From an uncultured Holophagaceae bacterium (lineage in GTDB: Bacteria > Acidobacteriota > Holophagae > Holophagales > Holophagaceae), in the NCBI GenBank assembly GCA_903913215.1, contig CAIWKE010000034.1, forward strand, positions 13,483-77,482: DNA of 64,000 bases, written 5' to 3'. This document shows positions 1 through 64,000 of the stretch, piece by piece. The position numbers and the translations under genes are program-made. How positions within the stretch are numbered: position 1 is the first letter of the stretch; the number at the start of each line of letters is the position of its first letter. The notes under the pieces were generated by a model. That model saw only the letters and a list, made by a program, of their open reading frames with translations. It did not search any database and was not told the DNA's origin.

Positions 1-171
1 AAGTCGGCCTCCCTGGACTCCACCCATGACACCACCCGGGTCATTACGGCCTTTGGCTTCGGCTATCAGTGGAGCGCCGCCCTGGGCACCGAGCTCCGCC
101 TGACCAATTCCAAGGTGAGCAGCACCTTCAAGGGCAATACCATGCAGGCTGGAGTCACCCTCCGGTTCTGA
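1..171 (+). CDS. Outer-membrane beta-barrel protein, C-terminal fragment (5' end outside window)
   Basis: Frame 1 is open from the window edge to TGA at 169-171. Alternating beta-strand-like pattern (ITAFGFGYQW ... MQAGVTLRF) ends in a terminal Phe, typical of an OMP beta-signal. Confidence 0.5.
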   Translation, partial: KSASLDSTHDTTRVITAFGFGYQWSAALGTELRLTNSKVSSTFKGNTMQAGVTLRF

Positions 172-174
172 ACC

Positions 175-1644
175 TCAGACCCCGTAATCCTTCCAGCGCT
201 GCGCCACCTTGGCGAGCACATCCTCTGGAAACACCAGATCCCGGGGCCACTCGCGGGCGTAGCCATCCCAGGGGCGGTTCTTGCGGGTGGCGTCCACGCC
301 CACCTTGGAGCCGAAGGCGAAGCGGTCGCTGGCATGGTCCAGCACATCCAGGGGGCCCTCGGTGAAGAGCAGGTCACGCTTGGGATCCACGTTGCTGGTG
401 AGACGGAACAGCACCTCGCCCAGGTCATGGGGATCGATGTCCTCATCCACCACCACGATGCCCTTGGTGAACATGATCTGGCCCGTACCCCAGATGGCGT
501 TCATGACTTTTTGGGCATGGCCCGGGTATTCCTTGCGCATGGAGAGGATCACCAGATTGTGGAAGGCGCCCGCCGCAGGCAGGTGCATGTCGCGAATTTC
601 GGGTAGCACCAGACGCAGCAGAGGCAGGAAGATCCGCTCCGTGGCCAGACCCAGGTAGGCATCCTCCTGGGGGGGGCGACCCACGATGGTGGCGGGGAAC
701 ACCGGGTTCTTCCGCATGGTGATGGCTTCTACATGCAGCACAGGATAATCATCGGCCAGGGAGTAGTAGCCCGTGTGGTCGCCGAAGGGGCCCTCGCGGC
801 GCAGCTCACCGGGGTTCACATAGCCTTCGATGACCAGCTCTGAATCCGCCGGCACTTCCAGGTCGTTGGTGAGGCAGGGCACCATCTCGATGCCCTCCCC
901 CCGCAGGAAGCCCGCGAACATGACCTCACTGATGAAGGGCGGCAGGGGAGCAGTGGCGGCATAGGTGAGGGCCGGGTCGCCGCCAAAGCTCACGGCCACG
1001 GGCATGCGCTCACTGCGGTCGTAGCCGTGGCGGTTCCGGGCGCCATCGTGGTGCAGTTGGGTGTGGAAGCCCAGGGTGCGATCGTCATAGACCTGCAGGC
1101 GGTAGAGGCCCACGTTGCGGTGGCCGGTCTGCTTGTTGCGCGTGTGGCTCATCCCCAGGGTGATGAAAGGACCGCCGTCCTCGGGCCAGGTGGTGAGCAC
1201 CGGCAGCTCCGTGAGCTTCACCTGATCGCCCTTGAGGACCACCTCCTGGCAGATCCCCTTGCGCACGGTCTTGGGCATCCAATTGGAGACCTCGGCCAGC
1301 ACCGGCAGCTTGGCCAGTTTCTCGAAGAAGCCCGTGCCGGGCTTGGGCATGGCCTCCTGCACCAGCTTCTCGATGCGGTCCGCGATGGCGTCCAGGCCAC
1401 GGGGTTCTTGGTCCACACCCAGGGCCATCTCCATGCGCTTGAGGCTGCCGAAGGCGTTCATGGCCACGGGCATGGCCTTGCCTGTGGGCTGCTCGAAAAG
1501 CAGGGCTTTGCCACCCCCCGGCTGCTTGGAGACCTTGTCCGCGATGACCCCCATCTCCAGGAAGGGGTCCACCTCGGGCTTCACCCGGCTCAGTTCGCCG
1601 GCGGCTTCGAGCTGTTTTAGGAAGGTCTGGAAGTCGCGGCTCAT
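175..1644 (-). CDS. UbiD-family (prenylated-FMN dependent) decarboxylase
   Basis: ORF 175..1710 trimmed to the ATG at 1644 (MSRDFQTFLKQLE). Full-length resemblance to UbiD/menaquinone-biosynthesis decarboxylases (GPFGDHTGYYS, IVVVDEDIDPHD). Confidence 0.85.
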   Translation of the reverse strand: MSRDFQTFLKQLEAAGELSRVKPEVDPFLEMGVIADKVSKQPGGGKALLFEQPTGKAMPVAMNAFGSLKRMEMALGVDQEPRGLDAIADRIEKLVQEAMPKPGTGFFEKLAKLPVLAEVSNWMPKTVRKGICQEVVLKGDQVKLTELPVLTTWPEDGGPFITLGMSHTRNKQTGHRNVGLYRLQVYDDRTLGFHTQLHHDGARNRHGYDRSERMPVAVSFGGDPALTYAATAPLPPFISEVMFAGFLRGEGIEMVPCLTNDLEVPADSELVIEGYVNPGELRREGPFGDHTGYYSLADDYPVLHVEAITMRKNPVFPATIVGRPPQEDAYLGLATERIFLPLLRLVLPEIRDMHLPAAGAFHNLVILSMRKEYPGHAQKVMNAIWGTGQIMFTKGIVVVDEDIDPHDLGEVLFRLTSNVDPKRDLLFTEGPLDVLDHASDRFAFGSKVGVDATRKNRPWDGYAREWPRDLVFPEDVLAKVAQRWKDYGV

Positions 1645-1737
1645 GGGGGCATGATCCCACCCCCGTTGGTGCGACGGAAGCCACCCTTGGTCCAAAAGCC
1701 TGGACGGCATCGCGGAATCGGATCGATCCTGAACCCC

Positions 1738-2727
1738 ATGGACCGCGAAAGCCTTGTCAGAACCTCACCCCTGCGCTGGCTCCTCCAGGCCAGCCTCCTG
1801 GGGGCCCTCATCGGCCTGGGGGTGCAGGCGGCGGCGGGCGGCCCCTTTTGGCACGCCAGCAAGTCCATGGGGGTGGGGGTCATCTTCAGTCTGGTGATGT
1901 GGGGCGGCTTCGACCTCTTCCACATCCCCGTGGAGCACATCCCCCGCCACTGGTCCGCCGGTCGCATCGGCTTGGTCTCGGTGACATGGATGCTCCTGCT
2001 CTATACCGTGCTGCTGGCCACTTCGATCCTGCTCGTGCGCCTCTGCACCGGCGTCAACTTCCTCCAGTTCCGGCTGATCCTGATCTTCAGCGGTCTGGCG
2101 GGCCTGGCTGCCTCCGGCATCATCGGCATGAAGGAGACCATTGAGCACCAGGTTCGGGCCGAGCGGGCCCTGGCCCAGGCCGAGGCGCGGGCCAGCTTCC
2201 TGGGCCTCCAGGCTCAGCTCCAGCCCCACACCCTCTTCAACGCCCTCAACACTATCGCCGCGCTCATCCCTGAAGATCCCCGCCGCGCCGAGGAGGCCAC
2301 CGAGCGGCTCTCGGCCCTGCTGCGCCGCGTGCTGGGCGCCCTGGAGCAACCCCTCTGGCCCCTGCGGGAGGAATTCCAGCTGCTGGAGCACCTGCTGCGT
2401 CTGGAGGAGCTGCGCTTCGGCGAGCGGCTCCACTTCGACCTCGTTCTGGACCCCGCCATGGCTGAGACACCCGTGCCGCCCCTCCTGCTGCTGCCCCTGG
2501 TCGAGAACGCCCTCAAGCACGGCTTCAGGCCCAAGGTGGGCCCCTGTCACTTGCGCGTGGAGGCCGCCGCGGGGGCCATCCGCATCCAGGACGACGGCGA
2601 GGGTCGTGCCACCACGGCCGTCGAGGGCCTGGGCCTGCGCACGGTGCGCGAGCGCCTGGAGGCTTCCGGCGGCGCCTTGACCTGGCCGACGGTGGCCCAG
2701 GGCTGTGCCGTGGAGGTGCGGCTCTGA
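1738..2727 (+). CDS. LytS/YehU-type sensor histidine kinase
   Basis: N-terminal TM segments. His_kinase-type H-box LQPHTLFNALNTIAALI. HATPase motifs LLLLPLVENALKHG and IRIQDDGEG. Start uncertain (1651 or ATG at 1738). Confidence 0.8.
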   Translation: MDRESLVRTSPLRWLLQASLLGALIGLGVQAAAGGPFWHASKSMGVGVIFSLVMWGGFDLFHIPVEHIPRHWSAGRIGLVSVTWMLLLYTVLLATSILLVRLCTGVNFLQFRLILIFSGLAGLAASGIIGMKETIEHQVRAERALAQAEARASFLGLQAQLQPHTLFNALNTIAALIPEDPRRAEEATERLSALLRRVLGALEQPLWPLREEFQLLEHLLRLEELRFGERLHFDLVLDPAMAETPVPPLLLLPLVENALKHGFRPKVGPCHLRVEAAAGAIRIQDDGEGRATTAVEGLGLRTVRERLEASGGALTWPTVAQGCAVEVRL

Positions 2728-3488
2728 TGCCCCTGCGTTACGCCCTCATCGAGGACGAGCCCCCAGCCCGGGCCCGCCTCAAGCGCCTGGTCAGCGAACT
2801 GGCCCCGGGTTCCGAGTGCCTGGCTGAAGCCGCTGATGGCGTGGCGGGACTGGAGTTGCTGCGGACGCAAAGGCCTGACCTGCTGTTTCTGGATATCGAG
2901 TTCCCTCCGGGCGGCGCCTTCGCCCTGCTGGAGCAGGCCCGCCAGGCGGGCATCGCCCTGCCTCCCATCGCCTTCGTCACCGCCTTCGACCAGCACGCCC
3001 TGGAGGCCTTCCGCTGGGCTGCCTGCGACTACCTGCTGAAGCCTGTGGACCGGGAGCGCCTCCAGGAAACTCTGGCCCGGGTGCAGCGGCTGGAACCCGC
3101 CCCGGCACCAGACTTGGCCCTGCTCCTCCAGGCCCTGGAGGCCACGCGCCGCAGCTCAGCTCCTGAGCGCTTCACAGTGCTGGTGAAGGGCCGCCTCCTA
3201 GTGCTGGGCTGGGCCCAGGTGAGCCACCTCCGCACGGAAAATCGCCTGCTCTTCGTGCATACGCCCGAGGGTCGCTTCGTGCTGGACCGCAGCCTGGACG
3301 AGCTGGAGACCCTGCTGGCGCCGCGTTTCCTGCGGACCCACCGCTCGGCCATGGTGGCTCTCGACGCCATCAAGGAGCTGCTGCCCGACCCCGGCGGCAC
3401 CGGGGAGTTGCGCCTGGAGGATGGCAGCCGGGTCCCCGTGAGCCGCGAGCGCATGCCAACGCTGAGGACTCGGCTGGGAAGCCTCTAG
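2727..3488 (+). CDS. LytR/AlgR-family response regulator (receiver + LytTR DNA-binding domain)
   Basis: Receiver motifs (DLLFLDIEFP, FVTAFDQHA). C-terminal LytTR-like segment (FLRTHRSAMVALDAI). Its start overlaps the kinase stop (TGATG). Confidence 0.85.
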   Translation: MPLRYALIEDEPPARARLKRLVSELAPGSECLAEAADGVAGLELLRTQRPDLLFLDIEFPPGGAFALLEQARQAGIALPPIAFVTAFDQHALEAFRWAACDYLLKPVDRERLQETLARVQRLEPAPAPDLALLLQALEATRRSSAPERFTVLVKGRLLVLGWAQVSHLRTENRLLFVHTPEGRFVLDRSLDELETLLAPRFLRTHRSAMVALDAIKELLPDPGGTGELRLEDGSRVPVSRERMPTLRTRLGSL

Positions 3489-3591
3489 CCCCACTGGTTC
3501 GCCCTTTCCCCCCGTTGGTCCGTCTCCCAACGCAACCGCCAAGGCGAAACCCGAGACTGGATTCAGCACCGATGTGCTCCCCGGAGTCCCC

Positions 3592-4302
3592 ATGCGCCCC
3601 CTCCTCCTCGTGCTGCCCGCTGTTCTCTGCTTCGCCCAGGAGCCTGGCCTGCCCGCCCAGCTGGCCCGCCTCCAGCGCCTGCCCACGGAAGAGCTGCGCG
3701 CCCTCCAGGCCCGACTGGCCGTGGACCCCGCTCCAGCGGAGAAGAAGGCCTACCACGAGCTGCACTTGGCCTACGCCTTGGCCAGCCGCAGCACCCAGGA
3801 CGATCCCAAGGGTTCCAAGGCCCTGGTGGAGCGCAGCCTGAAGACCTTCGAGAACACACCCGACCCCGAGAGCAAAGCCCTGGTGGCCGCCTTCCTGGGT
3901 CTGAAGATCGGCTTCTCGCCCATGTCCGCCATGACCCTCAGTGGTCGGGCCAGCCGCCTCTTCGAGGAGGCCCTGGCCAAGCAGCCCGCCAGCCCCCGCA
4001 TCGCCCTGCTCCAGGCGGTCCAGATCCTGCACACACCGGCCTTCGTGGGCGGCGGCGCCAAGGCTGCTCTGCCCCTCATGGAAAAGGCCGTGAAGCTGGG
4101 CGAGCAGGAGACAGCCCCCACGGATCCCTGGGCACCGGCCTGGGGCCGCATCGAGAGCCTGAACTGGCTGGCCTACACCCAGGTGGAGGCCGACCTGCTG
4201 CCCGAGGCCCGCAGGACCGTGGACCTGGCGCTGGCTCTGGACCCGAACAATGCCTTCATTGCCCGCATGGTCCAGCCACGGCTGCAGGCCAAGGCCAAGT
4301 GA
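3592..4302 (+). CDS. Secreted helical-repeat (TPR-like) protein, function unknown
   Basis: Signal peptide MRPLLLVLPAVLCFAQE. Ala/Leu-rich helical repeats. Stop overlaps the start of the downstream TonB-dependent receptor. Confidence 0.5.
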   Translation: MRPLLLVLPAVLCFAQEPGLPAQLARLQRLPTEELRALQARLAVDPAPAEKKAYHELHLAYALASRSTQDDPKGSKALVERSLKTFENTPDPESKALVAAFLGLKIGFSPMSAMTLSGRASRLFEEALAKQPASPRIALLQAVQILHTPAFVGGGAKAALPLMEKAVKLGEQETAPTDPWAPAWGRIESLNWLAYTQVEADLLPEARRTVDLALALDPNNAFIARMVQPRLQAKAK

Positions 4303-6431
4303 TGCTGGCTGCCCTGGTTTCTGCGGCCCTGGAGCTGACCGGCTTGGTGCTCGGCCCCGGCGCCAAGCCCCTGCCTGGTGCCCGCATCGAAGTGGGCGGC
4401 CTGGTCTTCGTGAGCGACTCCCATGGCAAATTCGTCCTGCCTTGCGATTCCCCCGCGGCCCTCCAGGTGCGGATCAGCGCTCCGGGCATGGAGCCCCAGA
4501 CCCGCACGGGCCGTCCCGGAGAAGCTCTGCTGGTGCTGCTGGAACCCCAGGCCCGCGAGGCTTCCGTCGAGGTGGTGGAGGGCAGCGGCTACAGCAGCCA
4601 GGAGGGCAGCGGCACCTCCACCCTGTCCCGGTTGGAGATCTACACCACTCCCGGCGCGGCCGCGGATGTCATGCAGGCGGCCAAAGGTCTCCCGGGCGTC
4701 AGCAACGCCAGTGAGGGCGCGGAGCTTTTCGTGCGCGGCGGCAAGCCCGAGGAGGTGGGCATCTGGCTCAATGGCGGGCGTCTGAGCCATCCCTTCCACC
4801 ATCCCAGCACCCAGGGTGGCATCTTCTCCTCCGTGGATACGGCCCTGGTCACCCGGGTTGACTTCGTGCCCGGGGCCTTTTCCGCCCGCTACGGGGATGC
4901 CCTCTCGGCCATCCTCGACATCTCCACGGACCAGGCCACCCCGGCGACCTCGAACACCCTGCTGGTGACCATCCCCACCCAGGGCTTCGCCGCTGAGCGG
5001 CCTGTGGGGCCGGGACTGCTGCGGGCCTCGATCCGGCGCTCGGACACGGTGCTGCTGGACAAGTGGTACGGGCTGGCGCCCTCCTTCGAGGAATCCCCCA
5101 TCTCCCACGACGCCCAGCTCAACTGGCAGCAGCCCCTGGGGAGCGGGCGGCTGGTGGCCACGGGCCTCTTCTCCGTGGACCACCTGGCCACGGACGTGAC
5201 CATCGCCAATCTCAAGGACAGCTACCGCAACCGCAGCAACACCGAGTTCGGGGCCCTCCAGTGGAACGGCACCTTGGGAGACAAGGCCGGCCTCTCGGTG
5301 TCGGCCTCGGAGAGCCTCTCCCGCATCACCTGGACTTTCAACCGCTGGGGCATCGATCAGCTGGAGCGCAGCCGCTCGGCCCGGGCTGAGCTGACACTCC
5401 CCCTGGGCGAAGCCCTGAGCCTGGAGGGCGGCACAGACCTGGACCGCACCCATGCGGATCCTCAAGGTCAGGTGCCCCTGGACCTGGCCAACTGGAATCC
5501 CGCCTCGGGGGCCCGGAGCTTCGCCTACGGCTTCGACACCTCGCGAACGGGCGCCTACCTCACCAGCCGCTTCCACCTCACGCCGCGCCTGGGCCTCTCA
5601 TTAGGGGGCCGGACAGACCGCTACGGCCTCAACCATGAGACCACCCGGGACCTGCGGGCCACCCTCTCTTACCTCATCCAGGAGGGCATCACCTTCCGGC
5701 TGGCGGGGGGCACCTTCCACCAGGCCCCCCTGACGACCATGCTGGATCCCCACGCGGGCAACCCCAACCTGGCCATCCAACGGGCCACCCACGCCCTGGC
5801 CTCCCTCGATGCCGCCTGGAAGGGGGCCGCCAGCTGGAACTTCCGCATGGAGGTCTACCGCAAGGACTACGACCACCTGATCGTGAAGGATCCAGTCCTG
5901 AGATATCTGTCCACGGGCCGGGGCTACGCTCAGGGCGTGGACCTGCTGGTGAAAGCCGCCACGGAGAGCTGGCATGGCTGGATCGGCTACGGCTACCTGG
6001 ACACCAAGCGGAAGGAGGACATTCAGCTCGGCCTGGGCCCCGCCGCCACCAGCGTGCCCCACAACCTGACGGCCGTCTCCAGCCACACCCTGGCCCCGGG
6101 CTGGGAGCTGGCGGGCACCTTCCGCTATGCCAGCGGGGCGCCGGTGACTCCGATCCTGGGAGCGACGCCCAACCCAGGGGGCGGTTGGGACCCCATCCAG
6201 GGGAGCCCCTTCTCGGACGCCCTGCCCCTCTACCACCGCCTGGACCTGCGCCTAACCCACCTCTTCGCCTGGAAGGGTGGCCGCTGGGTCGTCTTCGGCG
6301 AGGCCATGAACCTGCTGGGCCGACATAACGTGTCCGCCTACACCTACACCCCGGATTACAGCGCCCGTCAGGTCAACGAGAGCTACTTCAGCCGCCGCAT
6401 CTTCGTAGCGGGGCTCAGCCTCTCCTGGTGA
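4299..6431 (+). CDS. TonB-dependent outer-membrane receptor with N-terminal carboxypeptidase-regulatory-like domain
   Basis: Plug-like region (IYTTPGAAADVMQAAKGLPGV ... LFVRGG). Long beta-barrel region with a terminal aromatic residue (GLSLSW). Confidence 0.8.
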   Translation: MMLAALVSAALELTGLVLGPGAKPLPGARIEVGGLVFVSDSHGKFVLPCDSPAALQVRISAPGMEPQTRTGRPGEALLVLLEPQAREASVEVVEGSGYSSQEGSGTSTLSRLEIYTTPGAAADVMQAAKGLPGVSNASEGAELFVRGGKPEEVGIWLNGGRLSHPFHHPSTQGGIFSSVDTALVTRVDFVPGAFSARYGDALSAILDISTDQATPATSNTLLVTIPTQGFAAERPVGPGLLRASIRRSDTVLLDKWYGLAPSFEESPISHDAQLNWQQPLGSGRLVATGLFSVDHLATDVTIANLKDSYRNRSNTEFGALQWNGTLGDKAGLSVSASESLSRITWTFNRWGIDQLERSRSARAELTLPLGEALSLEGGTDLDRTHADPQGQVPLDLANWNPASGARSFAYGFDTSRTGAYLTSRFHLTPRLGLSLGGRTDRYGLNHETTRDLRATLSYLIQEGITFRLAGGTFHQAPLTTMLDPHAGNPNLAIQRATHALASLDAAWKGAASWNFRMEVYRKDYDHLIVKDPVLRYLSTGRGYAQGVDLLVKAATESWHGWIGYGYLDTKRKEDIQLGLGPAATSVPHNLTAVSSHTLAPGWELAGTFRYASGAPVTPILGATPNPGGGWDPIQGSPFSDALPLYHRLDLRLTHLFAWKGGRWVVFGEAMNLLGRHNVSAYTYTPDYSARQVNESYFSRRIFVAGLSLSW

Positions 6432-6455
6432 TACCGCCCGGGGCAGGAATTTCCC

Positions 6456-6484
6456 TTGAGCCTGAAGGGATTTCCTTCCATACT
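6456..6484 (+). promoter_or_regulatory. Putative sigma70-type promoter for rplU-rpmA (TTGAGC-N17-CATACT)
   Basis: Hexamers TTGAGC (6456-6461) and CATACT (6479-6484) are spaced 17 nt apart, about 80 nt upstream of the rplU ATG. Confidence 0.3.
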
Positions 6485-6563
6485 GATCGGCCTTGCCCTG
6501 GCTGTGGGCTCCCAAGTGCGTCCGATGGACCGCCGCCCCCACGCCCCAACTGAAGAGGTTTCC

Positions 6564-6875
6564 ATGTTCGCAATCATCAAGACCGGCGGGAAGCAGTACC
6601 GCGTTTCCGAGGGTGATGTCATCCGCGTGGAAACGCTCTCCCAGAATCCCAAGGAAGTCGTCACCTTCGACCAGGTTCTGCTCATCGACAACGAGGGCGA
6701 GCTGAAGGTCGGCCAGCCCATGGTCGCCGGCGCCACCGTCGAGGCCGTGGTCGTCACTCATGACCGCGCCAAGAAGGTCATCATCTTCAAGAAGAAGCGC
6801 ACCACCACCTACCAGCGCACCCAGGGTCACCGCCAGAACTACACCGAGGTTCGTATCAAGGCCATCAATTCCTAA
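6564..6875 (+). CDS. rplU: 50S ribosomal protein L21
   Basis: MFAIIKTGGKQYRVSEGDVIRVE is the canonical L21 N-terminus. The ORF was trimmed from 6456 to the ATG at 6564. Confidence 0.95.
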   Translation: MFAIIKTGGKQYRVSEGDVIRVETLSQNPKEVVTFDQVLLIDNEGELKVGQPMVAGATVEAVVVTHDRAKKVIIFKKKRTTTYQRTQGHRQNYTEVRIKAINS

Positions 6876-6956
6876 CTGTTTCGCCACCGGCGAAACATGC
6901 AGGGACTGAAAAGCGTTCTTCCGATTATTCGATTCCAAAGTTGAAGAGGTAATTCC

Positions 6957-7217
6957 ATGGCACATAAAAAAGGCGTCGGTTCCAGTCGTAACGGTCGCGA
7001 TTCCCATTCCCAGCGCCTGGGCGTGAAGGAATTCGGCGGCGAGCTGGTTCCCAGCGGCTCCATCCTGGTCCGTCAGCGCGGCACCAAGTTCAAGGCCGGC
7101 ATCAACGTCGGCATGGGCAAGGACCACACCCTGTTCGCCCTGACCCACGGGAAGGTGCGCTTCCAGGACAAGGGCCAGTCCGGTCGCTTCATCCACATTG
7201 ATCCCATCGAAGGGTAG
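6957..7217 (+). CDS. rpmA: 50S ribosomal protein L27
   Basis: [24 protein letters not shown] is the canonical L27 sequence. Confidence 0.95.
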
Positions 7218-7264
7218 GCCCTTGTTGGGGGTTCCGCGTCTGCGCACCTCCATCCAGGCCCTCA

Positions 7265-7304
7265 TGCACAGGCCGGGCGTTGCCCGGCCTGTGTGCATTC
7301 TTTT
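7265..7304 (+). terminator. Rho-independent terminator after rpmA
   Basis: GC-rich hairpin GCACAGGCCGGGC-GTT-GCCCGGCCTGTGTGC followed by ATTCTTTT. Confidence 0.6.
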
Positions 7305-7371
7305 CCCTCCCTCAGAACAGGCACAGCTTGCTCTGAGCCAGCACTCATCCCCACAGAATTGAAGGCCCAAC

Positions 7372-8427
7372 GTGTTCCTTGACCAAGTCCAGCTCCACGT
7401 CGCTGCCGGCCACGGTGGCGCCGGTGCCATGAGCTTCCGCCGCGAGAAGTTCGCCCCCGAGGGCGGGCCTGACGGTGGTGACGGCGGCAAGGGCGGCTCC
7501 ATCTTCCTCCGGGCCAACAAGGCCCTGAACACCCTCAACCCCTACCGCAGCAAGCGCAACTTCACGGCCGAGCGCGGGCGCCAGGGCGAGGGCGGCATGT
7601 GCCACGGCAAGGACGGCATCGACATCACCCTGGAAGTGCCCCTGGGCACTCAGGTCAAGGACGGCGACACGGGCGAGCTGCTGGCGGAACTGCTCGAGCA
7701 CGGCGAACAGCTCTGTGTCGCCCGCGCGGGTCGCGGCGGCCTGGGCAATGCGAACTTCAAGAGTTCCACCAACCGCACGCCCCGGCACCATCAGCCCGGC
7801 GAAGAGGGCGAAGAGCGCAACCTCGACCTGGAGCTGAAGCTCATCGCCGATGTTGGCCTGGTGGGTTTCCCCAACGCCGGCAAGAGCACCTTGGTGAGCC
7901 GCCTCAGCGCCGCCCGCCCCAAGATCGCCAACTATCCCTTCACCACCCTGGAGCCCCAGCTCGGCGTGGTGAGCCTGGACCGCTTCGGGGGCGACCTCCT
8001 GGACAGCTGGGTCATCGCCGATATTCCCGGCCTCATTGAAGGCGCTGCCGAAGGCGCTGGCCTGGGCATCCAGTTCCTCCGCCACGTGGAGCGCACCCGC
8101 ATGCTCCTGCAGCTGGTGGACCTCTCGGACCCTATGGAAGAGCCCGCCGAGGCCATCCGTGTCATCGAGGGCGAAGTCATGGCCTTCAGTCCCGTGCTGG
8201 CGGCCAAGCCCCGCTGGCTGATCGGCACCAAATCGGACGCGCTGCAAGACGATGCGCGGCGCCTGGCCTTCGAGGCCATCTGCGCGGCCCGCAAGCAGAA
8301 GCCCTTCTACATCTCTGGCGTGACCGGCGAGGGCCTCAAGGAACTGGCCTTTGCCGTGAATGCTGCCCTGAAAGAAGGCGCCAGCCCCGCCACCCAGCGG
8401 GGCGAGATCGTGGAAGAGACCTGGTAA
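7372..8427 (+). CDS. obg: GTPase Obg/CgtA
   Basis: GTG start. Obg fold N-terminus (GGDGGKGGS). G-domain motifs GFPNAGKST and DIPGLIEGA. Conserved rplU-rpmA-obg synteny. Confidence 0.95.
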   Translation: MFLDQVQLHVAAGHGGAGAMSFRREKFAPEGGPDGGDGGKGGSIFLRANKALNTLNPYRSKRNFTAERGRQGEGGMCHGKDGIDITLEVPLGTQVKDGDTGELLAELLEHGEQLCVARAGRGGLGNANFKSSTNRTPRHHQPGEEGEERNLDLELKLIADVGLVGFPNAGKSTLVSRLSAARPKIANYPFTTLEPQLGVVSLDRFGGDLLDSWVIADIPGLIEGAAEGAGLGIQFLRHVERTRMLLQLVDLSDPMEEPAEAIRVIEGEVMAFSPVLAAKPRWLIGTKSDALQDDARRLAFEAICAARKQKPFYISGVTGEGLKELAFAVNAALKEGASPATQRGEIVEETW

Positions 8428-9041
8428 TGCGAGTCGGTCTCCTCGGAGGGGCGTTCAACCCCCCCCATGAAGGCCACCTCCAGTTGGCCCGCCTCGCCCT
8501 GGAGCATCTCGACCTGGATGAGCTGCGCTTCGTCCCCACGGCCATCAGCCCCCACAAGCCCGACCCCGGCAGTCCCAGCGCCGAGGCTCGCCTCCGCCTC
8601 ATCTCTGATGCCCTGTCGGGTTTTGATCCCAGGGTCAAGGTCGAGCCCTTGGAACTGGAGCGGGGCGGCACAAGCTACACCGTGGACACCCTGGAAGCGC
8701 TCACTCTGCGTGAGCCCCACAACCAGTGGATCCTCCTCATGGGCAGCGACCAGCTCCCGGGTCTTTCCCAGTGGCGCCACGTGGAGCGTGTCTTTCAGCT
8801 GGCCTCCGCCGCCGTGGCCCTCCGGCCTGGGGCGCCCTTCGACGCCCCCGATTTACCGGGTATCCAGATAAAATCGCGCTGGAGCGGGGCGCCCGGCGAG
8901 TTGGTGCGCCTCCCCTCCACGGAGCTGGACCTGGCTTCCACGGACCTTCGGGCCTGCCTCCAGGCCCGGCCTGCCGAGGATCCCGCTGGCCTGCCTCCGC
9001 AAGTTCTCCGTACCATCCGCACTGAAAACCTGTATTGTTAG
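8427..9041 (+). CDS. nadD: Nicotinate-nucleotide adenylyltransferase
   Basis: GGAFNPPHEGHL (the H/TxGH nucleotidyltransferase motif). Located in the obg-nadD-rsfS context. Confidence 0.9.
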   Translation: MRVGLLGGAFNPPHEGHLQLARLALEHLDLDELRFVPTAISPHKPDPGSPSAEARLRLISDALSGFDPRVKVEPLELERGGTSYTVDTLEALTLREPHNQWILLMGSDQLPGLSQWRHVERVFQLASAAVALRPGAPFDAPDLPGIQIKSRWSGAPGELVRLPSTELDLASTDLRACLQARPAEDPAGLPPQVLRTIRTENLYC

Positions 9042-9058
9042 CCTGCTCTGGAGCCCGC

Positions 9059-9433
9059 ATGACCCTTGATTCCCGGCTTGCGACCGTCGTCGACGCCGCC
9101 CGGTCCAAGAAAGCCTTCCGCATCCGCCTTGTGGACGTGAAGGACATCGCCAGCTTCACTGACACCTTCGCCTTCATGAGCGGCGGCAGTGATCGGCAGA
9201 ACCGCGCCATCGCTGGAGCCGTCGAGGACGCCCTCAAGGTCGAAGGTGAGCGCCCGATCTGCCGCGAGGGCGAGGCCAACGGCAACTGGGTCCTGCTCGA
9301 CTTCGGCAACCTGGTCGTTCACGTCATGGACGAAGAGACTCGCCGTCACTACAACCTTGAAGGTCTCTGGAGCGAGGGCCGCGAACTGGAACTGCCCGCA
9401 GAGGCCCACCCCGAATCCGACCTCCGTTCTTAG
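9059..9433 (+). CDS. rsfS: Ribosome silencing factor RsfS (Iojap family)
   Basis: DVKDIASFTDTFAFMSGGSDRQNRAIAGAVEDALK and WVLLDFGNLVVHVM are typical RsfS motifs. ATG at 9059. Confidence 0.9.
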   Translation: MTLDSRLATVVDAARSKKAFRIRLVDVKDIASFTDTFAFMSGGSDRQNRAIAGAVEDALKVEGERPICREGEANGNWVLLDFGNLVVHVMDEETRRHYNLEGLWSEGRELELPAEAHPESDLRS

Positions 9434-9444
9434 GAGTCACCGCC

Positions 9445-10698
9445 ATGCCCACGCACCCGACCAACGCCTTTGAAGCCATGCAGGCCCGCCTGCGCGTCGC
9501 CTCCGAGCTCTATGGGCTGGATGACGCACTGTTCAAGGTGTTCATGGCCACGAACCGGTCCATGATCGTCAGCCTCCCCGTCCTCATGGACAACGGCCAG
9601 TGGGAGGTCTTCACGGGCTTCCGGGTGCAGCACAGCACCGCGCGCGGCCCCGCCAAAGGTGGCATTCGTTATGACCTGAACGTGTCCCTGGACGAGGTTA
9701 AGGCCCTGGCGGCCTGGATGACTTGGAAGTGCGCCGTGGTCGACGTGCCCTTCGGCGGCGGCAAGGGCGGCATCATCTGCGATCCCTCCAAATTGAGCAC
9801 GGGCGAGAAGGAGCGGCTCACCCGCCGCTACATCGCAGAGATCATGGACATCATTGGTCCCGATCGCGACGTCCCCGCTCCGGACATGGGCACGGATTCC
9901 CAGACCATGGCCTGGGTACTGGACACGTATTCCATGCATGTGCGCCACACGGAAAACGCAGTGGTGACCGGCAAGCCCCTGGGTCTGGGGGGAAGCCTCG
10001 GCCGCAACGAGGCCACCGGCCGCGGCATCCTCATCGCCGCCCGGGAAGCCATGCAGCGCCTGGGCAAGCCTCTGGCTGGCGCCACCGTCGCCGTGCAGGG
10101 CTTCGGCAACGTGGGCCATCAGGCCTCCCGTCTCCTGCACGAAGCCGGGGCCCGCATCGTGGCCGTCAGCGATTCCCAGGGCGCCATCAAAAACGACCGG
10201 GGTCTGGACGTCCACGCCCTCCTCAAGCACCGCAGCGAGACCCGCACCGTGGTCGGCTTCAAGGGTGCCGAGCCCATGGATCCCGCCGCCCTGCTCACGC
10301 ACGCCGTGGACATCTTGATCCCTGCCGCTACGGAGAACCAGATCACCGAGGACAACGCCGCCCAGGTGCGCGCCAAGGTCATCGTGGAAGGTGCCAACGG
10401 CCCCACCACTCCCGAAGCGGATCCCATCCTGTTGGAGCACGGGGTTCTCGTGGTGCCCGACATCCTGGCCAATGCCGGTGGCGTCACCGTCAGCTACTTC
10501 GAGTGGGTGCAGAATCGTCAGGGCTTCTACTGGCGTGAGCGCGAGATCAACGAGCGCCTGGTGGACTACATGACCCACGCCTTCCAGGCCACCTTCGCCA
10601 CCACGGACAAGTACAAGACCAATCCCCGCATCGGAGCCTATATCCTGGCGCTGGACCGTGTGGCTCAGGCGATGCGTTTCCGCGGCTTCTACGCCTAA
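9445..10698 (+). CDS. gdhA: Glutamate dehydrogenase (Glu/Leu/Phe/Val dehydrogenase family)
   Basis: GPAKGGIRY catalytic Lys region. Rossmann motif VAVQGFGNVG. Confidence 0.9.
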   Translation: MPTHPTNAFEAMQARLRVASELYGLDDALFKVFMATNRSMIVSLPVLMDNGQWEVFTGFRVQHSTARGPAKGGIRYDLNVSLDEVKALAAWMTWKCAVVDVPFGGGKGGIICDPSKLSTGEKERLTRRYIAEIMDIIGPDRDVPAPDMGTDSQTMAWVLDTYSMHVRHTENAVVTGKPLGLGGSLGRNEATGRGILIAAREAMQRLGKPLAGATVAVQGFGNVGHQASRLLHEAGARIVAVSDSQGAIKNDRGLDVHALLKHRSETRTVVGFKGAEPMDPAALLTHAVDILIPAATENQITEDNAAQVRAKVIVEGANGPTTPEADPILLEHGVLVVPDILANAGGVTVSYFEWVQNRQGFYWREREINERLVDYMTHAFQATFATTDKYKTNPRIGAYILALDRVAQAMRFRGFYA

Positions 10699-10767
10699 GC
10701 ACTCAATTCAAGACAGATAGGTTCCGGGGGGCTAGACTGTAGGTTCATCCCACCTGCGAGTCTGCCA

Positions 10768-12651
10768 GTGGCACGTACGCGCTTCCAGGACCCCACGTCC
10801 AATGTGTCCCTCCGGGATCTGCCGGCGGCGGCCTTGCGGGCGGTGCTGGCGGAGGGCTATAGCTCCCAGCAGTTCAAGCGGGACCTGACGGCGGGTTTCC
10901 TGGTGGGCATCGTGGCCCTGCCTCTGGCCATGGCCCTGGCCATCGCTGTGGGGGTGCCGCCCCAGCAGGGCCTCTACACCGCCATCATCGCCGGCTTCTT
11001 TACTGCCCTGCTGGGTGGTTCCCGCATCCAGGTGGCCGGCCCCACCGCCGCCTTCATCGTGGTGCTTGCGCCCCTGAACGCGAAATTCGGGATATCTGGC
11101 CTGCTCATCTCCGGCCTGCTGGCGGGCATCATCCTCATCGGCATGGGCCTGTTCCGCCTGGGCAAGCTGATCGAATTCATTCCCTTCCCGGTCACCACCG
11201 GCTTCACCAGCGGCATCGCCGTGGTCATCGCCACCCTCCAGGTGAAGGACCTCCTGGGCCTGCACCTGGCCCACAACCCGGACCACTTCCTGGAGCGGGT
11301 GGTGGCCATGGGGAGGGCTCTGCCCACGGCCAATCCCTGGGAGCTGGCCATCGGCCTCCCCACCCTGGCCATCCTCCTGCTGCCCCGCCTGCCCAAGCGC
11401 CGTCTGGCCAAGCTGCCCCGCTACCTCCGCAAGATCCCCACCCCGCTCCTGGCTCTGCCCCTGGCCGCCGTGGCCGCCTGGGCCCTGGGCCGCTGGGTTC
11501 CCGGCTTCTCCGTGGACACCATCGGCAGCCGCTTCCACACGCTCGTGAATGGCCACCTGGTGTCAGGCATTCCCCAGGTGCTGCCCGCCTTCGTCTGGCC
11601 CTGGAATGCCCCAGGTGCGGATGGCCAGGCCATGGGGCTCAGCCTCGGTACCATCCGCATCCTGCTGCCCAGCGCCTTCGCCGTGGCTATGCTGGGAGCC
11701 ATCGAGTCTCTCCTGTCCGCTGTGGTGGCGGATGGGATGGCGCGCACCCGTCATGATCCAGACGCAGAGCTCATGGCCCTGGGCGTAGGCAACATCCTCG
11801 CGCCGTTCTTCGGCGGCATCCCCGCCACGGGGGCCATCGCCCGCACGGCCACCAACTTCCGCTTCGGGGGCCGGACCCCCATCGCCGCCATGACCCACGC
11901 CCTGACCATCCTGCTGGCCATCCTCCTCCTGGCACCCCTCATCAGCTACTTGCCCATGGCCAGCTTGGCGGCCCTGCTGCTGCTGGTGGCCTGGAACATG
12001 TCCGAGGCTGAGCATTTCCTTCATACGGTCCGGGTGGCCCCCAAGAGCGATGTGGCCGTACTGCTCACCTGCTTCTTCCTCACCGTGGTGTTCGACATGG
12101 TCATCGCAGTCACGGTGGGCATCATGCTGGCCTCCCTGCTCTTCATGCGCCGCATGGCCAGCGTGTCTGAGGGGCATGTGAGCCAGATGGACCACCGCTC
12201 CCTGCCCGGCCCCCTGCCCGAGGGTGTGATCATCTACGACCTGTCCGGCCCTCTCTTTTTCGGCGCTGCGGAGCGGGCCCTCAATGCGATGCGGGCCATC
12301 GAGGCGGACGTCCGGGCCATCGTGTTCCGCATGGAGCAGGTGCCCAGCGCCGACGTGACTGGCCTGGTGGCCATGGAAGGCGTCCTGCGGGAGATGGCCC
12401 GCCAGAACATCAAGGCCATCTTCGTGGGCCTGCATGGCCAGGCCCAGGCTGTCTTCCAGCGGGGCGGCCTGAGGGACAAGCCTGGCGAGGTGGCCTTCTG
12501 CGCCACCATGGTGGATGTGTTCCACGTGCTGGACGCCAAGCTCCACACCTATCGTCGGCGGAACCTGGGGCCCCTGCGCTTCCAGGTGCTGCACCGGGAG
12601 CGGGTGCTGCGCAGGTCCAAGGATGAGGAAGGCTTCAGCAACCCAAGCTAG
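10768..12651 (+). CDS. SulP-family anion transporter with C-terminal STAS domain
   Basis: Multi-TM Sulfate_transp core (GIVALPLAMALAIAVGVPP, GLYTAIIAGF). C-terminal STAS-like region (VIIYDLSGPLFFGAA). Confidence 0.85.
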   Translation: MARTRFQDPTSNVSLRDLPAAALRAVLAEGYSSQQFKRDLTAGFLVGIVALPLAMALAIAVGVPPQQGLYTAIIAGFFTALLGGSRIQVAGPTAAFIVVLAPLNAKFGISGLLISGLLAGIILIGMGLFRLGKLIEFIPFPVTTGFTSGIAVVIATLQVKDLLGLHLAHNPDHFLERVVAMGRALPTANPWELAIGLPTLAILLLPRLPKRRLAKLPRYLRKIPTPLLALPLAAVAAWALGRWVPGFSVDTIGSRFHTLVNGHLVSGIPQVLPAFVWPWNAPGADGQAMGLSLGTIRILLPSAFAVAMLGAIESLLSAVVADGMARTRHDPDAELMALGVGNILAPFFGGIPATGAIARTATNFRFGGRTPIAAMTHALTILLAILLLAPLISYLPMASLAALLLLVAWNMSEAEHFLHTVRVAPKSDVAVLLTCFFLTVVFDMVIAVTVGIMLASLLFMRRMASVSEGHVSQMDHRSLPGPLPEGVIIYDLSGPLFFGAAERALNAMRAIEADVRAIVFRMEQVPSADVTGLVAMEGVLREMARQNIKAIFVGLHGQAQAVFQRGGLRDKPGEVAFCATMVDVFHVLDAKLHTYRRRNLGPLRFQVLHRERVLRRSKDEEGFSNPS

Positions 12652-15131
12652 AACACCCTCAGCAGCGCCACCAGTCCCGTCACCGACTTGAGGCCTGCGA
12701 TATCGCTCTGGAGGCCCAATCCCAGGTCCACCCGGACTGCGGTGAACCACCCGAAACCCGGAAGGTCTCCGGTAATGCCCAGGCCGCTCACGCCGTAGGT
12801 CCGGCCGTCATCCAGGCTGCGGGCACGGGCCGTCTCCAGACTCAGGGCTAGGCGGAGGCTGGGGCCCGTGGGAATGGTGAGGCTGGCTTTGGCATAGCTC
12901 ACCTGATCCGCGGCGATGGCGTTGGAGCGGATCCCCGCGATGCGGACCACGGAGCCGGACCCGCCCACGTCCAGGGCGTTGAAGCGGTCGAAGGAGCGTC
13001 CTCCGGCCCAGCCCGCCTCCGTGTGGAACCAGAAGCCCGGCCGGGCCTCATGGTCGTAGCCGAGGCTGCCCCCGAAGCGGCGGAAGCTCCCACCATCCGG
13101 TACCACCTGGGGCCGGGCGGGGGTGCCGTAGGTGCCCTCGGGACGATTGCCCCATCCCTCGAAGCCGCGCACCTGGAAGCCCCGGAAGAGCCAGGAGCCC
13201 TGCAAGGTACCGACCTTGGTGAGGCCCGAGGGGGGCAGGCTGAAGTTCGGTGTCCGGTACTTGCTGTCGCCCAGTCCATAGTCGTCGTAGTTGAAGTCGC
13301 CCCGCCCCTCCAGCCGGAAGCCCAGCCCCAGATCCTGACCCAGTTCCAGCCCCAGCTGGCCGAAGCGGTGGCCCACGCCATCCTGATCCACCAGCTTGCC
13401 GTTCTGCACGGGGCGCTCGGTGCTCTTGAGGAGCAGGGCCGAGGCGTTGGCGGAAAGGTCCATGCTGCCCAGGCCCCGGGGGATGGCGATGCTGGCAGTG
13501 TTGAAGACCAGGGCCGTGAGAGCGTTGAGCTGGATGCCCTTGCCGAAGGCGTTGTAGTCGAAGTAGATGAGCCCCGGGAACGCCGCCACGGGCGGGCTCA
13601 TTCCGGGATCCGCCAGCATCACGCCGGCCAGGGCGCGACCGCTGCTGCGGGCCTGTTCGTCGATCTTGCGGGAGCCGTCAGCCTGCCGCGTGAAGTAGCG
13701 TGGGCCCTCGGGCGTGATCTTGAGCATGGTGCCGCTGGAGCCCCTCGCCGTCTCACGCTCTGCCACGAAGGCGGCGTTGTTCAATTGAAAGTCCCGGTAG
13801 GTGAAGCGCCGCTGCACCTGGATCACGCCGTCCGTACTCACCCAGCGCTCAAAGGTCTTCACCTCCAGGGGGCGCCAAACGCCGGGCGCCACCTCGCCAT
13901 AGCTGAGAATCTCCCGCTCGCTCTTGACGGTGCCCGGCAGGTCCGTACGCTCCCGTCGCTCCACCCACACGCGGCCACTGGCCTCCTCCACCTCCAGTTC
14001 CCCGGTGTAGGCCAGGGGATCTGGGCTCACGGGCTCGAAGCGCAGCAGGCGGCGGCCCAGCCCCGCGGGGCCGCCGTCGCGGTAGCGATACCGCTCCGTG
14101 AGGCCCAGGGCGATGGGAAGGGAAACCGAGCGGCGGCTTTCAATGAGGGGGAGTTGCACCTCGCCCTTGAGGTTGGCCCTCACACCGTTGAGCCGGACCT
14201 CCTTCTGGAGCAACTCGGGCCACTCGCCCACCTGCTCAAAGTAGCCGAAGCTGAAGCCGAGATCCCCGCCCCGGCCGCTGGAGCCCTGGATGTGCAGGTC
14301 CAGGTCTGCCTTCGCCTGGACCGTATGGACCCCTGCCCGAGTCCGCAGCTGGCCGGCACGCACCCGGGCCAGCAGAGCGCCCACGTCATAGGCCTCCGCA
14401 GTGGTGACGGCCACCTCCGTGCGCGCCTTGGGCAGGGGGCTGGGGGACCACAGGCCCTCAGCGAAGGTCCAGCGTCGGGACTCGCCTCGGCGAGAGCGCA
14501 GGGTGAGGTCACCGGGCCCGCCCTCCACGTCCAGGGGACCGGATGGGAGGAGGCTCGCCAAGGCCGCAGCTGGGCCGCCCGGGGGCACCACCAGGCGCCC
14601 ACCATCGCCCAGCAGGGCGGCGACCAGGGCGCCAGGATCCCGTGGCAGCCAGAGGGTCCAAGGACGGCCCGGGAAGCGCGCTTGGGCGGCCTCCAGTTGG
14701 GGGCGCCAGACCTCAGGCTCCAGGCTGAGGTCCGCGGGCACCAGGGCCCCCCCGTCCACGGCGCCCCAGGCGTTCTCATCCAAGATGGGGGCGGCCTCCG
14801 GGTCAAAGGCCACGAAGAGGAGCTGGCCTGGGTTCTGTGCCTTGAGGGCCTGGGCCGCCGCCAGCAGGAGAGGGACGCGGGGCCCGCTCCGGGGCAGCCG
14901 GATACGCACTGAAGTGGCTCCCCGCAGCGGGGTCAGGAGGGGGGTCCAGTGGCCTCGGGCAGACTCCACCTGGGCCGCATCGCGGTTGTCCCTGGGCAGG
15001 AGGGCCCCGGCCTCGACGGTCCTCAGGTCCAGATCCGCAGGCTGAGGGAGGCCCACGCCCAGGAGGACGGGTGTCTGGGCCCCCAGGGGGGCGGCGAACA
15101 TGGTGATCAGAAGCAGGGAACCTTTTCGCAC
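12648..15131 (-). CDS. Large outer-membrane protein (unknown N-terminal region + C-terminal beta-barrel)
   Basis: Signal peptide MRKGSLLLITMFAAPLGAQ. C-terminal ~270 aa are Gly/aromatic-rich alternating strands ending LVALLRVF. Its stop shares the palindrome CTAG with the SulP stop. Confidence 0.6.
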   Translation of the reverse strand: MRKGSLLLITMFAAPLGAQTPVLLGVGLPQPADLDLRTVEAGALLPRDNRDAAQVESARGHWTPLLTPLRGATSVRIRLPRSGPRVPLLLAAAQALKAQNPGQLLFVAFDPEAAPILDENAWGAVDGGALVPADLSLEPEVWRPQLEAAQARFPGRPWTLWLPRDPGALVAALLGDGGRLVVPPGGPAAALASLLPSGPLDVEGGPGDLTLRSRRGESRRWTFAEGLWSPSPLPKARTEVAVTTAEAYDVGALLARVRAGQLRTRAGVHTVQAKADLDLHIQGSSGRGGDLGFSFGYFEQVGEWPELLQKEVRLNGVRANLKGEVQLPLIESRRSVSLPIALGLTERYRYRDGGPAGLGRRLLRFEPVSPDPLAYTGELEVEEASGRVWVERRERTDLPGTVKSEREILSYGEVAPGVWRPLEVKTFERWVSTDGVIQVQRRFTYRDFQLNNAAFVAERETARGSSGTMLKITPEGPRYFTRQADGSRKIDEQARSSGRALAGVMLADPGMSPPVAAFPGLIYFDYNAFGKGIQLNALTALVFNTASIAIPRGLGSMDLSANASALLLKSTERPVQNGKLVDQDGVGHRFGQLGLELGQDLGLGFRLEGRGDFNYDDYGLGDSKYRTPNFSLPPSGLTKVGTLQGSWLFRGFQVRGFEGWGNRPEGTYGTPARPQVVPDGGSFRRFGGSLGYDHEARPGFWFHTEAGWAGGRSFDRFNALDVGGSGSVVRIAGIRSNAIAADQVSYAKASLTIPTGPSLRLALSLETARARSLDDGRTYGVSGLGITGDLPGFGWFTAVRVDLGLGLQSDIAGLKSVTGLVALLRVF

Positions 15132-15191
15132 GACGACTCCAGCTCACCTGAGCCTACCGCCAAGGGCCGGCTCCGGTATCCTCGAAGGTCT

Positions 15192-16379
15192 ATGCGATTC
15201 ACGGTCCGCCTCACCCATGCCAACGGCGAAGTGTTGGTGCGCGAGTTCGAAGCCGACAACTCGGAGGCGCTCCATGCCCGAGTGTTGGCGGAGGGCGGCT
15301 TTCCGCTGGAGATCACGCGCACGGACACGGCCTTCCGCAGCCGCAGCCAGCTCAAGACCGAATCCCTGGTGCTCTTCAACCAGGAGCTGCTGGCCCTGCT
15401 GAAGGCGGGCATCCCGCTGCTGCAGTCCCTGGAGCTGCTGGTAGGCCACGGCAAGGATGCCCAGCTGCGCCGGAGCCTGACCCAGGTGGTGGAGCTGGTG
15501 CGCGAGGGCATGTCCTTCTCGGACGCCCTGGAGCAGGCGGGCTCCTTCCCCCCCATCTACCGCAGCAACGTGGTCGCTGGCGAGCGAAGTGGCACCCTGC
15601 CTGAGGTGCTGGCCCGCTGGCTGTCCTTCCAGAAATTCGCTCAGACCAGCCGGCGCCGCATCATCGAGGCCCTCTTCTACCCGGCCTTCCTGGTGGGCGT
15701 CCTCATCTTGGCCCTGGGCGTGATCTTCAACGTGGTGCTACCCCGCTTCGCAGAGTTCTACGCCGGAGGGGACATCGAGATGCCCATGATCACCCGGGCC
15801 CTCCTGGGCGCCGGCCACCTGGTCAGCTCCACGATCTGGCTACAGGCCATCGTGGGCGTGGGCCTGGTGATCCTCGGCCGCTGGATGGTGGCTTCGGAAG
15901 CGGGACGCCGCCTGGGTGAGCGTCTGATCCTCAGCCTGCCCAAGGTCGGGACGCTCTTCCGGATGTACCACTCCAGCGTCTTCTCCCGCACCTTGGGCGT
16001 GCTGCTGGCTGGGGGCCTCCCAGCCCTGCAGGCCCTGGAGGTGGTGCAGCGCACCAGCCCCAGCGAGCGAATGAAGACTGGCCTCATCACAATCACCGAG
16101 AAGGTTCGTGCGGGCAGCAGCCTGCACCTTGCCCTGGAGCAGGCCAAGGTGCTGGATCCCCTGGCCGTCGAAATGGTGCGCGTGGGCGAGCAGAGCAGCG
16201 CCCTGCCCGAGATGCTCGATCACGTGGCTGACTTCTTCGACCAGGAAGTGGAGAAGGCCACCACCGCAGTCACCAGCCTCATCGGCCCCATCCTCATCCT
16301 GTTCATGGGTGTGGTGGTGCTGGCCCTCCTGCTGGCCATCTACGTGCCCCTCTTCAACGCCAGCAACGTCGTTCATTAG
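15192..16379 (+). CDS. Type II secretion / type IV pilus platform protein (GspF/PilC family)
   Basis: Two T2SSF repeats (FNQELLALLKAGIPLLQSLELL ... and FSRTLGVLLAGGLPALQALEVV). ORF trimmed to the ATG at 15192. Confidence 0.85.
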   Translation: MRFTVRLTHANGEVLVREFEADNSEALHARVLAEGGFPLEITRTDTAFRSRSQLKTESLVLFNQELLALLKAGIPLLQSLELLVGHGKDAQLRRSLTQVVELVREGMSFSDALEQAGSFPPIYRSNVVAGERSGTLPEVLARWLSFQKFAQTSRRRIIEALFYPAFLVGVLILALGVIFNVVLPRFAEFYAGGDIEMPMITRALLGAGHLVSSTIWLQAIVGVGLVILGRWMVASEAGRRLGERLILSLPKVGTLFRMYHSSVFSRTLGVLLAGGLPALQALEVVQRTSPSERMKTGLITITEKVRAGSSLHLALEQAKVLDPLAVEMVRVGEQSSALPEMLDHVADFFDQEVEKATTAVTSLIGPILILFMGVVVLALLLAIYVPLFNASNVVH

Positions 16380-16384
16380 GGCCG

Positions 16385-17545
16385 CTATTTATATTTCTTC
16401 TTCAGCCACTTCTGCGGATCCTGCGCCTGCGCCTGGTGGCGGATCTCGAAGCCGAGGCGGGGGCCGTCCACGGTGTCACCCACGGCGCCCACGGCCTCAC
16501 CGGCTTTGAGGATCTGGCCCTTGCTCACGATGATCCCCTGCAGGTGCATGTAGAGCGTGAACCAACCGCCGCCGTGGTCGAGGATGACCATGGGGCCATA
16601 GCTCTGGTAGTAGTCCGCGAAGGCCACCTTGCCCTCGGCCACAGCTCCCACGAGGGTGCCCAGCGCCGCCGTGATGAGCAGCCCACTCTGCATGGTCTTG
16701 GTATGGAAGCGGGGGTGCAGGTGCTCGCCGAAGCCCACAGCCAGGCTGCCCTCCACGGGCTGGGAGAGTTCCCCCCGCAGATTCGCGAAGACCTGGCTCG
16801 CTTCAAAAGCCTCTCCTCTGGGTTTGCCCAGCAGGCCTGACAGCAGGCGCTCCAACTGCAGGGCCTCCTCAGCCAGCTCCGCCTGGGCCTGCTTCTGGGC
16901 CGTCTCGTCCTGTTGAAGGCCATCCAGGAAGGTGTTGAGCTTCTCCTCCTGCAGGCGCAGCCCCGACTGCAACTGGGCGGCTTCGCGCTCGTCGGCGGCC
17001 AGCCGGGCCAGCACCTCCTTGAGGGATTTCTCCTTGGCCGCCAGATCTCCCTGGAGCCGGTGGATCAGGTCCAGGCGCTTGCGCTCCTGGAGCCGCGCCC
17101 AGGCCAGCATGCGACCGCGCACGAGCCAAGCCTCCAAATCCTTGAAGGTGGTGTAGAAGCCCACGTCCCCCAAGGGCCCCAGGGCCTGCATCCAGCGCAC
17201 CTGCTTCCGCAGGTCGCCCTGGAGGCGCTGCACCTCACCTTGGATGCGGAGCTGCTCCCGACCGATGTTCTGGACCTCGCTCCTGGCTTGATCCCGCCGC
17301 AGCCGCGCACCCTCCACCTGGGCCATGGCCCGGTCCCGCTGCAGCGCGATGCCCTGAATCTCGACCAGCACACCCTTGCGGCGCTTCTTGAGGGAAGCCA
17401 GCTGCTGGTCCACCTGCCCCAGGCGCCCTTGGATGGCCGCCAGCTTCTGGCGCAACTCCGCTGGGTCTGGTGTGGATTGCGCAAGCACCAGGACCGACAA
17501 CGGGGCCGTCAGCAGAACTGGCAGGAGCCTCCCCATAGGCCGCAT
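16385..17545 (-). CDS. EnvC-like murein hydrolase activator (coiled coil + degenerate LytM/M23 domain)
   Basis: Signal peptide, ~230-aa Q/L/R/E-rich coiled coil, and a C-terminal M23 fold. The catalytic HxH is replaced (GPRLGFEIRH instead of GPHLHFE), as in inactive EnvC-type activators. Confidence 0.8.
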   Translation of the reverse strand: MRPMGRLLPVLLTAPLSVLVLAQSTPDPAELRQKLAAIQGRLGQVDQQLASLKKRRKGVLVEIQGIALQRDRAMAQVEGARLRRDQARSEVQNIGREQLRIQGEVQRLQGDLRKQVRWMQALGPLGDVGFYTTFKDLEAWLVRGRMLAWARLQERKRLDLIHRLQGDLAAKEKSLKEVLARLAADEREAAQLQSGLRLQEEKLNTFLDGLQQDETAQKQAQAELAEEALQLERLLSGLLGKPRGEAFEASQVFANLRGELSQPVEGSLAVGFGEHLHPRFHTKTMQSGLLITAALGTLVGAVAEGKVAFADYYQSYGPMVILDHGGGWFTLYMHLQGIIVSKGQILKAGEAVGAVGDTVDGPRLGFEIRHQAQAQDPQKWLKKKYK

Positions 17546-17547
17546 CG

Positions 17548-18288
17548 TTACTTCCGGCCGCCCGCAGGAATGAGCATGGCCAGGGCCCCCAGCACCAGCG
17601 GGCCGCCGATGGAGAGGGGCAGGGCCAGGGGTGAGAAGGGATCAGATGGCAGCTGGGCCATGGGGAGCAGGCGGACGAAGATCTCGAGCACTCGCACCTG
17701 GCCGGCACTCCAGCCCAGGTCCTGGCCGAAGTCCAGGAAGAAGCTGAGTCCGGGGCCCAATTGCCGAAGCATCAGGGTAAGGAGCAGGGCCAGGCCTGCA
17801 CTGGACTTCAGGAGCCGGGAGAGGAGCACGCCCCAGAGCAGCATCTGGAGGCCCAGGAGCAGACCATGGAGGTCCGCCCGCAGCAGTTCCGAGGGCCAGG
17901 CAGCACCCATGAGGCGCCAGCTCAGGGCCCAGACCGGGACCAGGGCCACCTGGGAGAGAAAGAGCCCGTGGGCGAAGCCCAGCCCCGTGCCCATGAAAAA
18001 GCCCTTGAGGCGCTCGCCGCGCGCCGCCGCCGCCGTCCACTGGCTGATGGGACCGAAGGCGCCCAGCAGGATCACCAGAGAGACCACCCAGTACATGACG
18101 CCCTGCAGGTTGCCTACGGCGTAGGAGCGCAGCGAGTCCGCGCCCAGGGGCACGGGCGTGCCGAAGAGGAGCACCTGCGAACCGCCATCGACCTGCTGCC
18201 CGCGCACACCCATGAGCACCAGTCCCGTGAAGAACAGGGCGACCAGGGTCCAGCCGATGCGCAGCTTTGAACTTCCAAAACGATCCAT
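17548..18288 (-). CDS. Polytopic membrane protein (~6 TM, ABC-2-permease-like topology), function unknown
   Basis: Six hydrophobic segments. Lies 2 nt upstream of the EnvC-like gene. I recognise no family motif. Confidence 0.55.
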   Translation of the reverse strand: MDRFGSSKLRIGWTLVALFFTGLVLMGVRGQQVDGGSQVLLFGTPVPLGADSLRSYAVGNLQGVMYWVVSLVILLGAFGPISQWTAAAARGERLKGFFMGTGLGFAHGLFLSQVALVPVWALSWRLMGAAWPSELLRADLHGLLLGLQMLLWGVLLSRLLKSSAGLALLLTLMLRQLGPGLSFFLDFGQDLGWSAGQVRVLEIFVRLLPMAQLPSDPFSPLALPLSIGGPLVLGALAMLIPAGGRK

Positions 18289-18338
18289 GCAGTGCTCCAG
18301 GCCAATGCCTAGATGATACCCAGGGAGCCCGGTGCGGC

Positions 18339-18743
18339 TCAGCGCCCCGCCAGCACCCGCAGAAGGTGGGCCTTCACCTCAGCCAGGCGCTCGGGCAGGA
18401 CAGCCACGAAGACCGTGTCATCCCCGGCCAGCGTGCCCATCTGCCCCGCCACGGGCTCAGCATCCAGGAGCAGGCCCAGAGCCTGGGCGAAGCCCGGGGC
18501 CGTCCGCACGACCAGGAGATTCGGTGGGGCCTCCACGATGCGGAGCTCAGGCAGGGTCTGGGGACTCGGCTCCAGGCGACGGTAGCGACCCTGGACCTTC
18601 ACCACCCCCAGCCGCTTCAGGCGACGGGACAGGGTGGACTGGGTCAGCTCCTGCCCCGCCTGGGCCAGATGCGCCAGCAATTCACCCTGATCGGTGATGG
18701 GGGAGGCCTCCAGAAGGCGGAGGATGAGGGCGTCCAGGTCCAT
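18339..18743 (-). CDS. argR: Arginine repressor ArgR
   Basis: N-terminal winged-helix region (QGELLAHLAQAGQELTQSTLSRRLKRLGVVK). C-terminal oligomerisation/Arg-binding region (GTLAGDDTVFV). Divergent from the arg operon. Start taken at the ATG at 18743 (MDLDAL). Confidence 0.8.
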   Translation of the reverse strand: MDLDALILRLLEASPITDQGELLAHLAQAGQELTQSTLSRRLKRLGVVKVQGRYRRLEPSPQTLPELRIVEAPPNLLVVRTAPGFAQALGLLLDAEPVAGQMGTLAGDDTVFVAVLPERLAEVKAHLLRVLAGR

Positions 18744-18769
18744 GCATGAAGTGTGCATGAATTTGCATA
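18743..18769. promoter_or_regulatory. Candidate ArgR operator: three TGCAT motifs phased 10-11 bp apart
   Basis: ATGCATGAAGTGTGCATGAATTTGCATA, with TGCAT at 18743, 18754 and 18764. The core TGCAT-GAAT-TTGCA resembles the ARG-box palindrome TGAAT-W4-ATTCA / Bacillus-type ATGCA variant. Confidence 0.4.
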
Positions 18770-18816
18770 TTTGAACAAGCGCATTACATAAATTACGGAT
18801 GTTACGAGATTTTTTC

Positions 18817-18846
18817 TTGGTGTTTCAATTTTCCATCGCATAATAT
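18817..18846 (+). promoter_or_regulatory. Putative sigma70 promoter of the arg operon (TTGGTG-N18-TAATAT)
   Basis: Hexamers lie in the AT-rich divergent region. An upstream T-tract is present. The -10 element is embedded in the palindrome GCATAATATGC. Confidence 0.4.
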
Positions 18847-18852
18847 GCATTC
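18835..18852. promoter_or_regulatory. Candidate ArgR operator overlapping the -10 element
   Basis: ATCGCATAATATGCATTC is an imperfect palindrome built from GCAT/ATGC half-sites. Confidence 0.35.
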
Positions 18853-18897
18853 TGATGCTCGGGTATGCGCACGCCCGGACTCGCCACAGGATCCCCC

Positions 18898-20040
18898 ATG
18901 AGCTCCGCCCCGACCATTCCCGCCCTGCTCCCCACCTACGCCCCCTATCCTTTCCTGCTGCTGCGCGGTGAGGGTGACCAGGTCTTCGACGACCAGGACC
19001 GGGCCTGGTGGGATTTCTACGGTGGTCACTGCGTCTGCGCCACGGGCCACAGCCACCCGAAGGTGGTGAAGGCCGTGGCCGACCAGGCCGGGTCGCTCTT
19101 GTTCTACTCCGCCGCAGCCGCGCTTCCCGTGCGAGACCAGGCTGCGGAGAAGCTCACCGCCTTCGCGGGCATGGACTCGGTGTTCTTCTGCAACAGTGGC
19201 GCCGAGGCTAACGAGAACGCCTTGAAAATGGCCCTGCTGCTCACGGGGCGCAAGAAGCTGGGGTGCTTCATGGGCGGCTGGCACGGCCGCACCCTGCTGG
19301 CCCTCTCGGTGACGGATGACCCCAAGATCACTCAGCCCTTTGAGGACCAGCTCGTGCCCACCCAGCGCCTGCCCTTCGGCGATCTGGAGGCCCTGGAGGC
19401 GGCGGACTTCTCGGAACTGGCGGGCGTCATTCTTGAACCCATCCAGAGCATGGCGGGGATCAAGACTGCCTCCAAGACCTGGTTCGAGGCCCTCCGCGCC
19501 AAGTGCGACGCCGCGGGCACCCTGCTCATCTTCGACGAGATCCAGACCGGCATGGGCCGCCTGGGAACCCCCTTCGCAGCGCAGTTCTACGGGGTCCGGC
19601 CCGACATGATCACTTCCGCCAAGGGCCTCGCCTCGGGCGTGCCCATGGGCGCTCTGCTGCTCACCGCGGCCGTGGCCTCGGAACTCAAGGGCGGGGATCT
19701 GGGCAGCACCTTTGGTGGCGGCCCCCTGGCCTGTGCGGCCCTGCTGGCCACGGTGGACGTCATCACCAGCGAGGGCCTCATGGCCAACGCCACGGCGGCC
19801 CTGGCCACCCTGCGTAAGGGCCTGGCGGGTTCTGTCGTCACCGAAGTGCTGGGCGAGGGTCTTCTGCTGGGCCTGCGCAGCGCGCACGCCGCTGCCCTCA
19901 AGAAGCACCTGCTGACCCAGCACATCCTTGTGGGTGGTTCCGGCGATCCCACGGTGCTGCGCCTCATGCCGCCCCTGAACGTGAGCCCCGAAGCCCTGGA
20001 GGCCCTGGTGGCCGCCGTTCACGCCTTCGAAGTGCCTTGA
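18898..20040 (+). CDS. argD: N-acyl-ornithine aminotransferase (class III PLP aminotransferase)
   Basis: LLPTYAPYPFLLLRGEGDQVFD, FFCNSGAEANE and IFDEIQTGMGRLG motifs. SD-like AGGA lies 7 nt before the ATG at 18898. Confidence 0.85.
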   Translation: MSSAPTIPALLPTYAPYPFLLLRGEGDQVFDDQDRAWWDFYGGHCVCATGHSHPKVVKAVADQAGSLLFYSAAAALPVRDQAAEKLTAFAGMDSVFFCNSGAEANENALKMALLLTGRKKLGCFMGGWHGRTLLALSVTDDPKITQPFEDQLVPTQRLPFGDLEALEAADFSELAGVILEPIQSMAGIKTASKTWFEALRAKCDAAGTLLIFDEIQTGMGRLGTPFAAQFYGVRPDMITSAKGLASGVPMGALLLTAAVASELKGGDLGSTFGGGPLACAALLATVDVITSEGLMANATAALATLRKGLAGSVVTEVLGEGLLLGLRSAHAAALKKHLLTQHILVGGSGDPTVLRLMPPLNVSPEALEALVAAVHAFEVP

Positions 20041-20085
20041 GCCGCCCGTCCATCCGCTGATCCGCACCAAGCCCCTGGAGTTTCC

Positions 20086-21078
20086 ATGAAGCACTTCACC
20101 CGCATCTCCGACCTGGGCCCCGAGGGGGTCAAGCGCATCCTCGCCATGGCCGCCACCTGGAAGGCCAACCGCCCCGGCGCCATCTTCACGGACCGCATCC
20201 TGGGCATGGTCTTCTTCAACCCCAGCCTGCGCACCCGGGCCAGCTTCGAGGCCGCCATGCTGCGCCACGGCGGCCACGCCATCGTGCTGGAAGTGGGCGC
20301 GGGCACCTGGAAGCTGGAAGACCGCGACGGCGCCATCATGAACGAGGACCGCGCCGAGCACGTGCGCGAGGGCGTGCCCGTCCTGGGTCGGTACGCGGAC
20401 CTGCTGGCTGTGCGGACCTTCAGCCACGGCGATGGGGATGCCATGGACGAGACGGACCCCGTCATCAACGCCTTCCGCCGCTTCTCCACCGTGCCCGTGC
20501 TGAGCATGGAGAGCGCCCGGGAACATCCCCACCAGGGCCTCGCTGATCTGCTCACCATCCAGGAGGCCCACGGCAGCACGAAGGTGCCCGTGACCCTGAC
20601 TTGGGCCCCGCACATCAAGCCCCTGCCCAAGGCCGTACCCAACTCCTTCCTGCTCACGGCCGCAGCCTGCGGCGCCGAGATCCGCGTGGCCCACCCCAAG
20701 GGCTACGAGCTCGCGCCGGAAGTTCGCGCCGAGGCCGAGGCCTATGCCGCCGCCACCGGCGGGAAGATCACCTACACGAACGACCAGGACGCCGCCCTGG
20801 AGGGCAGTGCTGCCGTCTACGCCAAGGCCTGGGGTCCTTCCACCAGCTCCGGCCTCGATGCCGCCCCCATGGCGGATCTGGGCGCCTGGATGCCCACCGC
20901 AGCCCACATGCAGAAGGCCGCCAAAGAGGCCATCTTCACCCACTGCCTCCCCGTGCGCCGCAACCTGGAAGTCCATGACAGCGTCCTCGACGGCCCCTGG
21001 AGCCGCGTCGTCGACGAGGCCGAGAACCGCTTCCACGTGCAGCGGGCCACGATCCACCACCTGCTCACGCAGGACTGA
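20086..21078 (+). CDS. argF': N-acyl-L-ornithine carbamoyltransferase (AOTCase/SOTCase type, not a classical OTCase)
   Basis: Collinear with the Xanthomonas AOTCase and Bacteroides fragilis SOTCase sequences as I recall them: FFNPSLRTR, WKLEDRDGAIM, SMESAREHP, TWAPHIKPLPKAVPNSF, HCLPVRRN, DEAENRFHVQ. Confidence 0.9.
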   Translation: MKHFTRISDLGPEGVKRILAMAATWKANRPGAIFTDRILGMVFFNPSLRTRASFEAAMLRHGGHAIVLEVGAGTWKLEDRDGAIMNEDRAEHVREGVPVLGRYADLLAVRTFSHGDGDAMDETDPVINAFRRFSTVPVLSMESAREHPHQGLADLLTIQEAHGSTKVPVTLTWAPHIKPLPKAVPNSFLLTAAACGAEIRVAHPKGYELAPEVRAEAEAYAAATGGKITYTNDQDAALEGSAAVYAKAWGPSTSSGLDAAPMADLGAWMPTAAHMQKAAKEAIFTHCLPVRRNLEVHDSVLDGPWSRVVDEAENRFHVQRATIHHLLTQD

Positions 21079-21124
21079 GACCAGCCTCCATCTTTTTTGA
21101 CTCCTAGACTTATTCGAGGCCTCT

Positions 21125-22033
21125 ATGCCGCTCTCCCCGAACCCCTACGCCGCCCTCAAGGAAGCCTCCCAGTACGTCCGCCTGTTTCGCGGCAAGACCT
21201 TCGTGGTGAAGGTCGGGGGTGATGTCCTCGTGGACCCCAAGATCCGCAAGGCCCTCTGCGAGCAGATCGCCCTGCTCTGGTCCTTCTCCATCCGCGTGGT
21301 GGTGGTCCATGGTGGCGGCGCTGAGCTGGACACCGTCTGCGCCTCCATGAACATCCCCGTGCAGAAGGTGGCTGGACGCCGCATCACCACACCGGAGGTG
21401 CTGGACGCCGCCAAGATGGTCTTCGCTGGGCAGGTGCACATGGACTTGTTGGCCGAATTACAGGCCGCGGGTGTGCCCGCTGTGGGCCTCTCGGGTCTGG
21501 ACGCGGGCCTCGTGAAGGCCACCCGCCGCCCTCCCATCTCTGTCATTCCCGACGGCGCCACGGAGCCCCAGCTGGTCGACTTCGGCCTGGTGGGTGACAT
21601 CGAGTCCGTGGACCCGGCCATCCTCACGCACCTGCTGGAGGGCGGCTACCTGCCCGTGGTGGCGCCCCTCTCCGGCGGCGAGGACGGCACCATCTACAAC
21701 ACCAATGCCGATACCATCGCCGCCAGCCTGGCCTCGGCCCTCTGCGCTGAGAAACTGTTCTTCCTGCTGTCGGTGCCCGGGCTCCTGAAGGATGTGAAGA
21801 AAAGTTCCTCCCTGGTGCCCCACGCCACGCTGGACGAACTGGCTGCCCTGGAGGCCAAGGGCGTCATCAGCGGCGGCATGCGCCCCAAGGTGGCGGCCGT
21901 GAAGGCGGCCCTCCTGGGTGGCGCTCAGAGCGTGCACCTGGTGAGCGGCATCGTGGCCGATGCCCTCCTGGCCGAGGTCTTCACCAACGAAGGCAGCGGC
22001 ACCATGATCGTCGCCAACGCGCCCGTGGCCTGA
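21125..22033 (+). CDS. argB: N-acyl-glutamate kinase
   Basis: Amino-acid kinase fold: GKTFVVKVGG, VVVHGGG, NTNADT. Confidence 0.9.
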   Translation: MPLSPNPYAALKEASQYVRLFRGKTFVVKVGGDVLVDPKIRKALCEQIALLWSFSIRVVVVHGGGAELDTVCASMNIPVQKVAGRRITTPEVLDAAKMVFAGQVHMDLLAELQAAGVPAVGLSGLDAGLVKATRRPPISVIPDGATEPQLVDFGLVGDIESVDPAILTHLLEGGYLPVVAPLSGGEDGTIYNTNADTIAASLASALCAEKLFFLLSVPGLLKDVKKSSSLVPHATLDELAALEAKGVISGGMRPKVAAVKAALLGGAQSVHLVSGIVADALLAEVFTNEGSGTMIVANAPVA

Positions 22034-23106
22034 TGAATCCCGCGGCCCTCCTCACCCGCCTCGTGGGCACCGCCAGTGTGTCCGGCACCGAAGGCCCCAT
22101 CGCGGACCTGGTGCAGGACCTCATCGCGGCCGAGGGCTTCGAAGTCCACCGCTCCGCGAACAACCTCTGGTTCAGCATCGGCGCCAAAGCCGGTAATGAG
22201 AGTGGCGCGCGCCTGCTGCTCAACTCCCACCTGGACACGGTGCCTCCCTGTGCGGGCTGGGAGGGCGATCCCTTCACGCCGGCCTGGCACGGCCCACGGC
22301 TCCAGGGCCTGGGCGCCAACGACGCCAAGGGCTGCGTGGCAGCCATCCTCCTCGCGGCCTTCGAGCTTGCCAAGCAGCCCCTGGCGGGCGAGGTCGTAGT
22401 CGCCCTCACGGCGGAAGAAGAAACCGGGGGCCAGGGCATCGCCACCATCCTCGATCAGCTGGGGCCCTTGGACGGAGCCGTGGTGGGTGAGCCCACGGGC
22501 CTGCGGGTCTGCGCCGCCCAGCGGGGAATGCTCCTCTTGAAGTGCACGGCCCGGGGCCAGAGCGGCCACGTGGCCAACGCCCAGATGCTGGGCGCCGAGA
22601 ACGCCATCCACAAGGCCGCCCGGGACATCAGCCGCGTAGCGGCCATGTCGTTCCCGACCCACCCGCTGCTGGGCTCCCAGAGCGCCCAGGTGACCCAGGT
22701 CCAGGGCGGTCTGCGGCGCAACCAGGTGCCGGATGCCTGCGAGTTTTTCATCGACCTCCGCACCAGCCCCGAGCAGGACCACGAGGCCCTGGTCGCGGAG
22801 TTCCAGCGCCAGTTGGAGAGCGAGGTCATCGCCCACTCCAAGCGCTACCTGCCCAAGGGCACAGACGCCAACCACCCCATCGTCCGCGCCGCCCTCCTGG
22901 CTGCGGGCAAGGCAGGGCCCGTAGGCTCGGGCACCACCTCCGACTGGGCCTTCCTGGGCGGAATTCCGGCTGTGAAGGTTGGCCCCGGCGACACCTTCCG
23001 CAGCCACGCCCCCAACGAGTACCTCACCCTGCCGGAGCTGGAGGCGGGGGCCGCCTTCTATGCGAAAGTGGCCACGGACTTCTTCCGCTTGCAGGCGCCC
23101 CGATGA
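22033..23106 (+). CDS. M20-family deacylase (ArgE/DapE-like; probable N-acyl-citrulline/ornithine deacylase)
   Basis: M20 metal-ligand motifs (LLLNSHLDTVP, GANDAKG, AEEETGG). Sits between argB and argH with overlapping stop/start codons. Confidence 0.75.
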   Translation: MNPAALLTRLVGTASVSGTEGPIADLVQDLIAAEGFEVHRSANNLWFSIGAKAGNESGARLLLNSHLDTVPPCAGWEGDPFTPAWHGPRLQGLGANDAKGCVAAILLAAFELAKQPLAGEVVVALTAEEETGGQGIATILDQLGPLDGAVVGEPTGLRVCAAQRGMLLLKCTARGQSGHVANAQMLGAENAIHKAARDISRVAAMSFPTHPLLGSQSAQVTQVQGGLRRNQVPDACEFFIDLRTSPEQDHEALVAEFQRQLESEVIAHSKRYLPKGTDANHPIVRAALLAAGKAGPVGSGTTSDWAFLGGIPAVKVGPGDTFRSHAPNEYLTLPELEAGAAFYAKVATDFFRLQAPR

Positions 23107-24461
23107 AACCCACGCCGACCACGCTATGGGCCAAGGATGTGCCCCTGGATGCAGCCATGCACCGGTTCACCGTGGGGGAGGATCCCGACACCGATCTCTC
23201 CCTGGTGGCTTGGGATGCCCTGGGCAGCGCTGCCCACGCCACCATGCTGGGCGCCACGGGCCTCCTGGCCCCGGCAGATGTGAAAGCCCTGGTGCAGGAG
23301 CTGCGGCACATCGCTGAGCTGGCCAAGCAGGGCGAGTTCCCCATTCCCGTGGCCATGGAGGACTGCCACACGGCCATCGAGGCCCACCTGACCCAGGTGC
23401 TCGGTCCCACCGGGGCCCGCATCCACCTGGGTCGCTCCCGCAATGACCAGGTGATCCTGGCCCTGCGCCTCTTCCTCCGGGACGCCCTGCTGCGCCTGGG
23501 CCTGCGGGTGGCGGACCTGGCCGGGGCCTTCTTGACCTTCGCCCAGGCGAACCAGGACACCCCCCTGCCCGGCTACACCCACCTGCGCCGCGCCATGCCC
23601 AGCACCTTCGGGCTCTGGGCTGCGGCCTTCGCCGAGGGCCTGCTGGAAGAACTGGAGGCCCTGCAGGGGGTCTACGGCCGGCTGGACCGCTGCCCGCTGG
23701 GCTCCGCTGCGGGCTTCGGCGTGCCCCTGCCCATCGACCGCGCCCTCACGGCCCGCCTCCTGGGTTTCTCAAAGGTCCAGCGCAGCCCCATCGACGTGCA
23801 GAACAGCCGGGGCCGTCACGAGACCGCCGTGCTGCAGTGGGCGGCCTCCGCTGGGGGCGTGGTGGAGAAGTTCCTCTGGGATGTGTCCCTCTACAGCACC
23901 GAGGAGTTCGGCTTCTTGAAGCTGCCGGACGCCTTCACCACGGGCTCCAGCATCATGCCCCAAAAGAAAAACCCCGACGTGGTGGAGCTGGCCCGGGGCC
24001 GCTGCCGCGAGCTGCGCGGCTCTGCGGGCCTCATCGAGCAGATCGCCGCGGGCCTGCCCTCCAGCTACCACCGGGACCTGCAGCTTCTCAAGCGGCCACT
24101 CGTGCTGGCCCTGCGGAACGCCGAGGATCTCTTCACGGTGCTTGCACCCCTGCTGCCCGCCCTCCAGATCCAGGTCGAGGCCACCGCCGCCGCCTCCACG
24201 GACGAGCTCTACGCCGCCCACCAGGCCTACGTCTATGTGCAGCAGGGCCTGCCCTTCCGCGAGGCCTACCGGAAGGTGGCCCAGCAGCTCCAGGACGGCA
24301 GCTTCGCACCGGACCGCGCCGCCCTCACCGCCACCCACCTCGGCGGCGCCGGCAACCTGGCCCTGGACGAACTGGCCAGTGACCTGGGCAAGGCAAAGAG
24401 CTGGATAGAAGCTAAGCAGGGCATCCATACCCATGCGGAGGCTGCGTTATGGTGCAACTGA
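23103..24461 (+). CDS. argH: Argininosuccinate lyase
   Basis: Fumarate-lyase signature GSSIMPQKKNPD. The track ORF 22542..24461 was trimmed to the ATG at 23103 (MKPTPTTLWAK), which overlaps the upstream stop (ATGA). Confidence 0.9.
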   Translation: MKPTPTTLWAKDVPLDAAMHRFTVGEDPDTDLSLVAWDALGSAAHATMLGATGLLAPADVKALVQELRHIAELAKQGEFPIPVAMEDCHTAIEAHLTQVLGPTGARIHLGRSRNDQVILALRLFLRDALLRLGLRVADLAGAFLTFAQANQDTPLPGYTHLRRAMPSTFGLWAAAFAEGLLEELEALQGVYGRLDRCPLGSAAGFGVPLPIDRALTARLLGFSKVQRSPIDVQNSRGRHETAVLQWAASAGGVVEKFLWDVSLYSTEEFGFLKLPDAFTTGSSIMPQKKNPDVVELARGRCRELRGSAGLIEQIAAGLPSSYHRDLQLLKRPLVLALRNAEDLFTVLAPLLPALQIQVEATAAASTDELYAAHQAYVYVQQGLPFREAYRKVAQQLQDGSFAPDRAALTATHLGGAGNLALDELASDLGKAKSWIEAKQGIHTHAEAALWCN

Positions 24462-24466
24462 TTACT

Positions 24467-24553
24467 GATCACCACCAAGGCACCAAGACACCAAAAACAG
24501 AAGAATTAGGCCCCGTATCTTTTCTTGGTGCCTTGGTGCCTTGGTGGTTCATC
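24467..24553. repeat. Intercistronic hairpin element A (arms = 3 x CACCAAGR)
   Basis: 24472-24494 pairs with 24525-24547: a 23-bp stem with 1 mismatch and a 30-nt loop. Followed by a T-rich run. Confidence 0.85.
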
Positions 24554-24582
24554 TTTTCTTCTTTTCAGTTGAAAGGCCTCTC

Positions 24583-25770
24583 ATGAACAAACTCGCGGTA
24601 CTCGCCTTTTCGGGCGGTCTGGACACCTCCTTCTGTGTGCTCTACCTGAAGGAGCAGGGCTACAACGTGGCCACCGTGACCGTGAATACGGGCGGCTTCT
24701 CCCCCACTGAACTGAAGCGCATCGAGGAGATCGCGCCCAAGTTGGGGGCCATCAGCCACACCACCGTGGACGCCCGCGCGGGGCTCTTCGAGGGCTACCT
24801 TCGCTACCTGGTCTACGGCAACGTGCTGCGGGGCCAGATGTATCCCCTGTCCGTCTCCGCTGAGCGGGTCTGCCAGGCCCGGGCCGTGGCGGAGCTGGCC
24901 AAGGACATGGGCGCCACCGCCATCGCCCACGGCTCCACGGGAGCAGGCAACGACCAGGTGCGCTTCGACGTGGCCTTCCGCGCCCTGGCGCCGGACCTGG
25001 AGTTGCTCACACCCATCCGCGACCTGGGCCTCAGCCGGGCTGAGGAGATGGACTACTGCGCCCAGCGGGGGCTGGTCTTCCCAGAGAAGACCCGGGACTA
25101 CTCCATCAACGAGGGCATGTGGGGCACCAGCATCGGCGGCCGGGAGACCCTGGACCCCTGGAGCACCTTGCCTGAGGCGGCCTTCCCCGGCGGCACCATC
25201 CCCAGCCTCACGCCCAAGACCCTGGTCGTGAGCTTCGAGAAGGGTGTGCCCCTGGCCCTGGACGGCATCTCCATGGATCCCGTGACCATCATCGCCCAGC
25301 TCAATGCCCTGGGTCGCCCCTACGGCATCGGCCGGGGCGTGCACCTGGGCGACACCATCCTGGGTATCAAGGGCCGCGTGGGCTTCGAGGCCCCCGCCGC
25401 CCACCTGCTCATCGGCGCCCACCGGGAGCTGGAGAAGCTGGTCCTTTCCGGCAAGCAGCTCTTCTGGAAGGAGTCCCTGGGCAACCTCTACGGCAGCCTG
25501 CTCCATGAGGGCCACTTCTTTGATCCCCTGGCCCGCGATCTGGAGGCTTTCCTGGAGTCCAGCCAGGACTGCGTCACCGGCGAGGTACGCCTCACCCTGC
25601 ACCCCCGCAGCTTCGTCGTGGAAGGCGTGCAGTCACCCTACAGCCTCATGGATCCCCGCATCGCCACCTACGGCGAAGCCAACAAGCTCTGGAGCGGGGC
25701 CGAAGCCGCAGGGTTCGCCAAAATTTTCGGTGTTCAACAGACCCTCACACTGAAGGCCAAAAACAACTGA
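24583..25770 (+). CDS. argG: Argininosuccinate synthase
   Basis: AFSGGLDTS ATP-pyrophosphatase motif and GSTGAGNDQVRF. ATG at 24583. Confidence 0.95.
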   Translation: MNKLAVLAFSGGLDTSFCVLYLKEQGYNVATVTVNTGGFSPTELKRIEEIAPKLGAISHTTVDARAGLFEGYLRYLVYGNVLRGQMYPLSVSAERVCQARAVAELAKDMGATAIAHGSTGAGNDQVRFDVAFRALAPDLELLTPIRDLGLSRAEEMDYCAQRGLVFPEKTRDYSINEGMWGTSIGGRETLDPWSTLPEAAFPGGTIPSLTPKTLVVSFEKGVPLALDGISMDPVTIIAQLNALGRPYGIGRGVHLGDTILGIKGRVGFEAPAAHLLIGAHRELEKLVLSGKQLFWKESLGNLYGSLLHEGHFFDPLARDLEAFLESSQDCVTGEVRLTLHPRSFVVEGVQSPYSLMDPRIATYGEANKLWSGAEAAGFAKIFGVQQTLTLKAKNN

Positions 25771-25853
25771 TCACCACCAAGACACATAGACACCAAGTAA
25801 GACTTTTTTTTGCACTGCCTCTTTTCTTGGTGCCTTGGTGTCTTGGTGGTTAA
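25768..25853. repeat. Intercistronic hairpin element B (same family as A)
   Basis: 25773-25797 pairs with 25826-25850: 22 of 25 positions pair, with a 28-nt loop containing T8. Its right arm is almost identical to that of element A. Confidence 0.85.
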
Positions 25854-25869
25854 AACCTAAGAGGTTTTC

Positions 25870-26922
25870 ATGCGCATCCATGTCGACAAGCTCGCTTCGG
25901 TCACCCGCAACCTGCGGCTGGGGCGCACGCTCACGCTGTCCCCGGACATCCTTCTTGAGGAAGGGTCGGTCATCGCCTGCCGCATCCGGGGCGAGAAGAC
26001 CACTTACAACCAGCTGGAGGATCCGCATGGGCGCATGAGCACCCTCCATGACGGGGACATTCTCGTGGGCGCCCTGGGCCATCGCAATGCCCTCCAGGGC
26101 TACGAGGGCGTCATGCCCACCTCGCTCAAGCCTGGCGACATTGTGAACCTCCTGAACATGGGCGGCGTTATCGGCAAGTGCCTGTCTCACAACCCGGACG
26201 TGGGCAAGCCCTTCGACATGGAAGTGCTGGGCCAGGTCCTGGTCTTCCCCGAGTTCCAGTCCCGGGCGGGCCAGCCCGCCCACGTCCGCATGGGCGCCCT
26301 CAAGGGCACGGGCCTCGTGGCCCACTGCCCCGTCATCTACGTGGCGGGCACCTGCATGAACGCGGGCAAGACCGCCGCCGCCTGCGCCACCGTGCGCCAA
26401 CTCAGCCGCGCCGGCTACCGCGTGGGTGCCTGCAAGCTCACGGGTGTGTCGCTCATGCGCGACGCCCTGGCCATGCGCGACTACGGCGCCGAGGTGGCCC
26501 TGGACTTCACGGATGGAGGCATTGTCTGCACCGATGCGGGCAGTGCCGCAGGCGTCTCCCACATCATTTTTTCAGAGCTGGCCTCCCACGGCGTGGACGT
26601 CATCGTCGCTGAGACGGGCGACGGCATCATGGGCGAGTACGGCGTCCAGGCCATCCTCCAGGATCCAGACCTCATGGGTCTCAGCGGCTGCTTCATCCTC
26701 TGCGCCAACGACCCCGTGGGTGCCGCGGGCGGCGTGGCCCACCTGAAGTCCGAGTTCGGCATCCAGACGGACCTCATCGCGGGTCCCGCCACGGACAACC
26801 GCGTGGGGGAACGCTTCGTGGCCACCCTGGGCCTTCCCGCCCGCAACGCCCGCGCCGACGCCGACGCCCTCGGCAAGTTCGTGCTCGACAAGGTCGAGCC
26901 TCGGATCGGCGCGAAGGTCTAA
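25870..26922 (+). CDS. Uncharacterised two-domain protein: N-terminal beta-rich domain + C-terminal DTBS/CobQ/DUF1611-type P-loop domain
   Basis: 350-aa ORF co-directional with the arg genes. G160-TCMNA-GKT168 (G-x5-GKT), VDVIVAETGDG (hhhhE-x-G-x-G), ILCANDPVGAAGG. Confidence 0.7.
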   Translation: MRIHVDKLASVTRNLRLGRTLTLSPDILLEEGSVIACRIRGEKTTYNQLEDPHGRMSTLHDGDILVGALGHRNALQGYEGVMPTSLKPGDIVNLLNMGGVIGKCLSHNPDVGKPFDMEVLGQVLVFPEFQSRAGQPAHVRMGALKGTGLVAHCPVIYVAGTCMNAGKTAAACATVRQLSRAGYRVGACKLTGVSLMRDALAMRDYGAEVALDFTDGGIVCTDAGSAAGVSHIIFSELASHGVDVIVAETGDGIMGEYGVQAILQDPDLMGLSGCFILCANDPVGAAGGVAHLKSEFGIQTDLIAGPATDNRVGERFVATLGLPARNARADADALGKFVLDKVEPRIGAKV

Positions 26923-26930
26923 AAAGCAGT

Positions 26931-27040
26931 TTAAACCGCAAAGAGCGCAGAGGCCGCAGAGGTTCATTCCTAAGAACCAAGCACCCGATGCCCTTGTTGT
27001 TGCTGCTCTTCTCTGCGCCCTCTGCGTCCTCTGCGGTTAA
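26931..27040. repeat. Intercistronic hairpin element C (arms = 3 x 9-nt ..CGCAGAG unit)
   Basis: 26931-26962 pairs with 27011-27040: about 26 of 30 positions pair with one bulge, and the loop is 48 nt. Flanked by A5 on the left and T8 on the right. Confidence 0.8.
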
Positions 27041-27058
27041 TTTTTTTTAGAGATTCCC

Positions 27059-28057
27059 ATGACCCAGGTTGATGTCCTGATCCTCGGCGCGTCGGGCTAC
27101 GGCGGGGGGGAGCTGCTGCGCTGGCTCTCGACCCACCCTGCGGTGAAGACACTGCGCGGCACGGCCCGGACCCATGCGGGTAAGCCCTTCCACGCCCTGC
27201 ACCCGAACCTGCGCGGCCTAGTGGAGGGCAGCTTCGAGGCCACGCCAGACTGGGCGGCCCTGGCCCAGAGCGAGGCCCCGGTGATCTTCTCAGCCCTGCC
27301 CCACGGGGAGCTGGGCAAGCTCTGGCCCGAGCTGGAAGCCGCAGGCGGAGCCCATGGCCTCTTGGAGCGGCTCACAGTCATCGACCTCTCCGCGGACTTC
27401 CGCCTGGATCCCACCTGGGTCTATGGCCTGGTGGACTGGCAGCCTGAGCGCATGACGGGCGCCAAGCGCATCGCCAACCCTGGCTGCTTCGCCACGGCCC
27501 TGCAGCTGGCCCTGCTGCCACTCGCCGAGTGGCAGCCGGCCTTCGTGGCAGTCACGGCGGCCACGGGTTCTTCGGGATCCGGCGCGGCGCCTTCGGACAC
27601 CACCCACCACCCCACCCGCGCCAATGACTTCCGCGCCTACAAGATGTTGGGTCACCAGCATGAAGCCGAGGTGCTACGCACCCTGGCCGGCGCGGGCTGG
27701 GCGGCCCCCCTCAGCTTCGTGCCCCAGAGTGCGCCCATGGTGCGGGGAATCTTCGCCACGGCTCAGTTCCCGCTGCCGGCGGGCATGGACGCCGCCGCCC
27801 TGCGGGCCCACTACGAGGCGTTTTATCAAGGCAGGTTCTTCGTGCGCTTCGTCGACGGCTCCCCCCGCGTGGCGGCCACTACGGGGAGCGCCTTCGCGGA
27901 CCTCGGCTTCGCCGCCCGCCATGGCCACGGCGCTGTGCTGGTGGCCCTGGACAACCTCGGCAAGGGTATGGCCGCCCAGGCCGTGCAGAACCTCAACCTC
28001 AGCCTAGGCCTGCCGGAGTGGACGGGACTGCGGGTGGCGGGGGGCTGGCCGGTTTAG
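27059..28057 (+). CDS. argC: N-acyl-gamma-glutamyl-phosphate reductase
   Basis: ILGASGYGGGELLR Rossmann motif and the catalytic-Cys motif NPGCFATA. Confidence 0.9.
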   Translation: MTQVDVLILGASGYGGGELLRWLSTHPAVKTLRGTARTHAGKPFHALHPNLRGLVEGSFEATPDWAALAQSEAPVIFSALPHGELGKLWPELEAAGGAHGLLERLTVIDLSADFRLDPTWVYGLVDWQPERMTGAKRIANPGCFATALQLALLPLAEWQPAFVAVTAATGSSGSGAAPSDTTHHPTRANDFRAYKMLGHQHEAEVLRTLAGAGWAAPLSFVPQSAPMVRGIFATAQFPLPAGMDAAALRAHYEAFYQGRFFVRFVDGSPRVAATTGSAFADLGFAARHGHGAVLVALDNLGKGMAAQAVQNLNLSLGLPEWTGLRVAGGWPV

Positions 28058-28141
28058 ATCTCGACCATCGGCGACCCATAGATCCCTTAATAGACAATAC
28101 TTCCGGTTGTGGGATGATGATTGACCTTTCCCGGAGTGTCT

Positions 28142-29515
28142 ATGAATCCATCCCTGCTCACCCGTGCGGCCCTGGACCAGTTCGCTGCTGAGAACCGGGC
28201 GGCCTTCGAGGCGGAGCTGAAAACCCTCGTGGAAATCCCCAGCATCAGCGCAGACCCGGCCCGGCAGGGGGACATCCGGCGCTGCGCCGAAGCGGCCCGC
28301 AGCCTCTTCGAGCGCCACGGCGGCAAGGCCGAGATTCTCGAAACCAGCGGCAATCCCCTGGTCCACGGCTGGTTTGGCGAGGATCCCAGTCAGCCCATCA
28401 TCACGGTCTACAACCACATGGACGTGCAGCCCGCCAATGAGCCCGAGTGGACGGCGGAGCCCTTCACCTTCGTGGTGGACGGGGACACCTACCGGGGCCG
28501 GGGCAGCACGGACGACAAGGGTCCGGCGGTCACCGCCCTCTTCGGCGCCCTGGCCGCACGCCGCGCGGGTGTGCCCCTCAACATCCACTTCCTCTGGGAA
28601 CTGGAAGAAGAGATCGGCTCCCCCAGCTTTGAGGGTGGCCTGAATCGCCACAAGGACCGCCTGAAGACCGATGCCATCGTGGTGAGCGACACGGTCTGGA
28701 TCACCCGGGGCAAGCCCAGCACTCCCGCAGGTCTGCGGGGCCTCAAAGGCTTCCGCCTGACGTTGGAGACCGCAGACCACGACCTGCACAGCGGCGTGGT
28801 GGGCGGTGCGGCCCGCAACCCCCTGGCGGAGCTCATCAAGGTGGTGGCCGCCATGATGGACGGCGAGACCGGCAAGGTGAAGATCCCCGGCTTCTACGAC
28901 GAGGTCGTGAAGCCCTCCAAGCAGGAACTGGAGGAGTGGGCCAACGCGGGCTTCAGCGTGGAGACCTTCAAGAAGGATCACATGATCACCGGCATGCGCA
29001 CCGAGGATCCCCTCAAGGTGATGAAGCGTGTGTGGGGCCGACCCACCATGGAAGTCCACGGCGTCGTGGGCGGCTACACGGGCCCCGGCATCAAGAGTGC
29101 CGTGCCCCCCCGGGCCGAGGTAAAGATGAGCTGCCGCCTGGTGCCGGACATGGATGAGCACAAGACCATCGAGCGCATCCGCACCTTCGTGAACCGGAAC
29201 TTCCCCGATGTGCAGTTTCACGAGGAGCACGGCCTGGCCCCCTTCAAGGGCCACGTCACGGGCCCCTACGCCGAGGCCATCAAGGACGCCTACAAGTTCG
29301 CCTTCGATGCCCCCTGCTCCTTCACCCGCGAGGGCGGCAGCATCGGCGCCGTGAAGACCATGGAGGACCTCCTGGGCTGCCAGGTCTTCTTCCTGGGCCT
29401 CAGCCTCCCCAGCCATGGCTACCACGCCCCCAACGAGAACTACGACTGGGAGCAGGCCAGCGGTGGCATGGCGGCCTTCGCTCACTACTTCGAGACCGTG
29501 AGCGGGATCAAGTAG
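28142..29515 (+). CDS. M20-family dipeptidase
   Basis: YNHMDVQPA, GRGSTDDKGP and WELEEEIGS metal-ligand motifs. ATG at 28142. Confidence 0.85.
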   Translation: MNPSLLTRAALDQFAAENRAAFEAELKTLVEIPSISADPARQGDIRRCAEAARSLFERHGGKAEILETSGNPLVHGWFGEDPSQPIITVYNHMDVQPANEPEWTAEPFTFVVDGDTYRGRGSTDDKGPAVTALFGALAARRAGVPLNIHFLWELEEEIGSPSFEGGLNRHKDRLKTDAIVVSDTVWITRGKPSTPAGLRGLKGFRLTLETADHDLHSGVVGGAARNPLAELIKVVAAMMDGETGKVKIPGFYDEVVKPSKQELEEWANAGFSVETFKKDHMITGMRTEDPLKVMKRVWGRPTMEVHGVVGGYTGPGIKSAVPPRAEVKMSCRLVPDMDEHKTIERIRTFVNRNFPDVQFHEEHGLAPFKGHVTGPYAEAIKDAYKFAFDAPCSFTREGGSIGAVKTMEDLLGCQVFFLGLSLPSHGYHAPNENYDWEQASGGMAAFAHYFETVSGIK

Positions 29516-29531
29516 GGTTCATGACTCTGCG

Positions 29532-29562
29532 CAGAAACGCCGGCCAGGGGCCGGCGTTTCTG
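29532..29562. terminator. Terminator-like hairpin between convergent genes
   Basis: CAGAAACGCCGGCC-AGGG-GCCGGCGTTTCTG. There is no clear U-tract. Confidence 0.45.
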
Positions 29563-29573
29563 TATTCGGTTGC

Positions 29574-30602
29574 CTACCAGAGCGGCTGCATGGGGGTTTC
29601 CTGGAAGACCGGTGCCCGCCCTGAGGGCCTACCGTTCCCATCTTGGCTGGAGAGGCGCAGGATACCCAGATAGGGCGCGGCGCTGGGGTCATAGAGCACG
29701 GTGATGCTGCCGCCCCGGCCCGGACTCCCGCTCCAACCATCACTTCCACTTGAGCCATCGCTGCCGCTGGAGCCACTGGGGGAACCCGACCCCCCGAACC
29801 CACCTCGACCACCCCGCCCCCCGCGGCCCCCGGATCCGCCCGCGCCTCCATCCGCCTTCACCGTTAGATAGCCCCCTTGGGGGTCCACCAGAAACCGATC
29901 AATCCGGTCACCACCTCGCACGCTCACCTGTAGCAGGGGATGGGGGCCAGGCCTGAAAGCCACGTTCACCAGGAGGGATGGCGCGTCGCCACCGGGCCCT
30001 CCATTGTCACCGTCGCTGCCACGGCCTCCATCGGAACCATTGCCTCCCGGGGAGGGGTTGTTGAGGTCGTTGGAACCTGAGCTGCCACTCATGCCATCAG
30101 ATCCAGCCATTCCGTCCATGCCCGAGAAGCCGGGGCTTCCGGAAAAGTCAGCGTGGAAGCCCCAGTCGTACCTCACGGGGATATCCAACTCCGTTCGTAG
30201 TTCCGGGTGACTGGGCACAGTGATGATCAGGTGGGGGGTCCGCCCATCGCTGAGGCGAGGGTCCGAGGGCAGCGAAACCACGCCCTTCGGACTAACCCCC
30301 GCCACCGTGCTAGAAAGCTGGAGATCCTCCCAGAGAACCTTGCCTCCAGGACTCCCCTCAGTGTGCAAAGTAGCACCGTCCGGCTGCACCAAAGTTACGA
30401 CGAGGGCAGCCTTCCCACTGGGTGCCATACCTCCCTCCGGTAGGGTGGCGGATAGGGCGCTGATGGAGGTCTTCTCCAGACGGACCCGCCACCCCATCCA
30501 AACTTGGATTGGTCTGCAACTGAGGCCTATGAGCGCCAGCAACATGCCAACCAGACCCTGCAGGATTCGGCCCAGGCTCGAGACAGGTGGGGATGCGCGC
30601 AT
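29574..30602 (-). CDS. Secreted/anchored Gly-rich protein with two G-X-Y tracts, function unknown
   Basis: N-terminal hydrophobic segment ILQGLVGMLLALIGLSC. Beta-strand-like segments are interrupted by GSPGFSGMDGMAGSDGMSGSSGSN..GGNGSDGGRGSDGDNGGPGGD and by GGAGGSGGRGGRGGRGGFGGSGSPSGSSGSDGSSGSDGWSGSPGRGG. Confidence 0.6.
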   Translation of the reverse strand: MRASPPVSSLGRILQGLVGMLLALIGLSCRPIQVWMGWRVRLEKTSISALSATLPEGGMAPSGKAALVVTLVQPDGATLHTEGSPGGKVLWEDLQLSSTVAGVSPKGVVSLPSDPRLSDGRTPHLIITVPSHPELRTELDIPVRYDWGFHADFSGSPGFSGMDGMAGSDGMSGSSGSNDLNNPSPGGNGSDGGRGSDGDNGGPGGDAPSLLVNVAFRPGPHPLLQVSVRGGDRIDRFLVDPQGGYLTVKADGGAGGSGGRGGRGGRGGFGGSGSPSGSSGSDGSSGSDGWSGSPGRGGSITVLYDPSAAPYLGILRLSSQDGNGRPSGRAPVFQETPMQPLW

Positions 30603-30779
30603 GCTGGCCTCACTTGGTGGCAATGATCTAGCTCCCGTTGAGCTTCTTTACCAAGGGAGGGGCATCTGGCGTATTAGGTTGAGCACCATTCCATCGAACT
30701 GAAGGTCTGACCCGCGTTTCCTGGAAGCTCAATCTCGCCAGGTCCTCAATCACCAGCAGGCTCTACCCTGCTGACTGTA

Positions 30780-31150
30780 GGACATGGACAAGCGGAAAAT
30801 CCATCAACCAGATCCGCACCTTCGTGAATCTGAACCACCCCGATGTGCAGTTCCACGAGGAGCACGGCCTGGCCCCCTTTCAAGGGCCACGTCACGGGCC
30901 CTACGCTGAGGCAATCAAGGACGCCTACAAGTTCGCCTTCGACGCCCCCTGCTCCTTCACCCGCGAGGGCGGCAGCATCGGCGCCGTGAAGACCATGGAG
31001 GACCTCCTGGGCTGCCAGGCCTTCTTCCTGGGTCTTAGCCTCCCCAGCCACGGCTACCACGCCCTCAACGAGAACTACGACTGGGAGCAGGCCAGCGGCG
31101 GCATGGCCGCCTTCGCCCACTATTTCGATACGGTGAGTGGGATCAAGTAG
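30780..31150 (+). pseudogene. Truncated, frameshifted duplicate of the 3' end of the M20 dipeptidase gene
   Basis: 98 of 108 aligned residues are identical to the C-terminus of 28142..29515 (hand count). A compensated +1/-1 indel pair gives APFQGPRHGPY where the intact copy has APFKGHVTGPY. The first ~40 nt are out of frame. About 355 N-terminal codons are missing. Confidence 0.8.
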
Positions 31151-31159
31151 GGTTAGCTT

Positions 31160-31203
31160 CCTTTTCAGAAACGCCGGCCAAGGAACCGGCGTTTCTGAAA
31201 AGG
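31160..31203. terminator. Terminator-like hairpin (diverged duplicate of the one at 29532)
   Basis: CCTTTTCAGAAACGCCGG-CCAAGGAA-CCGGCGTTTCTGAAAAGG. Confidence 0.5.
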
Positions 31204-31330
31204 AAACATACCCTATTTTCTTTCATGAGCGAGACCGCCACCAGTTGGTCTATACAACTCCTGGACCCTATTCCAGGCCAAGCGCCATAAAGCAACCAGA
31301 ACAGGACGCGACTCACCATGAGGCCTAGCG

Positions 31331-34300
31331 CTATTTTATCTGCTGGATCATCACGGTAAAGGCGTAGGGGGCGGAGGAGTGCCCGTTGTTATAATTGCCC
31401 AAATTGTCTCCACCTGTGCCTGTGTAAACCACCTTGACCAGATCGCCAGTGTCCGCTGAGAACATCACGGTGTGACTGTTGGGCGCGAATCCGCTGGCCG
31501 GAGTGACAAACGCGAAAGCCCCTGCGGCGATTAGTGTATTGTTCTTCCGCACCTCCCCAGTGAAAAGAGGGGGGTTGTTACCGCCCTCAGAGATGCTGAT
31601 CGCCTGGGTGTTGACCTGCACCGTTAGGATGTATATCCCCGTCGTCGGCATCGTATAGACGCCAACATTGGAAGCAATACCTGCATTGACTACCGTGTTA
31701 CCTGCTACTAAATCGTTGGTACCAATCCTGACCGAACCGATGGCTGCATCCTGGACCGCTGCCATTGAAGTGCCGCCGGCGGGGGCTAGGCTCAGCCAGG
31801 CACCATTCCCACCATTTGCTGCTGCACTCCAGGTCAGGACCTGACCATCCTGGTTGGTGTTGGCCGTATGGTCCGCAGGTGGCGCCAGGGCCAGGAGCGA
31901 GCTGCCCTTGATGTTCACGTCGTTGGCGTAGATCGTGCTCCAACGGTTGGTGGCGGAACCAAGTGTGGTCGCGTTGTTGGCACCCGGTACCACTTCGGCA
32001 AGCGCATTGACCCATCCAAACGAGCCATTGTTGCCGATGACCATCTGATCGGCCTTGGTGGTCGCTGCTTGGGCGCCAATGGCGATCTGGTTATCGGCGG
32101 TGGGGGCGGTTGTGGTTGCACCGTAACCTAGGAAAATCCCATGGCTTCCAGATGACAAGGGATTGCCCGCACTTCGGCCTACGGCCACGTTTCCAACCCC
32201 AGTCACCGGATCCACGCTGCCCTGCAGCGCGTAGGTTCCAATCGCGACATTTTCGTTTCCGCCCGTGCTCGCCTGTTGGAGCGCCTGATAGCCCACGGCC
32301 ACATTGCTGGAAACGGCACCATCCCCGCCCTGCAGGGTGGCCTGGCCGATGGCGACATTCTGGGCACCGGTGAGTGCATAGCCGGCCACTTCTCCCATCG
32401 CAACGTTGCTACCGCCAGTGGTATTGCTCCTGAGCGCGAAGTGCCCGACACCCACATTCCACTTCCCCGTTGTGTTCGCATAAAGGGCATTGCTGCCAAG
32501 ACCCACGTTTTCTTTGCCTGTAGTATTGGCATTCATCACGTTGATACCGACCGCGGTGTTGTCCGAACCGGATTGATAGATGCTTCCAAGTGAACTTGCT
32601 CCGATGGCCACATTGCCGGTACCGGAATCGCCGAACAAATTTCCCTGCAAGGCGTTGTACCCCATGGCCACGTTGTAGTTGCCCGTGCTCAGGAACATCA
32701 TCGCGTAACCGCCCACGGCGGTATTGTTCTGCCCGCTCGTGAGGGAACTCAGCGCATAGGTTCCAAGCCCCGTGCTATTCACAACACTGCTCGTCATGGT
32801 GAAGTTACCGGCATTCAAGCCAAGGAACGTATTACCTGCACCAGAGCCATTGCCTGACACGCCGCCGAAAGAATGGAGAAAGGGATAGAGCGTTCCACCG
32901 GTGAAGATCTGCACCGCCGAGGATGCTCCCGTGCTGTCTGGAAGTCTGAGGTTGTGCGCAATGGCCACATAGCCCGAATTCGAGTTGGTGATGTCGTTGC
33001 CGCTGGTCGTCCAGGGGCCGCCACCACCAGCGGTAGCCACCCAACTCCGCGCACCAGCCGCGGTCGACGAGAGCACATATCCATCAGCCCCGGGATTTCC
33101 TAAGACAGGCTCCTTCCCCGCCACAGCCGAGGTCACGAAGGCCGTAGTGGCGATCTGGGTGGTGTTGGTGCCACCGGTGGCCGTGGGCGCCGCTGGAGTG
33201 CCTGTGAATGTGGGTGAAGCAAGCGGGGCCTTGACTGCCAGGCCAGAGGCCACAAAGGCTGTCGTGGCGATCTGTGTGGTGTTGGTGCCACCGGTCGCCG
33301 TGGGTGCCGCTGGAGTGCCTGTGAAGGTGGGTGAAGCCAGCGGTGCCTTGCCGTTGAAGGCCGTCCAGTCCGCCGCGCTCAGCGCACCACGATTGGAGGC
33401 CGAGGCGGTCGGCACATTGAGCGTGATGACCGGCGTCGAGGTGCCCGTGGCCACGCTGGAGGACAGGTCTGCTCCTGTGGTTCCGAGCGTCAAGGCCGCC
33501 ACACTGGTGACCGTGCCGCTGCCCTTGGCGTTGAAGGTGGCGAAATCCGAGGCCGCGAGGTAGCCATCCACACTGGAGGTGGCCTTCGTGATGCCAAGGG
33601 TTCCGCTGCCCGTGATCGGGCCACCCGTTAGGGGGCCGGAGGTGGCCACGCTGGTGACCGTACCCGTGCTGCCACCCGCAGCGGTCACTGGTGCCCAGGC
33701 GCTGCCATCGAACTGGTAGAGCCCTGGGGTGCCATCGGACTGGTAGACCAGCAGGCCTGCGGTGGGCGTGAGAATGGCGGCGCGCTGGACAGCAGTCATG
33801 CGCGGGGGCAGAAAGCCCTTGGTGCTACTGGTGAGGTCCAGCAGGGCGCTGGCATCCGGTGTGGCCGTCCCCAACCCCAGCGAACCTGTGGTGAAGACGA
33901 CATTCGAACCCGACAGGGTGAGGGGGCTTGCGCCCGCCGGTCCCATGGCACCCGTGGCGCCGGCAGGCCCCTGGGCGCCAATCACCCCTGGCAGCCCCTG
34001 GGGGCCCACCGATCCCGTGGCTCCTGCCGGGCCTGTGGCACCTGTGGCGCCGGCCGGACCTTGGCCCCCGGTCACACCCGGCAGCCCCTGGGGGCCCACA
34101 GATCCGGTGGCTCCCGTCGGCCCAGCGGGTCCCTGAGGGCCTGTTGCACCGCTGGGTCCGGCAACCCCCTGGGGCCCAGTCGCACCTGTGGCACCCGTCG
34201 CGCCAGTGGCTCCGGTGGCTCCGGTCGGACCGGCGGGTCCCTGGGTGCCGGCCACGGATCCCGCCACCCACTTGGTGCCGTTGTAGACCAGGGCCTGACC

Positions 34301-34810
34301 AGAGGTGGGGGGCGTGGTGGCTAGGTCGAGGGGAATGCCCTGCAGCTTCAGCACCAGGGTCTGGTTCTGGGTACCGCCCAGGTCACCGCTGAAGGAGCCG
34401 GCCAGAGTCCATGCGCTGATGGCCTGGAAGGCGGGAACGATATCGATGTCAGGGGCGAGGGCCTGACCGGATACCGTGACGTGGAGCTTCAGGCCCGCCT
34501 TGCCGAGCGCGGCTGCTGGTAGGGTTGGCATGCCGGTAGCACCCAGCACCACGGAGTAAAGACCCTCGCTCACGGTCAGGGTCTGCGCACCGGAGTTCCA
34601 CAGCTCCGTGCTGGTGCTGTCGAGGATACTGAAGGTGAAGCTGCGCACGCCGCTGACAGCTGTAGCACCCTCCAGCAGCCGTCCTTGATAGGCCAGCGTG
34701 GGCAGCGGTGCGACATCCGCCGCAGCTTCTGCAACCTGGGCCTGGAGGACGGGAACGCCAACGCAGGCAATGAGGGTGGCGATGGTGGGTGTGAGGAAGG
34801 CACGGCGCAT
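31331..34810 (-). CDS. Large secreted fibre protein: collagen-like GXY tract + tail-fibre repeats + YadA-head-like repeats + C-terminal C1q/TNF-like domain
   Basis: Start taken at the ATG at 34810 ([26 protein letters not shown] signal peptide). Modules are described in the findings. Residue numbers follow the 1180-codon track ORF. Confidence 0.85.
33134..33349 (-). repeat. Tandem 39-codon repeat inside the fibre gene
   Basis: [33 protein letters not shown] occurs twice (residues 509-541 and 548-580). The DNA copies are nearly identical. Confidence 0.9.
33932..34240 (-). repeat. Collagen-like G-X-Y tract (~34 uninterrupted triplets, includes a 30-codon tandem duplication)
   Basis: Residues 212-314: [56 protein letters not shown]...GAMGPAG. 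Confidence 0.9.
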
Positions 34811-34869
34811 GGGGTTCACCTTGGACGAAGCGTGGAGAAGGCAGGAATGGAAGGATCGGTAATAGAAGG

Positions 34870-35397
34870 TCACTTCACGGGCGGGACGAAGCCGTGGCGC
34901 ACCTTGATGGCCCCATCGGCGGTGGCGGCCAGCGTCGCCGGGACAGCCTCACCCACCACGGCCCCGTTGGAGACGCCCGTGCCCGGAACTGCCTGCTGGG
35001 CACCGAAGGTCTGCACGAAGTTCGGTGAAGTCACCGCCGGGGGTGGTGGCGCCAGGATGCTGAGGCCGGTGCTGGCGGTGTAGCGCACGTCCTTGGCCCA
35101 CACGGCGTAGATCGTGGCCTGGCCCGGCGTGGCGGAGGCGGTGAACCGCCCGGTGGCCGAGATGGTCCCCGCAGTGGCGGGCAGCACCGACCAGATGGCC
35201 TCGCTGCCCCAGGGCGTGCTGGCGCTGAACTGCAGGGTCTGGCCCGCCACCAGGGAGGGCGTCTCAGGCAGGACGGTCATCCGCCAGTTGGTGGTTCCAG
35301 CCCGGTCGCCGGAGTTATGGGTGCTGTAGCAGCCCTGGACCAGCAGCAACGAGAGCAGCGCCAGGCAGGCGCAGCGCTGATTCATAGGAGCCCCCAT
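34870..35397 (-). CDS. Lipoprotein with bacterial Ig-like (Big_2) domain
   Basis: [12 protein letters not shown] lipobox-like signal. Big_2 pattern [11 protein letters not shown]...[30 protein letters not shown]. The start at 35397 overlaps the upstream stop (TAATG); an alternative ATG is at 35385. Confidence 0.7.
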
Positions 35398-35975
35398 TAA
35401 TAGGTCCAGATGAGGTTGAGGGAGGCCACCCGCGTGGGCTGGTTCTCCTGCCCGTAGCGACTGGCCACAAAGCGGAACTCGGCCCCCAGGTTGGCATTCC
35501 AACGGCGGCCCACGAGGAGGCCCACCCCAGCCCGGGTCCAGCGGCTGGACCCCGAGGGGCTGAAGGTCCCCGTGGGCGTACTCAGCCGGTTGGTGCTGTC
35601 CACGGTCCAACGGATGCCGTAGAGCCCCAGACCCAGGAACCAGCGTTCCTGGTGGAAGAGCTGCTCGAGGCCGAGACTTTCATCGTGCACCCTGGTGTCG
35701 ATTTCCTGGTGAACGGTAGGCGAGTCCTTAATCTGGCGCCCTGCTCCAAACTGCTCCCGATCCAGGCGCAGGCGCAGGGTCTGGTTCACGTAGGAGCCCC
35801 ACTCCAGCCGTGCCCCGAGGCTGGCATCGAGCCCGGAGACGGTGGTCAGCTTGAGGTCCGGGGATGCAGGCACCAGCAGGCCCGCCTGCAGGCCCCACCG
35901 GAAGGACTCCCCGGCGCTCAGGCCGGTCCAGACAAACATCCAACCGACCACCAGTGCCGGAAAAACCTTCCACAT
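35397..35975 (-). CDS. Small outer-membrane beta-barrel protein (~8-strand class)
   Basis: Signal peptide MWKVFPALVVGWMFVWTGLSAGE. Alternating strands. C-terminal aromatic signal (LNLIWTY). Confidence 0.6.
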   Translation of the reverse strand: MWKVFPALVVGWMFVWTGLSAGESFRWGLQAGLLVPASPDLKLTTVSGLDASLGARLEWGSYVNQTLRLRLDREQFGAGRQIKDSPTVHQEIDTRVHDESLGLEQLFHQERWFLGLGLYGIRWTVDSTNRLSTPTGTFSPSGSSRWTRAGVGLLVGRRWNANLGAEFRFVASRYGQENQPTRVASLNLIWTY

Positions 35976-36050
35976 GCCGACTCCACATCCTCGGGTCACC
36001 TGAGGGCAGCAACCCCTATGCAGACGTCATCGGATCAGTGGCAATGTTCT

Positions 36051-37412
36051 TCAGATCTGGGTTCTACGCTGAACGGCCTGTTTTCTACGCAGGGCACCCG
36101 AATCGGGGTAGCTGAGGATGGCGGCGAAGCCGATCAGGCCGAGCAGGGCTCCCGCAACCCCCGCCAGTTCCACGCCGAGAGGTCGGGCCGCGTCCTTGCC
36201 GAAGGCCGCGAACAGGAAGCCCAGAAGCAGCGCCGCCAGGCCATAGGAAAGCTTGGTAAAGAAGCCTTGGACGCCGAAGAACATGCCCTCCCGCTGTTCG
36301 CCGTGCAGTAAAGCATCCTCCTCAGCCAGGTCGGCCACCATGGCGTTGGGTATCACCAGCAGAACCGCCATGGGCCAGCCCAGCAGCACCATCTGGGTCA
36401 GCGCCAGCGGGACCCCCCACGACCCGGCCCGGCTGATGACCAGCCCTCCGGGGAGCAGCAGAGCGAAGCCCAGCAGCGCCGAGGCCAGCAGCACCTTGTT
36501 GGAATGACGCCCCGACAAGCCCTTCAGCATCGCGAAACCCAGGACCGAGCTGACCAGGACCGTGGTCATGAGAATCACCTGAAATCCTTGGGGCTTCTGC
36601 AACAGGACCACCGGATAGTAGGCGATGGTGGCGCGCATGATATTGAAGGCCGTGAAGAGGCAGACCTTGGCGATCAGGTAGAGCAGGAAGGCTCGGTTGT
36701 CCAGGGTGCGCCGCACAGAGGTCCAGAACGGCAGGGCTTCTGGCCGCGCTGAGGCGAAGGGCGCTTCGTCCACCACCATCGAGGGGGCCAGCATCAAGGC
36801 CAGGGCCAGGCCACAGCAGACCAGCACCGCCAGCGTGAAGGAACCTGACCGGGACCAGAGCAGCGGCAGGCCCACCATGACAACCACACCCCCCAGCAGG
36901 GCCATCACCGCCTGGAAGGTCGTCAGTGAGATCCTTTCGCGGTGGGTGCGGGCGAGTTCGCCGATCAGTGCCAGGTAGGGCAGCAGGAACCACGTATAGA
37001 ACATGAAGAACAGGCCCAGAAACACCATCTCCCAGACAAGGTTGAGCGCGCTGGGAAAGCCCTTGGGTGGAAGGAAGAGCAACAGGCAGCAAAGGGAGAA
37101 GGGCAGCGGCCCCGAGAGAAGGAACAAGCGCCGTCGGCCAAAACGGGTCTCCAGACGATCCGACCACCAGGCGACCCAGGGCTCAGTCAGGGCCTGGACC
37201 AGGCGGCCAGAGAGAACAATCAGCCCGGTCAGGGTCAGGCCCAGGAAAAGGGTCTGGTTGCTCACCCGCTCTGGCAGGCCGCACCCGACGGGAGGCAGGA
37301 GGAAGAAGATGAAATACAGGCCGAAGATGTTGTCCAGAATCCCATGCCCCCCGCTCCCAAGGCTGTAGAGCAGGCGCCCGTGCCAAGGCGTTTCCTGGGA
37401 TGCATGGTCCAT
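36051..37412 (-). CDS. MFS transporter, glycoside-pentoside-hexuronide (GPH) cation symporter type
   Basis: 12-TM pattern. N-terminal YSLGSGGHGILDNIFGLYFIFFL and DRLETRFGRRR motifs are typical of MelB/GPH-like carriers. Confidence 0.8.
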   Translation of the reverse strand: MDHASQETPWHGRLLYSLGSGGHGILDNIFGLYFIFFLLPPVGCGLPERVSNQTLFLGLTLTGLIVLSGRLVQALTEPWVAWWSDRLETRFGRRRLFLLSGPLPFSLCCLLLFLPPKGFPSALNLVWEMVFLGLFFMFYTWFLLPYLALIGELARTHRERISLTTFQAVMALLGGVVVMVGLPLLWSRSGSFTLAVLVCCGLALALMLAPSMVVDEAPFASARPEALPFWTSVRRTLDNRAFLLYLIAKVCLFTAFNIMRATIAYYPVVLLQKPQGFQVILMTTVLVSSVLGFAMLKGLSGRHSNKVLLASALLGFALLLPGGLVISRAGSWGVPLALTQMVLLGWPMAVLLVIPNAMVADLAEEDALLHGEQREGMFFGVQGFFTKLSYGLAALLLGFLFAAFGKDAARPLGVELAGVAGALLGLIGFAAILSYPDSGALRRKQAVQRRTQI

Positions 37413-37477
37413 CCGCCCATGGTAACCCTTGAGAACAACCTCTTGATTGCAACAAACTGTTCCTGGAAAGGTAGGCC

Positions 37478-38479
37478 ATGGAGCAACCCCGCACCTCCTG
37501 GCATCTGGACTGGCTCACTGGCCCTCAGCCTGGTTGTGTGCGGTTCGATCGAGGCTGGTCCAACATGTCTGCCACCCCCATTCCCCTGCCCGCAGACTGG
37601 GGCAGCGGCACCATGGAGCTCCATCATCTGGGCCAGGGCATGGACATCTCCCGCATCCAGGTCACCTTCGAACCATCAGTCCTGGGCCAGTCCCTGCCCC
37701 TGGCGGTGGTTCGAGGCACAGTCCCGGAACCCATGTTCGGGGTCTATGCCATCCGGGAAGGGCGTGGCAGCATCCGGGAGAACCGTGTGGGCATGGACTT
37801 TCCCCTGGAGGCGAAGGACTGCCTGTTCCAGCATGCGGACTACCTCGACTTCGAGCCGGTGCTCAAGGCGACCCCGAAATTCGAATCCACGACCATCACC
37901 ATGGGCATGCCCGTGCTCGCCTCCCTGCTGGGGCAGGATGTCGCCCAGCGGCTGTTGGAGAACCTGGGTCTCCGGACCTGTCCTTCGGCCGCCGCCCGTA
38001 CTTTGCCGCCCAGCCTCTTCCGCCTCCTTCATGAAACCCTGCCAGCCGCTCTGACGGACCAGATGCGCATCCTCTTCAGTCAGGCCAAGACCCTGGAGTT
38101 CCTCTGCGCTCTCTCCACCTTCCTGGTCGATGGCCGCCCCGCAGGTAGCTGCCGCCCGGGCATGCCCGCCCTCATGGACAAGCTCCGGACAGACCTCATG
38201 GCCCATGAGGGCAAGGTGCCCATGCTTGGCGAGCTGGCGGAAACCCACGGTCTTTCCGCCCGGACCCTCAACGAAGAGTTCCGTCGTCAGTTCGGGACCA
38301 CCATCTACAACTTCATCCTGGACCACCGCCTGAGCGAAGCCCGCGTGGCTCTCGAGAAAACCGACGTTCCCATGAAAGTCCTGGCGGACCGCCTTGGCTA
38401 TTCCCACGTCAACCACTTCATCAACGCCTTCAAGCGACGCTACGGCGTGTCACCGGGAAGCCTGCGCCGCACGACTTGA
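37478..38479 (+). CDS. AraC-family transcriptional regulator
   Basis: C-terminal double HTH (LGELAETHGLSARTLNEEFRRQFG ... VLADRLGYSHVNHFINAFKRRYGVSP). Divergent from the MFS gene. Alternative start at 37565. Confidence 0.8.
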   Translation: MEQPRTSWHLDWLTGPQPGCVRFDRGWSNMSATPIPLPADWGSGTMELHHLGQGMDISRIQVTFEPSVLGQSLPLAVVRGTVPEPMFGVYAIREGRGSIRENRVGMDFPLEAKDCLFQHADYLDFEPVLKATPKFESTTITMGMPVLASLLGQDVAQRLLENLGLRTCPSAAARTLPPSLFRLLHETLPAALTDQMRILFSQAKTLEFLCALSTFLVDGRPAGSCRPGMPALMDKLRTDLMAHEGKVPMLGELAETHGLSARTLNEEFRRQFGTTIYNFILDHRLSEARVALEKTDVPMKVLADRLGYSHVNHFINAFKRRYGVSPGSLRRTT

Positions 38480-38482
38480 AGG

Positions 38483-39271
38483 TCAGAAAGTCCCCTGCAC
38501 CAGCCCTCCATCCACCAGCAGGCTCTGCCCCGTGACGTAGGAGGCCTGGGCGCTGGCAAGAAAGGCCATGACAGAACCCACTTCTGCAGGCTGGCCGATG
38601 CGGCCCATGGGAATCACGGCGGCCTGCTTGGTGAAGTGCTGCTCGATAGTGATGCCTTCGGCCTTCGACTTCACCTCGGCCAGGTGCAGCTGGCGGTCAG
38701 TCATGACATGGCCCGGCAGTAGGGCGTTCACGGTGATGCCATCCTTCGCGGTCTCCAGGGCCAAGGTGCGCGTCAGCCCTGCAAGCCCCGCGCGCAGGGT
38801 GGAGCTGATGGTGAGCAGGGGGTAGGGCTGCTTGGCCACCAGGCTGGTGATGTGGAGGATGCGGCCCCAGCGCTGCCCACGCATGCCTGGCAGGACCAGG
38901 CGCACCATGCGCACCACGTTCAGAAGGGTCGAATCTACTCCGGCCAGCCAGTCCGCATCGCTGAGGTCACCGAAGACGGCCGCCTTCGGGCCCCCCGTAT
39001 TGGTGACAAGGATGCTCACGACCCCCAGGGCCGCCACGGTCGCCTGATGCCAACGCGCCAGATCCTCAGCCTTGGAGACATCCACGGTCGAGGCCAGCGC
39101 GGCCACGCCCAGGGCCTCCAGCTCGGCCTTGGTCGAGGCCAGGGCTTCTGCGCCCCGCCCGCAAATCGACACGGCGCAGCCCTCCGCCGCCAGGGCCAGC
39201 GCCGCCGCCCGGCCCAGCCCCTTGCTGCCCGCCGCCACCATGGCCACCTTGCCGCGAATACCCAGGTCCAT
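38483..39271 (-). CDS. SDR-family oxidoreductase
   Basis: VAAGSKGLGRA (TGxxxGxG-like) motif, NTGG, and the catalytic S...Y/K region. Confidence 0.85.
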   Translation of the reverse strand: MDLGIRGKVAMVAAGSKGLGRAAALALAAEGCAVSICGRGAEALASTKAELEALGVAALASTVDVSKAEDLARWHQATVAALGVVSILVTNTGGPKAAVFGDLSDADWLAGVDSTLLNVVRMVRLVLPGMRGQRWGRILHITSLVAKQPYPLLTISSTLRAGLAGLTRTLALETAKDGITVNALLPGHVMTDRQLHLAEVKSKAEGITIEQHFTKQAAVIPMGRIGQPAEVGSVMAFLASAQASYVTGQSLLVDGGLVQGTF

Positions 39272-39351
39272 GTCGTCCTCCGGCCTCCAGCATAGGCCGG
39301 CTTCCCCGCCAGCCTCCAGGAAGCGGATACTTCAGGAGAAGGAAGCTGCCC

Positions 39352-39945
39352 ATGGACTTTGCCATCTCCCTACCGGATTGGGCCCTCGATGAGCAGCGTC
39401 GGCTGCCGGCCTGCCTGCCCACGGTGGAGGCGCGCATGCGGGAGGTGATCCGCTTCTCCCGCCTGAACTTCGAGCGCGGCACGGGCGGTCCCTTCGCCGC
39501 CGGGGTCTTCGAGCGGGATTCGGGGAAGCTTGTGGTCATGGGTGTGAACCGCGTGGTGGCCTCCCACTGCTCCTCGGCTCACGCGGAGGTCACGGCCCTT
39601 TCCCTGGCCCAGCGCCTGCTGGGCACCCACGACCTGGGGGAACCGGACCGCCCGGCCTACCAGCTGGTCGTGAACTGGCGGCCCTGCGCCATGTGCTACG
39701 GGGCCACCCTCTGGTCGGGAGTCCAGTCCCTGGTGGTGGCTGGCAGCGGTCCCGAACTGGAGGCCATCACGGGTTTCGACGAGGGCCCCATCCACCCCCA
39801 GTGGGACCGGGAGTTGGAGCGGCGGGGTCTGACCGTCACAGACGGTGTGCTGCGGGAGGAGGCCCTGGCTGTGTTCCGGGACTTCGCCGCCAGCGGCGCC
39901 CTGGTCTACAACGCCGGGGGTGGGGGCCGCAGCCCCCTGGTCTGA
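39352..39945 (+). CDS. Nucleoside/nucleotide deaminase (CDA fold)
   Basis: Zinc motifs HAEVTAL and PCAMC. Confidence 0.75.
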   Translation: MDFAISLPDWALDEQRRLPACLPTVEARMREVIRFSRLNFERGTGGPFAAGVFERDSGKLVVMGVNRVVASHCSSAHAEVTALSLAQRLLGTHDLGEPDRPAYQLVVNWRPCAMCYGATLWSGVQSLVVAGSGPELEAITGFDEGPIHPQWDRELERRGLTVTDGVLREEALAVFRDFAASGALVYNAGGGGRSPLV

Positions 39946-40001
39946 AGCGCGGGCCCCGTGCTTTTTGGTGACAGCGAGCAACGCCTTCCCGACCATGGGA
40001 C

Positions 40002-40652
40002 ATGGGCTCATCCACCAATCGCCTCCCCCTTCTCCTGCTCGCCGCCGTGGGCCTGGCATTCCTGCTGCTGGGCTACGCACCCCACGCGGACCGCTTCACC
40101 TGGTTCATGGAAAACCTGCCGGTCATCCTCGGCGTTCCAGTCCTGGTGGCCACGCACCGCCGCTTTCCCCTCACGAACCTGCTCTACGGGCTCATCGCAC
40201 TCCACTGCTTGGTACTCATGGTGGGCGGCTACTGGACCTACGCAGAGGTGCCCGCTGGCTACTGGGTGAAGGGCTGGCTGCACCTGGCTCGCAATCCCTA
40301 CGACCGACTGGGCCACCTCTTCCAGGGCTTCGTGCCGGTGCTGCTCTTCAGGGAAGTCCTGTTCCGCAAGGGGGTCCTGAAGCCCGGGGGATGGTCTGTG
40401 TTCGTCCTGCTCCTCATGGCCATGGGCTTGAGCTGCGCCTATGAGCTGCTGGAGTGGCAGACCGCAGTCTGGAAGGGCGCCTCGGCGGATGCCTTCCTGG
40501 GCAGCCAGGGAGATCCCTGGGACACACAGTGGGACATGGCCTGCGCCTTGATGGGAGCCGCCCTGGCCCTGCTCACCCTGTCGAGACAGCAGGATCGCTG
40601 TCTGGATTTCCACACTCAACTCAACCCGGCAGAGGGAAAGCCCGATAAGTGA
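40002..40652 (+). CDS. DUF2238/YjdF-like inner-membrane protein
   Basis: Polytopic protein. NPYDRLGHLFQGFVP and ELLEW..A motifs match DUF2238 as I recall it. Confidence 0.65.
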   Translation: MGSSTNRLPLLLLAAVGLAFLLLGYAPHADRFTWFMENLPVILGVPVLVATHRRFPLTNLLYGLIALHCLVLMVGGYWTYAEVPAGYWVKGWLHLARNPYDRLGHLFQGFVPVLLFREVLFRKGVLKPGGWSVFVLLLMAMGLSCAYELLEWQTAVWKGASADAFLGSQGDPWDTQWDMACALMGAALALLTLSRQQDRCLDFHTQLNPAEGKPDK

Positions 40653-41839
40653 ATTCAGGGCCCATCGGTCCTCCGGTACCGGGAGGTCCCATGGTGTTCG
40701 AGGTCCGTTCCACTCAGAGCGAGCCGCTGAGCACCTTCTTCGCCCCAGCCGAGCGCAGCTCTGATCTGGAGCTGCGCCTGGAAGCAGAGCAATGCATGGC
40801 CAATCCTGTGGCCTGCTTCCTCATGGATTCCATGGATGGACTGGTCCTGATCCTGGACGGTAACCGGCAGGTACTCGCCACCAACGACCGAGTCCGCGAC
40901 GTGGTTGGCAGCGCTGTCGAAACTATGGGTCACCGGCCCGGAGAACTCTTCGGTTGCATCCACCACCAGGAAGGCCCTGGGGGCTGCGGTACCGGCGCAG
41001 CCTGTGCCCACTGTGGGGCCGTGGCCGCCATCCTGGAGGTGCAGCGCACGGGCCGGGCCGTGGAGGGCGAGTGCCTGCTCACCCTGCGCAGCGGCGAACA
41101 CACCCAGAGTGCCGAATTCGAACTGGCGGCCAGCCCCCTGCAGGTGGGCCCCCACACTTTCATCGTGGTGGTACTGCACGACCAGAGCGCCACGAAGCGG
41201 CGCGAGTCCCTCGAGCGGCTGTTCTACCACGATGTAGCCAACCTCATGCAGGGCATCCGGGGCTGGGCGGACCTGCTGGCCTCGGGGTCCACCACCGCGC
41301 CGGGCACCGCCCAGAAGCTGGCCCACCTCACGGATCTGCTGGACCGGGAACTGCGCTCCCACCGGGCCATGGCCCAGGCCGAACTGGGAGAACTCCAGCC
41401 CAAGCTCCGGGCCATCCAACCCCAGGAGATCCTCCGGGATGTGAGCGATCTGCTGACCAACCACGCCCTGGCCGGAAATCGTAACGTGCGGATCCTCCCG
41501 GTACCCGAGGGGTGCCTCCACACGGATCCGGAGCTGCTCTCCAGGGTGGTCCTGAACATGGCCGTGAATGCCATGGAGGCCTCCGCCCCCGGGGGGACCA
41601 TCACCCTGTCCGTGGCGCTCGAGGAGCAGGCGCTGCGCTTCCAGGTCCATAACCAGGGAGAGATCGCCCCAGAGCACCGCAGCCGGATCTTCCAGCGCTC
41701 CTTCAGCACCAAGGGCAGCTCGGGCCGGGGCCTGGGCACCTACGCCATGAAGCTCTTCGGCGAGAACGTATTGAGGGGCCAGGTGAGTTTCGAGACCGGC
41801 GCGGAGGGCACCACGTTCTGGATCCGCCTCAACCGTTAG
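40649..41839 (+). CDS. Cytoplasmic sensor histidine kinase with Cys-rich PAS-like input domain
   Basis: H-box FYHDVANLMQGIRGW. HATPase N/G boxes (VVLNMAVNAMEAS, GRGLGTY). Cys motif C103-x9-C113-x5-C119-x2-C122. GTG start overlaps the upstream stop; alternative ATG at 40691. Confidence 0.8.
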   Translation: MNSGPIGPPVPGGPMVFEVRSTQSEPLSTFFAPAERSSDLELRLEAEQCMANPVACFLMDSMDGLVLILDGNRQVLATNDRVRDVVGSAVETMGHRPGELFGCIHHQEGPGGCGTGAACAHCGAVAAILEVQRTGRAVEGECLLTLRSGEHTQSAEFELAASPLQVGPHTFIVVVLHDQSATKRRESLERLFYHDVANLMQGIRGWADLLASGSTTAPGTAQKLAHLTDLLDRELRSHRAMAQAELGELQPKLRAIQPQEILRDVSDLLTNHALAGNRNVRILPVPEGCLHTDPELLSRVVLNMAVNAMEASAPGGTITLSVALEEQALRFQVHNQGEIAPEHRSRIFQRSFSTKGSSGRGLGTYAMKLFGENVLRGQVSFETGAEGTTFWIRLNR

Positions 41840-42347
41840 ATCGGGTCGGCGCCGCTGGGGCCGCACAACCCCGGCCCTGGCCCAGCCCCTTGAGGTAGGC
41901 CCGCCGGACGATGCCGGCCGCGACGCATTTGGTGAATTCCCTTGAGGCCCGCTCCGCGCCGGTCAGCTTGCGGACCCAGCCCCGGAAGGGGATCAGGCTT
42001 TCAGCACTGCTCCGCACGGCCCCAATGGCAGCGTCATCCACCTCGGCCCGGCCCTTCTCCAACCGGCTGGCCGAGGCCGCGGGCGGGCCATCCAGATCCT
42101 CACCCAGGGCCGCGTCCAGCCGCATGATCTCGAGGGCGAGGCCCTCGCACGTAAGATCCGCCGGCGCCGCGTAGGGGGCCCGCTGGGCCGTGAGCAGGAC
42201 CTCGGGAATCTTGGTCTTCAGCAAGTTCAGATCCACCAGGGGCGAGCTGGCCGCCCCGACCAATTGTTGGCCCATGGAGGTGGGCTCCGGCTTGGAGCAG
42301 GCCGTTGCCAGGAGGAGGGTCGCGAGGGCGGGCAGGAGGAATTTCAT
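41829..42347 (-). CDS. Lipoprotein, function unknown
   Basis: MKFLLPALATLLLATAC signal peptide and lipobox. Confidence 0.5.
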   Translation of the reverse strand: MKFLLPALATLLLATACSKPEPTSMGQQLVGAASSPLVDLNLLKTKIPEVLLTAQRAPYAAPADLTCEGLALEIMRLDAALGEDLDGPPAASASRLEKGRAEVDDAAIGAVRSSAESLIPFRGWVRKLTGAERASREFTKCVAAGIVRRAYLKGLGQGRGCAAPAAPTRSNG

Positions 42348-42404
42348 GCCCAAGGATAACCTCGAGCTCAAGCACCGCCCCGAGGGGCAGGCTACCCTCT
42401 AGGC

Positions 42405-43214
42405 ATGATCCACCCCCTCGCTCTCCAGCTGGCCGCGGACCTGGGCGGCACCCTCCTGCAGGGTGGGGGCGGCAGCCTGTTGTTGGTGGAGCGCCTCCGG
42501 GCCCACGGCCTCCCTCAGGTGGCCGTGCTGGGTCGCCAGGCGGCCGACCTTTTGGATCCCCTGAGCGCCATGGAGCTGGCCCAGGCCCGGGGTCTGGACC
42601 TGAACCTCATGGCCCTGCTGCCCCTGCCCGGCTGCGATCTGGGTGCGGCGCTGGCCACCCACCGCCTGCGTCTCGGGGCCCTCGTTGCGGCCCTGGATGC
42701 GGGTCTGCCCTGGCTCAATGAGCGCCCCATGCTGGTGCGGCGCCTCCCGGGCGTCATCCAGAGAGCCACGCCCATCGACCTGCCCAAGGCCCCCATGGGT
42801 CCCCTGGAGAAGGCCGAGCTGAAGGCCTTCCTGGGAGGTTGGGACAAGTCACAGCGCCGGGCAGTCTTCCGCCGCCCTCCTTGGCGGGAGGCGGCCGAGC
42901 CCGGCGAGCGCAGCTGTTTCGAAGTGGACCTCTGGCCCGGCGTGCCGCTGCCCGAAGGGGCGCAGTGGCGGGTGCGCCCCCTGGAGCTGCCCTTCGCCAC
43001 GCCCCTCACGGATGTCCTGCGGGCCGCCCTGCGCCGGGCCACGGGCGCAGCCGTGCCCTTCCTGCCCCTGCCCGGGGACCCCTCACCCCTGCATGCCCTG
43101 CGCACCCTCACGCCCGAGATCGCCGCCTTTCGTGGCCCCGTTGGGGCCTGGGACCTGGCCTTCCAGGGGCTGGCGGGCCTGCCCAGCCCGCCGCATTTCT
43201 GCGCCCGCTGCTGA
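42405..43214 (+). CDS. Hypothetical protein
   Basis: 269-aa ORF co-directional with, and 12 nt upstream of, the Ser/Thr kinase gene. No motif recognised. Confidence 0.4.
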   Translation: MIHPLALQLAADLGGTLLQGGGGSLLLVERLRAHGLPQVAVLGRQAADLLDPLSAMELAQARGLDLNLMALLPLPGCDLGAALATHRLRLGALVAALDAGLPWLNERPMLVRRLPGVIQRATPIDLPKAPMGPLEKAELKAFLGGWDKSQRRAVFRRPPWREAAEPGERSCFEVDLWPGVPLPEGAQWRVRPLELPFATPLTDVLRAALRRATGAAVPFLPLPGDPSPLHALRTLTPEIAAFRGPVGAWDLAFQGLAGLPSPPHFCARC

Positions 43215-43226
43215 GCATCTGCGAAG

Positions 43227-44609
43227 ATGGGGGCTGAATCCCGGGACCCCATGCGCACCCACATCGGCAAGTTTGAGATCCTCCGTCTCCTGGGCCAGGG
43301 GGCCATGGGTGAGGTCTACCTGGGCCGGGATCCCAGCATCGGCCGCGAGGTGGCCATCAAGACCATCCGCCCCGCCCTGGTGGGCGCAGATGTAGGCGGC
43401 GACGTGCGCCAGCGCTTCGCCCGGGAGGCCCAGGCCGCCGGTCTGCTGCACCACCCCCACGTGGTCACGGTCTTCGAGTTCGGCACGGACGAGGATCTCC
43501 TGTACCTCGTCATGGAATACGTGCCCGGCGAAGATCTGGCCGCCCTCATGGCCCGGGATGCACTGCAGCCCTCGGACCTGCTGGAGATCCTGGCCCAGGT
43601 CTGCGAGGGTCTGGCCCAGGCCCACAAGCAGGGCATCATCCACCGGGACATCAAGCCCACCAACATCATGGTGCAACGGGAGCAGGGCGAGTGGCAGGCC
43701 AAGGTCATGGACTTCGGCGTGGCCAAGCTGGCCGGCTCTGAGGTCACACAAACTGGCCAGGTGGTGGGCACCCTGGCCTACATGGCGCCGGAGTACCTAC
43801 GCACGGGCGTGGCGCAGAGCGCCTCGGACCTCTTTTCCGTGGGCGTGATACTGCACGAGGGACTCAGCGGTGAGAAGCCCTTTCGCGGCGGCACCACGGG
43901 AGCCATCGTCTACACCATCATCCACGACGAGCCCCGCCCCCTGGAGGAGACTGTCTTCGAGGGCGTGAGCCCCTCGGTGCGGGCCCTGGTGGCGCGGCTC
44001 CTGGCCAAGGATCCCCTGGCCCGCTTCAGCAGTGCCACCGAGGCGGCCCGCGCCCTGCGGGCCGCCAAGAATCCCACCTGGCAAGCCCCCCTGGATGACG
44101 CCACGGTGGCCCTGCCAGGGCACAGCACCCGGGACACACGCTCGGCTTCGGCCCGCGTCAACCGCAGCCGCCTCCTCCCCTGGACCATCACCGTCCTGGC
44201 CTGCGTGGCGGCCCTGGCGGCGGGCACCTGGATCGCCACCCACCGCAACCCGGCCCCGCAGCTGCCCCCGGTGAACACCCACATCAATGACGTGGTGCTT
44301 GACGAGGCCGCCGCCCAGCTGGAGACCCATCCCGAGCATGCCCTCAAGCTGGCCCAGGAGATCATCGACGCCACGCCCGAGACCTCGCCGGTGGACCCCG
44401 ATGCCTACGCCATCAAGATCGCCGCGCTTTACAAGATGAACCTCATCGAGCTGCTGGAGACTGCAGCCAATGAGGCCCGGGACCGCAAGGTCGATGGCCA
44501 TGAAATACTCAAGAACGCCCGGTTCCAGGACATGCTCAAGAAGGAGCACGCCCGCCCGAACAAGAAGCTGTCAGCGGAGCTGCGGGCCCGGTTGGCGAAG
44601 GGGGAATAG
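43227..44609 (+). CDS. Hanks-type Ser/Thr protein kinase with TM segment and C-terminal extracytoplasmic region
   Basis: GQGAMGEVY, VAIK, HRDIKPTNIMV, DFGVAK, LAYMAPE. TM segment LLPWTITVLACVAALAAGTWIA. Confidence 0.85.
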   Translation: MGAESRDPMRTHIGKFEILRLLGQGAMGEVYLGRDPSIGREVAIKTIRPALVGADVGGDVRQRFAREAQAAGLLHHPHVVTVFEFGTDEDLLYLVMEYVPGEDLAALMARDALQPSDLLEILAQVCEGLAQAHKQGIIHRDIKPTNIMVQREQGEWQAKVMDFGVAKLAGSEVTQTGQVVGTLAYMAPEYLRTGVAQSASDLFSVGVILHEGLSGEKPFRGGTTGAIVYTIIHDEPRPLEETVFEGVSPSVRALVARLLAKDPLARFSSATEAARALRAAKNPTWQAPLDDATVALPGHSTRDTRSASARVNRSRLLPWTITVLACVAALAAGTWIATHRNPAPQLPPVNTHINDVVLDEAAAQLETHPEHALKLAQEIIDATPETSPVDPDAYAIKIAALYKMNLIELLETAANEARDRKVDGHEILKNARFQDMLKKEHARPNKKLSAELRARLAKGE

Positions 44610-44613
44610 TCCC

Positions 44614-46017
44614 CTACATGTTCAGCGCGCGCCCCTGCACGGCCCGGGCGGCCTCGGGGAAGACCTCGTTCAGGGTTGGGTGGGGATACATGGTGTTGAT
44701 CAGCTCATCCACGGTGAACTCGCCGGCCATGAGGGCCACGCTGGAGGCCACCAGTTCCGTGGCCTTGGGGCCCAGGATGTGGATGCCCAGGATCTCGCCG
44801 TACTGCTTGTCGGAGACGATCTTGATGAAGCCGTGGGGCTCGCCCACGATGTTGGCCTTGGCCATGGGCGCGAAGGGGAAGGTGCCCACCTGCACGTCGT
44901 GGCCCTTGGCCCGGGCGGCCTTTTCGTTCAGTCCGATGGTGCCCACTTCCGGATCGCAATAGGTGCATGCGGGGAAGCGGTCGTAGCGGATGGGATGGGG
45001 GTGCACATCCTTGCCCAGGCTCTGGGCCGCGTGCTCGGCGGCCACGATGCCCTCGTCACTGGCCACGTGGGCCAGCCAGGGGGTGCGCACAATGTCGCCG
45101 ATGGCGTAGAGGCCCGGCTCCCCGGTCTGCATGAACTTGTCGATGGTGACGCAGCCCCGGTCCACCTGGGCCTTGGTCTTGTCGAGGCCGATGCCCTCAA
45201 CCAGGGGCGCCCGGCCCACGGCCACCAGCAGGTGGCTGCCCACCACCTCGCCGGGGGTCTCCCCTTCCAGGAAGCAGGCCACACCGTCGGCGCGCTTTTC
45301 GATGTGGGTGATCTTGGTCTTGGTGCGGACGTCGATGCGGTAGGACTTGCGGAAGATCTTGGCCAGCTCCAGGCCGATGTCTTCGTCCTCCAGGGGGAGG
45401 ATGGTGTCCATGAACTCCACCAGGGTCACCTTGGAACCCAGGCGGCTGAAGACTGAGGCGAACTCCACGCCGATGGCGCCGGCGCCCAGGATCACCAGAT
45501 GGGCGGGCAGCTCCTTGATGTCGAGGATGTGGTCGCTGTTGAGCACACGAATGCCATCGGTCTCCAGGCCGGGGATGGGCTTGGGAGCCGAACCCGTGGC
45601 AAGGATGATCCGCTTGGCCTCGTGGGTCTCGCCCGCGACGTCCACCTTGCCGCCTCCCAGCAGCTTGCCGAAGCCTTTGAGCACCGTCACCTTGTTCTTC
45701 TTCATGAGGTACTCGATGCCCTTGGCATTCTTGAGCACGATGCGGCCCTTGCGCTTGACGATGGCCTCCAGGTTGGGCTTCAGGGTCTTGGCGTCCACGC
45801 CGTCAATACCGTAGGTGTCGGCGTCCTGCATCTGTTCCAGGCGATGGGCGGTCTCCAGCCAGGTCTTCGCGGGGATGCAACCCCTGTGGAGGCAGGTGCC
45901 CCCGAGGGCCGGGTCCTTCTCCACGAGGCCTACGTTGAGGCCCAGCTGGGCGCCACGGATGGCGGCGATGTAACCGCCGGGACCGGAACCAATGACCAGA
46001 AGATCGAAGGACGCCAT
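44614..46017 (-). CDS. lpdA: Dihydrolipoyl dehydrogenase
   Basis: VIGSGPGGYIAA FAD motif. Redox-active GGTCLHRGCIPAK. ATG at 46017. Confidence 0.9.
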   Translation of the reverse strand: MASFDLLVIGSGPGGYIAAIRGAQLGLNVGLVEKDPALGGTCLHRGCIPAKTWLETAHRLEQMQDADTYGIDGVDAKTLKPNLEAIVKRKGRIVLKNAKGIEYLMKKNKVTVLKGFGKLLGGGKVDVAGETHEAKRIILATGSAPKPIPGLETDGIRVLNSDHILDIKELPAHLVILGAGAIGVEFASVFSRLGSKVTLVEFMDTILPLEDEDIGLELAKIFRKSYRIDVRTKTKITHIEKRADGVACFLEGETPGEVVGSHLLVAVGRAPLVEGIGLDKTKAQVDRGCVTIDKFMQTGEPGLYAIGDIVRTPWLAHVASDEGIVAAEHAAQSLGKDVHPHPIRYDRFPACTYCDPEVGTIGLNEKAARAKGHDVQVGTFPFAPMAKANIVGEPHGFIKIVSDKQYGEILGIHILGPKATELVASSVALMAGEFTVDELINTMYPHPTLNEVFPEAARAVQGRALNM

Positions 46018-46072
46018 GCTGCGCTCCAGAACAGAACTCCCATATTCCCATAAGCCAAGGTCAAAGTCGGGC

Positions 46073-47224
46073 CTAGGCGTACACCAGCGCAGACCGCACA
46101 GCCAGCCGCGCAGCCTTCCACTCGGCCCAGGCGATCCGCAGCTCAGCCCGGTGGGCCTGGGCCGCGCCCTTCCAATCCGCCTTCGCTTCGCGCCAGGCTT
46201 CGGCCTTGGCCAACCCTTGGGCCCGCCAGTCGGCTTTCTTGGCCTGCCAGGTCTCGTGGCGCTCATGCAGGGCCAGCAGGGCCCCGTCCAGCTTGAGCCG
46301 TGCCGCAGCCAAGCGCTCCTGCATGGGCGTGGCGACACCTGGGCTGGCCAGCAGCAGGCGCTCGCGCAGCTTTTTCTCCTCCATCTGGAGCCGGGCTCGA
46401 GTCATGGCCGCGGCGGACACGCGCCGGAACCCGCTCACCAGGCCCGCCCAGCTCAGGACGTTCAGCAGCCACTTGGTGCTGTCCCACTGGTACCACAGGG
46501 CCCCGTTGCGGTAGTCCCACTGCCAGAGGTGATGGAAGTTGTGGTAACCCTCGCCATAGGTGAGGGGGGCCAGCACCCAGTTGTCCCGGGCGGAATTGGC
46601 GTCCGTATAGGGACGGCTCCCGAAGACATGGGCGGCGCTGTTGATGAGGAAGGTGGTGTGGTGGGTGAGCACGATGCGCAAGATCACGCCAAACACCAGG
46701 TGCCCCAGGAGATTCCCCGTGACCAGCCCGACCCACAACGGCAGCGTGGCCACGACGGCCCCGATGAGGAAGTGGTGCCGATGCTGCCACTGCACCAGGG
46801 GATCCTTCTCCAGATCCGCAACGCCTGTGATGGGCAGGGTCCTGTCCTCCATGACCCAGGTCCAGTGGGCATGCCAGAAGCCCTGCTGAATGGCGTAGGG
46901 ATCCTGCTCCGTATCCACGTGCTGGTGGTGGACCCGGTGGTCACTGGACCACTTGAGAGCCGAGTTCTCGAAGGCCGCGGCGCCCACGCAGAGGAAGAGG
47001 AAGCGCACCAGCTTCGAGGCCCGATAAGCCCGGTGGCTGAAGAGCCGGTGGTAGCCGCCGCTGATGGCGGTGCCGATGGCGAAGACCATCCCCAGACAGA
47101 CCAGGGCCTCGCTCCAACGCAGGCCCGAGGTGGCCAGGCGCCAGGGCACGGCCACCAGGGCCAGGGCCAGGGTGCCCGTGAGGAAAAGGGTGTTGAGCAG
47201 GTTCCAGCGTCTGGCCAGGGGCAT
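46073..47224 (-). CDS. Membrane fatty-acid (acyl-CoA/acyl-lipid delta-9 type) desaturase
   Basis: His boxes HRLFSH, HRVHH and HNFHH. N-terminal TM hairpins. Confidence 0.85.
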   Translation of the reverse strand: MPLARRWNLLNTLFLTGTLALALVAVPWRLATSGLRWSEALVCLGMVFAIGTAISGGYHRLFSHRAYRASKLVRFLFLCVGAAAFENSALKWSSDHRVHHQHVDTEQDPYAIQQGFWHAHWTWVMEDRTLPITGVADLEKDPLVQWQHRHHFLIGAVVATLPLWVGLVTGNLLGHLVFGVILRIVLTHHTTFLINSAAHVFGSRPYTDANSARDNWVLAPLTYGEGYHNFHHLWQWDYRNGALWYQWDSTKWLLNVLSWAGLVSGFRRVSAAAMTRARLQMEEKKLRERLLLASPGVATPMQERLAAARLKLDGALLALHERHETWQAKKADWRAQGLAKAEAWREAKADWKGAAQAHRAELRIAWAEWKAARLAVRSALVYA

Positions 47225-47295
47225 TCCATTGACTCCAAAATAGAGTTTTATTCTACAGGAAGGGCCTAGTCCCTGGCCTATGCCAAACTTGCCCC

Positions 47296-48618
47296 ATGTC
47301 CAATGGGGATTCCATGATCGCGAAAAGGCCCTGGTACCGGTCCAGCACCGTCTGGATTTTTGTAGGCCTCGCCCTGGGCGTCCTCCTGGGTGGCAGCTTG
47401 CCCCAGGACCAGTACCCCTGGGCCTATGATGGCTTCCGCTTCCTCTCCAAGGCCTTCATCAGCCTCATCAAGGGCCTCATCGTCCCCCTGCTGCTCTCTA
47501 CCATCATCGTGGGCATCGCCCAGACCGGTGATGTGAAGGCCGTGGGCCGCATGGGCGGCAAGGCCCTCCTCTACTTCGAGGTGGTCACCACCCTGGCCCT
47601 CTTCATCGGCCTGGCCGTGGCCAACTGGCTGAAGCCCGGCGCAAACCTGCCCATGGACATGGGCGCTCACACGGCGGTGGCGGCGGTGAAGGCCAAGACC
47701 GGCTGGGAGATCGCGCTCCACATGTTCCCTTCGAACCTGATCCAGCACGCGGCCGAGGCGGACATCCTCCCGGTGGTGATCTTCGCGACCCTCTTCGGCA
47801 TCGCGCTTACGAAGGTGGGCGAGCGGGGTAAGCCAGTGCTGGCCTTCTTCGATGGTGTGGCCCAGACCATGTTCAAGTACACAGACATTGTCATGACCCT
47901 CACCCCCCTGGGCGTCTTTGGGGCCATGGCCTACAACGTGAGCCACATGGCGGCCGGGCACGTGGTGCACGGAGTCCTGCTCAAGGGCTGGCCCGCCGTC
48001 TTCCACCTGCTCAAGCAGTACAGCGTGCTGGTGGGCAGCCTCTACTTGGCCCTGAGCCTGCTCTTCATTCTCGTCTTTGTGCCCATCGCCTGGCTTTCCG
48101 GCATCCGCATCCTGGGCTTTATCAAGGCCATCAAGGATCCAGCCCTCACGGCCTTCAGCACCGCCAGCAGTGAGGCGGCCCTGCCCAAACTGCTGGAAGA
48201 GGTGGTCCGGTTCGGCGTGCCCCGCAGCGTGGCCAGCTTCGTCATCCCCACGGGCTACAGCTTCAATCTGGACGGTTCCACGCTCTACCTGGTGCTGGCC
48301 AGCCTCACCATTGCCCAGGCGGCCGGCATCCACATGAGCCTGGGCCAGCAGTTGCTCATGGTCTTCACCTTCATGCTCACCAGTAAGGGCGTGGCAGGGG
48401 TGCCCCGGGCCACGCTGGTGATCATCGCGGGCACCTGCGGCAGCTTCGGCCTGCCGGGCGAGGCGGGCATCGCCATGCTGCTGGCCGTGGACGAGATCAT
48501 GGACATGGCCCGCACCACGGTGAACGTCATCGGCAACGGTTTGGCCAGCGTGGTCATCGCCAAGTGGGAGGGCGTCTTCGGCACAGACCCCGAACCGCTT
48601 CCTGACCAGACGGTCTGA
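47296..48618 (+). CDS. Dicarboxylate/amino acid:cation symporter (DAACS/GltP family)
   Basis: SSEAALP, FNLDGSTLY and SKGVAGVPRA motifs. Confidence 0.85.
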   Translation: MSNGDSMIAKRPWYRSSTVWIFVGLALGVLLGGSLPQDQYPWAYDGFRFLSKAFISLIKGLIVPLLLSTIIVGIAQTGDVKAVGRMGGKALLYFEVVTTLALFIGLAVANWLKPGANLPMDMGAHTAVAAVKAKTGWEIALHMFPSNLIQHAAEADILPVVIFATLFGIALTKVGERGKPVLAFFDGVAQTMFKYTDIVMTLTPLGVFGAMAYNVSHMAAGHVVHGVLLKGWPAVFHLLKQYSVLVGSLYLALSLLFILVFVPIAWLSGIRILGFIKAIKDPALTAFSTASSEAALPKLLEEVVRFGVPRSVASFVIPTGYSFNLDGSTLYLVLASLTIAQAAGIHMSLGQQLLMVFTFMLTSKGVAGVPRATLVIIAGTCGSFGLPGEAGIAMLLAVDEIMDMARTTVNVIGNGLASVVIAKWEGVFGTDPEPLPDQTV

Positions 48619-48686
48619 TATAACGGCTGATTTTCATATTTTAGAGTCCGGTGGTCGAATGATAGGAATCTGCACCCGGAGGCCCC

Positions 48687-49142
48687 ATGCGCCCATCCCT
48701 CAACGCCCTACTCTGCCTGCCCGCCATCTGCCTGCCCATGGCGGCCCAGGATGCCAGCCCAGTCGAGACCGAGTCCCTGGTGAAGGAGGCCATCGCCTTC
48801 GCCAAAGCCAATGGCAAGGAGGCTGCCTTCAAGGAAATAACCCGGGCCGGAGGGCGCTTTCACAAGCATGGCGGCGAGCTCTATGTGTTTGTCTACGATA
48901 TGGACGGCAAGGTGCTGGCCCACGGCCAGGGAGCCAGCAAGGTGGGCGTGAACCAGGCCAAGGCCAAGGATCCCGATGGCGTGGAGTTCGTCCAGGAGCG
49001 CATCCGCCTGGCCAAGACCAAGGGCAAGGGCTGGCATGACTACAAGTATGTGAACCCCAAGGATGGAAAAAAGGAGCCCAAGACCAGCTACATCGAGGTT
49101 TGGGAAGGCGCGATCTTTGGGGCGGGTATTTACAAGAAGTAG
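48687..49142 (+). CDS. Periplasmic single-Cache-domain protein
   Basis: Signal peptide. GELYVFVYDMDGKVLAHG and the Y..W.. pattern of sCache_2-like domains. Confidence 0.6.
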   Translation: MRPSLNALLCLPAICLPMAAQDASPVETESLVKEAIAFAKANGKEAAFKEITRAGGRFHKHGGELYVFVYDMDGKVLAHGQGASKVGVNQAKAKDPDGVEFVQERIRLAKTKGKGWHDYKYVNPKDGKKEPKTSYIEVWEGAIFGAGIYKK

Positions 49143-49172
49143 CCCACCCTCCGAGAGCCGAGGGCCAGGCCG

Positions 49173-49847
49173 ATGCCATCATGGAGGCTGGAGGTCGGCT
49201 TGAAACTCATCGCCTGGGACTTTGACGGCACCCTCATGGATACCCGCCTGCTCATCGAGACAGGCATGACCCACACCTTGAAGGAACTGGGCCTTCCCCA
49301 GTCACTCATGACTGAGTGGGTGAAGGCCGTGGGCCTGCCCCTGGAGGCGGGCATCCAGAACACCTTTGGCCACCTGGACCTGGACTACGCCACCATCCTC
49401 ACGGCCTACCGCAGTTTTGGGCACGTGGAGCACGAGCACCTGATCCAGCCCTTCGCGGGCATCCCCGAGCTGCTGGCAGAACTCCAAGCCGGGGGCATGC
49501 GCATGGCCATCGCCACCTCCAAACGCCGGATCCCCCTCCTGCGCCAGATGGCCCCCTACGGCTGGGAGGCTTACTTCGACCCCATCATCACCCCGGACGA
49601 GGTCACCCATGGCAAGCCCCATCCCGAGACCCTGGATCTCATGCAGACCCTGACCGGCCTGGGGCCCGAGGAGATCCTCATGGTGGGAGACACCCCCTTC
49701 GACCTGGACATGGCCCGGGACGCCGGGGTGCCCAGCGTGGGTGTGGGCCATGGTTTCTATTCCCAGGAGGCCCTGGCGGCCTGCGGCCCCCGGGCCTATG
49801 CGCCCGATACGGCGGCCCTCCGGGATATCTTGTTGGCCTATCTATGA
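49173..49847 (+). CDS. HAD-superfamily phosphatase (phosphoglycolate-phosphatase-like)
   Basis: DFDGTLMDT (motif I), ATSK (motif II), VGDTPFDLDMA (motif IV). Confidence 0.75.
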   Translation: MPSWRLEVGLKLIAWDFDGTLMDTRLLIETGMTHTLKELGLPQSLMTEWVKAVGLPLEAGIQNTFGHLDLDYATILTAYRSFGHVEHEHLIQPFAGIPELLAELQAGGMRMAIATSKRRIPLLRQMAPYGWEAYFDPIITPDEVTHGKPHPETLDLMQTLTGLGPEEILMVGDTPFDLDMARDAGVPSVGVGHGFYSQEALAACGPRAYAPDTAALRDILLAYL

Positions 49848-49950
49848 TCTGGGGAGGACCGCCTGCTCGCAGCGCTCGCGATGTCCCCCCCGGGATCCCC
49901 CGCACTGCCAACCTGCAAACCCGAGGGGCAGTGCCCACCACGGAGGCCCC

Positions 49951-50451
49951 ATGGCTGCCTTGACACACCTCGACCCCGAAGGCCGCCCGGTCATGGTGGA
50001 CGTTTCTGCCAAGGCCATCACCCGGCGTCGCGCCGTGGCGGCGGGTTATCTGGAACTGGACGCCCCGGCCGCTGAGGCCCTGGCCCAGGGCGGGGGGCCC
50101 AAGGGCGATCCCTGGTCCGTGGCCCGCCTCGGGGCGGTGGGGGGCGTGAAACGCACCTCGGACCTCATCCCCCTGGCTCATCCCCTGGCCATCGAGGCTG
50201 TGGACGTGCTCCACCACTGGGATCCCATCACCCGACGGGCCTGGCTGCGGGTGGCCGTGAGCTGCGAGGGCCGGACCGGCATCGAGATGGAAGCCCTGGC
50301 CGGCGTGACGGTGGGCCTGCTGGTGCTCTACGACATGCTCAAGGCCGTGAGCCACGGCATGAGCCTGGGCCCGGCTCGACTCCTCCGGAAGGAGGGGGGC
50401 CGCCGGGGCACCCTGACCCTGCCCTGGGAGGGCTGCCCCTGGGAACCCTGA
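49951..50451 (+). CDS. moaC: Cyclic pyranopterin monophosphate synthase
   Basis: LTHLDPEGRPVMVDVSAK, IPLAHPL and MEALAGVTVGLLVLYDMLKA. ORF trimmed to the ATG at 49951. Confidence 0.9.
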   Translation: MAALTHLDPEGRPVMVDVSAKAITRRRAVAAGYLELDAPAAEALAQGGGPKGDPWSVARLGAVGGVKRTSDLIPLAHPLAIEAVDVLHHWDPITRRAWLRVAVSCEGRTGIEMEALAGVTVGLLVLYDMLKAVSHGMSLGPARLLRKEGGRRGTLTLPWEGCPWEP

Positions 50452-50631
50452 GCCTAGGAGGCCTCAGACCCAGGATCCCGGGGAGGCCAGTTGGAAAACA
50501 TTTGCATGTTCAAGGTCCCCTTACCCAGATAAGATAACTTCTTACCGTTCCTCTCATCACCTATCGGGGTCTTGACCCCCACATGGAGGCCTAGCGAAGC
50601 AGGCTTTTCCGTTCCAGCCGGGAGTTCCCCC

Positions 50632-51684
50632 ATGCGTCTTGCCGTCCTGACCCTCGTCATCGCGTCCTTAAGCCTAGGCCTTCAGGCCGCGCCAAAGCGA
50701 CACTCCAAGAAGACGCACTCCCGCGCTGCGGCCCCTGCCGACGCCACGGTCCATGTCATCAAGAAGGGGGAGACCGCTGCTGCGGTGTCCCGGCTCACGG
50801 GCCTGAGCCTCCAGGAACTGGCGGCGCTCAACCCCGGCAAGTCCCTGTCGAAGCTGGCCGTGGGCACCCGCCTCATCGTCGGCCGCCGCGCCACTGAAGC
50901 CAGCCCCACCCGGACCGAAGCCACCCTGGCCGCTGCCCCCCGCCTGCCCCTGCCGGCTCTGCCGGGCAGCCCCATCGTCGCCCCCATGCCCATGCCCCAC
51001 CTGGAGCGGCTGTTGCCCTACCAGGTAAAGGCCATGGTCCCGAACCAAGGCTCCCTGCAGGCCTCAGTCCTGGACTCCCACCTGACCCCGACCACCAGCT
51101 CCCAGCTGCTGGCCCGCATGCAGCCCGTCATGCCCCCGGTCACTGAGGCCGAACTCAATGCCCTGCTGCCCACCTTCGCTCCCGCCGATCCCGAGCGCCT
51201 GGACCTGCTCTGGCCCGTGGAAACTCGGACCATCAGCTCCGCCTGGGGTCCCCGCATGCGGACCAAGACCGTCCGCGTAAAGAACCAGCGCAAGAAGAGA
51301 GTTCGCTACAAGGGTCGGCACAAAGGCGTGGACCTCACGGCCCCCGTCGGGACTTCGGTCTTCGCCGCCCTGGATGGCCAGGTGGTCATGTCCGGCAAGC
51401 ACAAGCAGTACGGCAACTATGTGGTGGTGGACCACGGCAATGGCGTGGCCACCCTCTACGCCCACCACCAGCTGAACCTGGTGCGTGAAGGCGACATCGT
51501 GCACCGGGGCCAGAAAATCGCAGAAGTGGGCCGCACCGGCAACGCCACGGGACCCCATCTGCACTTCGAGCTGAAGGTCGATGGGGTGCAGCGCAATCCC
51601 CTGCCGGTGCTGAATGACGAAGAGGAGATCCCGGCGGATCTGGCGGCCCAGAACGCCCTGCTTGGACCCGGCGCCAAGCGCTGA
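50632..51684 (+). CDS. LysM-domain M23 peptidoglycan endopeptidase (catalytically intact)
   Basis: Signal peptide. LysM domain (HVIKKGETAAAVSRLTGLSLQELAALNP). HKGVD (HxxxD) and GPHLHFE (HxH). Confidence 0.8.
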   Translation: MRLAVLTLVIASLSLGLQAAPKRHSKKTHSRAAAPADATVHVIKKGETAAAVSRLTGLSLQELAALNPGKSLSKLAVGTRLIVGRRATEASPTRTEATLAAAPRLPLPALPGSPIVAPMPMPHLERLLPYQVKAMVPNQGSLQASVLDSHLTPTTSSQLLARMQPVMPPVTEAELNALLPTFAPADPERLDLLWPVETRTISSAWGPRMRTKTVRVKNQRKKRVRYKGRHKGVDLTAPVGTSVFAALDGQVVMSGKHKQYGNYVVVDHGNGVATLYAHHQLNLVREGDIVHRGQKIAEVGRTGNATGPHLHFELKVDGVQRNPLPVLNDEEEIPADLAAQNALLGPGAKR

Positions 51685-51787
51685 ACTTCCAGGCCCTCAG
51701 CGGCATTCGAAGGAAGCGTGCCCTCCGGTCTCTCCGCGGGACCGGGCCCCTAGGCCGTGTTAGACTTGGACTTTTCGCCTTTTCGAG

Positions 51788-53734
51788 GTGGTCATGCGGC
51801 TGTACCGAGCTTTCCTCCAGTCCCTGGGGGCCATTGCGCTTCTGGTCCTGGTCTTGGCCTGCAAGGGGAAATCCCATTCCGCCGCGGATGGGTCGGTCAC
51901 GGTTTCCGGCACGATCAACTATGTGCGAGTCCCCCTGGCCAAGGACGCCACCGGCATGCCCACCGGCCTGGCGGATGCCTCGGTAGCGACCAACCTGGTC
52001 ACCCTGCCCGCCCGCGGCGTGTTGATCCGGGCCTTCCAGCAGGTCCCCCAGACTCAGGCTGACGGCAGCACCACCACGAACTGGGTGTTCATCACCTCCA
52101 CCTCCACCAGTTCGACCACGGATACCCCCGGCCAGTACTCGCTGACGGTCCCCGGGGGTCGGGCCACCATGATCGAGGTGCTGAGCACCTTCGTCGGTGG
52201 TGCCAGCCGCTTCGTCAATGTCGTGGCGGAGCCGGGCGGCATCAACAGCAGCACCCCCGCCCTGGATCGCCTGCGCTATGGCATCCGCAAGGCCGTGGAC
52301 GGTACCGCTCCAGCCGGCAACAACGCGCCCAATTCCGTCATCAATGGCAACACCACCCTGAACGTCACCGTGGGTCTCAACGATGAGTGGTGGCTCGTCA
52401 ATCCCTCCTACAACCTGGGAACTGGCGTGTCCGACAGCTCCGTCAAGTCCGCCGTCCTGGAGACAAGCGTCTCGGGTCGCAGCGCTGGCCTGGGCAGCGG
52501 CAGCCGCATCCTTGGCATCGGGGACACCCTCGCCAGCTTTGTTTACAACTATGGGAATTCCACGCCCGGCGGCACCCTGGACCTGCACTACTGGCCCGGC
52601 CGAACAGAAGCCCAGGGCTCGTACATCAACTACGACACCACCGCCTTCCCCCAGGCCTACGACCCCTCCTCCAACGCCTTCCATTACTTCGGCTCCATTG
52701 CCGCAGGCCCCGTCAATGATGACGCCTGGGACGAGGGCGTGATCCTGCCCATGCTGGGCCGCAATGCCCTCTACGCCAGCGGCCTCGGCGCCATTCGCAC
52801 CTTTGCCGTGCCCCTGAATCCCTATTTCCCGCTCGGCACAGCCCTCCCGAACCTGGTCCCGGACATGGCCCTCATCGAGGGACTCCCCGATGCCATGGCG
52901 GCCAACGTGCTCAAGTCCCCCTACCTGGCGGACACCAAAGGCACGGCCCTGGCCTCCCTCAAGGACATCCGGGATCTCTCTGCCCTGACCAGTGCCCAGA
53001 AGAACCCCTACTCCGCCCCGGCCGTGAGGGCATTCGCCTGGCAGGTGATCCTCACCGCCAACAGCCTCGCCACTCCTGGAGTGCAGGCCAACTGGTCCAC
53101 CATCAACCCCCTGGCCGCCGCCCGCTTCTTCGTCGGACCCGCCGGTTCTACCAACGGCGCCACTGATGGCACCGCCCGGGACATCGAACCCCTCAACATC
53201 TACACCCAGATCACCCGCCTGAAGGAGAGCAAGCTCTCCACGGAACCCGTGGACCTAGCCGCCGTGTTCACGGATGCGGTCCTGGCCCCGCTCGGCACCC
53301 CCTTCGGCATCCCCTGGCCCCGGCCCAGCACCGGCAGTCTGGCCGTGTTCGCCGACGACTGGGGCACGGATCCCACGGGCGCTCTGCCAGTGGTGCCCCT
53401 TACCATGGCCCAGGCCACTCAGGTCCACGGGCTCTACCCCAACCTAACACCGGGTGAGCTGGTCTTTGCCGGCTTCAGGCTAACCGCCGACAAGCGCTGC
53501 GTGCTCAGCGCCACCATCAGCCCCGCCCTCCAGGCCGGGAGCCGCATTGATGTGGACCTGCCCAAGATGAACCGCACCTTCAGCTTCACCGGTAGCGGAG
53601 GCTCCACCCCGGTCATCATCATCCCCCAGTTCGGCAACCCCCCGGTCTACCACCCGGTCCGAGTCTGGCTGAGGAGCCCCTCGGCCCTGCAGCCGGATGT
53701 GATCCTCACCCTGACGCTTACGCCCTCCTTCTAG
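51788..53734 (+). CDS. Large lipoprotein, function unknown
   Basis: LLVLVLAC lipobox. N-terminal carboxypeptidase-regulatory-like beta domain (VTVSGTINYVRV). The remainder has no motif I recognise. Confidence 0.5.
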   Translation: MVMRLYRAFLQSLGAIALLVLVLACKGKSHSAADGSVTVSGTINYVRVPLAKDATGMPTGLADASVATNLVTLPARGVLIRAFQQVPQTQADGSTTTNWVFITSTSTSSTTDTPGQYSLTVPGGRATMIEVLSTFVGGASRFVNVVAEPGGINSSTPALDRLRYGIRKAVDGTAPAGNNAPNSVINGNTTLNVTVGLNDEWWLVNPSYNLGTGVSDSSVKSAVLETSVSGRSAGLGSGSRILGIGDTLASFVYNYGNSTPGGTLDLHYWPGRTEAQGSYINYDTTAFPQAYDPSSNAFHYFGSIAAGPVNDDAWDEGVILPMLGRNALYASGLGAIRTFAVPLNPYFPLGTALPNLVPDMALIEGLPDAMAANVLKSPYLADTKGTALASLKDIRDLSALTSAQKNPYSAPAVRAFAWQVILTANSLATPGVQANWSTINPLAAARFFVGPAGSTNGATDGTARDIEPLNIYTQITRLKESKLSTEPVDLAAVFTDAVLAPLGTPFGIPWPRPSTGSLAVFADDWGTDPTGALPVVPLTMAQATQVHGLYPNLTPGELVFAGFRLTADKRCVLSATISPALQAGSRIDVDLPKMNRTFSFTGSGGSTPVIIIPQFGNPPVYHPVRVWLRSPSALQPDVILTLTLTPSF

Positions 53735-53749
53735 ACCCTCGGGGAAGAC

Positions 53750-54556
53750 ATGACCACGGCCCTCCAGATCCTGCAGTCCAAGGTCCCCTACCAGCCCGAA
53801 CTGGCCATCGTCCTAGGCTCCGGCCTGGGCGCCCTGGCAGACAGTGCCGAAGCCCGCAACGGGATCACCATCCCCTTCACCGACCTGCCCGGCTTCCCGG
53901 CTCCTACCGTTGAGGGCCATGGCGGCAAGCTGGTCTTCTGCGAGTTCGAAGGCCGCAAGGTCGTCCTCCAGGCTGGCCGTTTCCACTTCTATGAGGGCCA
54001 TCCCATGCCCCTCGTGGTCTCCCCCATGCGCCTCTACGGGCGACTGGGCGTAAAGACCGTGATGCTGACCAATGCCGCTGGAGCCTTGAACCCCGCCTTT
54101 GGCGTGGGCGAGCTCATGGCCCTCACGGACCACATCAACTTCTTCGGCACCAACCCCCTCATCGGCCCCAACGTGGGTCCTGGCCCCCGCTTCCCGGACA
54201 TGACGGCCATCTACGATGCCGGGCTGCGGAGCCACCTCTTGGCCTGTGCCCAGCAACTCGGCCAAACGGTGCGCGAAGGCGTCTACCTGGGCCTCACGGG
54301 CCCCAGTTACGAGACTCCCGCCGAAATCCGCGCCTTCCGCCTGCTGGGGGCCGATGCCGTGGGCATGAGCACGGTGCCCGAAGCCATTGTGGCCCGCCAG
54401 GAGGGCATGCGCGTGGCAGGGATCTCCTGCCTGTGCAACATGGGCGCCGGCATCCTACCCCAAGCCCTCACCCACAAGGAAGTGCTCGAAGCCGGAGCCG
54501 CTGCCGCCGGCCGCTTCGAGGCCCTCATTCGCGCCTTCGTGCGGGGCCTGGTCTAG
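53750..54556 (+). CDS. Purine nucleoside phosphorylase (trimeric PNP/MTAP family)
   Basis: LGSGLG, GRFHFYEG, GPSYETPAE and VGMSTVPE motifs. Confidence 0.85.
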   Translation: MTTALQILQSKVPYQPELAIVLGSGLGALADSAEARNGITIPFTDLPGFPAPTVEGHGGKLVFCEFEGRKVVLQAGRFHFYEGHPMPLVVSPMRLYGRLGVKTVMLTNAAGALNPAFGVGELMALTDHINFFGTNPLIGPNVGPGPRFPDMTAIYDAGLRSHLLACAQQLGQTVREGVYLGLTGPSYETPAEIRAFRLLGADAVGMSTVPEAIVARQEGMRVAGISCLCNMGAGILPQALTHKEVLEAGAAAAGRFEALIRAFVRGLV

Positions 54557-54574
54557 TCCCAACTTTTTCCCTCC

Positions 54575-54607
54575 AGTGAAAAGCCCGGCAAAGCCGGGCT
54601 TTTCACT
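54575..54607 (+). terminator. Rho-independent terminator after the PNP gene
   Basis: AGTGAAAAGCCCGGC-AAA-GCCGGGCTTTTCACT. Confidence 0.7.
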
Positions 54608-54645
54608 GAACCGTGCTGCCCCGCGATGTTTAAGGAAAGAGTTAA

Positions 54646-54674
54646 GCAGAAGCCCGGCTTCGCCGGGCTTCTGC
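54646..54674 (-). terminator. Rho-independent terminator after acs
   Basis: GCAGAAGCCCGGC-TTC-GCCGGGCTTCTGC, followed on the minus strand by TTAACTCTTTCC. Confidence 0.6.
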
Positions 54675-54720
54675 GTGGGGGCCCGGGGGTTTGCGCGCAG
54701 CGCGGAACCCCCGGACAGCA

Positions 54721-56673
<1,953 letters not shown>

Positions 56674-56962
56674 GGGCTGGCTCCGTGTCTGGGTTAGAGA
56701 GAGCAAGTAAGGTGTTCAGAAATCAGTCCGCGCGCGCGGATTCCGTGGGAAGTCAGGAACGGTTCAGATTGAGTTGTGGGGCTGAGTGTTGTTCATTTTC
56801 CGGTTCACCGGAAGCCTTGTCCAGTAATCGTTTGCCCCGCTGGAGGGTGAGCGTCGACCCTTCGCAGATTCAGGCTGGATGCGCTGAAACGGGGACCGGG
56901 CGAGGGATCGCTCCACTCGCCCGGCCTCCTTTCCGTTCCAGCGACAGGCGCCGGAAGCCTGT

Positions 56963-58624
56963 CTAGTGTTCGTAGGTGCTGATGTCCCGATCCTTGGTTT
57001 CCTTCAAGAAGAGGGAACCGATCACCACGGTGATGAGGGCGATGATGACGGGATACCAGATGCCGTAGTAGATGTTGCCGTGGAAGGCCACCAAGGCCGT
57101 GGCGAAGAGGGGCAGCATGCCACCAAACCAGCCGTTGCCGATGTGATAGGGCAGGGACATGGAGGTGTACCGGATGTTGGTGGGGAAGAGCTCCACCAGG
57201 AATGCCGCGATGGGCCCGTAGACCATGGTCACGTAGATGAGGAACACGAACAGGATCAGGAGGGTCATTGGGTAGTTGACCTGGGTCCGGTCGGCTTCCT
57301 TTGGATAGCCGAGTTCGGTCAGGGCCTTCTTCAGGGTGGCTTCCGTGTCCTTGTTGAAGCCTTCCACACGGGTGGTGACGATCTGGCCCGTTTTGGGGTT
57401 CTTACCCTGGATGGTGGCGACCACCATCTTGCCGGCCTCGGGAGTGATCTTGGTGAAGTTGAGGCCCTGCTTGCCAAAGAAGTCATTCACGCGGTCCAGC
57501 TCCGTGAACTTGCTCCAGGGGCCCACGAAGAGGTTGAAGGTCTCGTCGGCGCGGTTGCCGGCCACGGTGATCTGGGTGTTGTATTGGAACTTCTCCAGGG
57601 CGGGGTTCACGTAGTGGGTGAGCGCCTTGAACATGGGGAAGAAGGTGCAGGCGGCGATGAGGCAGCCCGCCATGATGATCTTGAGGCGGCCGATCTTGTC
57701 CGAAAGCCAGCCGAAGAAGATGAAGAAGGGCGTGCCCAGCAGCAGCGAAGTGCCGATGAGGATGTAGGTGACGGTGAAGTCCAGCTTCAGCGTGATCTGG
57801 AGGAAGAACAGCGCGTAGAACTGGCCGGTATACCAGACCACGCCCTGGCCCATGGTGGCGCCCAGCAGGGCCAAGAGGGCGTACTTGTTGTTGGGGTATT
57901 TGAGGAAGCTGTCCGTGAGGGGGGCCTTGGAGCCCTTACCCTCGGCCTTCATCTTGGTGAAGACTGGGGACTCGTGCAGCTTCAGGCGGATCCAGACGGA
58001 GACACCCAGCAGGGCGATGGACATCCAGAAGGGGATGCGCCAGCCCCAGGTAGCGAAGGCCTCCTTGGTCATGGTGGTGCGGCAGGCGAAGATGATGCCC
58101 AAGCAGAGGAAGAAGCCCACGGTGGCCGTAGTCTGGATCCAGCTGGTGTTGTAGCCGCGGCGATTGGGAGCAGAGTGCTCAGCCACGTAGGTGGCCGCGC
58201 CGCCGTACTCACCGCCCAGGGCCAAGCCCTGGAGCAGGCGCAGACTGACCATGATGATGGGAGCCCACCAGCCGATGGTGGCGTAGGTGGGCAGGAGGCC
58301 CACACCAAAGGTGGACATGCCCATGACCATGATGGTGACCAGGAATGTGTACTTGCGGCCGATGATGTCGCCGATACGGCCGAAGACCAGGGCCCCGAAG
58401 GGACGGACCAGGAAGCCCGCCGCGTAGGCCGCGAAGGCCGACAACAGGGCGGCCGTGTCGTTGCCCTTGGGGAAGAACAGCGTGGCGAAGAAGGGGGCCA
58501 AGGTCGCGTAGAGGTAGAAGTCGTACCACTCGAAGACCGTGCCGACCGAGGATGCGACGATCACCATCCGTTCTTCGCCGGTGAGCGGCGTCTTGGCTGC
58601 GACTTGCTCGGTTACTAGGGCCAT
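56963..58624 (-). CDS. MFS transporter, metabolite:H+ symporter (MHS) type, with ~110-aa soluble insertion
   Basis: FEWYDFYLY and GRIGDIIGRK MHS motifs. A hydrophilic insertion (NPALEKFQYNTQITVAG...KEADRTQ) precedes the last TM pair. ATG at 58624. Confidence 0.8.
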   Translation of the reverse strand: MALVTEQVAAKTPLTGEERMVIVASSVGTVFEWYDFYLYATLAPFFATLFFPKGNDTAALLSAFAAYAAGFLVRPFGALVFGRIGDIIGRKYTFLVTIMVMGMSTFGVGLLPTYATIGWWAPIIMVSLRLLQGLALGGEYGGAATYVAEHSAPNRRGYNTSWIQTTATVGFFLCLGIIFACRTTMTKEAFATWGWRIPFWMSIALLGVSVWIRLKLHESPVFTKMKAEGKGSKAPLTDSFLKYPNNKYALLALLGATMGQGVVWYTGQFYALFFLQITLKLDFTVTYILIGTSLLLGTPFFIFFGWLSDKIGRLKIIMAGCLIAACTFFPMFKALTHYVNPALEKFQYNTQITVAGNRADETFNLFVGPWSKFTELDRVNDFFGKQGLNFTKITPEAGKMVVATIQGKNPKTGQIVTTRVEGFNKDTEATLKKALTELGYPKEADRTQVNYPMTLLILFVFLIYVTMVYGPIAAFLVELFPTNIRYTSMSLPYHIGNGWFGGMLPLFATALVAFHGNIYYGIWYPVIIALITVVIGSLFLKETKDRDISTYEH

Positions 58625-59112
58625 GGCTGTGTGCCTCCTGGGGGAAAGGGGTAGCGAAAAATCTGGATGGCAGGGGGAGGCCTGCCAACAGCGGAGAGCG
58701 ACAAGCACGCCCCTGCGAGGGACGACTCTGCCACTGATCGATATGAGAACCGGGATGGTCTGGCCATCAAGCGGGCTGTTTGGTTGGGTAGACTGACCCT
58801 TGATAACGCCATACCTAAGGTCAGGTCAAGTGCCAACGAGCGAAAATTTCAAATCCCTTTTCCGATTCAGGATCCCGGTCACAACTTGTGTAAGCAAACG
58901 ACCTTTTGATCAGCTTTAGACATTCTTCCCTACATTTCCAAGGTCTATGTTGCAACAAGGGACATTCCAAAGAAAATACCGGCACATCCACTTATTCCAA
59001 TTAGAGTATTTCCGGCTTGGGAAGGCCCAGGGTAACCCCAGCCTAGTTCCTGAGATTTCCTGAAGCGGCGAACCCCTATCATGGTGCTGCGACCCTCTCC
59101 TCAAGGACTCCC

Positions 59113-59853
59113 ATGCGCATTGCCCTGATGGCAGATTTCCACGCCAATCTGCGCGCGCTGGAAGCCTGCATTGACCACGCGAAGGCACAGAGGGCCGACC
59201 GTCTGGTCTTCCTGGGCGATTATGTGGGGTACGGGCCCGAACCCCAGGAAGTCATGGAGCGCATCATGCAAGAATCCGAGCGCGGCGCTATCGCCGTGGC
59301 GGGCAACCACGATCAGGCCGTGGCAGAGGCGCGGGAGTCCATGAACGCCGACGCGGAGACCGCCATGGCCTGGACCCGGGGCCAGCTGGGGCCCGAGGCC
59401 CGAGAGTTCCTCAGCAGCCTGCCTCTGCGCTTTGAGGACGACACCCGCCTCTACGTGCACGCCAGTCCCCAGACCTATCCCGCCTGGATCTATGTGAACG
59501 ATGGCCCCGCTGCCAAGCGTGCCTTAGAGGCCAGTCGTGCCCAGATCGTGTTCTGCGGCCACGTTCATCAGCCCGCCCTCCATGGCATCACGGCCACCGG
59601 GCAGCTGGTCTCCTTCCAGCCTGTCCCTGGTGTGCCAATCCCCCTCTCCCGCCAGCGACGCTGGCTCACGGTGCTGGGTTCCGTGGGCCAACCCCGGGAT
59701 GGCATCACCGCTGCCGCCTACGCCATGTTTGACGATCAAACCACGGCGCTCACGCATCACCGGGTTCCGTATGATGTGGAGGCTACGGTCGCTGCGATTC
59801 TGGACGCGGGACTGCCCCAGGAACTTGCCTCCCGGCTGCGGAAAGGACGCTGA
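59113..59853 (+). CDS. Metallophosphoesterase (calcineurin-like; probable Ser/Thr phosphatase)
   Basis: DFHAN, GDYVGYG, GNHD and GHVH motifs. Confidence 0.8.
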   Translation: MRIALMADFHANLRALEACIDHAKAQRADRLVFLGDYVGYGPEPQEVMERIMQESERGAIAVAGNHDQAVAEARESMNADAETAMAWTRGQLGPEAREFLSSLPLRFEDDTRLYVHASPQTYPAWIYVNDGPAAKRALEASRAQIVFCGHVHQPALHGITATGQLVSFQPVPGVPIPLSRQRRWLTVLGSVGQPRDGITAAAYAMFDDQTTALTHHRVPYDVEATVAAILDAGLPQELASRLRKGR

Positions 59854-59855
59854 CC

Positions 59856-61316
59856 ATGCCCCGCCTGCGCGTCACCACAGGTACCAGCATCGATGGCTTC
59901 ACGTTGAACAATTGCCTCCACATGGGGGTCATGGCCTCCATCTGGGACGTCAGCCTGCCTGCCATCCCCAGCCCTCTGCTCATGAAGCTTCCCCGCCTAG
60001 GTGAGGGCATTGATCCGGCAGCCATCGTGGGTTTTGAGATGGAGCAGATGATCCTCCCGAGGCTCTCGGGCCCCCATGTGCCCCACTACATCGCCCAGGG
60101 CATGTTCGAGGACCAGCCCTACCTGGTCATGGAACGCATTCCGGGCACCTCGCTCCTGCCCATGCTGGAGCGGTTGCCGCTGGAGCCCCATGAGGTCGCG
60201 GCTCTGGGTTGCCGCATCGCCAAGGCTCTGGATGACTTGCACCGGCAACACTTGGTGCACTTGGACCTGAAGCCCTCCAACCTGCTCTTCCGACCGACCG
60301 GCGAGGTGGTGTTCATCGACTTCGGCCTATCCCACCACGATGAGTTGCCTGACCTCATGGGCGAGGAGTTCCGCCTTCCCTACGGCACGGCCCCCTACAT
60401 GGCCCCGGAGCAGGTCATGGGGCAGCGCAAGGATCCCCGCAGCGACCAGTTCGCCCTGGGCGTGCTGATGTATTTCTTCCTCACAGGCGTTCGCCCCTTC
60501 GGGGACCCCCAGCGGCTGTCCGGTCTGAAGCGGCGCCTTTGGCGAGATCCCGTGCCTCCGCGCCGCCTGCGCCCCGACTGCCCTCCCTGGTTGCAAGAGA
60601 TCATCCTCCGTTGCCTCGAAGTGCATCCGGCCTGGCGCTTCCCCACCGCGGCGCAACTGGCTCACGCCCTTCAGCACCCCGAGCAGGTGCGCCTCACGTC
60701 CCGCTCCGAGCGGCTCAAGCAGGATCCCTTCCTCACCGTATTGCGCCGACGCTTCGCGGACCACTCCTACCTCAGCAAGCCCAAGCTTGGCGCCACCGCC
60801 CGCCAGGATGGCGACGCCCCATTCCTGGCCGTGGCCATTGACCTCTCTCCTGAGGCCGCTCCCGTCGCCGATGAGATCCGCACAATGGTCACGCGCATGC
60901 TCGCGACGCTGCCTGGGGCTCGTGTGGCCTGTCTCAATGTACTCAAGCAGGGGCGGATCAAGCTTGACGATGTGCTGGATGAGCATGGGCGGAACATCCA
61001 CCTGCAGCGGCTGATCCAGCTCAGGCACTGGGCCGAGGCGCTGCAACTGGAGGAAGGCCGCATCAGCTTCCACGTGCTGGAAACCCCCGACACGGCGGAC
61101 GCCATCCTCACCTATGTCAATGCCAACAAGGTGGATCACGTCATCATGGGGGCCCGGGCCAGCTCGCTGCGGCGCACCCTCCTAGGAAGCGTCTCTAGCC
61201 AGGTGACCTCCCACGCCGGCTGCTCGGTCACGGTGGTCCGCACGCGGCAACTCCGTAGTTCAGACACGCCGATGGAGCCTGAGGAGGAACACAGCGGCTC
61301 CTGGACCGTGGGGTGA
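59856..61316 (+). CDS. Ser/Thr protein kinase fused to a C-terminal universal stress protein (Usp) domain
   Basis: HLDLKPSNLLF, DFGLSH and APYMAPEQ. Usp ATP motif GARASSLRRTLLGSVS. Confidence 0.8.
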   Translation: MPRLRVTTGTSIDGFTLNNCLHMGVMASIWDVSLPAIPSPLLMKLPRLGEGIDPAAIVGFEMEQMILPRLSGPHVPHYIAQGMFEDQPYLVMERIPGTSLLPMLERLPLEPHEVAALGCRIAKALDDLHRQHLVHLDLKPSNLLFRPTGEVVFIDFGLSHHDELPDLMGEEFRLPYGTAPYMAPEQVMGQRKDPRSDQFALGVLMYFFLTGVRPFGDPQRLSGLKRRLWRDPVPPRRLRPDCPPWLQEIILRCLEVHPAWRFPTAAQLAHALQHPEQVRLTSRSERLKQDPFLTVLRRRFADHSYLSKPKLGATARQDGDAPFLAVAIDLSPEAAPVADEIRTMVTRMLATLPGARVACLNVLKQGRIKLDDVLDEHGRNIHLQRLIQLRHWAEALQLEEGRISFHVLETPDTADAILTYVNANKVDHVIMGARASSLRRTLLGSVSSQVTSHAGCSVTVVRTRQLRSSDTPMEPEEEHSGSWTVG

Positions 61317-61328
61317 GGATGCCTAACG

Positions 61329-61358
61329 CAGAACGCCCCGGCGAGCCGGGGCGTTCTG
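61329..61358. terminator. Bidirectional terminator hairpin between the kinase gene and rplQ
   Basis: CAGAACGCCCCGG-CGAG-CCGGGGCGTTCTG. Confidence 0.55.
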
Positions 61359-61374
61359 ATGGTTGCGGTAGCTG

Positions 61375-61767
61375 CTACTCGGCTTCTTCGACCTTCGGCT
61401 CGGGGAGGGTGTAGTCCACGAACTCGATGAGGGCCATGTCAGCCGCGTCGCCGAGGCGATGGCCAACCTTGAGGATGCGGGTGTAGCCGCCGGGACGGTT
61501 TTCGAAACGGGCGCGGAACTCGGTGCCGAAGAGCTTCTGGACGGCATCCTTGCTCCCGAGGCGGGACATCGCCAGACGGCGGTTGGCCACGCTATCGGTC
61601 TTCGCGAGGGTGATGAAGGGCTCCACATACATGCGGAGTTCCTTCGCCTTCACGAGGGTGGTTTCGATGCGCTCGCTCTCGATGAGTGCGGTCGCGAGGT
61701 TCTTCATGAGGGCCTTGCGCTGGTTGGTGGTGCGGCCCAGGCGCTTGCCGGAAACGTTGTGACGCAT
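61375..61767 (-). CDS. rplQ: 50S ribosomal protein L17
   Basis: [25 protein letters not shown] is the canonical L17 sequence. Confidence 0.95.
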
Positions 61768-61776
61768 GGGGGCTCC

Positions 61777-62748
61777 TTACACTTCCTGCTCGAGTCGCAT
61801 TCCGAGGGAGAGGCCGATACGAGCGAGCTCGTCCTTGATCTCCTGGAGCGACTTCTTGCCGAAGTTCTTGGTTTTCATCAGCTCAGCCTCGGTCCGCTGG
61901 ACCAGCTCGCCGATGGTGGTGATGTTCGCGTTACGGAGGCAGTTGTTGGCCCGCACGGACAGCTCGAGTTCCTCAACGGACTTGCCGAGCCAGGTGTTGG
62001 CAGCTTCGACGCCCAGCGTAGCGGCGCCCATTTCCATTTCCGTGAAGTCCTCGTCCTGACGGGCGAACACGAGGAAGTGGTCGCGCAGGATGAGGGCCGC
62101 GTCGGAAACGGCTTCCTTGGGGTTGACGGCGCCGTTGGTCCACACCTGAAGCGTGAGCTTCTCGTAATCGGTGCTCTGGCCCACGCGGGCGGGTTCGACG
62201 ATGTAGTTCACACGAACGATGGGGCTGTGGTTGGCATCCATTGGAATGAAGCCGAGGCCGAGGCTCTCATCGTGGTTCCGGTCGGCGGTGATGAAACCGC
62301 GGCCCAGACGGACCACCATTTCGATCTCCAGCTCGCCCTCTTCGCCCAGGGTCGCGATGTGGATGTTGGGATCCACGACTTCGACGTTCTGGTTGCAGCG
62401 GATGGCGGCGGAGGTCACCGCTCCCTCACCCTTGGCGGTGATGGTCACCGTCTGGGGCTCGCTGCTGTGCAGCTTGAAGGGAACTTCCTTGAGGTTCAGG
62501 AGGACGTGCGTGATGTCCTCCCAGACGCCGGGAAGGGTGGTGAATTCGTGCATGACGCCCTTGATGCGGACGTTGGTGACAGCGGCACCCTGGATGCTGC
62601 TGAGCAGCACCCGGCGGACACTGTGCCCGACGGTCGTGGCGAAGCCACGCTCGAAGGGATAGGCCACGAACTCCCCGTAGGTGTCCGAAAGGGACCCGGG
62701 GGTCACTTCCGCAAAGCGCGGCCTCTGGAAATCGCTGAGATTCAACAT
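61777..62748 (-). CDS. rpoA: DNA-directed RNA polymerase subunit alpha
   Basis: [19 protein letters not shown]-terminal domain [17 protein letters not shown]. Confidence 0.95.
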
Positions 62749-62757
62749 CCTGCCCCC

Positions 62758-63390
62758 TTACTTGGAATACAGTTCAACGATCAGCTGCTCGTTGATGTCC
62801 AGCGTGATGTCCTCGCGGGTCGGGGTGGCGAGCACCGAGCCCTTGAAGGCGGCGGCATCGAGGGTGAGCCACTTGGGAATGCCACGGCCAGCGGAGGTCT
62901 CAACGGAGGTCTTGACACCGTCGTTCTCGCGGGCGCGGGTGCCCAGTTCCACAGCCTGGCCAGGCTTGACCTGGTAGGAGGGGATATCCACACGGTTCCC
63001 GTTGACACGCACGTGACCGTGCATGACCATCTGGCGCGCGGAAGACCGGCTGGGCGCGAAGCCCAAGCGGTAGATCACGTTGTCCAGGCGGCACTCGAGG
63101 AAACCGAGCAGGTTGTGGCCGGTGACGCCCTTCTTGGCGTCAGCCTTCTCGAAGTAGTGGCGGAACTGCTTCTCGAGCACACCGTAAATACGCTTGACCT
63201 TCTGCTTCTCACGAAGCTGCAGGGCATAGCCAGTGGGCTTCTTGATCTTCCCCGCGCCGTGCTGGCCGGGGATCTTGCCCTTGCGGGTCTCGAACGAACA
63301 CTTCTCCTTGAAGCAGCGCTCGCCCTTCAGGTAAAGCTTCATGCCCTCGCGGCGGCAGAGGCGGCAAACGGCGTCTGTGTAACGTGCCAT
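62758..63390 (-). CDS. rpsD: 30S ribosomal protein S4
   Basis: MARYTDAVCRLCRREGMKLYLKGERC is the canonical S4 sequence. Confidence 0.95.
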   Translation of the reverse strand: MARYTDAVCRLCRREGMKLYLKGERCFKEKCSFETRKGKIPGQHGAGKIKKPTGYALQLREKQKVKRIYGVLEKQFRHYFEKADAKKGVTGHNLLGFLECRLDNVIYRLGFAPSRSSARQMVMHGHVRVNGNRVDIPSYQVKPGQAVELGTRARENDGVKTSVETSAGRGIPKWLTLDAAAFKGSVLATPTREDITLDINEQLIVELYSK

Positions 63391-63405
63391 GTCTCTCCTC
63401 CTCTC

Positions 63406-63813
63406 TTAAACCCGGCGCCGCTTGGGCGGCCGGCAGCCGTTGTGGGGGATGGGGGTGACGTCGCGGATGCTGGTCACCTGGATGCCGGCGGCATTGAGGG
63501 CGCGGATGGCGCTCTCACGACCGGCGCCAGGGCCCTTGACGCGAACGTCGACCGAACGGACACCCTGCTCCTTGGCGGCTTCGGCAGCGATGCCGGCGGC
63601 CACCTGGGCGGCGAAGGGAGTGCCCTTGCGGGTCCCGCGGAAGTTCTGGTTGCCGCTGGAAGCCCAGCAGAGCATGTTCCCCATAGGATCGGAGATGCTG
63701 ATAATGGTGTTGTTGAAGGACGCCTGGACGTGAGCCACGCCATGGGGAACGTTCTTCTTTTCTTTCTTCTTGACCACCTTCTTACCGGCGGTCCGGGTCT
63801 GAGTCTTGGCCAT
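63406..63813 (-). CDS. rpsK: 30S ribosomal protein S11
   Basis: [18 protein letters not shown] and [18 protein letters not shown]. Confidence 0.95.
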
Positions 63814-63825
63814 GTGCTCCTCGCC

Positions 63826-64000
63826 TTACTTCTTCTTGCCGGCTACGGTGCGCCGCTTGCCCTTGCGGGTGCGGGCGTTGGTGTGCGTGCGCTGGCCACG
63901 GACGGGAAGACCCTTCCGATGACGCAGGCCGCGGTAGCAGCCGATGTCCATGAGCCGCTTGATGTCGAGGGAGATGTTCTTGCGGAGGTCGCCCTCCACC
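63826..64000 (-). CDS. rpsM: 30S ribosomal protein S13, C-terminal part (5' end outside window)
   Basis: My translation of the minus strand gives ...[39 protein letters not shown], with the stop at 63826-63828. Confidence 0.9.

Follow-up and report, generated by a model that had tools for sequence, protein, structure and literature searches.

A candidate N-succinyl-L-glutamate synthase with a BioD-like P-loop domain in the arginine cluster of a Holophagaceae bacterium

The arginine biosynthesis cluster of an uncultured Holophagaceae bacterium encodes a protein of 350 amino acids, here called X (25870–26922, plus strand, ATG start), that on balance probably makes N-succinyl-L-glutamate, the first committed step of a succinyl variant of the arginine pathway; this grading applies to the formation of N-succinylglutamate by X and not to the donor of the succinyl group. 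X would N-succinylate L-glutamate, replacing ArgA, ArgJ, or the GNAT “ArgA2” of Bacteroidetes. The basis for this role is genomic association: the gene, its domains, its conservation, its synteny, and the ArgF' signature are shown, and what X catalyzes, with which donor, and what single residues contribute are inferred. An earlier sequence-only reading proposed chiefly that X replaces N-acyl-glutamate synthase without being its orthologue. This proposal is plausible and is the best-supported reading: the cluster is missing step 1 alone, and no gene in it other than X is without an assignment. Synteny and an independent prediction speak for the proposal, and one locus with a GNAT (L084, discussed below) is an exception. 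The core idea, that the X family is an alternative N-succinylglutamate synthase, is already public as a prediction: a preprint (Price et al., bioRxiv 10.1101/2024.10.14.618325) gives the same role to the same family, and the step is not “previously undescribed,” as the sequence-only reading had it. The window (the whole stretch analyzed, 64,000 nucleotides) adds confirmation in another phylum and sharper mechanistic hypotheses rather than a discovery.

The arginine cluster and its missing step

The gene order is argR / argD-argF'-argB-M20-argH-argG-X-argC, with X and argC at the operon end. The arginine repressor gene argR (18339–18758, minus strand; Pfam Arg_repressor and Arg_repressor_C; TIGR01529, E 7.5e-23) is divergent from the other genes, which all lie on the plus strand. 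In the AT-rich argR-argD intergenic region (18759–18864), read directly from the sequence, TGCAT...ATGCA palindromes are putative ARG-box operators and promoters; this region has one sigma-70-like match (minus strand, 18828–18799). Then follow argD (18865–20040; Aminotran_3, E 2.6e-86; TIGR00707, E 1.5e-98), for an N-acyl(succinyl)ornithine aminotransferase, and argF' (20086–21078; NF003384, 390 bits against a cutoff of 288), for an acylornithine carbamoyltransferase with an N-succinylornithine (SOTCase) signature. The argB gene (21125–22033; TIGR00761, E 1e-63) encodes a short N-acylglutamate kinase of 302 amino acids that has an AA_kinase domain only, with no fused acetyltransferase domain detected by Pfam. 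The M20 ArgE/DapE-type deacylase encoded next (22033–23106; Peptidase_M20 and M20_dimer; TIGR01892, E 1.8e-48) is a probable N-succinylcitrulline desuccinylase. The start of argH, for argininosuccinate lyase (23106–24461; TIGR00838, 292 bits against a cutoff of 279.5), is approximate, near 23106 within a longer open reading frame (22542–24461). For argG, which encodes argininosuccinate synthase (24583–25770; TIGR00032, 317 bits against a cutoff of 268), the start is most likely 24583 (MNKLAV...) and not the start of the open reading frame at 24541. Downstream of X, argC (27059–28057) was assigned from TIGR01850 (281.7 bits against a cutoff of 233.6) and synteny.

The co-directional arg genes beside a divergent argR, as first read from the letters, were thus confirmed by Pfam and NCBIfam. 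So was the absence of ArgA, ArgJ, and GNAT: none of these domains was found by Pfam and NCBIfam in 50 scanned open reading frames (10 cluster products and 40 more from the window). Gaps between the cluster genes are at most 137 bp and therefore leave no space for a further gene in the cluster. The X gene has a GC3 of 0.89, like its neighbors. At present it is annotated as “hypothetical” or, misleadingly, as “DUF1611 / D-glutamate N-acetyltransferase-like.”

The ArgF' signature indicates which acyl group is involved. Aligned to the X. campestris AOTCase structures, the window ArgF' has Ala90, Pro181, and Glu295 at AOTCase positions Glu92, Asn185, and Lys302. SOTCases are recognized by A/S/P/V/Q, P, and V/I/E at positions 92, 185, and 302 (PMC4581275). 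By their sequences, the 63 X-linked ArgF' proteins carry the SOTCase signature: position 92 is non-Glu in all of them (A in 52, P in 6, Q in 3, T and V in 1 each), position 185 is Pro in 63 of 63, and position 302 is E, V, or A. The single gap in the cluster that the sequence-only reading had noted stands, but the acyl group of the pathway is very probably succinyl and not acetyl; the missing step would be synthesis of N-succinyl-L-glutamate rather than acetylation of glutamate. The product of X would pass through ArgB, ArgC, ArgD, the SOTCase-type ArgF', the M20 desuccinylase, ArgG, and ArgH, and this ArgR-linked cluster encodes every one of these post-acylation enzymes. We rejected an acetyl pathway of the Xanthomonas kind based on the succinyl signature of ArgF' and on the use of an ArgA/B fusion by Xanthomonas, whose arg operon encodes this fusion and a GNAT of 203 amino acids, not X (PMC1865377). 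M. xanthus, whose relatives carry X, was reported to be without ornithine acetyltransferase (PMC1865377).

Gene context of the X family

The X family is large: of the 90%-identity clusters that were scored, at least 6,900 belong to it. In 80 genome loci from Holophagaceae, Myxococcaceae, Gammaproteobacteria metagenome-assembled genomes, and Solibacteraceae, we found X within an arg cluster, flanked by argG and argC, in each case where the contig was long enough, and in these clusters argB is short and GNAT is absent. Relatives with 29–48% identity to X are also found in arg clusters, directly 5' of argC, with a different gene order. Homologues of X are thus located in arg clusters in 80 of 80 loci where this could be read, as well as among distant relatives, and not mostly elsewhere; the arg linkage persists across phyla, down to 29% identity. 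The exception is locus L084 (X relative with 41% identity), where the arg cluster that contains X also encodes a short NAGS-like GNAT (NF005840, 103 bits; ArgH(A) C-domain, E 2e-19). Thus, X is not always the sole candidate for step 1, and mutual exclusion is not absolute. A search of all 92 loci and of the window found no GNAT like that of L084.

The independent prediction concerns the Steroidobacter protein ACG33_RS14135 (A0A127FCT3), which was proposed, without experiments, as an alternative N-succinylglutamate synthase. S. denitrificans is reported to grow in minimal medium and to have no ArgA homologue, and no co-occurrence of ArgA homologues with the ACG33_RS14135 family was seen (Price et al., bioRxiv 10.1101/2024.10.14.618325). 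X is 47% identical to the Steroidobacteraceae protein P0385 over 341 of 350 amino acids (E 4e-94), and its link to ACG33_RS14135 is via family-level relatives. The Steroidobacteraceae members, which lie in a matching arg context, were found by searching with a 48%-identical subfamily; the name Steroidobacter was not found among the homologues of X, those of one gammaproteobacterial homologue, or the cluster members of ten representatives. Our literature search found no biochemical or genetic test of any member of the X family.

Signs of succinyl chemistry are also seen in more distant members, in favor of the proposed role. A family member with 29% identity to X adjoins an AstE-like domain (succinylglutamate desuccinylase family) fused to ArgH, and an archaeal member adjoins an AstE/AspA-family deacylase. 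The gammaproteobacterial clusters L069, L070, L079, L082, and L086 lack both an argE-type deacylase and ArgA, as does S. denitrificans, and X is the only extra gene. Such clusters would suit an ArgJ-like transacylase: X would transfer the succinyl moiety of N-succinylcitrulline (or N-succinylornithine) to glutamate and thereby make up for the absent synthase and, in some lineages, for the absent deacylase as well. We judge this very improbable, given that Geothrix, myxobacterial, and other clusters retain an M20 or AstE-like deacylase beside X, that a priming synthase would still be needed, and that the Mg-nucleotide site of X (invariant P-loop Lys and the equivalent of BioD K37) would be purposeless in an energy-neutral transfer. 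Furthermore, we know of no P-loop enzyme that performs such a transacylation.

In every arg-linked locus with an identifiable downstream gene, X is directly 5' of argC, even where the order of the other genes changes, and X and argC are frequently contiguous or share 4 bp. This constant adjacency could instead reflect a partnership of X with ArgC or ArgB. X would then be not a synthase but an accessory P-loop NTPase that channels or protects the labile N-acyl-glutamyl phosphate, or assembles or regulates a complex, while an unrecognized enzyme encoded elsewhere carries out step 1. The GNAT beside X in L084 would suit such a role, as would the many SIMIBI relatives (MeaB, HypB, ParA, SRP/FtsY) that are chaperones or regulators rather than enzymes. 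However, it would leave step 1 unexplained in S. denitrificans and relatives, given growth without arginine and no ArgA homologue. In addition, archaeal and eukaryote-like homologues of X occur without argC, the G-x5-GKT loop and K37 equivalent are typical of BioD-type synthetases and not of G3E/ParA switches, and the many invariant charged residues of the N-domain are expected for binding of small molecules. An accessory role is therefore improbable in our estimation. The same P-loop type and K37 equivalent led us to reject X as a G3E metallochaperone for the M20 enzyme.

Domain structure, likeness to dethiobiotin synthetase, and the acyl donor

The open reading frame of 350 amino acids and the motif positions of the sequence-only reading hold as stated: X has the motifs G160-T-C-M-N-A-G-K-T168, V242-DVIVAETGDG-252, and I276-LCANDPVGAAGG-288, most residues of which are invariant among 32 homologues. 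The AlphaFold model (pLDDT 86.4) consists of an N-terminal domain and an alpha/beta P-loop C-domain. The beta-rich N-terminal domain recognized from the letters is all-beta in the model (residues 1 to about 145; 25870–26304, plus strand; delimited from AF2 models and conservation). Many of its charged residues (Arg, Lys, Asp, Glu) are invariant, and confidence in the AF2 model is low at the invariant loops YNxLED..GR and GHRNAL. These conserved loops may bind the two polycarboxylate substrates. When the N-domain was modeled separately, Foldseek found nothing significant in the PDB (best E 0.74), and the fold therefore yields no clue to function.

The C-terminal domain (residues about 150–350; 26317–26919, plus strand) is a BioD-like domain of the SIMIBI class, as delimited by Foldseek, profile searches against the PDB, and hhalign. 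It contains an extended Walker A loop, G160-TCMNA-GKT168 (G-x5-GKT; 26347–26373, plus strand), identified from conservation. In this loop G160, T161, C162, M163, N164, G166, K167, and T168 are invariant among the 32 homologues, and G166 and K167 are invariant across a diverse alignment of 59 sequences of the family. Pfam gave nothing for X at E<0.01, with weak P-loop matches to DUF1611_C (E 0.021), MobB, CbiA, and AAA_26 (PF13500; 11.3 bits against a cutoff of 27), and neither Pfam nor NCBIfam found an AA_kinase, GNAT, or ArgJ (PF01960) domain. Assignment to MobB or CobQ/CbiA was rejected, as these matches are at the level of the P-loop and below threshold.

Among proteins of known structure, dethiobiotin synthetase (BioD) is the nearest detectable relative of the C-domain, as judged from sequence profiles and the structure model. 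The top Foldseek match of the C-domain is dethiobiotin synthetase 1dts (E 4.4e-6, TM-score normalized to the target 0.53), and the Foldseek relatives include the SIMIBI-class proteins MeaB, HypB, ParA, and SRP/FtsY. The structural comparison suggested by the sequence-only reading thus placed the C-domain, while the N-domain matched nothing significant in the PDB. The family profile retrieved M. tuberculosis BioD from the PDB (E 3e-4), and PDB sequence searches with X alone and with two profiles gave only BioD, FtsY, and MobB P-loop matches. Aligned to E. coli BioD with hhalign (BioD sequence checked against 1A82), the profile gave a probability of 71.5% and an E of 3.6e-5, over residues 156–257 only. 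This alignment pairs K167/T168, K189, D198, and E248 of X with K15/T16, K37, D54, and E115 of BioD. We take D54 and E115 to be the Mg2+ ligands of BioD, with its residue roles drawn from established structural work. In the X family (mean identity 34%), K167 and K189 are invariant, and conservation is 90% or higher at T168, D198, and E248.

The P-loop kinship proposed in the sequence-only reading accordingly holds for the G-x5-GKT loop and the BioD-like C-domain, but not for membership of DUF1611, the family of DgcN. DUF1611_C (PF07755) matches only residues 151–190 of X, around the P-loop (14.7 bits against a cutoff of 25), distant family members are likewise below this cutoff, and DUF1611_N (PF17396) gave no Pfam match even at E<=10. 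DgcN (7XRJ) is absent from the 47 PDB sequences retrieved by the X profile at E<=10 and from the best 50 Foldseek matches listed. A weak Foldseek similarity between the X family and DgcN has been described (rmsd 5.6 A, E 1.4e-7; Price et al., bioRxiv 10.1101/2024.10.14.618325). An orthologue of DgcN would be a D-glutamate N-acetyltransferase of D-amino-acid catabolism, and myxobacterial homologues of X are indeed named “DUF1611 domain-containing” and “D-glutamate N-acetyltransferase-like” in databases; the DUF1611_C match over 40 residues also lends this some weight. Against it, that match is sub-threshold and without DUF1611_N, the all-beta N-domain of X resembles nothing in the PDB, and the profile of the X family does not retrieve 7XRJ. 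The neighbors of X loci are always arg genes, and the racemase or deacetylase of the dgc cluster is never among them. Orthology with DgcN is effectively refuted by arg context and domain architecture, and we give it almost no credence. Literature searches on DUF1611, DgcN, and “D-glutamate N-acetyltransferase” turned up nothing about the X family.

If X is the synthase, its BioD-like P-loop domain would bind a nucleotide-containing co-substrate. We lean slightly toward succinyl-CoA as the donor, because of the analogy with DgcN, the only characterized P-loop enzyme that N-acylates glutamate; the P-loop of X would then hold the phosphates of CoA. Succinate plus ATP, reacting via succinyl phosphate, is nearly as likely.

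X could accordingly be pictured as a CoA-independent, ATP-dependent succinate:L-glutamate ligase, in which the BioD-like domain phosphorylates succinate, the alpha-amine of glutamate attacks the succinyl phosphate, and the beta-rich domain, without detectable relative among solved structures, holds the substrates. Succinate from the desuccinylase would be re-used directly, in a closed “succinate shuttle” that spends one ATP to join the succinate freed from citrulline to glutamate again. This would be the chemistry used by dethiobiotin synthetase, CobQ, and CTP synthase, and ArgX/LysX, which N-acylate glutamate with a carboxylate in an ATP-dependent reaction, offer a precedent. Three methods (a profile search of the PDB, hhalign, and Foldseek) agree on BioD as the closest detectable relative, and conserved residues of X match its K15, T16, K37, D54, and E115, which also argues for a ligase. 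On the other hand, the hhalign alignment with BioD covers a limited stretch of X, and, to our knowledge, the characterized enzymes that N-acylate glutamate in arginine pathways all use acyl-CoA or transacylation, except the ATP-grasp enzyme ArgX of the LysW carrier-protein route. DgcN, too, uses acetyl-CoA as a D-glutamate N-acetyltransferase, according to a preprint's account of the original work (Yu et al., 2023, ISME J 17:537, via bioRxiv 10.1101/2024.10.14.618325). Since by this account DgcN, probably with the same extended P-loop as X, uses acetyl-CoA, conservation of the P-loop does not discriminate between donors. As a complete mechanism, the ligase is possible but rather unlikely.

Significance and comparison with known systems

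If X makes N-succinylglutamate, the last gap in arginine synthesis would be closed in Holophagaceae, Myxococcaceae, Steroidobacteraceae, other Gammaproteobacteria, and some other Acidobacteriota, and predictions of auxotrophy from genomes and metagenomes would improve. X would also represent a third unrelated fold for the committing N-acylation step, after GNATs and ArgJ. Its mechanistic alternatives are an acyl-CoA transferase and an ATP-dependent ligase; the latter outcome would be new enzymology and would give arginine synthesis a new class of first-step enzyme, and the archaeal homologues and the one on a eukaryote-like contig would in that case produce other acidic amino acids in N-acyl form.

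Dethiobiotin synthetases (PDB 1DTS, 1A82, 3FGN) resemble X in the extended G-x5-GK[ST] loop and in the residues equivalent to K15, T16, K37, D54, and E115. They differ in sequence (about 18–24% identity over roughly 100–220 residues), and X has an additional beta-rich N-domain of 145 residues. The context of X is arg and not bio, and the substrates must differ. DgcN (DUF1611; PDB 7XRJ) likewise contains a P-loop and N-acylates glutamate, as predicted for X, but it differs in the D-Glu stereochemistry, the acetyl-CoA donor, the catabolic pathway, and the gene context.

Classical NAGS (ArgA), the Xanthomonas ArgA/B fusion, ArgJ, and the short S-NAGS act at the first step by N-acylation of glutamate, the reaction predicted for X, but they make N-acetylglutamate. 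Closer in proposed function is ArgA2 of Bacteroidetes (BT3761), an N-succinylglutamate synthase with genetic (fitness) support (PMC9026213). It shares with X the proposed reaction, the succinyl-type pathway, and a SOTCase ArgF' (PMC9026213), and differs in having a GNAT fold rather than a P-loop and a beta domain. Steroidobacter ACG33_RS14135, like X, is a hypothetical protein within a cluster of argR/B/C/D/F'/G/H, next to an ArgF' with the same non-Glu residue at position 92 as in the window, and the same role is proposed for both, as a prediction only. The X cluster differs in its phylum (Acidobacteriota, Geothrix), in the order argG-X-argC at the operon end, and in retaining an M20 deacylase, which Steroidobacter is without.

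Gene X and its arg cluster

X (25870-26922, plus strand) starts with ATG and encodes 350 aa, with a third-position GC of 0.89 that is in line with the adjoining genes. Pfam and NCBIfam upheld every neighbour assigned in an earlier, sequence-only reading: argR (18339-18758, minus strand, divergent), argD, argF' (acylornithine carbamoyltransferase; NF003384 at 390 bits, cutoff 288), a short argB whose 302-aa product has just an AA_kinase domain, an M20 ArgE/DapE-type deacylase gene, argH, argG and, after X, argC. Intergenic gaps within the cluster are at most 137 bp. The motifs which that reading quoted for X are at the residues it named and are mostly invariant among 32 homologues. No GNAT, ArgA or ArgJ domain was detected by Pfam or NCBIfam in the 10 cluster products or in 40 other ORFs of the window.

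The argR-argD intergenic region (18759-18864) is AT-rich and contains recurring TGCAT/ATGCA half-sites, for example GTGCATGAATTTGCATAT and CGCATAATATGCATTC, that look like ARG-box operators. The gap between X and argC is 136 bp long (26923-27058), versus 0-3 bp in many other Geothrix loci, and includes weak terminator-like hairpins at 27022-27036 (plus strand) and 26939-26926 (minus strand).

A direct repeat of ~417 bp (90.6% identity) occurs at 29146-29562 and 30780-31197, and a 108-aa ORF (30824-31150) is a second copy of the 3' end of an M20 dipeptidase gene (28121-29515). Between the copies lies a minus-strand ORF (29574-30623) encoding a Gly/Ser-rich protein of 349 aa with no Pfam match. 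From its sequence, the bracketed region looks like an insertion or a partial gene duplication. Several other Geothrix loci have the dipeptidase gene at a greater distance from argC, or lack it within the 10-kb flank. An ORF of 1180 aa (31331-34873, minus strand) has runs of collagen-like Gly-X-Y triplets and another repeated motif, resembling a tail-fibre or adhesin. GC content is 0.59 at 30-32 kb versus ~0.67 elsewhere, which may reflect acquired DNA.

Gene neighbourhoods of X homologues

The window proteins are ~90% identical to those of Geothrix species (Holophagaceae, Acidobacteriota). The family of X is large and strongly conserved, with at least 6,907 clusters (90% identity) at E<=1e-3; when 1.84 billion representatives were scanned exhaustively with HMMER, 1,389 clusters (50% identity) reached E<=1e-3 and 146 reached E<=1e-30. 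Although drawn from Holophagaceae, Myxococcaceae and Gammaproteobacteria, the best 120 matches all have at least 64% identity to X.

In each of the 80 genome loci that were retrieved, the X homologue is part of an arg cluster, with argG and argC on either side of it wherever the contig extends far enough. The order argR / argD argF' argB (M20) argH argG X argC is found in Holophagaceae, some other Acidobacteriota and gammaproteobacterial MAGs, the last without the M20 gene; Myxococcaceae share this order minus argD. In Stigmatella and a Rhodanobacteraceae MAG, Pfam annotation of the context shows a short ArgB and no GNAT. More distantly related homologues remain in arg clusters, in other arrangements: argG X argC argD argF' argB M20 GNAT argH (locus L084, homologue 41% identical), argR X argC argD argF' argB (L085, 46%), argR argG X argC argD argF' argB argH (L086, 48%) and carA carB argG argF' X argC argB, an AstE-like domain fused to ArgH, and argD (L089, 29%).

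Across these arg-linked orders, argC directly 3' of X is the sole constant neighbour. This invariant adjacency could point to X as an accessory NTPase that partners ArgC or ArgB, an explanation that we consider improbable. It also draws on the L084 cluster, where a gene between the M20 gene and argH (14258-14761) encodes a 167-aa GNAT resembling short NAGS and the ArgH(A) C-domain (NF005840, 103 bits; ArgH(A) C-domain, E 2e-19). The window and the remaining 91 loci have no such GNAT; L084 is the only locus with X beside a plausible synthase.

The deacylase also varies. The L089 cluster lacks an M20 deacylase and encodes a 735-aa fusion (10869-13076) of an AstE/AspA-family (succinylglutamate desuccinylase-like) domain with argininosuccinate lyase, a candidate N-succinylcitrulline desuccinylase of different fold. 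Five gammaproteobacterial or Steroidobacteraceae loci (L069, L070, L079, L082, L086) have X and neither an M20 nor an AstE-like deacylase in the arg cluster, so the acylcitrulline hydrolase step also lacks an assigned gene there. The same is noted for Steroidobacter denitrificans (Price et al., bioRxiv 10.1101/2024.10.14.618325). That some lineages have neither ArgA nor ArgE would suit an ArgJ-like transsuccinylase, which we think very unlikely.

Two outlying homologues are outside arg clusters. In L088 (6984-9923), an X-like gene (33% identical) is flanked by genes for an AstE/DoeB-like (AstE/AspA-family) deacylase and a RimK-family glutamate ligase, in archaeal surroundings (ribosomal S27e/S24e, Spt4, Rpb7, eIF2-gamma) with no arg cluster; this set may belong to an N-acyl amino acid system of another kind. 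L091 encodes a full-length homologue (8001-9047, 32% identical) without arg neighbours; its 3.4-Mb contig is sparsely populated with genes that contain introns (LysM, ankyrin, LPMO_10, secreted lipase), and the host is apparently a eukaryote, perhaps a fungus.

Fold of X and its likeness to BioD

A confident AlphaFold2 model (pLDDT 86.4, pTM 0.82; 32-sequence alignment) divides X into an all-beta domain (residues 1 to ~145) and an alpha/beta P-loop domain (~150-350). Foldseek matches in the PDB are confined to the C-domain, led by dethiobiotin synthetase (1DTS, E 4.4e-6) and followed by SRP/FtsY, HypB, MeaB and ParA, all of the SIMIBI class. BioD also ranked first in PDB profile searches (E 0.026 with the close alignment; M. 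tuberculosis BioD, E 3e-4, with a diverse 59-sequence alignment), which did not retrieve the DgcN structure 7XRJ even at E<=10. With the diverse alignment, hhalign matched X residues 156-257 to E. coli BioD (sequence checked against 1A82) at 71.5% probability, equating K167/T168 with K15/T16, K189 with K37, D198 with D54 and E248 with E115. In BioD these residues bind phosphates, a Mg2+ ion and the carbamate/anhydride intermediate. Across the family, whose mean identity is 34%, K167 and K189 never vary, and conservation of T168, D198 and E248 is 90% or higher.

Modelled alone, the N-domain (pLDDT 84.5) has no relative in the PDB by Foldseek (best E 0.74, TM <0.35). Its low-confidence loops 46-56 and 73-75 hold the invariant motifs YNxLED..GR and GHRNAL and, judging from the model, might bind substrate.

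Pfam gave nothing for X at E<0.01, only P-loop-level matches (DUF1611_C 0.021, MobB, CbiA, AAA_26). Since the DUF1611_C match is sub-threshold and DUF1611_N is absent, X is not a canonical DUF1611 protein, and its affiliation with DUF1611 is nominal. We rejected true orthology to DgcN as highly implausible.

Acyl group and predicted role

Three residues separate X. campestris AOTCase (Glu92, Asn185, Lys302) from the N-succinylornithine enzyme (A/S/P/V/Q, P and V/I/E, respectively; PMC4581275). Aligned to X. campestris structures, with the numbering checked against mutant entries E92A, E92S, E92V and K302E, ArgF' of the window has Ala90, Pro181 and Glu295. At position 92, 52 of 63 ArgF' adjoining X homologues have A, six have P, three Q, one T and one V; all have P at position 185, and at position 302 they carry E, V or A. 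The L089 AstE-like domain (succinylglutamate desuccinylase family) on ArgH also favours succinyl. By these sequence signatures, the pathway most probably proceeds via N-succinyl intermediates, which would make the missing enzyme an N-succinyl-L-glutamate synthase, with succinyl as the acyl group in preference to a generic or acetyl one.

S. denitrificans lacks an ArgA homologue yet grows in minimal medium, and its arg cluster encodes the hypothetical protein ACG33_RS14135 (UniProt A0A127FCT3), listed in GapMind as a predicted ArgA (Price et al., 10.1101/2024.10.14.618325). According to the same preprint, its homologues, "virtually always" within arg operons, co-occur in no case with ArgA homologues of the P. 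aeruginosa type. It further gives residue 92 of 70 neighbouring ArgF' as A, P, S or V in 90% and Gln in two, and a weak Foldseek similarity of the protein to DgcN (D-glutamate acetyltransferase, PDB 7XRJ; rmsd 5.6 A, E 1.4e-7). A literature search found no experimental study of the family, in the preprint or later. The subfamily of P0125 and P0343, homologues 48% identical to X, carries the NCBI name "[Steroidobacteraceae bacterium]", and its context, L086, has no argE, matching the preprint on Steroidobacter. This context and an identity of 47% between X and one Steroidobacteraceae protein (341 residues, E 4e-94) indicate that X is a member of the already predicted N-succinylglutamate synthase family.

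The proposal that X is the missing N-acylation enzyme thus stands as the most plausible conclusion from gap logic and synteny, with succinyl as the acyl group; "previously undescribed" does not, because a prediction for the same family was already public. The best-supported role, and in our view a probable one, is N-succinylation of L-glutamate, given the single gap, the deep synteny, the succinyl signature and the anti-correlation with ArgA in the preprint. Succinyl-CoA would be the conservative choice of donor, by analogy with DgcN and all other N-acylglutamate synthases. Almost as strong an argument comes from the BioD-like catalytic set, which would fit an ATP-dependent ligase joining free succinate to L-glutamate via succinyl phosphate; we hold this as a tentative alternative, and such a reaction would re-use the succinate freed by the desuccinylase. 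Other enzymes fill this first step elsewhere: the GNAT ArgA2 (BT3761) in Bacteroidetes, with genetic support (PMC9026213), and an ArgA/B fusion in Xanthomonas (PMC1865377).

Follow-up and report, generated by a model that had tools for sequence, protein, structure and literature searches.

The fibre locus

The window, that is, the whole stretch of 64,000 nucleotides analysed here from an uncultured Holophagaceae bacterium (Acidobacteriota), carries a gene for a long mosaic fibre protein, upstream of which lie the small genes B and A and an MFS gene, with an AraC-family regulator gene transcribed divergently from this string (Table 1). The longest reading frame opens at a GTG at 34873; homologues open at an ATG (MRRAFL or MRHPFL), and the ATG of the fibre gene, from which residues are numbered here, is preceded by AAGGTG about 8 nt upstream. 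Four metagenome contigs from independent assemblies contain the fibre locus with 0 nt differences, and the protein is 52% identical to the family member P0001 across residues 1–970. An assembly artefact or pseudogene is ruled out by the identity of the locus in the four assemblies and by the alignment of the C-terminal tip to the very end of its relative P0121; the reading frame is a real chromosomal gene of a Holophagaceae bacterium. Scanning positions 30600–37600 for promoters and terminators gave counts no better than those of shuffles.

Table 1. Features of the fibre locus, with positions in the window
Feature	Position	Strand	Description	Basis
Duplicated 3' fragment of M20 peptidase gene	30781..31197	plus	just downstream of fibre	blastn
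Fibre gene	31331..34810	minus	1159 aa + stop	ORF list and translation
Tip domain	31334..31759	minus	residues ~1018–1159, all-beta	P0121 homology, AF2, Foldseek
Linker module	31760..31915	minus	residues 966–1017 (~50 residues)	common to P0122
NxAxG repeat module	31916..33010	minus	residues 601–965, junction motif at end	repeat count, tblastn, PHROG
Phage tail-fibre-type repeats	33011..33634	minus	residues 393–600, including two 33-aa copies	PHROG, PDB
Post-collagen domain	33635..33925	minus	residues 296–392 (...LYQFDGSAW)	phmmer against PF26696 annotation
Collagen-like stalk	33926..34249	minus	residues 188–295, 36 uninterrupted G-X-Y triplets	regex count and Pfam
Conserved N-terminal base domain	34250..34735	minus	residues 26–187 (AYQGRLLE...ELWNSG...), ~160 aa	
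Signal peptide	34739..34810	minus	residues 1–24 (MRR, hydrophobic core, LQA↓Q)	read by eye and alignment
Gene B	34870..35385	minus	lipoprotein, ~171 aa (lipobox LVQGC), Big_2 Ig-like domain	
Gene A	35397..35975	minus	small outer-membrane beta-barrel, 192 aa, signal peptide, C-terminal ...LNLIWTY	
AraC-family regulator	37478..38479	plus	divergent from MFS-A-B-fibre gene string	Pfam HTH_18, HTH_AraC

Signal peptide, base domain and collagen stalk

The initial annotation of this DNA, made from the letters alone, had the protein begin with a signal peptide, and reading by eye agrees: MRR and a hydrophobic stretch lead to an xxA↓Q cleavage site that the alignment finds conserved among the fibre homologues. 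Every family member inspected has a Sec signal peptide. Residues 13–16 (LIAC) could alternatively be read as a lipobox, which would make the fibre itself a lipoprotein, cleaved by signal peptidase II ahead of Cys16 and anchored through its acylated N-terminus. LIAC fits the lipobox pattern L-[IV]-A-C and is conserved in the fibres of the window, L004 and L005; however, most family members lack the cysteine (L001a, L001b, L008, L043), all of them keep the downstream xxA↓Q site of signal-peptidase-I type, and a signal peptide of 15 residues would be unusually short, so that we regard this reading as very unlikely.

In 101 of the 120 best homologues, the base domain comes immediately after the signal peptide. 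That of the window fibre is 91% identical to its counterpart in the sister strain L005, though the distal fibre of L005 differs. It had no match in PDB, and a pattern scan of IMG/VR viral contigs for this domain found none.

The collagen-like stalk matches Pfam Collagen (PF01391) with E=2.6e-13 and 50 bits against a cut-off of 27.2, position X being mostly A or P and position Y mostly T, Q or A. The uninterrupted run had been described earlier, but as about 34 triplets at residues 212–314 in place of the 36 counted from the ATG; the former figure fits roughly only if numbering starts at the upstream GTG. The motif KGFLPPRMT... that had been noted beyond the collagen is present in the translation. 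The post-collagen domain is probably Pfam PF26696 (PTL_trimer), as judged from the first 60 homologues, where our phmmer segment and the precomputed PF26696 annotation occur together in 38 and are both missing in 17, with PF26696 only in 5 and the segment only in 0. The literature on PF26696 held nothing relevant.

Phage-type modules in the distal part

Residues 393–600 match the PHROG tail-fibre families phrog_7032, phrog_454 and phrog_2631 and, in PDB, 9k09 ('Tail fiber protein', E=9e-4); the 30-aa motif and the two 33-aa copies on which the earlier reading of tail-fibre repeats was based are all found here. The following module contains 11 N[TV][AG][VMIL]G repeats at residues 696–874, spaced by 16–20 residues. 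These had been labelled YadA-head/Hep_Hag-like, a label that the searches do not support: Pfam at E ≤ 1 gave no YadA_head, Hep_Hag or YadA anchor match in the fibre, and a profile of nine NxAxG sequences retrieved no trimeric-autotransporter structure from PDB. The block matches phage fibre and tailspike proteins instead. In tblastn against 50,697 phage records, 98 records matched, all within residues 662–984 and annotated as tail fibre, tail spike or endo-N-acetylneuraminidase; the NxAxG region is 32–39% identical to the phage tail fibre and tailspike genes, and the PHROG tail spike family phrog_4636 matches the module with E=5e-23. Together, the collagen, tail-fibre and tailspike matches bear out the module content of a fibre mosaic as originally proposed. 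Compared with the genes of the window (GC3 about 0.8–0.9), the distal part is poorer both in GC (0.54–0.62) and in GC3 (0.63–0.72).

Linker and C-terminal tip

The C-terminal domain that had been placed after the junction motif is present, but the linker module intervenes and the tip begins only at about residue 1018; in P0122, further repeat modules come after the linker module. The tip is nearly an orphan in sequence. The last 210 aa gave no match among 5.8e9 proteins in a word-indexed search; it took an exhaustive HMMER search of 1.84 billion representatives to find P0121, the one other cluster with this domain, 49% identical and likewise C-terminal. P0121 is a Bacteroidota fibre with UspA1_rep-type repeats, and the genes immediately upstream of it encode a small T9SS-tagged protein and a PorP/SprF barrel.

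The AF2 model of the tip is all-beta, with a pLDDT of 52.5 overall and about 53–85 per 10-residue block in the core. Searching PDB with this low-confidence model in Foldseek placed C1QL3 on top and other C1q-like domains among the best matches at a target TM of 0.42–0.50, with CBM and other generic jelly-rolls scoring close to them and the exosporium protein ExsFA also among the matches; matches in BFVD were enriched for viral proteins with collagen repeats and C1q domains. Sequence and profile searches of PDB and a Pfam scan gave no C1q or TNF family match for the tip. Of the proposed C1q/TNF-like identity, the fold is plausible from the low-confidence model, but no sequence match backs it and the TM values reach only the range given above; we describe the tip more broadly as probably a jelly-roll, as the model predicts.

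The S74 chaperone domain (PF13884), correctly noted as lacking, was absent from the C-terminus of the window protein in the Pfam scan at E ≤ 1; the same scan detected it in P0001, P0004 and P0012. In P0001 the S74 domain stands right after LGSGTNRWATIHA, and in the window protein the corresponding junction motif is followed by the linker and the orphan tip. By this comparison, S74 is replaced in the window fibre, and the junction is conserved.

Fibre family and exchange of the distal cassette

The window fibre is one allele of a large family, and its mosaic design is not unprecedented. Family members belong almost all to Holophagaceae or other Acidobacteriota (taxonomy as recorded). Across the best 120 homologues the base is conserved, and the downstream modules differ in kind and order: about 70 carry S74, as counted from the Pfam column, and the remaining ends are ALK_LTK_GRD, tail-collar, NHL, BNR or sortilin-type domains.

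The window and the sister locus L005 are colinear at 88–94% DNA identity everywhere but in the fibre gene beyond about residue 392, the remainder of which, up to the stop, is different in L005, whose fibre has 1310 aa and ends in S74; colinearity ends exactly at the C-terminal edge of the post-collagen domain. Downstream of the fibre, the M20 fragment is 89% identical to L005 positions 15115–15529, and the window from 29563 onward matches the same stretch at 94%. This fragment is a recombination scar at the second breakpoint of the swap, and the replacement of the distal cassette between near-identical strains is plainly visible.

Genomic neighbourhood

The neighbours of the fibre are housekeeping genes (asd, M20 peptidase, MFS, AraC, SDR), and in other species, too, the locus keeps its place between these same genes. 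Given the homology of its middle modules to tail fibres and tailspikes of phages, and the phage-type S74 chaperone at the end of most paralogues, the gene might be taken for a chromosomally located tail fibre gene, intact or as a remnant, of a phage, prophage or tailocin. Against this stand the fixed housekeeping context, the lack of flanking phage genes here and in the related loci with inspected gene tables (L001–L009), the lack of a tRNA/integrase signature, with no tRNA genes within the window, the absence of the N-domain from IMG/VR, and the conserved Sec signal peptide; fibres assembled in the cytoplasm need no such peptide. PHROG gave no matches for gene A, gene B or the tip. A phage origin of this kind is largely refuted by the housekeeping context, the lack of a viral N-domain and the Sec signal peptide, and we hold it to be extremely unlikely. 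The earlier view of a cell-surface structure, and not a phage fibre, has come through a check for homologues inside prophages, in which all examined loci were chromosomal.

An AraC gene lies at or beside the cassette in L001, L005, L008 and one locus at an unrelated site, and not in L004; the regulator would presumably control the cassette.

Candidate partner genes A and B

Gene B directly precedes the fibre gene. Its Big_2 match is marginal (E=7.7e-5, 23.0 bits against a cut-off of 22.8), the lipobox reads SLGC, VIGC, GLGC or LLAC in homologues, and the C-terminus has a conserved VRHGFxPP motif; metagenome gene calls put its start 12 nt earlier, overlapping the stop of gene A. The protein is 94% identical to the L005 copy. 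In 42 of the 51 testable loci, a homologue of gene B immediately precedes the fibre gene and shares its strand.

Gene A encodes a protein with a barrel fold, as its AF2 model (pLDDT 90.1) shows. Outer-membrane barrels, or models derived from porin barrels, make up all of its top 50 Foldseek matches in PDB, led by OmpA-TM, Ail, NspA and OmpX with TM 0.5–0.58; by sequence, gene A matched nothing meaningful in PDB. The family comprises only 41 clusters, one of which UniRef names 'Outer membrane protein beta-barrel', and a few members carry PF13505 or PF02462; C-termini end in an aromatic residue (...WTY, ...WRF, ...WHF). Pfam and NCBIfam scans of genes A and B and the Gly-rich lipoprotein gave no family beyond the marginal Big_2 of gene B. 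Gene A stands upstream of gene B in 18 of the 51 testable loci and is missing from most loci (Geothrix fermentans L059 has gene B only), and is therefore not a universal requirement.

The triad of gene A, gene B and fibre gene is also found at chromosomal sites unrelated to this one (L008 and one further locus), and L001 carries it as a tandem duplicate. Identities of A, B and the N-domain correlate with r of about 0.84–0.88, which we do not count as co-evolution because shared phylogeny explains it. Genes A and B may be trans-acting anchor or assembly partners of the fibre; they are candidates whose link to it is drawn wholly from synteny. Literature searches for 'tail fiber domain-containing protein' with lipoprotein and for Geothrix with collagen returned nothing relevant.

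Proposed export, assembly and attachment

Within the fibre itself, Collagen was the sole Pfam match at E ≤ 1, and NCBIfam gave only collagen-driven matches below threshold. Neither database found Por_Secre_tail or CHU_C, and the C-terminus (...FTVMIQQIK) is without LPXTG. The initial annotation had seen no secretion or anchor module in cis, leaving attachment as a puzzle; the scans agree that none is present in cis, but that view was confined to the ORF, and the conserved genes A and B directly upstream are the likeliest candidates for solving it. Two further assignments were rejected, namely a passenger of a trimeric autotransporter or of two-partner secretion (no barrel in cis, no TpsB-like gene nearby) and a T9SS substrate (no C-terminal sorting domain, wrong phylum).

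The window protein is probably a homotrimeric, Sec-exported extracellular fibre. We infer trimer formation, surface location, a role of the tip in folding or binding, and contact of the fibre with A or B. In the pathway that we propose, the chain would be exported by Sec, and three chains would then associate, probably beginning at the C-terminal jelly-roll tip. The tip would stand in for the S74 intramolecular chaperone of most paralogues and could drive a C-to-N zippering of the collagen stalk, as happens in C1q, collagen X and Lcl, a role in trimerisation that is suggested by analogy on the low-confidence tip model. The conserved base domain would keep the fibre on the cell surface, and the distal two thirds (tail-fibre repeats, NxAxG module and tip) would form an exchangeable ligand-binding cassette, with domain boundaries as the points at which recombination would swap it among strains. 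The Big_2 lipoprotein B, the near-universal partner, would mediate attachment and possibly also assembly or passage through the outer membrane, with the OmpA/OmpX-like small barrel A also taking part in this clade. A barrel of 8–10 strands has no pore able to pass a folded trimer, and the barrel of gene A therefore cannot be the conduit of the fibre.

The absence of a conduit in A also fits a route like that of Lcl, in which the chains would trimerise in the periplasm, be secreted by a general T2SS, and stick through the N-domain directly to an outer-membrane component such as LPS; B would in that case either help assembly in the periplasm, as SadB, a lipoprotein, does for the trimeric autotransporter SadA, or be functionally unrelated, and A would be an ordinary small outer-membrane protein. 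The precedent is Lcl itself, a collagen-like trimer with only a Sec signal that is secreted by T2SS and retained at its N-terminus (PMC11162425), and the absence of A from most loci points the same way. However, the adjacency of gene B is very consistent, the triad is duplicated together, and no T2SS genes were seen within the window, to which this observation is limited. We judge an Lcl-like route to be rather unlikely. It differs from the pathway set out above only in the roles of B and A.

Taken as a whole, the explanation that we favour, with some reserve, is a surface fibre made by the cell and matching in design the mosaic adhesive trimer (MAT) fibres of Bdellovibrio bacteriovorus, with a swappable distal cassette and attachment via the co-operonic A and B. 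More tentative, and somewhat doubtful, is the proposal that trimeric fibres of phage derivation are docked or assembled at the outer membrane by a dedicated module not described before, made up of lipoprotein B and, in this clade, barrel A.

Significance and comparison with known systems

To our knowledge, Bdellovibrio is so far the only source of experimentally characterised fibres that are encoded by the cell and made from phage parts. The present locus shows the same fibre design in environmentally common Acidobacteriota (Geothrix, Holophaga and relatives) and adds concrete anchor candidates in the Ig-like lipoprotein and the small outer-membrane barrel encoded in the same operon. The cassette occurs in several cultured Geothrix species, which opens the question of attachment to genetics. 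Were the docking module real, it would identify the 'surface element' left unnamed in the work on MAT fibres, and the barrel and adaptor neighbours of P0121 would point to a general rule of a barrel, a small adaptor and a swappable fibre. The tip, common only to one Bacteroidota fibre, suggests that adhesive tips may be exchanged across phyla.

Phage fibres and tailspikes with S74 (K1F endosialidase, phage T5 type) have an NxAxG module and repeats homologous to those of the window protein, and its paralogues keep S74 after the same RW..IYA-type junction. The window protein, in contrast, is without S74 and has a Sec signal peptide, a non-phage N-domain and housekeeping neighbours. Trimeric autotransporter adhesins (YadA, UspA1, SadA) are likewise long trimeric fibres, as is predicted here, with short repeats rich in Asn, Gly and Ala; the window fibre differs in lacking the YadA anchor barrel and in its repeat period of 16–20 residues, that of YadA-type heads being about 14. 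Bacillus exosporium BclA, C1q and collagen VIII/X share the order of a collagen region and then, at the C-terminus, an all-beta domain (about 140 aa), and the best fold matches of the window tip, on a low-confidence model, are C1q-like, whereas some 720 residues of phage-type modules lie between its collagen and tip.

Lcl of Legionella pneumophila is collagen-like, secreted by T2SS and retained via its N-terminus (PMC11162425), a known route by which a collagen trimer lacking an anchor can cross a diderm envelope. In both Lcl and the window fibre, which come from diderms, a collagen stalk bears a trimeric C-terminal head (predicted for the window fibre), with a Sec signal and no cis anchor. 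Lcl differs in its helical N-terminus of 30 residues, its lack of phage modules and its C-terminal fold; the NCBIfam model adhesin_Lcl (NF046116) reached 66.8 bits against a cut-off of 500, with only collagen residues 187–294 matching.

The closest parallel in design is offered by the MAT fibres, which fall into S74 and non-S74 subgroups (Caulton et al. 2024, PMC10769870). In these, the signal peptide leads directly into a conserved, beta-rich N-terminal domain (about 130 aa), whose surface partner was left unidentified (PMC10769870). The family of the window fibre has an analogous arrangement of signal peptide, conserved N-domain (likened by arrangement alone) and phage-fibre-like stalk modules, ends in S74 or in an independently folding beta-sandwich tip in its place, and likewise shows several copies per genome and 'tip swapping'. 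As in MAT fibres, stalk and tip combine phage-fibre homology with S74 in a paralogue and a non-S74 all-beta tip in the window protein at the same junction. Unlike the MAT fibres, the window fibre comes from Acidobacteriota with non-predatory relatives, has a collagen triple-helix stalk and a PTL_trimer domain, and is accompanied by a dedicated upstream lipoprotein, sometimes by a small outer-membrane protein and often by an AraC regulator.

The fibre gene

The minus-strand open reading frame covers 31331..34873 and contains an internal ATG at 34810, giving a protein of 1159 residues. The equivalent methionine is the start in homologues (MRHPFL...) and an AAGGTG sequence lies ~8 nt 5' of the ATG in the window; both support the gene coordinates of the initial annotation, whose quoted motifs are likewise all found in the protein. 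The 3480-nt gene shows no nucleotide differences in four contigs from independent metagenome assemblies of different samples (L066, L067, L068 and L072), which also share the flanking gene order, and it is therefore not an artefact. The zero-difference copies point to a clonal, widespread population.

Features of the fibre locus, with residues numbered from the ATG at 34810
Feature	Window position	Strand	Fibre residues	Description
Gene A	35397..35975	-		signal peptide; C-terminus ...LNLIWTY
Gene B	34870..35385	-		N-terminal lipobox; marginal Big_2 domain
Fibre gene	31331..34810	-	1-1159	
Signal peptide				MRR, hydrophobic core, LQA/Q; read by eye
Lipobox-like LIAC	34763-34774		13-16	within signal peptide
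N-terminal domain			26-187	directly after signal peptide
Collagen stalk			188-295	36 uninterrupted G-X-Y triplets; Pfam Collagen E=2.6e-13
Post-collagen domain			296-392	KGFLPPRMT...LYQFDGSAW motif; coincides with PF26696 'PTL_trimer' in homologues
Tail-fibre-type segment			393-600	PHROG tail-fibre families; solved phage tail fibre 9k09, E=9e-4
NxAxG block			601-965	phage tail fibre/tail spike matches
LG(S/T)xxxRW..(I/V)YA	about 31922-31960		951-963	junction motif
Tip			about 1018-1159	all-beta in AF2 model
M20 peptidase 3'-end duplicate	30781-31197	+		417 bp; 89% identical to end of L005 M20 gene; overlaps ORF 30824-31150
Gly-rich lipoprotein gene	29574-30623	-		~345 aa; long Gly/Ser/Asp/Arg-rich low-complexity region; inserted downstream of fibre
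Intact M20 gene	28121-29515			

Base, stalk and repeat modules

The xxA/Q cleavage site of the signal peptide is kept across the fibre family (AHA/Q, LPA/Q, VMA/Q). The L-[IV]-A-C motif preceding it is conserved only in the fibres of the window, G. limicola (L004) and a sister strain (L005), and is lacking in other family members; its sequence could make the fibre of this subclade a lipoprotein, although it is more likely to be incidental. The N-terminal domain (N-domain) follows the signal peptide immediately in 101 of the 120 best homologues, in which the downstream modules differ in kind and order. It has no relative in the PDB and a single weak match in PHROG.

The collagen run reported initially is present and uninterrupted, but the residue numbers given for it fit only when counted from an upstream GTG. 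Collagen rises by ~0.29 nm per residue, from which we infer a stalk ~31 nm long. At E<=1, Collagen was the only Pfam family found in the fibre, and NCBIfam returned only sub-threshold, collagen-driven matches to the Lcl and Scl adhesins, in agreement with the initial observation that no anchor or secretion module is recognisable in cis. The motif that follows the collagen is very probably the already-defined Pfam domain PF26696, since matches to this segment coincide with precomputed PF26696 annotations among the first 60 homologues (both in 38, neither in 17, PF26696 only in 5, the segment only in 0). That the scan of the fibre did not report PF26696 is presumably due to the absence of this model from the Pfam copy used.

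Eleven N[TV][AG][VMIL]G repeats, spaced 16-20 residues apart, occupy residues 696-874 and had been assigned to the YadA-head/Hep_Hag type. Neither YadA_head nor Hep_Hag was found in the fibre by Pfam at E<=1, a scan that does detect UspA1_rep-type repeats in the homologous fibre P0121, and a nine-sequence profile of the block retrieved no trimeric-autotransporter structure from the PDB. These comparisons mark the YadA resemblance as a look-alike without membership. The matches found are instead to phage genes: a tblastn search with the distal 767 residues against 50,697 phage genomes gave 98 records, all within residues 662-984 and at 32-39% identity, in genes annotated as tail fibre, tail spike or endo-N-acetylneuraminidase (for example in Pelagibacter phage HTVC111P, E=9e-24, Prochlorococcus phage P-SSM2 and Bacillus phage SPO1), and the PHROG tail spike family phrog_4636 matches the block with E=5e-23.

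Genomic setting and candidate partner genes

Such matches raise the question of a prophage origin, which we rejected: the fibre is surrounded by housekeeping genes (asd, M20 peptidase, MFS transporter, AraC regulator and SDR, with a TonB receptor, acetyl-CoA synthetase and sulfate permease farther off), the 64-kb window contains no tRNA genes, and the N-domain has no match in IMG/VR viral contigs. Homologues with a named source come from Geothrix and Holophagaceae. Scanning 185,579 species genomes for the N-domain identified 55 loci, almost all from Holophagaceae, Geothrix, Holophaga or other Acidobacteriota, as titled in their records, with two or three loci in several MAGs. Cultured carriers include G. 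limicola Red804 (GETHLI_29200-29220), G. fermentans and G. oryzisoli.

Two small genes, A and B, lie just upstream of the fibre gene on the same strand, nearly abutting. The AF2 model of A, whose family comprises only 41 clusters, has a pLDDT of 90.1; its top 50 PDB matches are all outer-membrane barrels or porin-barrel-based models, the best being OmpA-TM, Ail, NspA and OmpX with TM 0.5-0.58. B carries a conserved C-terminal VRHGFxPP motif. G. limicola and metagenome relatives keep the A-B-fibre order at the syntenic site, and this order recurs beside an AraC gene at unrelated chromosomal sites (L008 and one further locus). In a related metagenome genome, the chromosomal hotspot that the cassette occupies in the window carries two cassettes in tandem (L001 8743-21314), in the order A-B-1351-aa fibre, AraC, A-B-1549-aa fibre. 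The second of these fibres has a different non-S74 end (...LRGQLSIKEIK in the equivalent L003 gene), S74 being a C-terminal intramolecular chaperone domain.

Of the loci from the genome scan, 51 extend at least 1200 nt upstream of the fibre; 42 of these have a B homologue as the immediately preceding gene, in the same orientation, and 18 have A as well. In Holophaga the position of A is taken by a different OMP-like ORF of ~177 aa, and G. fermentans has B without A. As judged from gene content, this distribution identifies B and the fibre as the core pair and A as a clade-specific addition. The conserved lipoprotein and OMP, as candidate partner genes, add a useful new point.

Replacement of the distal cassette

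The sister-strain locus L005 has the same gene order as the window, with flanks of 88-94% DNA identity and A, B and the N-domain 87%, 94% and 91% identical, but its fibre has 1310 residues and an S74 end. Colinearity ends at window position 33636, corresponding to residue about 392 at the end of the PTL_trimer-like domain, and returns only past the fibre gene. Aligned in this way, the base of the fibre is conserved and its distal two thirds are replaced by recombination. The clean replacement of tips at the strain level is new and useful in itself.

Beyond the fibre, the window contains a duplicate of the M20 3' end and an inserted Gly-rich lipoprotein gene. The duplicate, called as a 108-aa ORF in metagenome annotations, sits between the fibre gene and the intact M20 gene and looks like a recombination scar left by replacement of the distal cassette. 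The Gly-rich lipoprotein, which has no match in Pfam, NCBIfam or PHROG, is missing from this downstream site in L005. Its G. limicola homologue (L004 7656-8693) lies on the other side, upstream of the cassette, and the gene may belong to the locus as a further mobile or associated component. Lower GC was noted for the fibre gene, chiefly its distal half, and for 30001-32000. The distal fibre has a GC content of 0.54-0.62 and GC3 of 0.63-0.72, compared with about 0.65-0.70 for the rest of the window and a GC3 of about 0.8-0.9 for its genes, consistent with a foreign origin of the distal cassette.

The number of collagen repeats also differs between the window and L005. On the metagenome contig L003 (10106-14757) the second fibre gene is split inside the collagen region, where the sequence contains a stretch of X and shifts frame; misassembly of the G-X-Y repeats is the probable cause.

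Junction and C-terminal tip

In the best homologue, P0001 (52% identity over residues 1-970), the junction 'LGSGTNRWATIHA' leads directly into an S74 domain. The window fibre has an equivalent junction, followed by a linker of ~50 residues, common to the homologous fibre P0122, and then the tip. The LG(S/T)xxxRW..(I/V)YA motif recurs at module boundaries in P0001, P0122, L003 and L008, where it precedes S74, further repeat modules, or linker and tip, and may mark a junction favoured in recombination or folding.

A word-indexed search with the tip found nothing. An exhaustive HMMER search, run against 1.84 billion representatives, yielded a single genuine relative, P0121 (E=2.8e-32, 49% identity), in which the tip likewise forms the very C-terminus of a fibre. 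The AF2 model of the window tip, built from two sequences, is all-beta and poor (pLDDT 52.5, core about 53-85 per 10-residue block). The C1q/TNF-like fold proposed initially finds support in the PDB comparison, in which C1QL3 ranks first and C1QL1, the Caprin-2 C1q domain, cerebellin, 4-1BBL and ExsFA are among the best matches; against it stand the low pLDDT, the target TM of only 0.42-0.50 for the best matches, and the nearly equal scores of CBM6 and enterotoxin jelly-rolls. A BFVD search with the same model, a query without collagen, was enriched for viral 'collagen triple helix repeat' and 'C1q domain' proteins. From the model, a C1q/TNF-like tip is plausible.

P0121 is encoded on L065 (4741-12769), which we take to be from Bacteroidota, given its T9SS-associated neighbours. 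A CHU_C protein, a PorP/SprF outer-membrane barrel and a 176-aa Por_Secre_tail protein are encoded directly upstream and an Lcl_C-domain protein downstream, and the stalk consists of coiled-coil and UspA1-type repeats in place of collagen. The PorP/SprF barrel and the small T9SS-tagged protein offer a suggestive parallel to an arrangement that combines a barrel, a small adaptor and a fibre. By its homology the tip thus appears nearly orphan, yet common to fibres of different phyla, which is a further useful point.

Proposed assembly and attachment

We propose that the chain is exported by Sec, that the C-terminal jelly-roll would take the folding-nucleus role played by S74 in paralogues, and that the collagen would then zip up from C to N. 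C1q and collagen X follow this principle. It has also been proposed for Lcl (PMC11162425). The N-domain would remain at the cell and the distal cassette would bind ligand. For attachment, our preferred model has the N-domain dock on lipoprotein B, which would be displayed at the outer membrane either alone or together with barrel A. A barrel as small as A cannot let a folded trimer through; by analogy with Lcl, a general T2SS is the obvious candidate for passage across the outer membrane.

Comparison with known systems

Classification of the fibre as a trimeric autotransporter adhesin, an Lcl orthologue, an S74 protein or a T9SS substrate was rejected, as the defining features of each were looked for and are lacking. 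The sequence observations of the initial annotation were essentially right, apart from the YadA and C1q family labels, both unverified; its portrayal of the fibre as unprecedented and unexplained was overstated, because its design is of a known type and it belongs to a large family. Of the systems described so far, the mosaic adhesive trimer (MAT) fibre family of Bdellovibrio comes closest; its fibres have a signal peptide, a conserved N-domain of ~130 aa, phage-like trimeric stalks and tip swapping, and include 13 S74 and 8 non-S74 members, in the latter of which beta-sandwich tips replace S74 (PMC10769870). By analogy, the window fibre would work like a non-S74 MAT fibre; it differs from the MAT family in its collagen stalk, its occurrence in another phylum and its dedicated candidate partner genes.

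Follow-up and report, generated by a model that had tools for sequence, protein, structure and literature searches.

Three consecutive genes on the minus strand of the window, the 64,000-nucleotide stretch of DNA analysed here, encode, in this order, a small outer-membrane barrel (35397–35975; 192 aa), a putative adaptor lipoprotein (34870–35397; 175 aa) and a fibre (31331–34810; 1159 aa). The stop codon TAA of the barrel gene and the ATG of the lipoprotein gene share one A (…TAT TAATGG…), and 59 nt lie between the lipoprotein stop and the fibre start. A preliminary description of the locus had given the same gene coordinates, TAATG coupling and 59-nt gap, all of which were re-confirmed. The three genes are referred to below as the module.

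The barrel protein was characterized by an N-terminal signal peptide, with cleavage between MWKVFPALVVGWMFVWTGLSA and GE, eight predicted strands and a C-terminal aromatic beta-signal (LNLIWTY). A Pfam scan of the window protein gave no match, and distant profile matches fell in PF13505 (OMP_b-brl). The AF2 model (pLDDT 86.7) had eight strands, and its best Foldseek matches in the PDB were the OmpA transmembrane domain, Ail, NspA, OmpX and OprF-N. Extracellular loops were assigned from the AF2 secondary structure and the general rule that the termini of outer-membrane proteins (OMPs) are periplasmic. These putative loops were conserved equally with the transmembrane strands (entropy 1.45 each); L3 and L4 ('YGQEN') were the most conserved regions of the protein and the periplasmic turns the least, which is the opposite of the pattern in typical OMPs. 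Some members of the barrel family exhibited an N-terminal lipobox and a Pro/Ala-rich linker of ~150 aa.

In the lipoprotein, the lipobox cysteine, Cys23, was invariant across 23 homologues. It is followed by a conserved linker, a Big_2 Ig-like core (about residues 40–115) and a conserved C-terminal tail (residues 116–175; 35052–34873, minus strand). The window protein scored 22.6 bits against Pfam Big_2, just under the gathering score of 22.8, and a precomputed PF02368 match was present in several homologues.

For the fibre, the start at 34810 (MRRAFLTPT…) was chosen as the one agreeing with all homologues. An alignment of 21 loci delimited a signal peptide (34736–34810; residues 1–25), ending in …VLQAQ before a V. 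A cysteine in its hydrophobic region, considered as a possible lipobox, was rejected because it is not conserved in this alignment. The N-terminal domain (NTD; 34250–34735; residues 26–187), delimited by the same alignment and AF2, comprises a beta-sandwich (residues 35–130), a conserved segment (131–153) and a short hairpin (172–185). Its mean column identity across the 21 loci was 71%, and Gly-X-Y repeats always came next. The AF2 model reached a pLDDT of 80.9 overall and above 93 in the sandwich; residues 131–153 are conserved, yet adopted no confident fold when modelled alone. A fold search with the NTD in the PDB and BFVD gave no significant match. The following collagen-like stalk (33926–34249; residues 188–295), a regex-defined run of 36 Gly-X-Y triplets, matched Pfam Collagen (E = 2.6e-13) as well as PDB collagen chains, and would imply a trimeric fibre.

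The rest of the fibre consists of a shaft and a distal tip. The shaft (31916–33925; residues 296–965) is a mosaic, with patchwise similarity of 24–45% to the other module fibres. It contains phage-tail-fibre-like repeats (2 × 29 residues) and GxNxAxG repeats, which, in our reading, look like YadA-head repeats. PHROG tail fibre, tail spike and virion structural families matched the fibre from about residue 176 on, and GC content fell to 55–59% across 31200–33000. The tip (31331–31915; about residues 966–1159 plus the stop) is a globular C-terminal domain with no Pfam or PDB sequence match and no relationship to the S74 chaperones in which syntenic orthologues end. Pfam and NCBIfam scans of the fibre detected no autotransporter/YadA anchor, T9SS CTD, LPXTG or PEP-CTERM, in agreement with the earlier statement that it has no known outer-membrane translocation or anchor domain.

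Upstream of the barrel lie an MFS_2 (GPH-type) transporter gene (36051–37412, minus strand; Pfam MFS_2, E = 1e-46) and an AraC-family regulator gene (37478–38479, plus strand; Pfam HTH_18 and HTH_AraC). Both had been placed on the strand of the module and suggested as possible co-regulators of it; the strand is right for the MFS gene only, the AraC gene being divergent on the opposite strand, and the suggested regulatory role is supported for the AraC gene. In at least 15 other module loci, a full-length AraC homologue (27–37% identity) lay immediately upstream of the barrel in divergent orientation; such a homologue was present in L010, L025–L029, L031 and L032, and in 8 of the 27 metagenome loci with room for one. 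No MFS homologue was found in the 38 loci searched (within L001–L039), and in a close relative (L041, 95–96% identical) 206 nt separate the AraC gene from the barrel, and this interval contains no MFS gene. The AraC gene is thus the likely regulator of the module and probably controls the operon; the MFS gene is a locus-specific insertion, in this genome, between regulator and barrel, and does not belong to the module. On the downstream side, a frameshifted 3'-end remnant of an M20 peptidase gene (30784–31190, plus strand), which includes a terminator hairpin and is 94% identical to 29150–29560, marks a recombination scar at the edge of the module.

Recurrence of the module and its exceptions

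In Geothrix-type Acidobacteria, the genes for the barrel, the Ig-like lipoprotein and the collagen-stalked fibre constitute a conserved module that had not been described before, and the proposal that the three genes are a conserved unit was borne out by their co-occurrence. Searches from the lipoprotein and the barrel, which covered GTDB genomes and targeted look-ups, recovered the identical order and strand of barrel, lipoprotein and NTD-fibre in 30 loci, 22 of them non-redundant. A metagenome scan with the fibre NTD found 67 loci. An HMM-detectable lipoprotein was present in 54 of the 61 with upstream room, and four further loci of these 61 had core-swapped lipoproteins keeping the same tail motif; lipoprotein and barrel were both present in 38 of the 46 loci with room for both genes. 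The module was found in Acidobacteriota, mostly Holophagaceae/Geothrix. In Geothrix proper, the triad always occupied one locus, between SDR and M20 genes, and overall it was found in differing genomic contexts: L008/L009 carry it on a mobile element with IS66, serine recombinase, ParB, ArdC and McrBC, and L010 and L011 each carry it elsewhere than on that element. Moreover, some MAGs contained two to three module copies.

Fibres of the module loci varied in length from some 880 residues to over 3,200, and their tips were S74 chaperones, NHL-like repeats or unrelated domains. Over the barrel, the lipoprotein and the NTD, L040 and the window share 96% identity; DNA homology ends at window position 33036, and the C-terminus of the L040 fibre is instead a Peptidase_S74-type chaperone. 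Fibre tips are exchanged between near-identical strains.

Linkage was also observed at the level of domains. The lipoprotein C-terminal tail nearly always occurred with the fibre NTD, and the Big_2 core mostly with the barrel. In L034 and L035, barrel, lipobox and Big_2 core are kept, the core being fused to PKD/He_PIG giant adhesins, and the lipoprotein tail and the fibre NTD are lost together. Conversely, tail and NTD-fibre are retained in five loci (L067, L091, L092, L093 and L099), which have another Ig core (Big_5 in L067) and no barrel alongside. The same Big_5-type core was found in L071 and L080, whose contigs end too soon upstream to show a barrel. The triad linkage is not chance synteny, and these patterns point to the lipoprotein as a likely adaptor between fibre and barrel. 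Distance correlations (partial r of 0.65 for tail and NTD and 0.62 for core and barrel; −0.23 for barrel and NTD once the lipoprotein was controlled for) were indistinguishable from the effect of collinear DNA and recombination.

Incomplete modules were observed as well. Several lineages had no barrel next to the other genes: L023, L049 and L081, which still have the Big_2 core, and also L037 and L039. The barrel is therefore either not universally required or substituted by one encoded elsewhere. In addition, L016 has barrel and lipoprotein with no fibre downstream, L036 the lipoprotein alone, and L054 an NTD-fibre with no recognisable lipoprotein upstream.

Proposed function and alternative readings

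On balance, we consider it probable that the module serves as a dedicated base for a fibre on the cell surface, in which barrel and lipoprotein would act as the anchor and the tip would be swappable. We infer the surface location, physical contacts, outer-membrane route and biological role as follows. The fibre would be exported by Sec and trimerise via its collagen stalk. The lipoprotein would capture the conserved N-terminal beta-sandwich of the fibre with its own conserved C-terminal tail, by non-covalent contact, and its linker and Big_2 core would pair with the OmpX/OmpA-like eight-stranded barrel; through its unusually conserved extracellular hairpins, the barrel would keep the lipoprotein at the outer membrane or display it there. 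In this reading the barrel serves for anchoring or docking and not as a channel, and barrel and lipoprotein probably hold the fibre on the surface rather than exporting it. To cross the outer membrane, the fibre would need machinery from another locus, which could be a type II system, the route taken by Legionella Lcl. The fibre would display its variable, recombinationally exchangeable tip, probably an adhesin or receptor-binding head.

Alternatively, the lipoprotein could act on the NTD at the periplasmic face, as an assembly chaperone or pilotin serving trimer nucleation or hand-over to general secretion, with the barrel as an accessory envelope protein and no permanent anchor. The joint occurrence of tail and NTD would fit this role, as would NTD segment 131–153, conserved and without a confident fold by itself; moreover, Lol-sorted lipoproteins normally face the periplasm. 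However, in L034 and L035 the lipidated Big_2 module forms the N-terminus of giant Ig-repeat adhesins and is covalently part of them, and such fusions therefore favour a structural base over a transient chaperone. The conservation of the putative extracellular barrel loops also argues against a chaperone, which we regard as unlikely. We give less credence to a fibre released as a lectin-like or bacteriocin-like agent or as a vesicle decoration, with the small proteins mediating release, self-protection or receptor masking. Polymorphic tips swapped between near-identical strains, the module copy on a mobile element and the phage-tail-fibre-like architecture would all suit release, but no toxin- or immunity-like genes were seen downstream of the module loci inspected, the constant part of the fibre is the N-terminus beside an outer-membrane lipoprotein, which fits tethering, and the fused variants are classic anchored adhesins.

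The preliminary description had named the two small envelope proteins as a candidate anchor or usher. The anchor is retained in the surface-base reading preferred here; the stronger claim, that they form the dedicated, usher-like export translocon of the fibre, now seems improbable. It drew on the tight linkage and translational coupling of the three genes and on a fibre with no recognisable secretion or anchor domain. Export or usher function is unlikely because the barrel is modelled with only eight strands, like OmpA, OmpX or Ail, and NspA is among its matches. Barrels of the OmpA/OmpX/Ail/NspA kind have no open lumen for a polypeptide, and none of the OmpA/OmpX/Ail type is known to pass one, still less a collagen trimer; known outer-membrane translocons have 12–36 strands or are oligomeric secretins. 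Export is further disfavoured by the loci in which lipoprotein and fibre occur and no barrel adjoins them.

It is highly improbable that the module is a prophage or tailocin remnant, with a virion tail fibre and a Lom-like moron. The PHROG tail-fibre matches and the Peptidase_S74 chaperones of orthologues recall phages, Ail/Lom-type barrels are known phage morons, and lom adjoins stf in phage lambda. However, the fibre has a Sec signal peptide, the flanks of the loci inspected contained no phage structural genes, no NTD relatives were found in 2.9 million viral contigs (IMG/VR), and a PHROG search with barrel and lipoprotein gave no matches. Finally, coincidental adjacency of three unrelated envelope genes through synteny within one genus, as the single SDR–M20 locus of Geothrix proper might suggest, is effectively refuted by the many unrelated contexts of the triad, its paralogues within one MAG and the domain-level co-loss and co-retention.

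Comparison with known systems

The module barrel shares fold, size, signal peptide and C-terminal aromatic residue with OmpX, Ail, OmpA-N and NspA. OmpX and Ail bind external proteins, and their sheet protrudes outside the membrane; the long strands of the modelled barrel suggest, in our reading, a protruding sheet here too. It differs from this family in having no Pfam match, conserved rather than hypervariable loops, and coupling to a lipoprotein and a fibre. Type Vc and Ve autotransporters likewise form trimeric or Ig-repeat surface fibres in diderm bacteria, and the pairing of a barrel with a Big domain recalls intimin and invasin. However, the module fibre has no YadA_anchor or autotransporter barrel, and the module barrel is a separate eight-stranded protein, whereas the type V translocator is 12-stranded and covalently joined to its passenger.

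An Ig-like outer-membrane lipoprotein is also the filament base in the type V pili of Bacteroidota (the anchors Mfa2/FimB), whose subunits join by insertion of a terminal strand or tail into a neighbouring beta-sandwich. Docking of the lipoprotein tail on the NTD may be a plausible analogy; donor-strand exchange in the module would be pure conjecture. The two show no sequence relationship, and type V pili are polymers of protease-processed, lipoprotein-derived pilins, in contrast to the single docked collagen-stalked trimer proposed here. In the Bacillus exosporium, the collagen-stalked trimer BclA is joined by its N-terminal domain to dedicated basal-layer proteins; this is a monoderm spore coat, with neither lipoprotein nor barrel. 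RcsF is a lipoprotein paired with outer-membrane barrels for surface exposure, although these partners are OmpA or general porins, none of them dedicated to it, and it has no fibre attached.

Legionella Lcl resembles the module fibre as a Sec-exported, trimeric, collagen-stalked adhesin that has variable-length Gly-X-Y repeats and binds through a C-terminal head. After secretion by the T2SS, Lcl is held on the surface of its own cell through its N-terminal region, where an amphipathic helix of 30 residues attaches directly to the membrane and no dedicated partner genes are involved (PMC11162425). The NCBIfam Lcl model scored 66.8 bits on the fibre, far under its cut-off of 500, and the likeness is therefore limited to the collagen repeats. 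The PorP/SprF-like T9SS of Bacteroidota (type B CTD cargo) likewise places a dedicated outer-membrane barrel gene beside a cognate large adhesin, with many paralogous barrel–cargo pairs per genome, and PorP-like barrels anchor their cognate cargo (PMC9143113), a surface retention that the module would share. The two systems are not homologous: PorP/SprF cargo is T9SS-dependent, with a C-terminal CTD signal and larger barrels, whereas in the module the constant element is N-terminal, a putative lipoprotein adaptor lies in between and the barrel has eight strands.

The three genes and their envelope products

The module lies on the minus strand of the window, whose GC content is about 66%, and consists of a barrel gene (35975-35397) encoding 192 aa with a signal peptide and the C-terminal end LNLIWTY, a lipoprotein gene (35397-34870; 175 aa), and a fibre gene (34810-31331; 1159 aa). 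The lipoprotein ATG shares one base with the preceding barrel TAA (TAATG), and the fibre start lies 59 nt past the lipoprotein stop. The preliminary description had placed the three genes in this way, and the coordinates, the overlap and the gap were all confirmed. Upstream of the barrel gene are an MFS_2 transporter gene on the same strand (36051-37412) and, on the opposite strand, a divergent AraC regulator gene (37478-38479). A promoter and terminator scan of positions 29400-38600 gave counts no better than those of shuffled sequence and was uninformative on operon structure. The window is from a Geothrix-like member of the Holophagaceae. The closest named homologues were Geothrix proteins, and the M20 peptidase flanking the module shared 93% identity with the M20 peptidase of G. 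limicola.

The barrel protein begins with a Sec signal peptide, as read from its sequence (MWKVF…LSA/GE), and its C-terminal beta-signal ends in an aromatic residue (…LNLIWTY), with homologues ending in F or Y. An AlphaFold2 model built with 18 homologues as input (pLDDT 86.7) exhibited a strand pattern consistent with eight strands, of which three span about 20 residues each. The best Foldseek matches in the PDB were OmpA-TM, Ail, NspA, OmpX, and OprF-N (E-values from 3e-9 to 2e-6), all of which are 8-stranded barrels. The modelled fold is that of eight antiparallel strands in a closed barrel, as in OmpA-N, OmpX, Ail, and NspA. The window protein had no match at all in Pfam or NCBIfam, and thus none to the curated models PF13505, PF02462, and PF06316; PF13505 was matched only by distant profile relatives (P0169, P0175, P0184, and P0200) and PF02462 was carried by a single homologue, P0006. 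A profile search of 1.84 billion representative proteins recovered only 113 relatives, 65 of them at E<1e-10, and the weak end of this list graded into Pfam OMP_b-brl; the barrel therefore forms a narrow sequence family of its own, although its fold is a common one.

The termini and short turns of outer membrane proteins (OMPs) face the periplasm, and this rule was used to assign the topology of the barrel. The putative extracellular loops were conserved like the membrane strands (entropy of 1.45 for both), with the highest conservation in the L3 hairpin and L4 ('YGQEN') and the lowest in the periplasmic turns. OMPs seldom show this pattern, and it suggests that the outer side of the barrel meets a conserved partner. 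In five loci from other genomes or metagenomes (L010, 6991-7989; L011, 7007-7990; L014; L016; and L017), the barrel homologue was extended at its N-terminus: a lipobox (LVLGC or LLLGC) and a linker of about 150 residues, rich in Pro and Ala, precede the barrel domain, so that a lipidated, tethered 8-stranded barrel is predicted.

The lipoprotein family, which comprised 80 clusters, was characterized by four parts: a lipobox, a conserved linker, a Big_2 core, and a conserved tail, which is roughly 60 residues in length and ends in VRHGFxPP (residues 116-175 in the window protein). The lipobox cysteine, Cys23, follows a hydrophobic signal segment and was invariant in all 23 aligned homologues, with the consensus L-[GA]-C, so that lipidation is predicted. 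The Pfam Big_2 score (PF02368) was 22.6 bits, just under the gathering threshold of 22.8; PF02368 was precomputed in six homologues, one of which is called a BIG2 domain protein in UniRef.

Recurrence of the triad and linkage of its domains

The preliminary description had made conservation of the triad elsewhere the test of its proposal, and the order barrel, lipoprotein, fibre was indeed found to recur, and not by synteny alone. In Geothrix proper, a single locus was observed, with an SDR gene, a gene for a 345-aa Gly-rich protein, the barrel, lipoprotein and fibre genes, and a convergent M20 peptidase gene. The lipoprotein was also found in unrelated contexts, in each case with a barrel homologue before it and a large fibre after it; in L010 and L011, for example, the modules adjoin unrelated housekeeping genes. 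A scan of GTDB species-representative genomes, for which the two most distant sequences were left out of the query alignment (A2), returned 25 loci, nearly all from Holophagaceae metagenome-assembled genomes (MAGs) and a few from other Acidobacteriota; some MAGs contained two or three copies. HMM scans of all loci detected the triad in the same order and on the same strand in 30 of them, 22 of which were non-redundant.

The reverse test, a metagenome scan starting from the fibre N-terminal domain (NTD; residues 26-187), gave 67 loci. Lipoprotein and barrel were both present in 38 of the 46 NTD loci with upstream room for two genes. An HMM-detectable lipoprotein was found in 54 of the 61 loci with room for it, and a divergent lipoprotein with the same tail in four more. 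Co-occurrence of the genes and of their domains is directly observed.

Some loci deserve separate mention. In L008 and L009 (1-14200), a complete module lies among IS66 transposase genes, a serine recombinase gene, two ParB/RepB genes, ArdC and McrBC, and is on a mobile or integrative element. A contig labelled as a Betaproteobacteria MAG (L013; JBAXHE010000111.1) carried a module close to that of the Holophagaceae MAG L015, the two NTDs differing at only about four aligned positions; this contig probably reflects mis-binning rather than cross-phylum transfer. Moreover, two tandem fibre genes, each with its own NTD, were observed behind one lipoprotein gene in L023 (10648-13302, and 14082 to the locus end), L091 (3872 and 6001), and L096 (636 and 2492), and one base may serve several fibres.

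Natural variants separated the parts of the lipoprotein. In L034 and L035, the barrel and the lipidated Big_2 core were kept and the core ran directly into giant PKD or He_PIG repeat adhesins, with the tail and a separate NTD-fibre both missing. Conversely, L067, L091, L092, L093, and L099 kept the tail and the NTD-fibre, but their Ig core was of another type (Big_5 in L067) and no barrel gene adjoined it; encoded upstream were a polyprenyl synthase with an anti-sigma factor, an MCP, or a two-component system. The same Big_5-type core was found in L071 and L080, whose contigs were too short upstream to judge the barrel. The third kind of variant, in some Holophagaceae, is the barrel that has gained a lipobox and a Pro/Ala-rich linker. 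Across these variants, the tail therefore accompanies the NTD, and the Big_2 core in most cases accompanies the barrel. This linkage is what an adaptor with two interfaces would predict, and is the main argument for such a role. There were exceptions: L023, L049, and L081, as well as L037 and L039, had a Big_2-type lipoprotein and fibres with no adjacent barrel; L016 had barrel and lipoprotein without a fibre, and L036 the lipoprotein alone; and in L054 an NTD-fibre had no recognisable lipoprotein upstream. Distance-matrix correlations had signs that would fit the adaptor model (partial r of 0.65 for tail and NTD and 0.62 for core and barrel, versus -0.23 for barrel and NTD with the lipoprotein controlled for), but were given little weight because collinear DNA and recombination alone yield the same decay.

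Constant base, variable tip and local history of the module

The first 190 or so residues of the fibre, comprising the signal peptide, a beta-sandwich, a conserved linker and a hairpin, showed a mean column identity of 71% over 21 loci, and were always followed by Gly-X-Y repeats. Since the cysteine of the signal peptide was not conserved among these loci, the fibre itself is no lipoprotein. The AlphaFold2 model of the NTD exhibited a confident sandwich at precursor residues 35-130; residues 131-153 were conserved, yet had no confident fold alone. A fold search with this model in PDB and BFVD returned no match below E=1e-3, only generic Ig-like or macroglobulin-like sandwiches, and nothing that would identify the domain as a known anchor or phage adaptor. 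A distant NTD sandwich (YQGRL… motif, E of about 1e-13) was seen in a stand-alone secreted protein of 334 aa (P0256; L038, 6001-7005). As neither lipoprotein nor barrel lies near it, the sandwich fold also exists outside the module.

The collagen stalk consists of 36 uninterrupted Gly-X-Y triplets (residues 188-295; E=2.6e-13) and was the only Pfam match of the fibre. In NCBIfam, collagen repeats alone were matched, with 56-67 bits against cut-offs of 325-500. Beyond the stalk, fibres were mosaic, with lengths from about 880 to more than 3,200 residues, and ended in Peptidase_S74 chaperones, NHL-like repeats, or unrelated domains. Peptidase_S74 was present in the orthologues of L001, L002, L005, and L040 and absent from the window fibre. 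A sequence search of the PDB with the distal 189 aa of the window fibre gave no match, and a C1q/TNF-like reading of this domain was dropped.

Tip exchange was observed directly in the metagenome relative L040, which shares 96% identity with the window across barrel, lipoprotein and NTD. DNA homology between the two ends at window position 33036, beyond which the L040 fibre ends in an S74 chaperone and the window fibre in an unrelated domain of about 190 aa (residues 966-1159, approximately). The GC content is 55-59% at 31200-33000, versus 66-72% in the remaining module and flanks, and this drop coincides with the distal fibre part replaced in L040; an Asn/Thr/Ser-rich composition and a foreign origin could both contribute to it. 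An exchange of tips between 96%-identical strains suggests strong diversifying pressure, the source of which could be phage, predators or substrate specificity, such as attachment to particles or to Fe(III) minerals in Geothrix.

Full-length AraC homologues (27-37% identity, including the non-DNA-binding domain) were found in divergent orientation 150-200 nt upstream of the barrel in L010, L025-L029, L031, and L032, and in 8 of the 27 metagenome loci with room; the upstream ORFs of ten further loci included no AraC, and most of these ORFs are probably spurious high-GC ORFs. AraC thus recurs as a fourth gene, but not in every locus. The MFS gene was rejected as a part of the module: no homologue was found among 38 loci (L001-L039), and it could not be aligned to L041. 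This latter locus matches the window with 95-96% identity on either side, and its AraC gene directly abuts the barrel gene. Window positions 35923-38360, covering the MFS gene and most of AraC, were not alignable to L041 1907-3053; only the last 39 or so codons of AraC were, and L041 has a different AraC variant beside the barrel. Because it is missing elsewhere and AraC abuts the barrel in L041, the MFS gene is best read from these alignments as a local insertion or replacement, which may now be co-transcribed with the module. A swap of the regulator domain and the insertion of the transporter gene apparently took place together, a hint that the inducing signal may have changed.

At the other edge, the M20 3' end (about the last 330 nt and the terminator hairpin) was found a second time, in frameshifted form, on the plus strand at 30784-31190, with 94% identity to 29150-29560 (plus strand). 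This remnant lies between the fibre stop and a gene for a Gly-rich protein of 349 aa (29574-30623, minus strand) with GSDG/GGRGG repeats and a lipoprotein-like signal. The remnant is probably the scar of a recombination event in which the fibre module was exchanged along with part of the adjacent gene. The 349-aa protein matched no Pfam, NCBIfam or PHROG family. Its orthologue is the 345-aa Gly-rich gene of Geothrix (61% identity, with a weak collagen-like match), which other Geothrix genomes have upstream of the barrel; in the window, the gene has been relocated downstream of the fibre. It was rejected as a fourth component, as the syntenic locus of Geothrix is the only place where it adjoins the module. 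The M20 remnant and the relocated gene mark recombination at the module edge.

Proposed surface anchoring, alternatives and known systems

Acidobacteriota are abundant in soils and sediments. To our knowledge, almost nothing has been established about their surface structures, and how long fibres are attached to the outer membrane is largely unknown in diderms beyond the well-studied phyla. No description of the module was found in the Geothrix, Holophaga or Acidobacteria literature. It is real and apparently undescribed, and its components have familiar folds. Its surface location, contacts and biological role are inferred; we read it as an outer-membrane base devoted to anchoring a surface adhesin, which is a known kind of system.

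In the explanation that we favour, and hold to be slightly more likely than not, the fibre would be exported by Sec, trimerise via its collagen stalk, and reach the surface by machinery encoded outside the locus. The tail of the lipidated, Ig-like adaptor would hold the fibre NTD, the adaptor would be paired with the dedicated OmpX-like barrel, and the distal tip would supply a variable binding specificity.

Among the alternatives, the lipoprotein could instead act as a chaperone or pilotin, which we consider unlikely. That the fibre is released, as a lectin-like or bacteriocin-like product, seems rather improbable. The preliminary description had proposed the barrel and lipoprotein as candidates for an anchor or usher, possibly with a role in export. 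Its observations held, and its interpretation was supported in part: the view of the genes as a conserved unit stands, but the modelled barrel has eight strands and no monomeric 8-stranded barrel is known to have a lumen for a polypeptide, which makes the export role very improbable. PHROG tail fibre, tail spike and virion structural families match the fibre from about residue 176 (tail fibre and tail spike up to residue 923), and it does carry tail-fibre repeats, as expected of a prophage remnant; however, every locus inspected had cellular genes on its flanks, a scan of 2.9 million viral contigs yielded no NTD relative, and the fibre bears a Sec signal peptide, so that this origin is scarcely tenable. 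Coincidental synteny is least credible of all beside the recurrence of the triad in unrelated contexts.

We put forward more tentatively, and with some doubt, that the module represents a new class of system for surface display at the outer membrane, one that is confined to Acidobacteriota and non-homologous to type V secretion, chaperone-usher pili, T9SS/PorP anchoring and T1SS retention modules. In such a class, a dedicated OmpX-like 8-stranded barrel would present the lipidated Ig-like adaptor at the cell surface, the adaptor tail would capture the NTD beta-sandwich, possibly by strand complementation, and tips would be swapped between strains as cassettes. The barrel and lipidated-Ig base, which would also bear fused giant Ig-repeat adhesins, might then be a general fibre socket. 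The module offers a concrete three- or four-gene system, with a constant base (barrel, adaptor, and NTD) and interchangeable tips. If the adaptor model is true, it would be a new anchoring mode for surface adhesins, a handle to predict surface-displayed giant proteins in Holophagaceae, and a compact surface-display scaffold (barrel, lipoprotein, and NTD tag) that might be usable.

Known systems differ from the module in several respects. The YadA-like anchor of type Vc autotransporters (PF03895) is missing from the fibre (Pfam, whole fibre and residues 301-1159, E<=1), which matched no autotransporter model in Pfam or NCBIfam. In the type Ve intimins and invasins, a 12-stranded barrel is fused to a Big passenger, whereas the barrel described here is 8-stranded and a separate polypeptide. 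Chaperone-usher pili require a 24-stranded usher and a PapD-like chaperone; the three products had no Usher or PapD match in Pfam, and the barrel has only 192 aa. T9SS cargo carries a type A or B C-terminal CTD, none of which was found in the fibre (NCBIfam at E<=1, and Pfam), and the conserved element of the module is N-terminal. Phage tail fibres sit in a phage or tailocin structural cluster, unlike the window fibre. With Lcl and Scl1/Scl2, the fibre shares Gly-X-Y triple-helix repeats; it has neither the LPXTG anchor of Scl (no match to the LPXTG model) nor the N-terminal helix and DUF1566 head of Lcl, and no equivalog match. Functional analogues, none of them homologous, include the lipoprotein anchors of type V pili, the attachment of BclA to the exosporium, and RcsF-OMP complexes. 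Nearest in function, although not homologous to the module either, are the PorP-like barrels that serve as anchors for cognate type B CTD cargo in the T9SS (PMC9143113), and Legionella Lcl, a collagen-like trimer that is secreted by the T2SS and re-attached via its N-terminus (PMC11162425).
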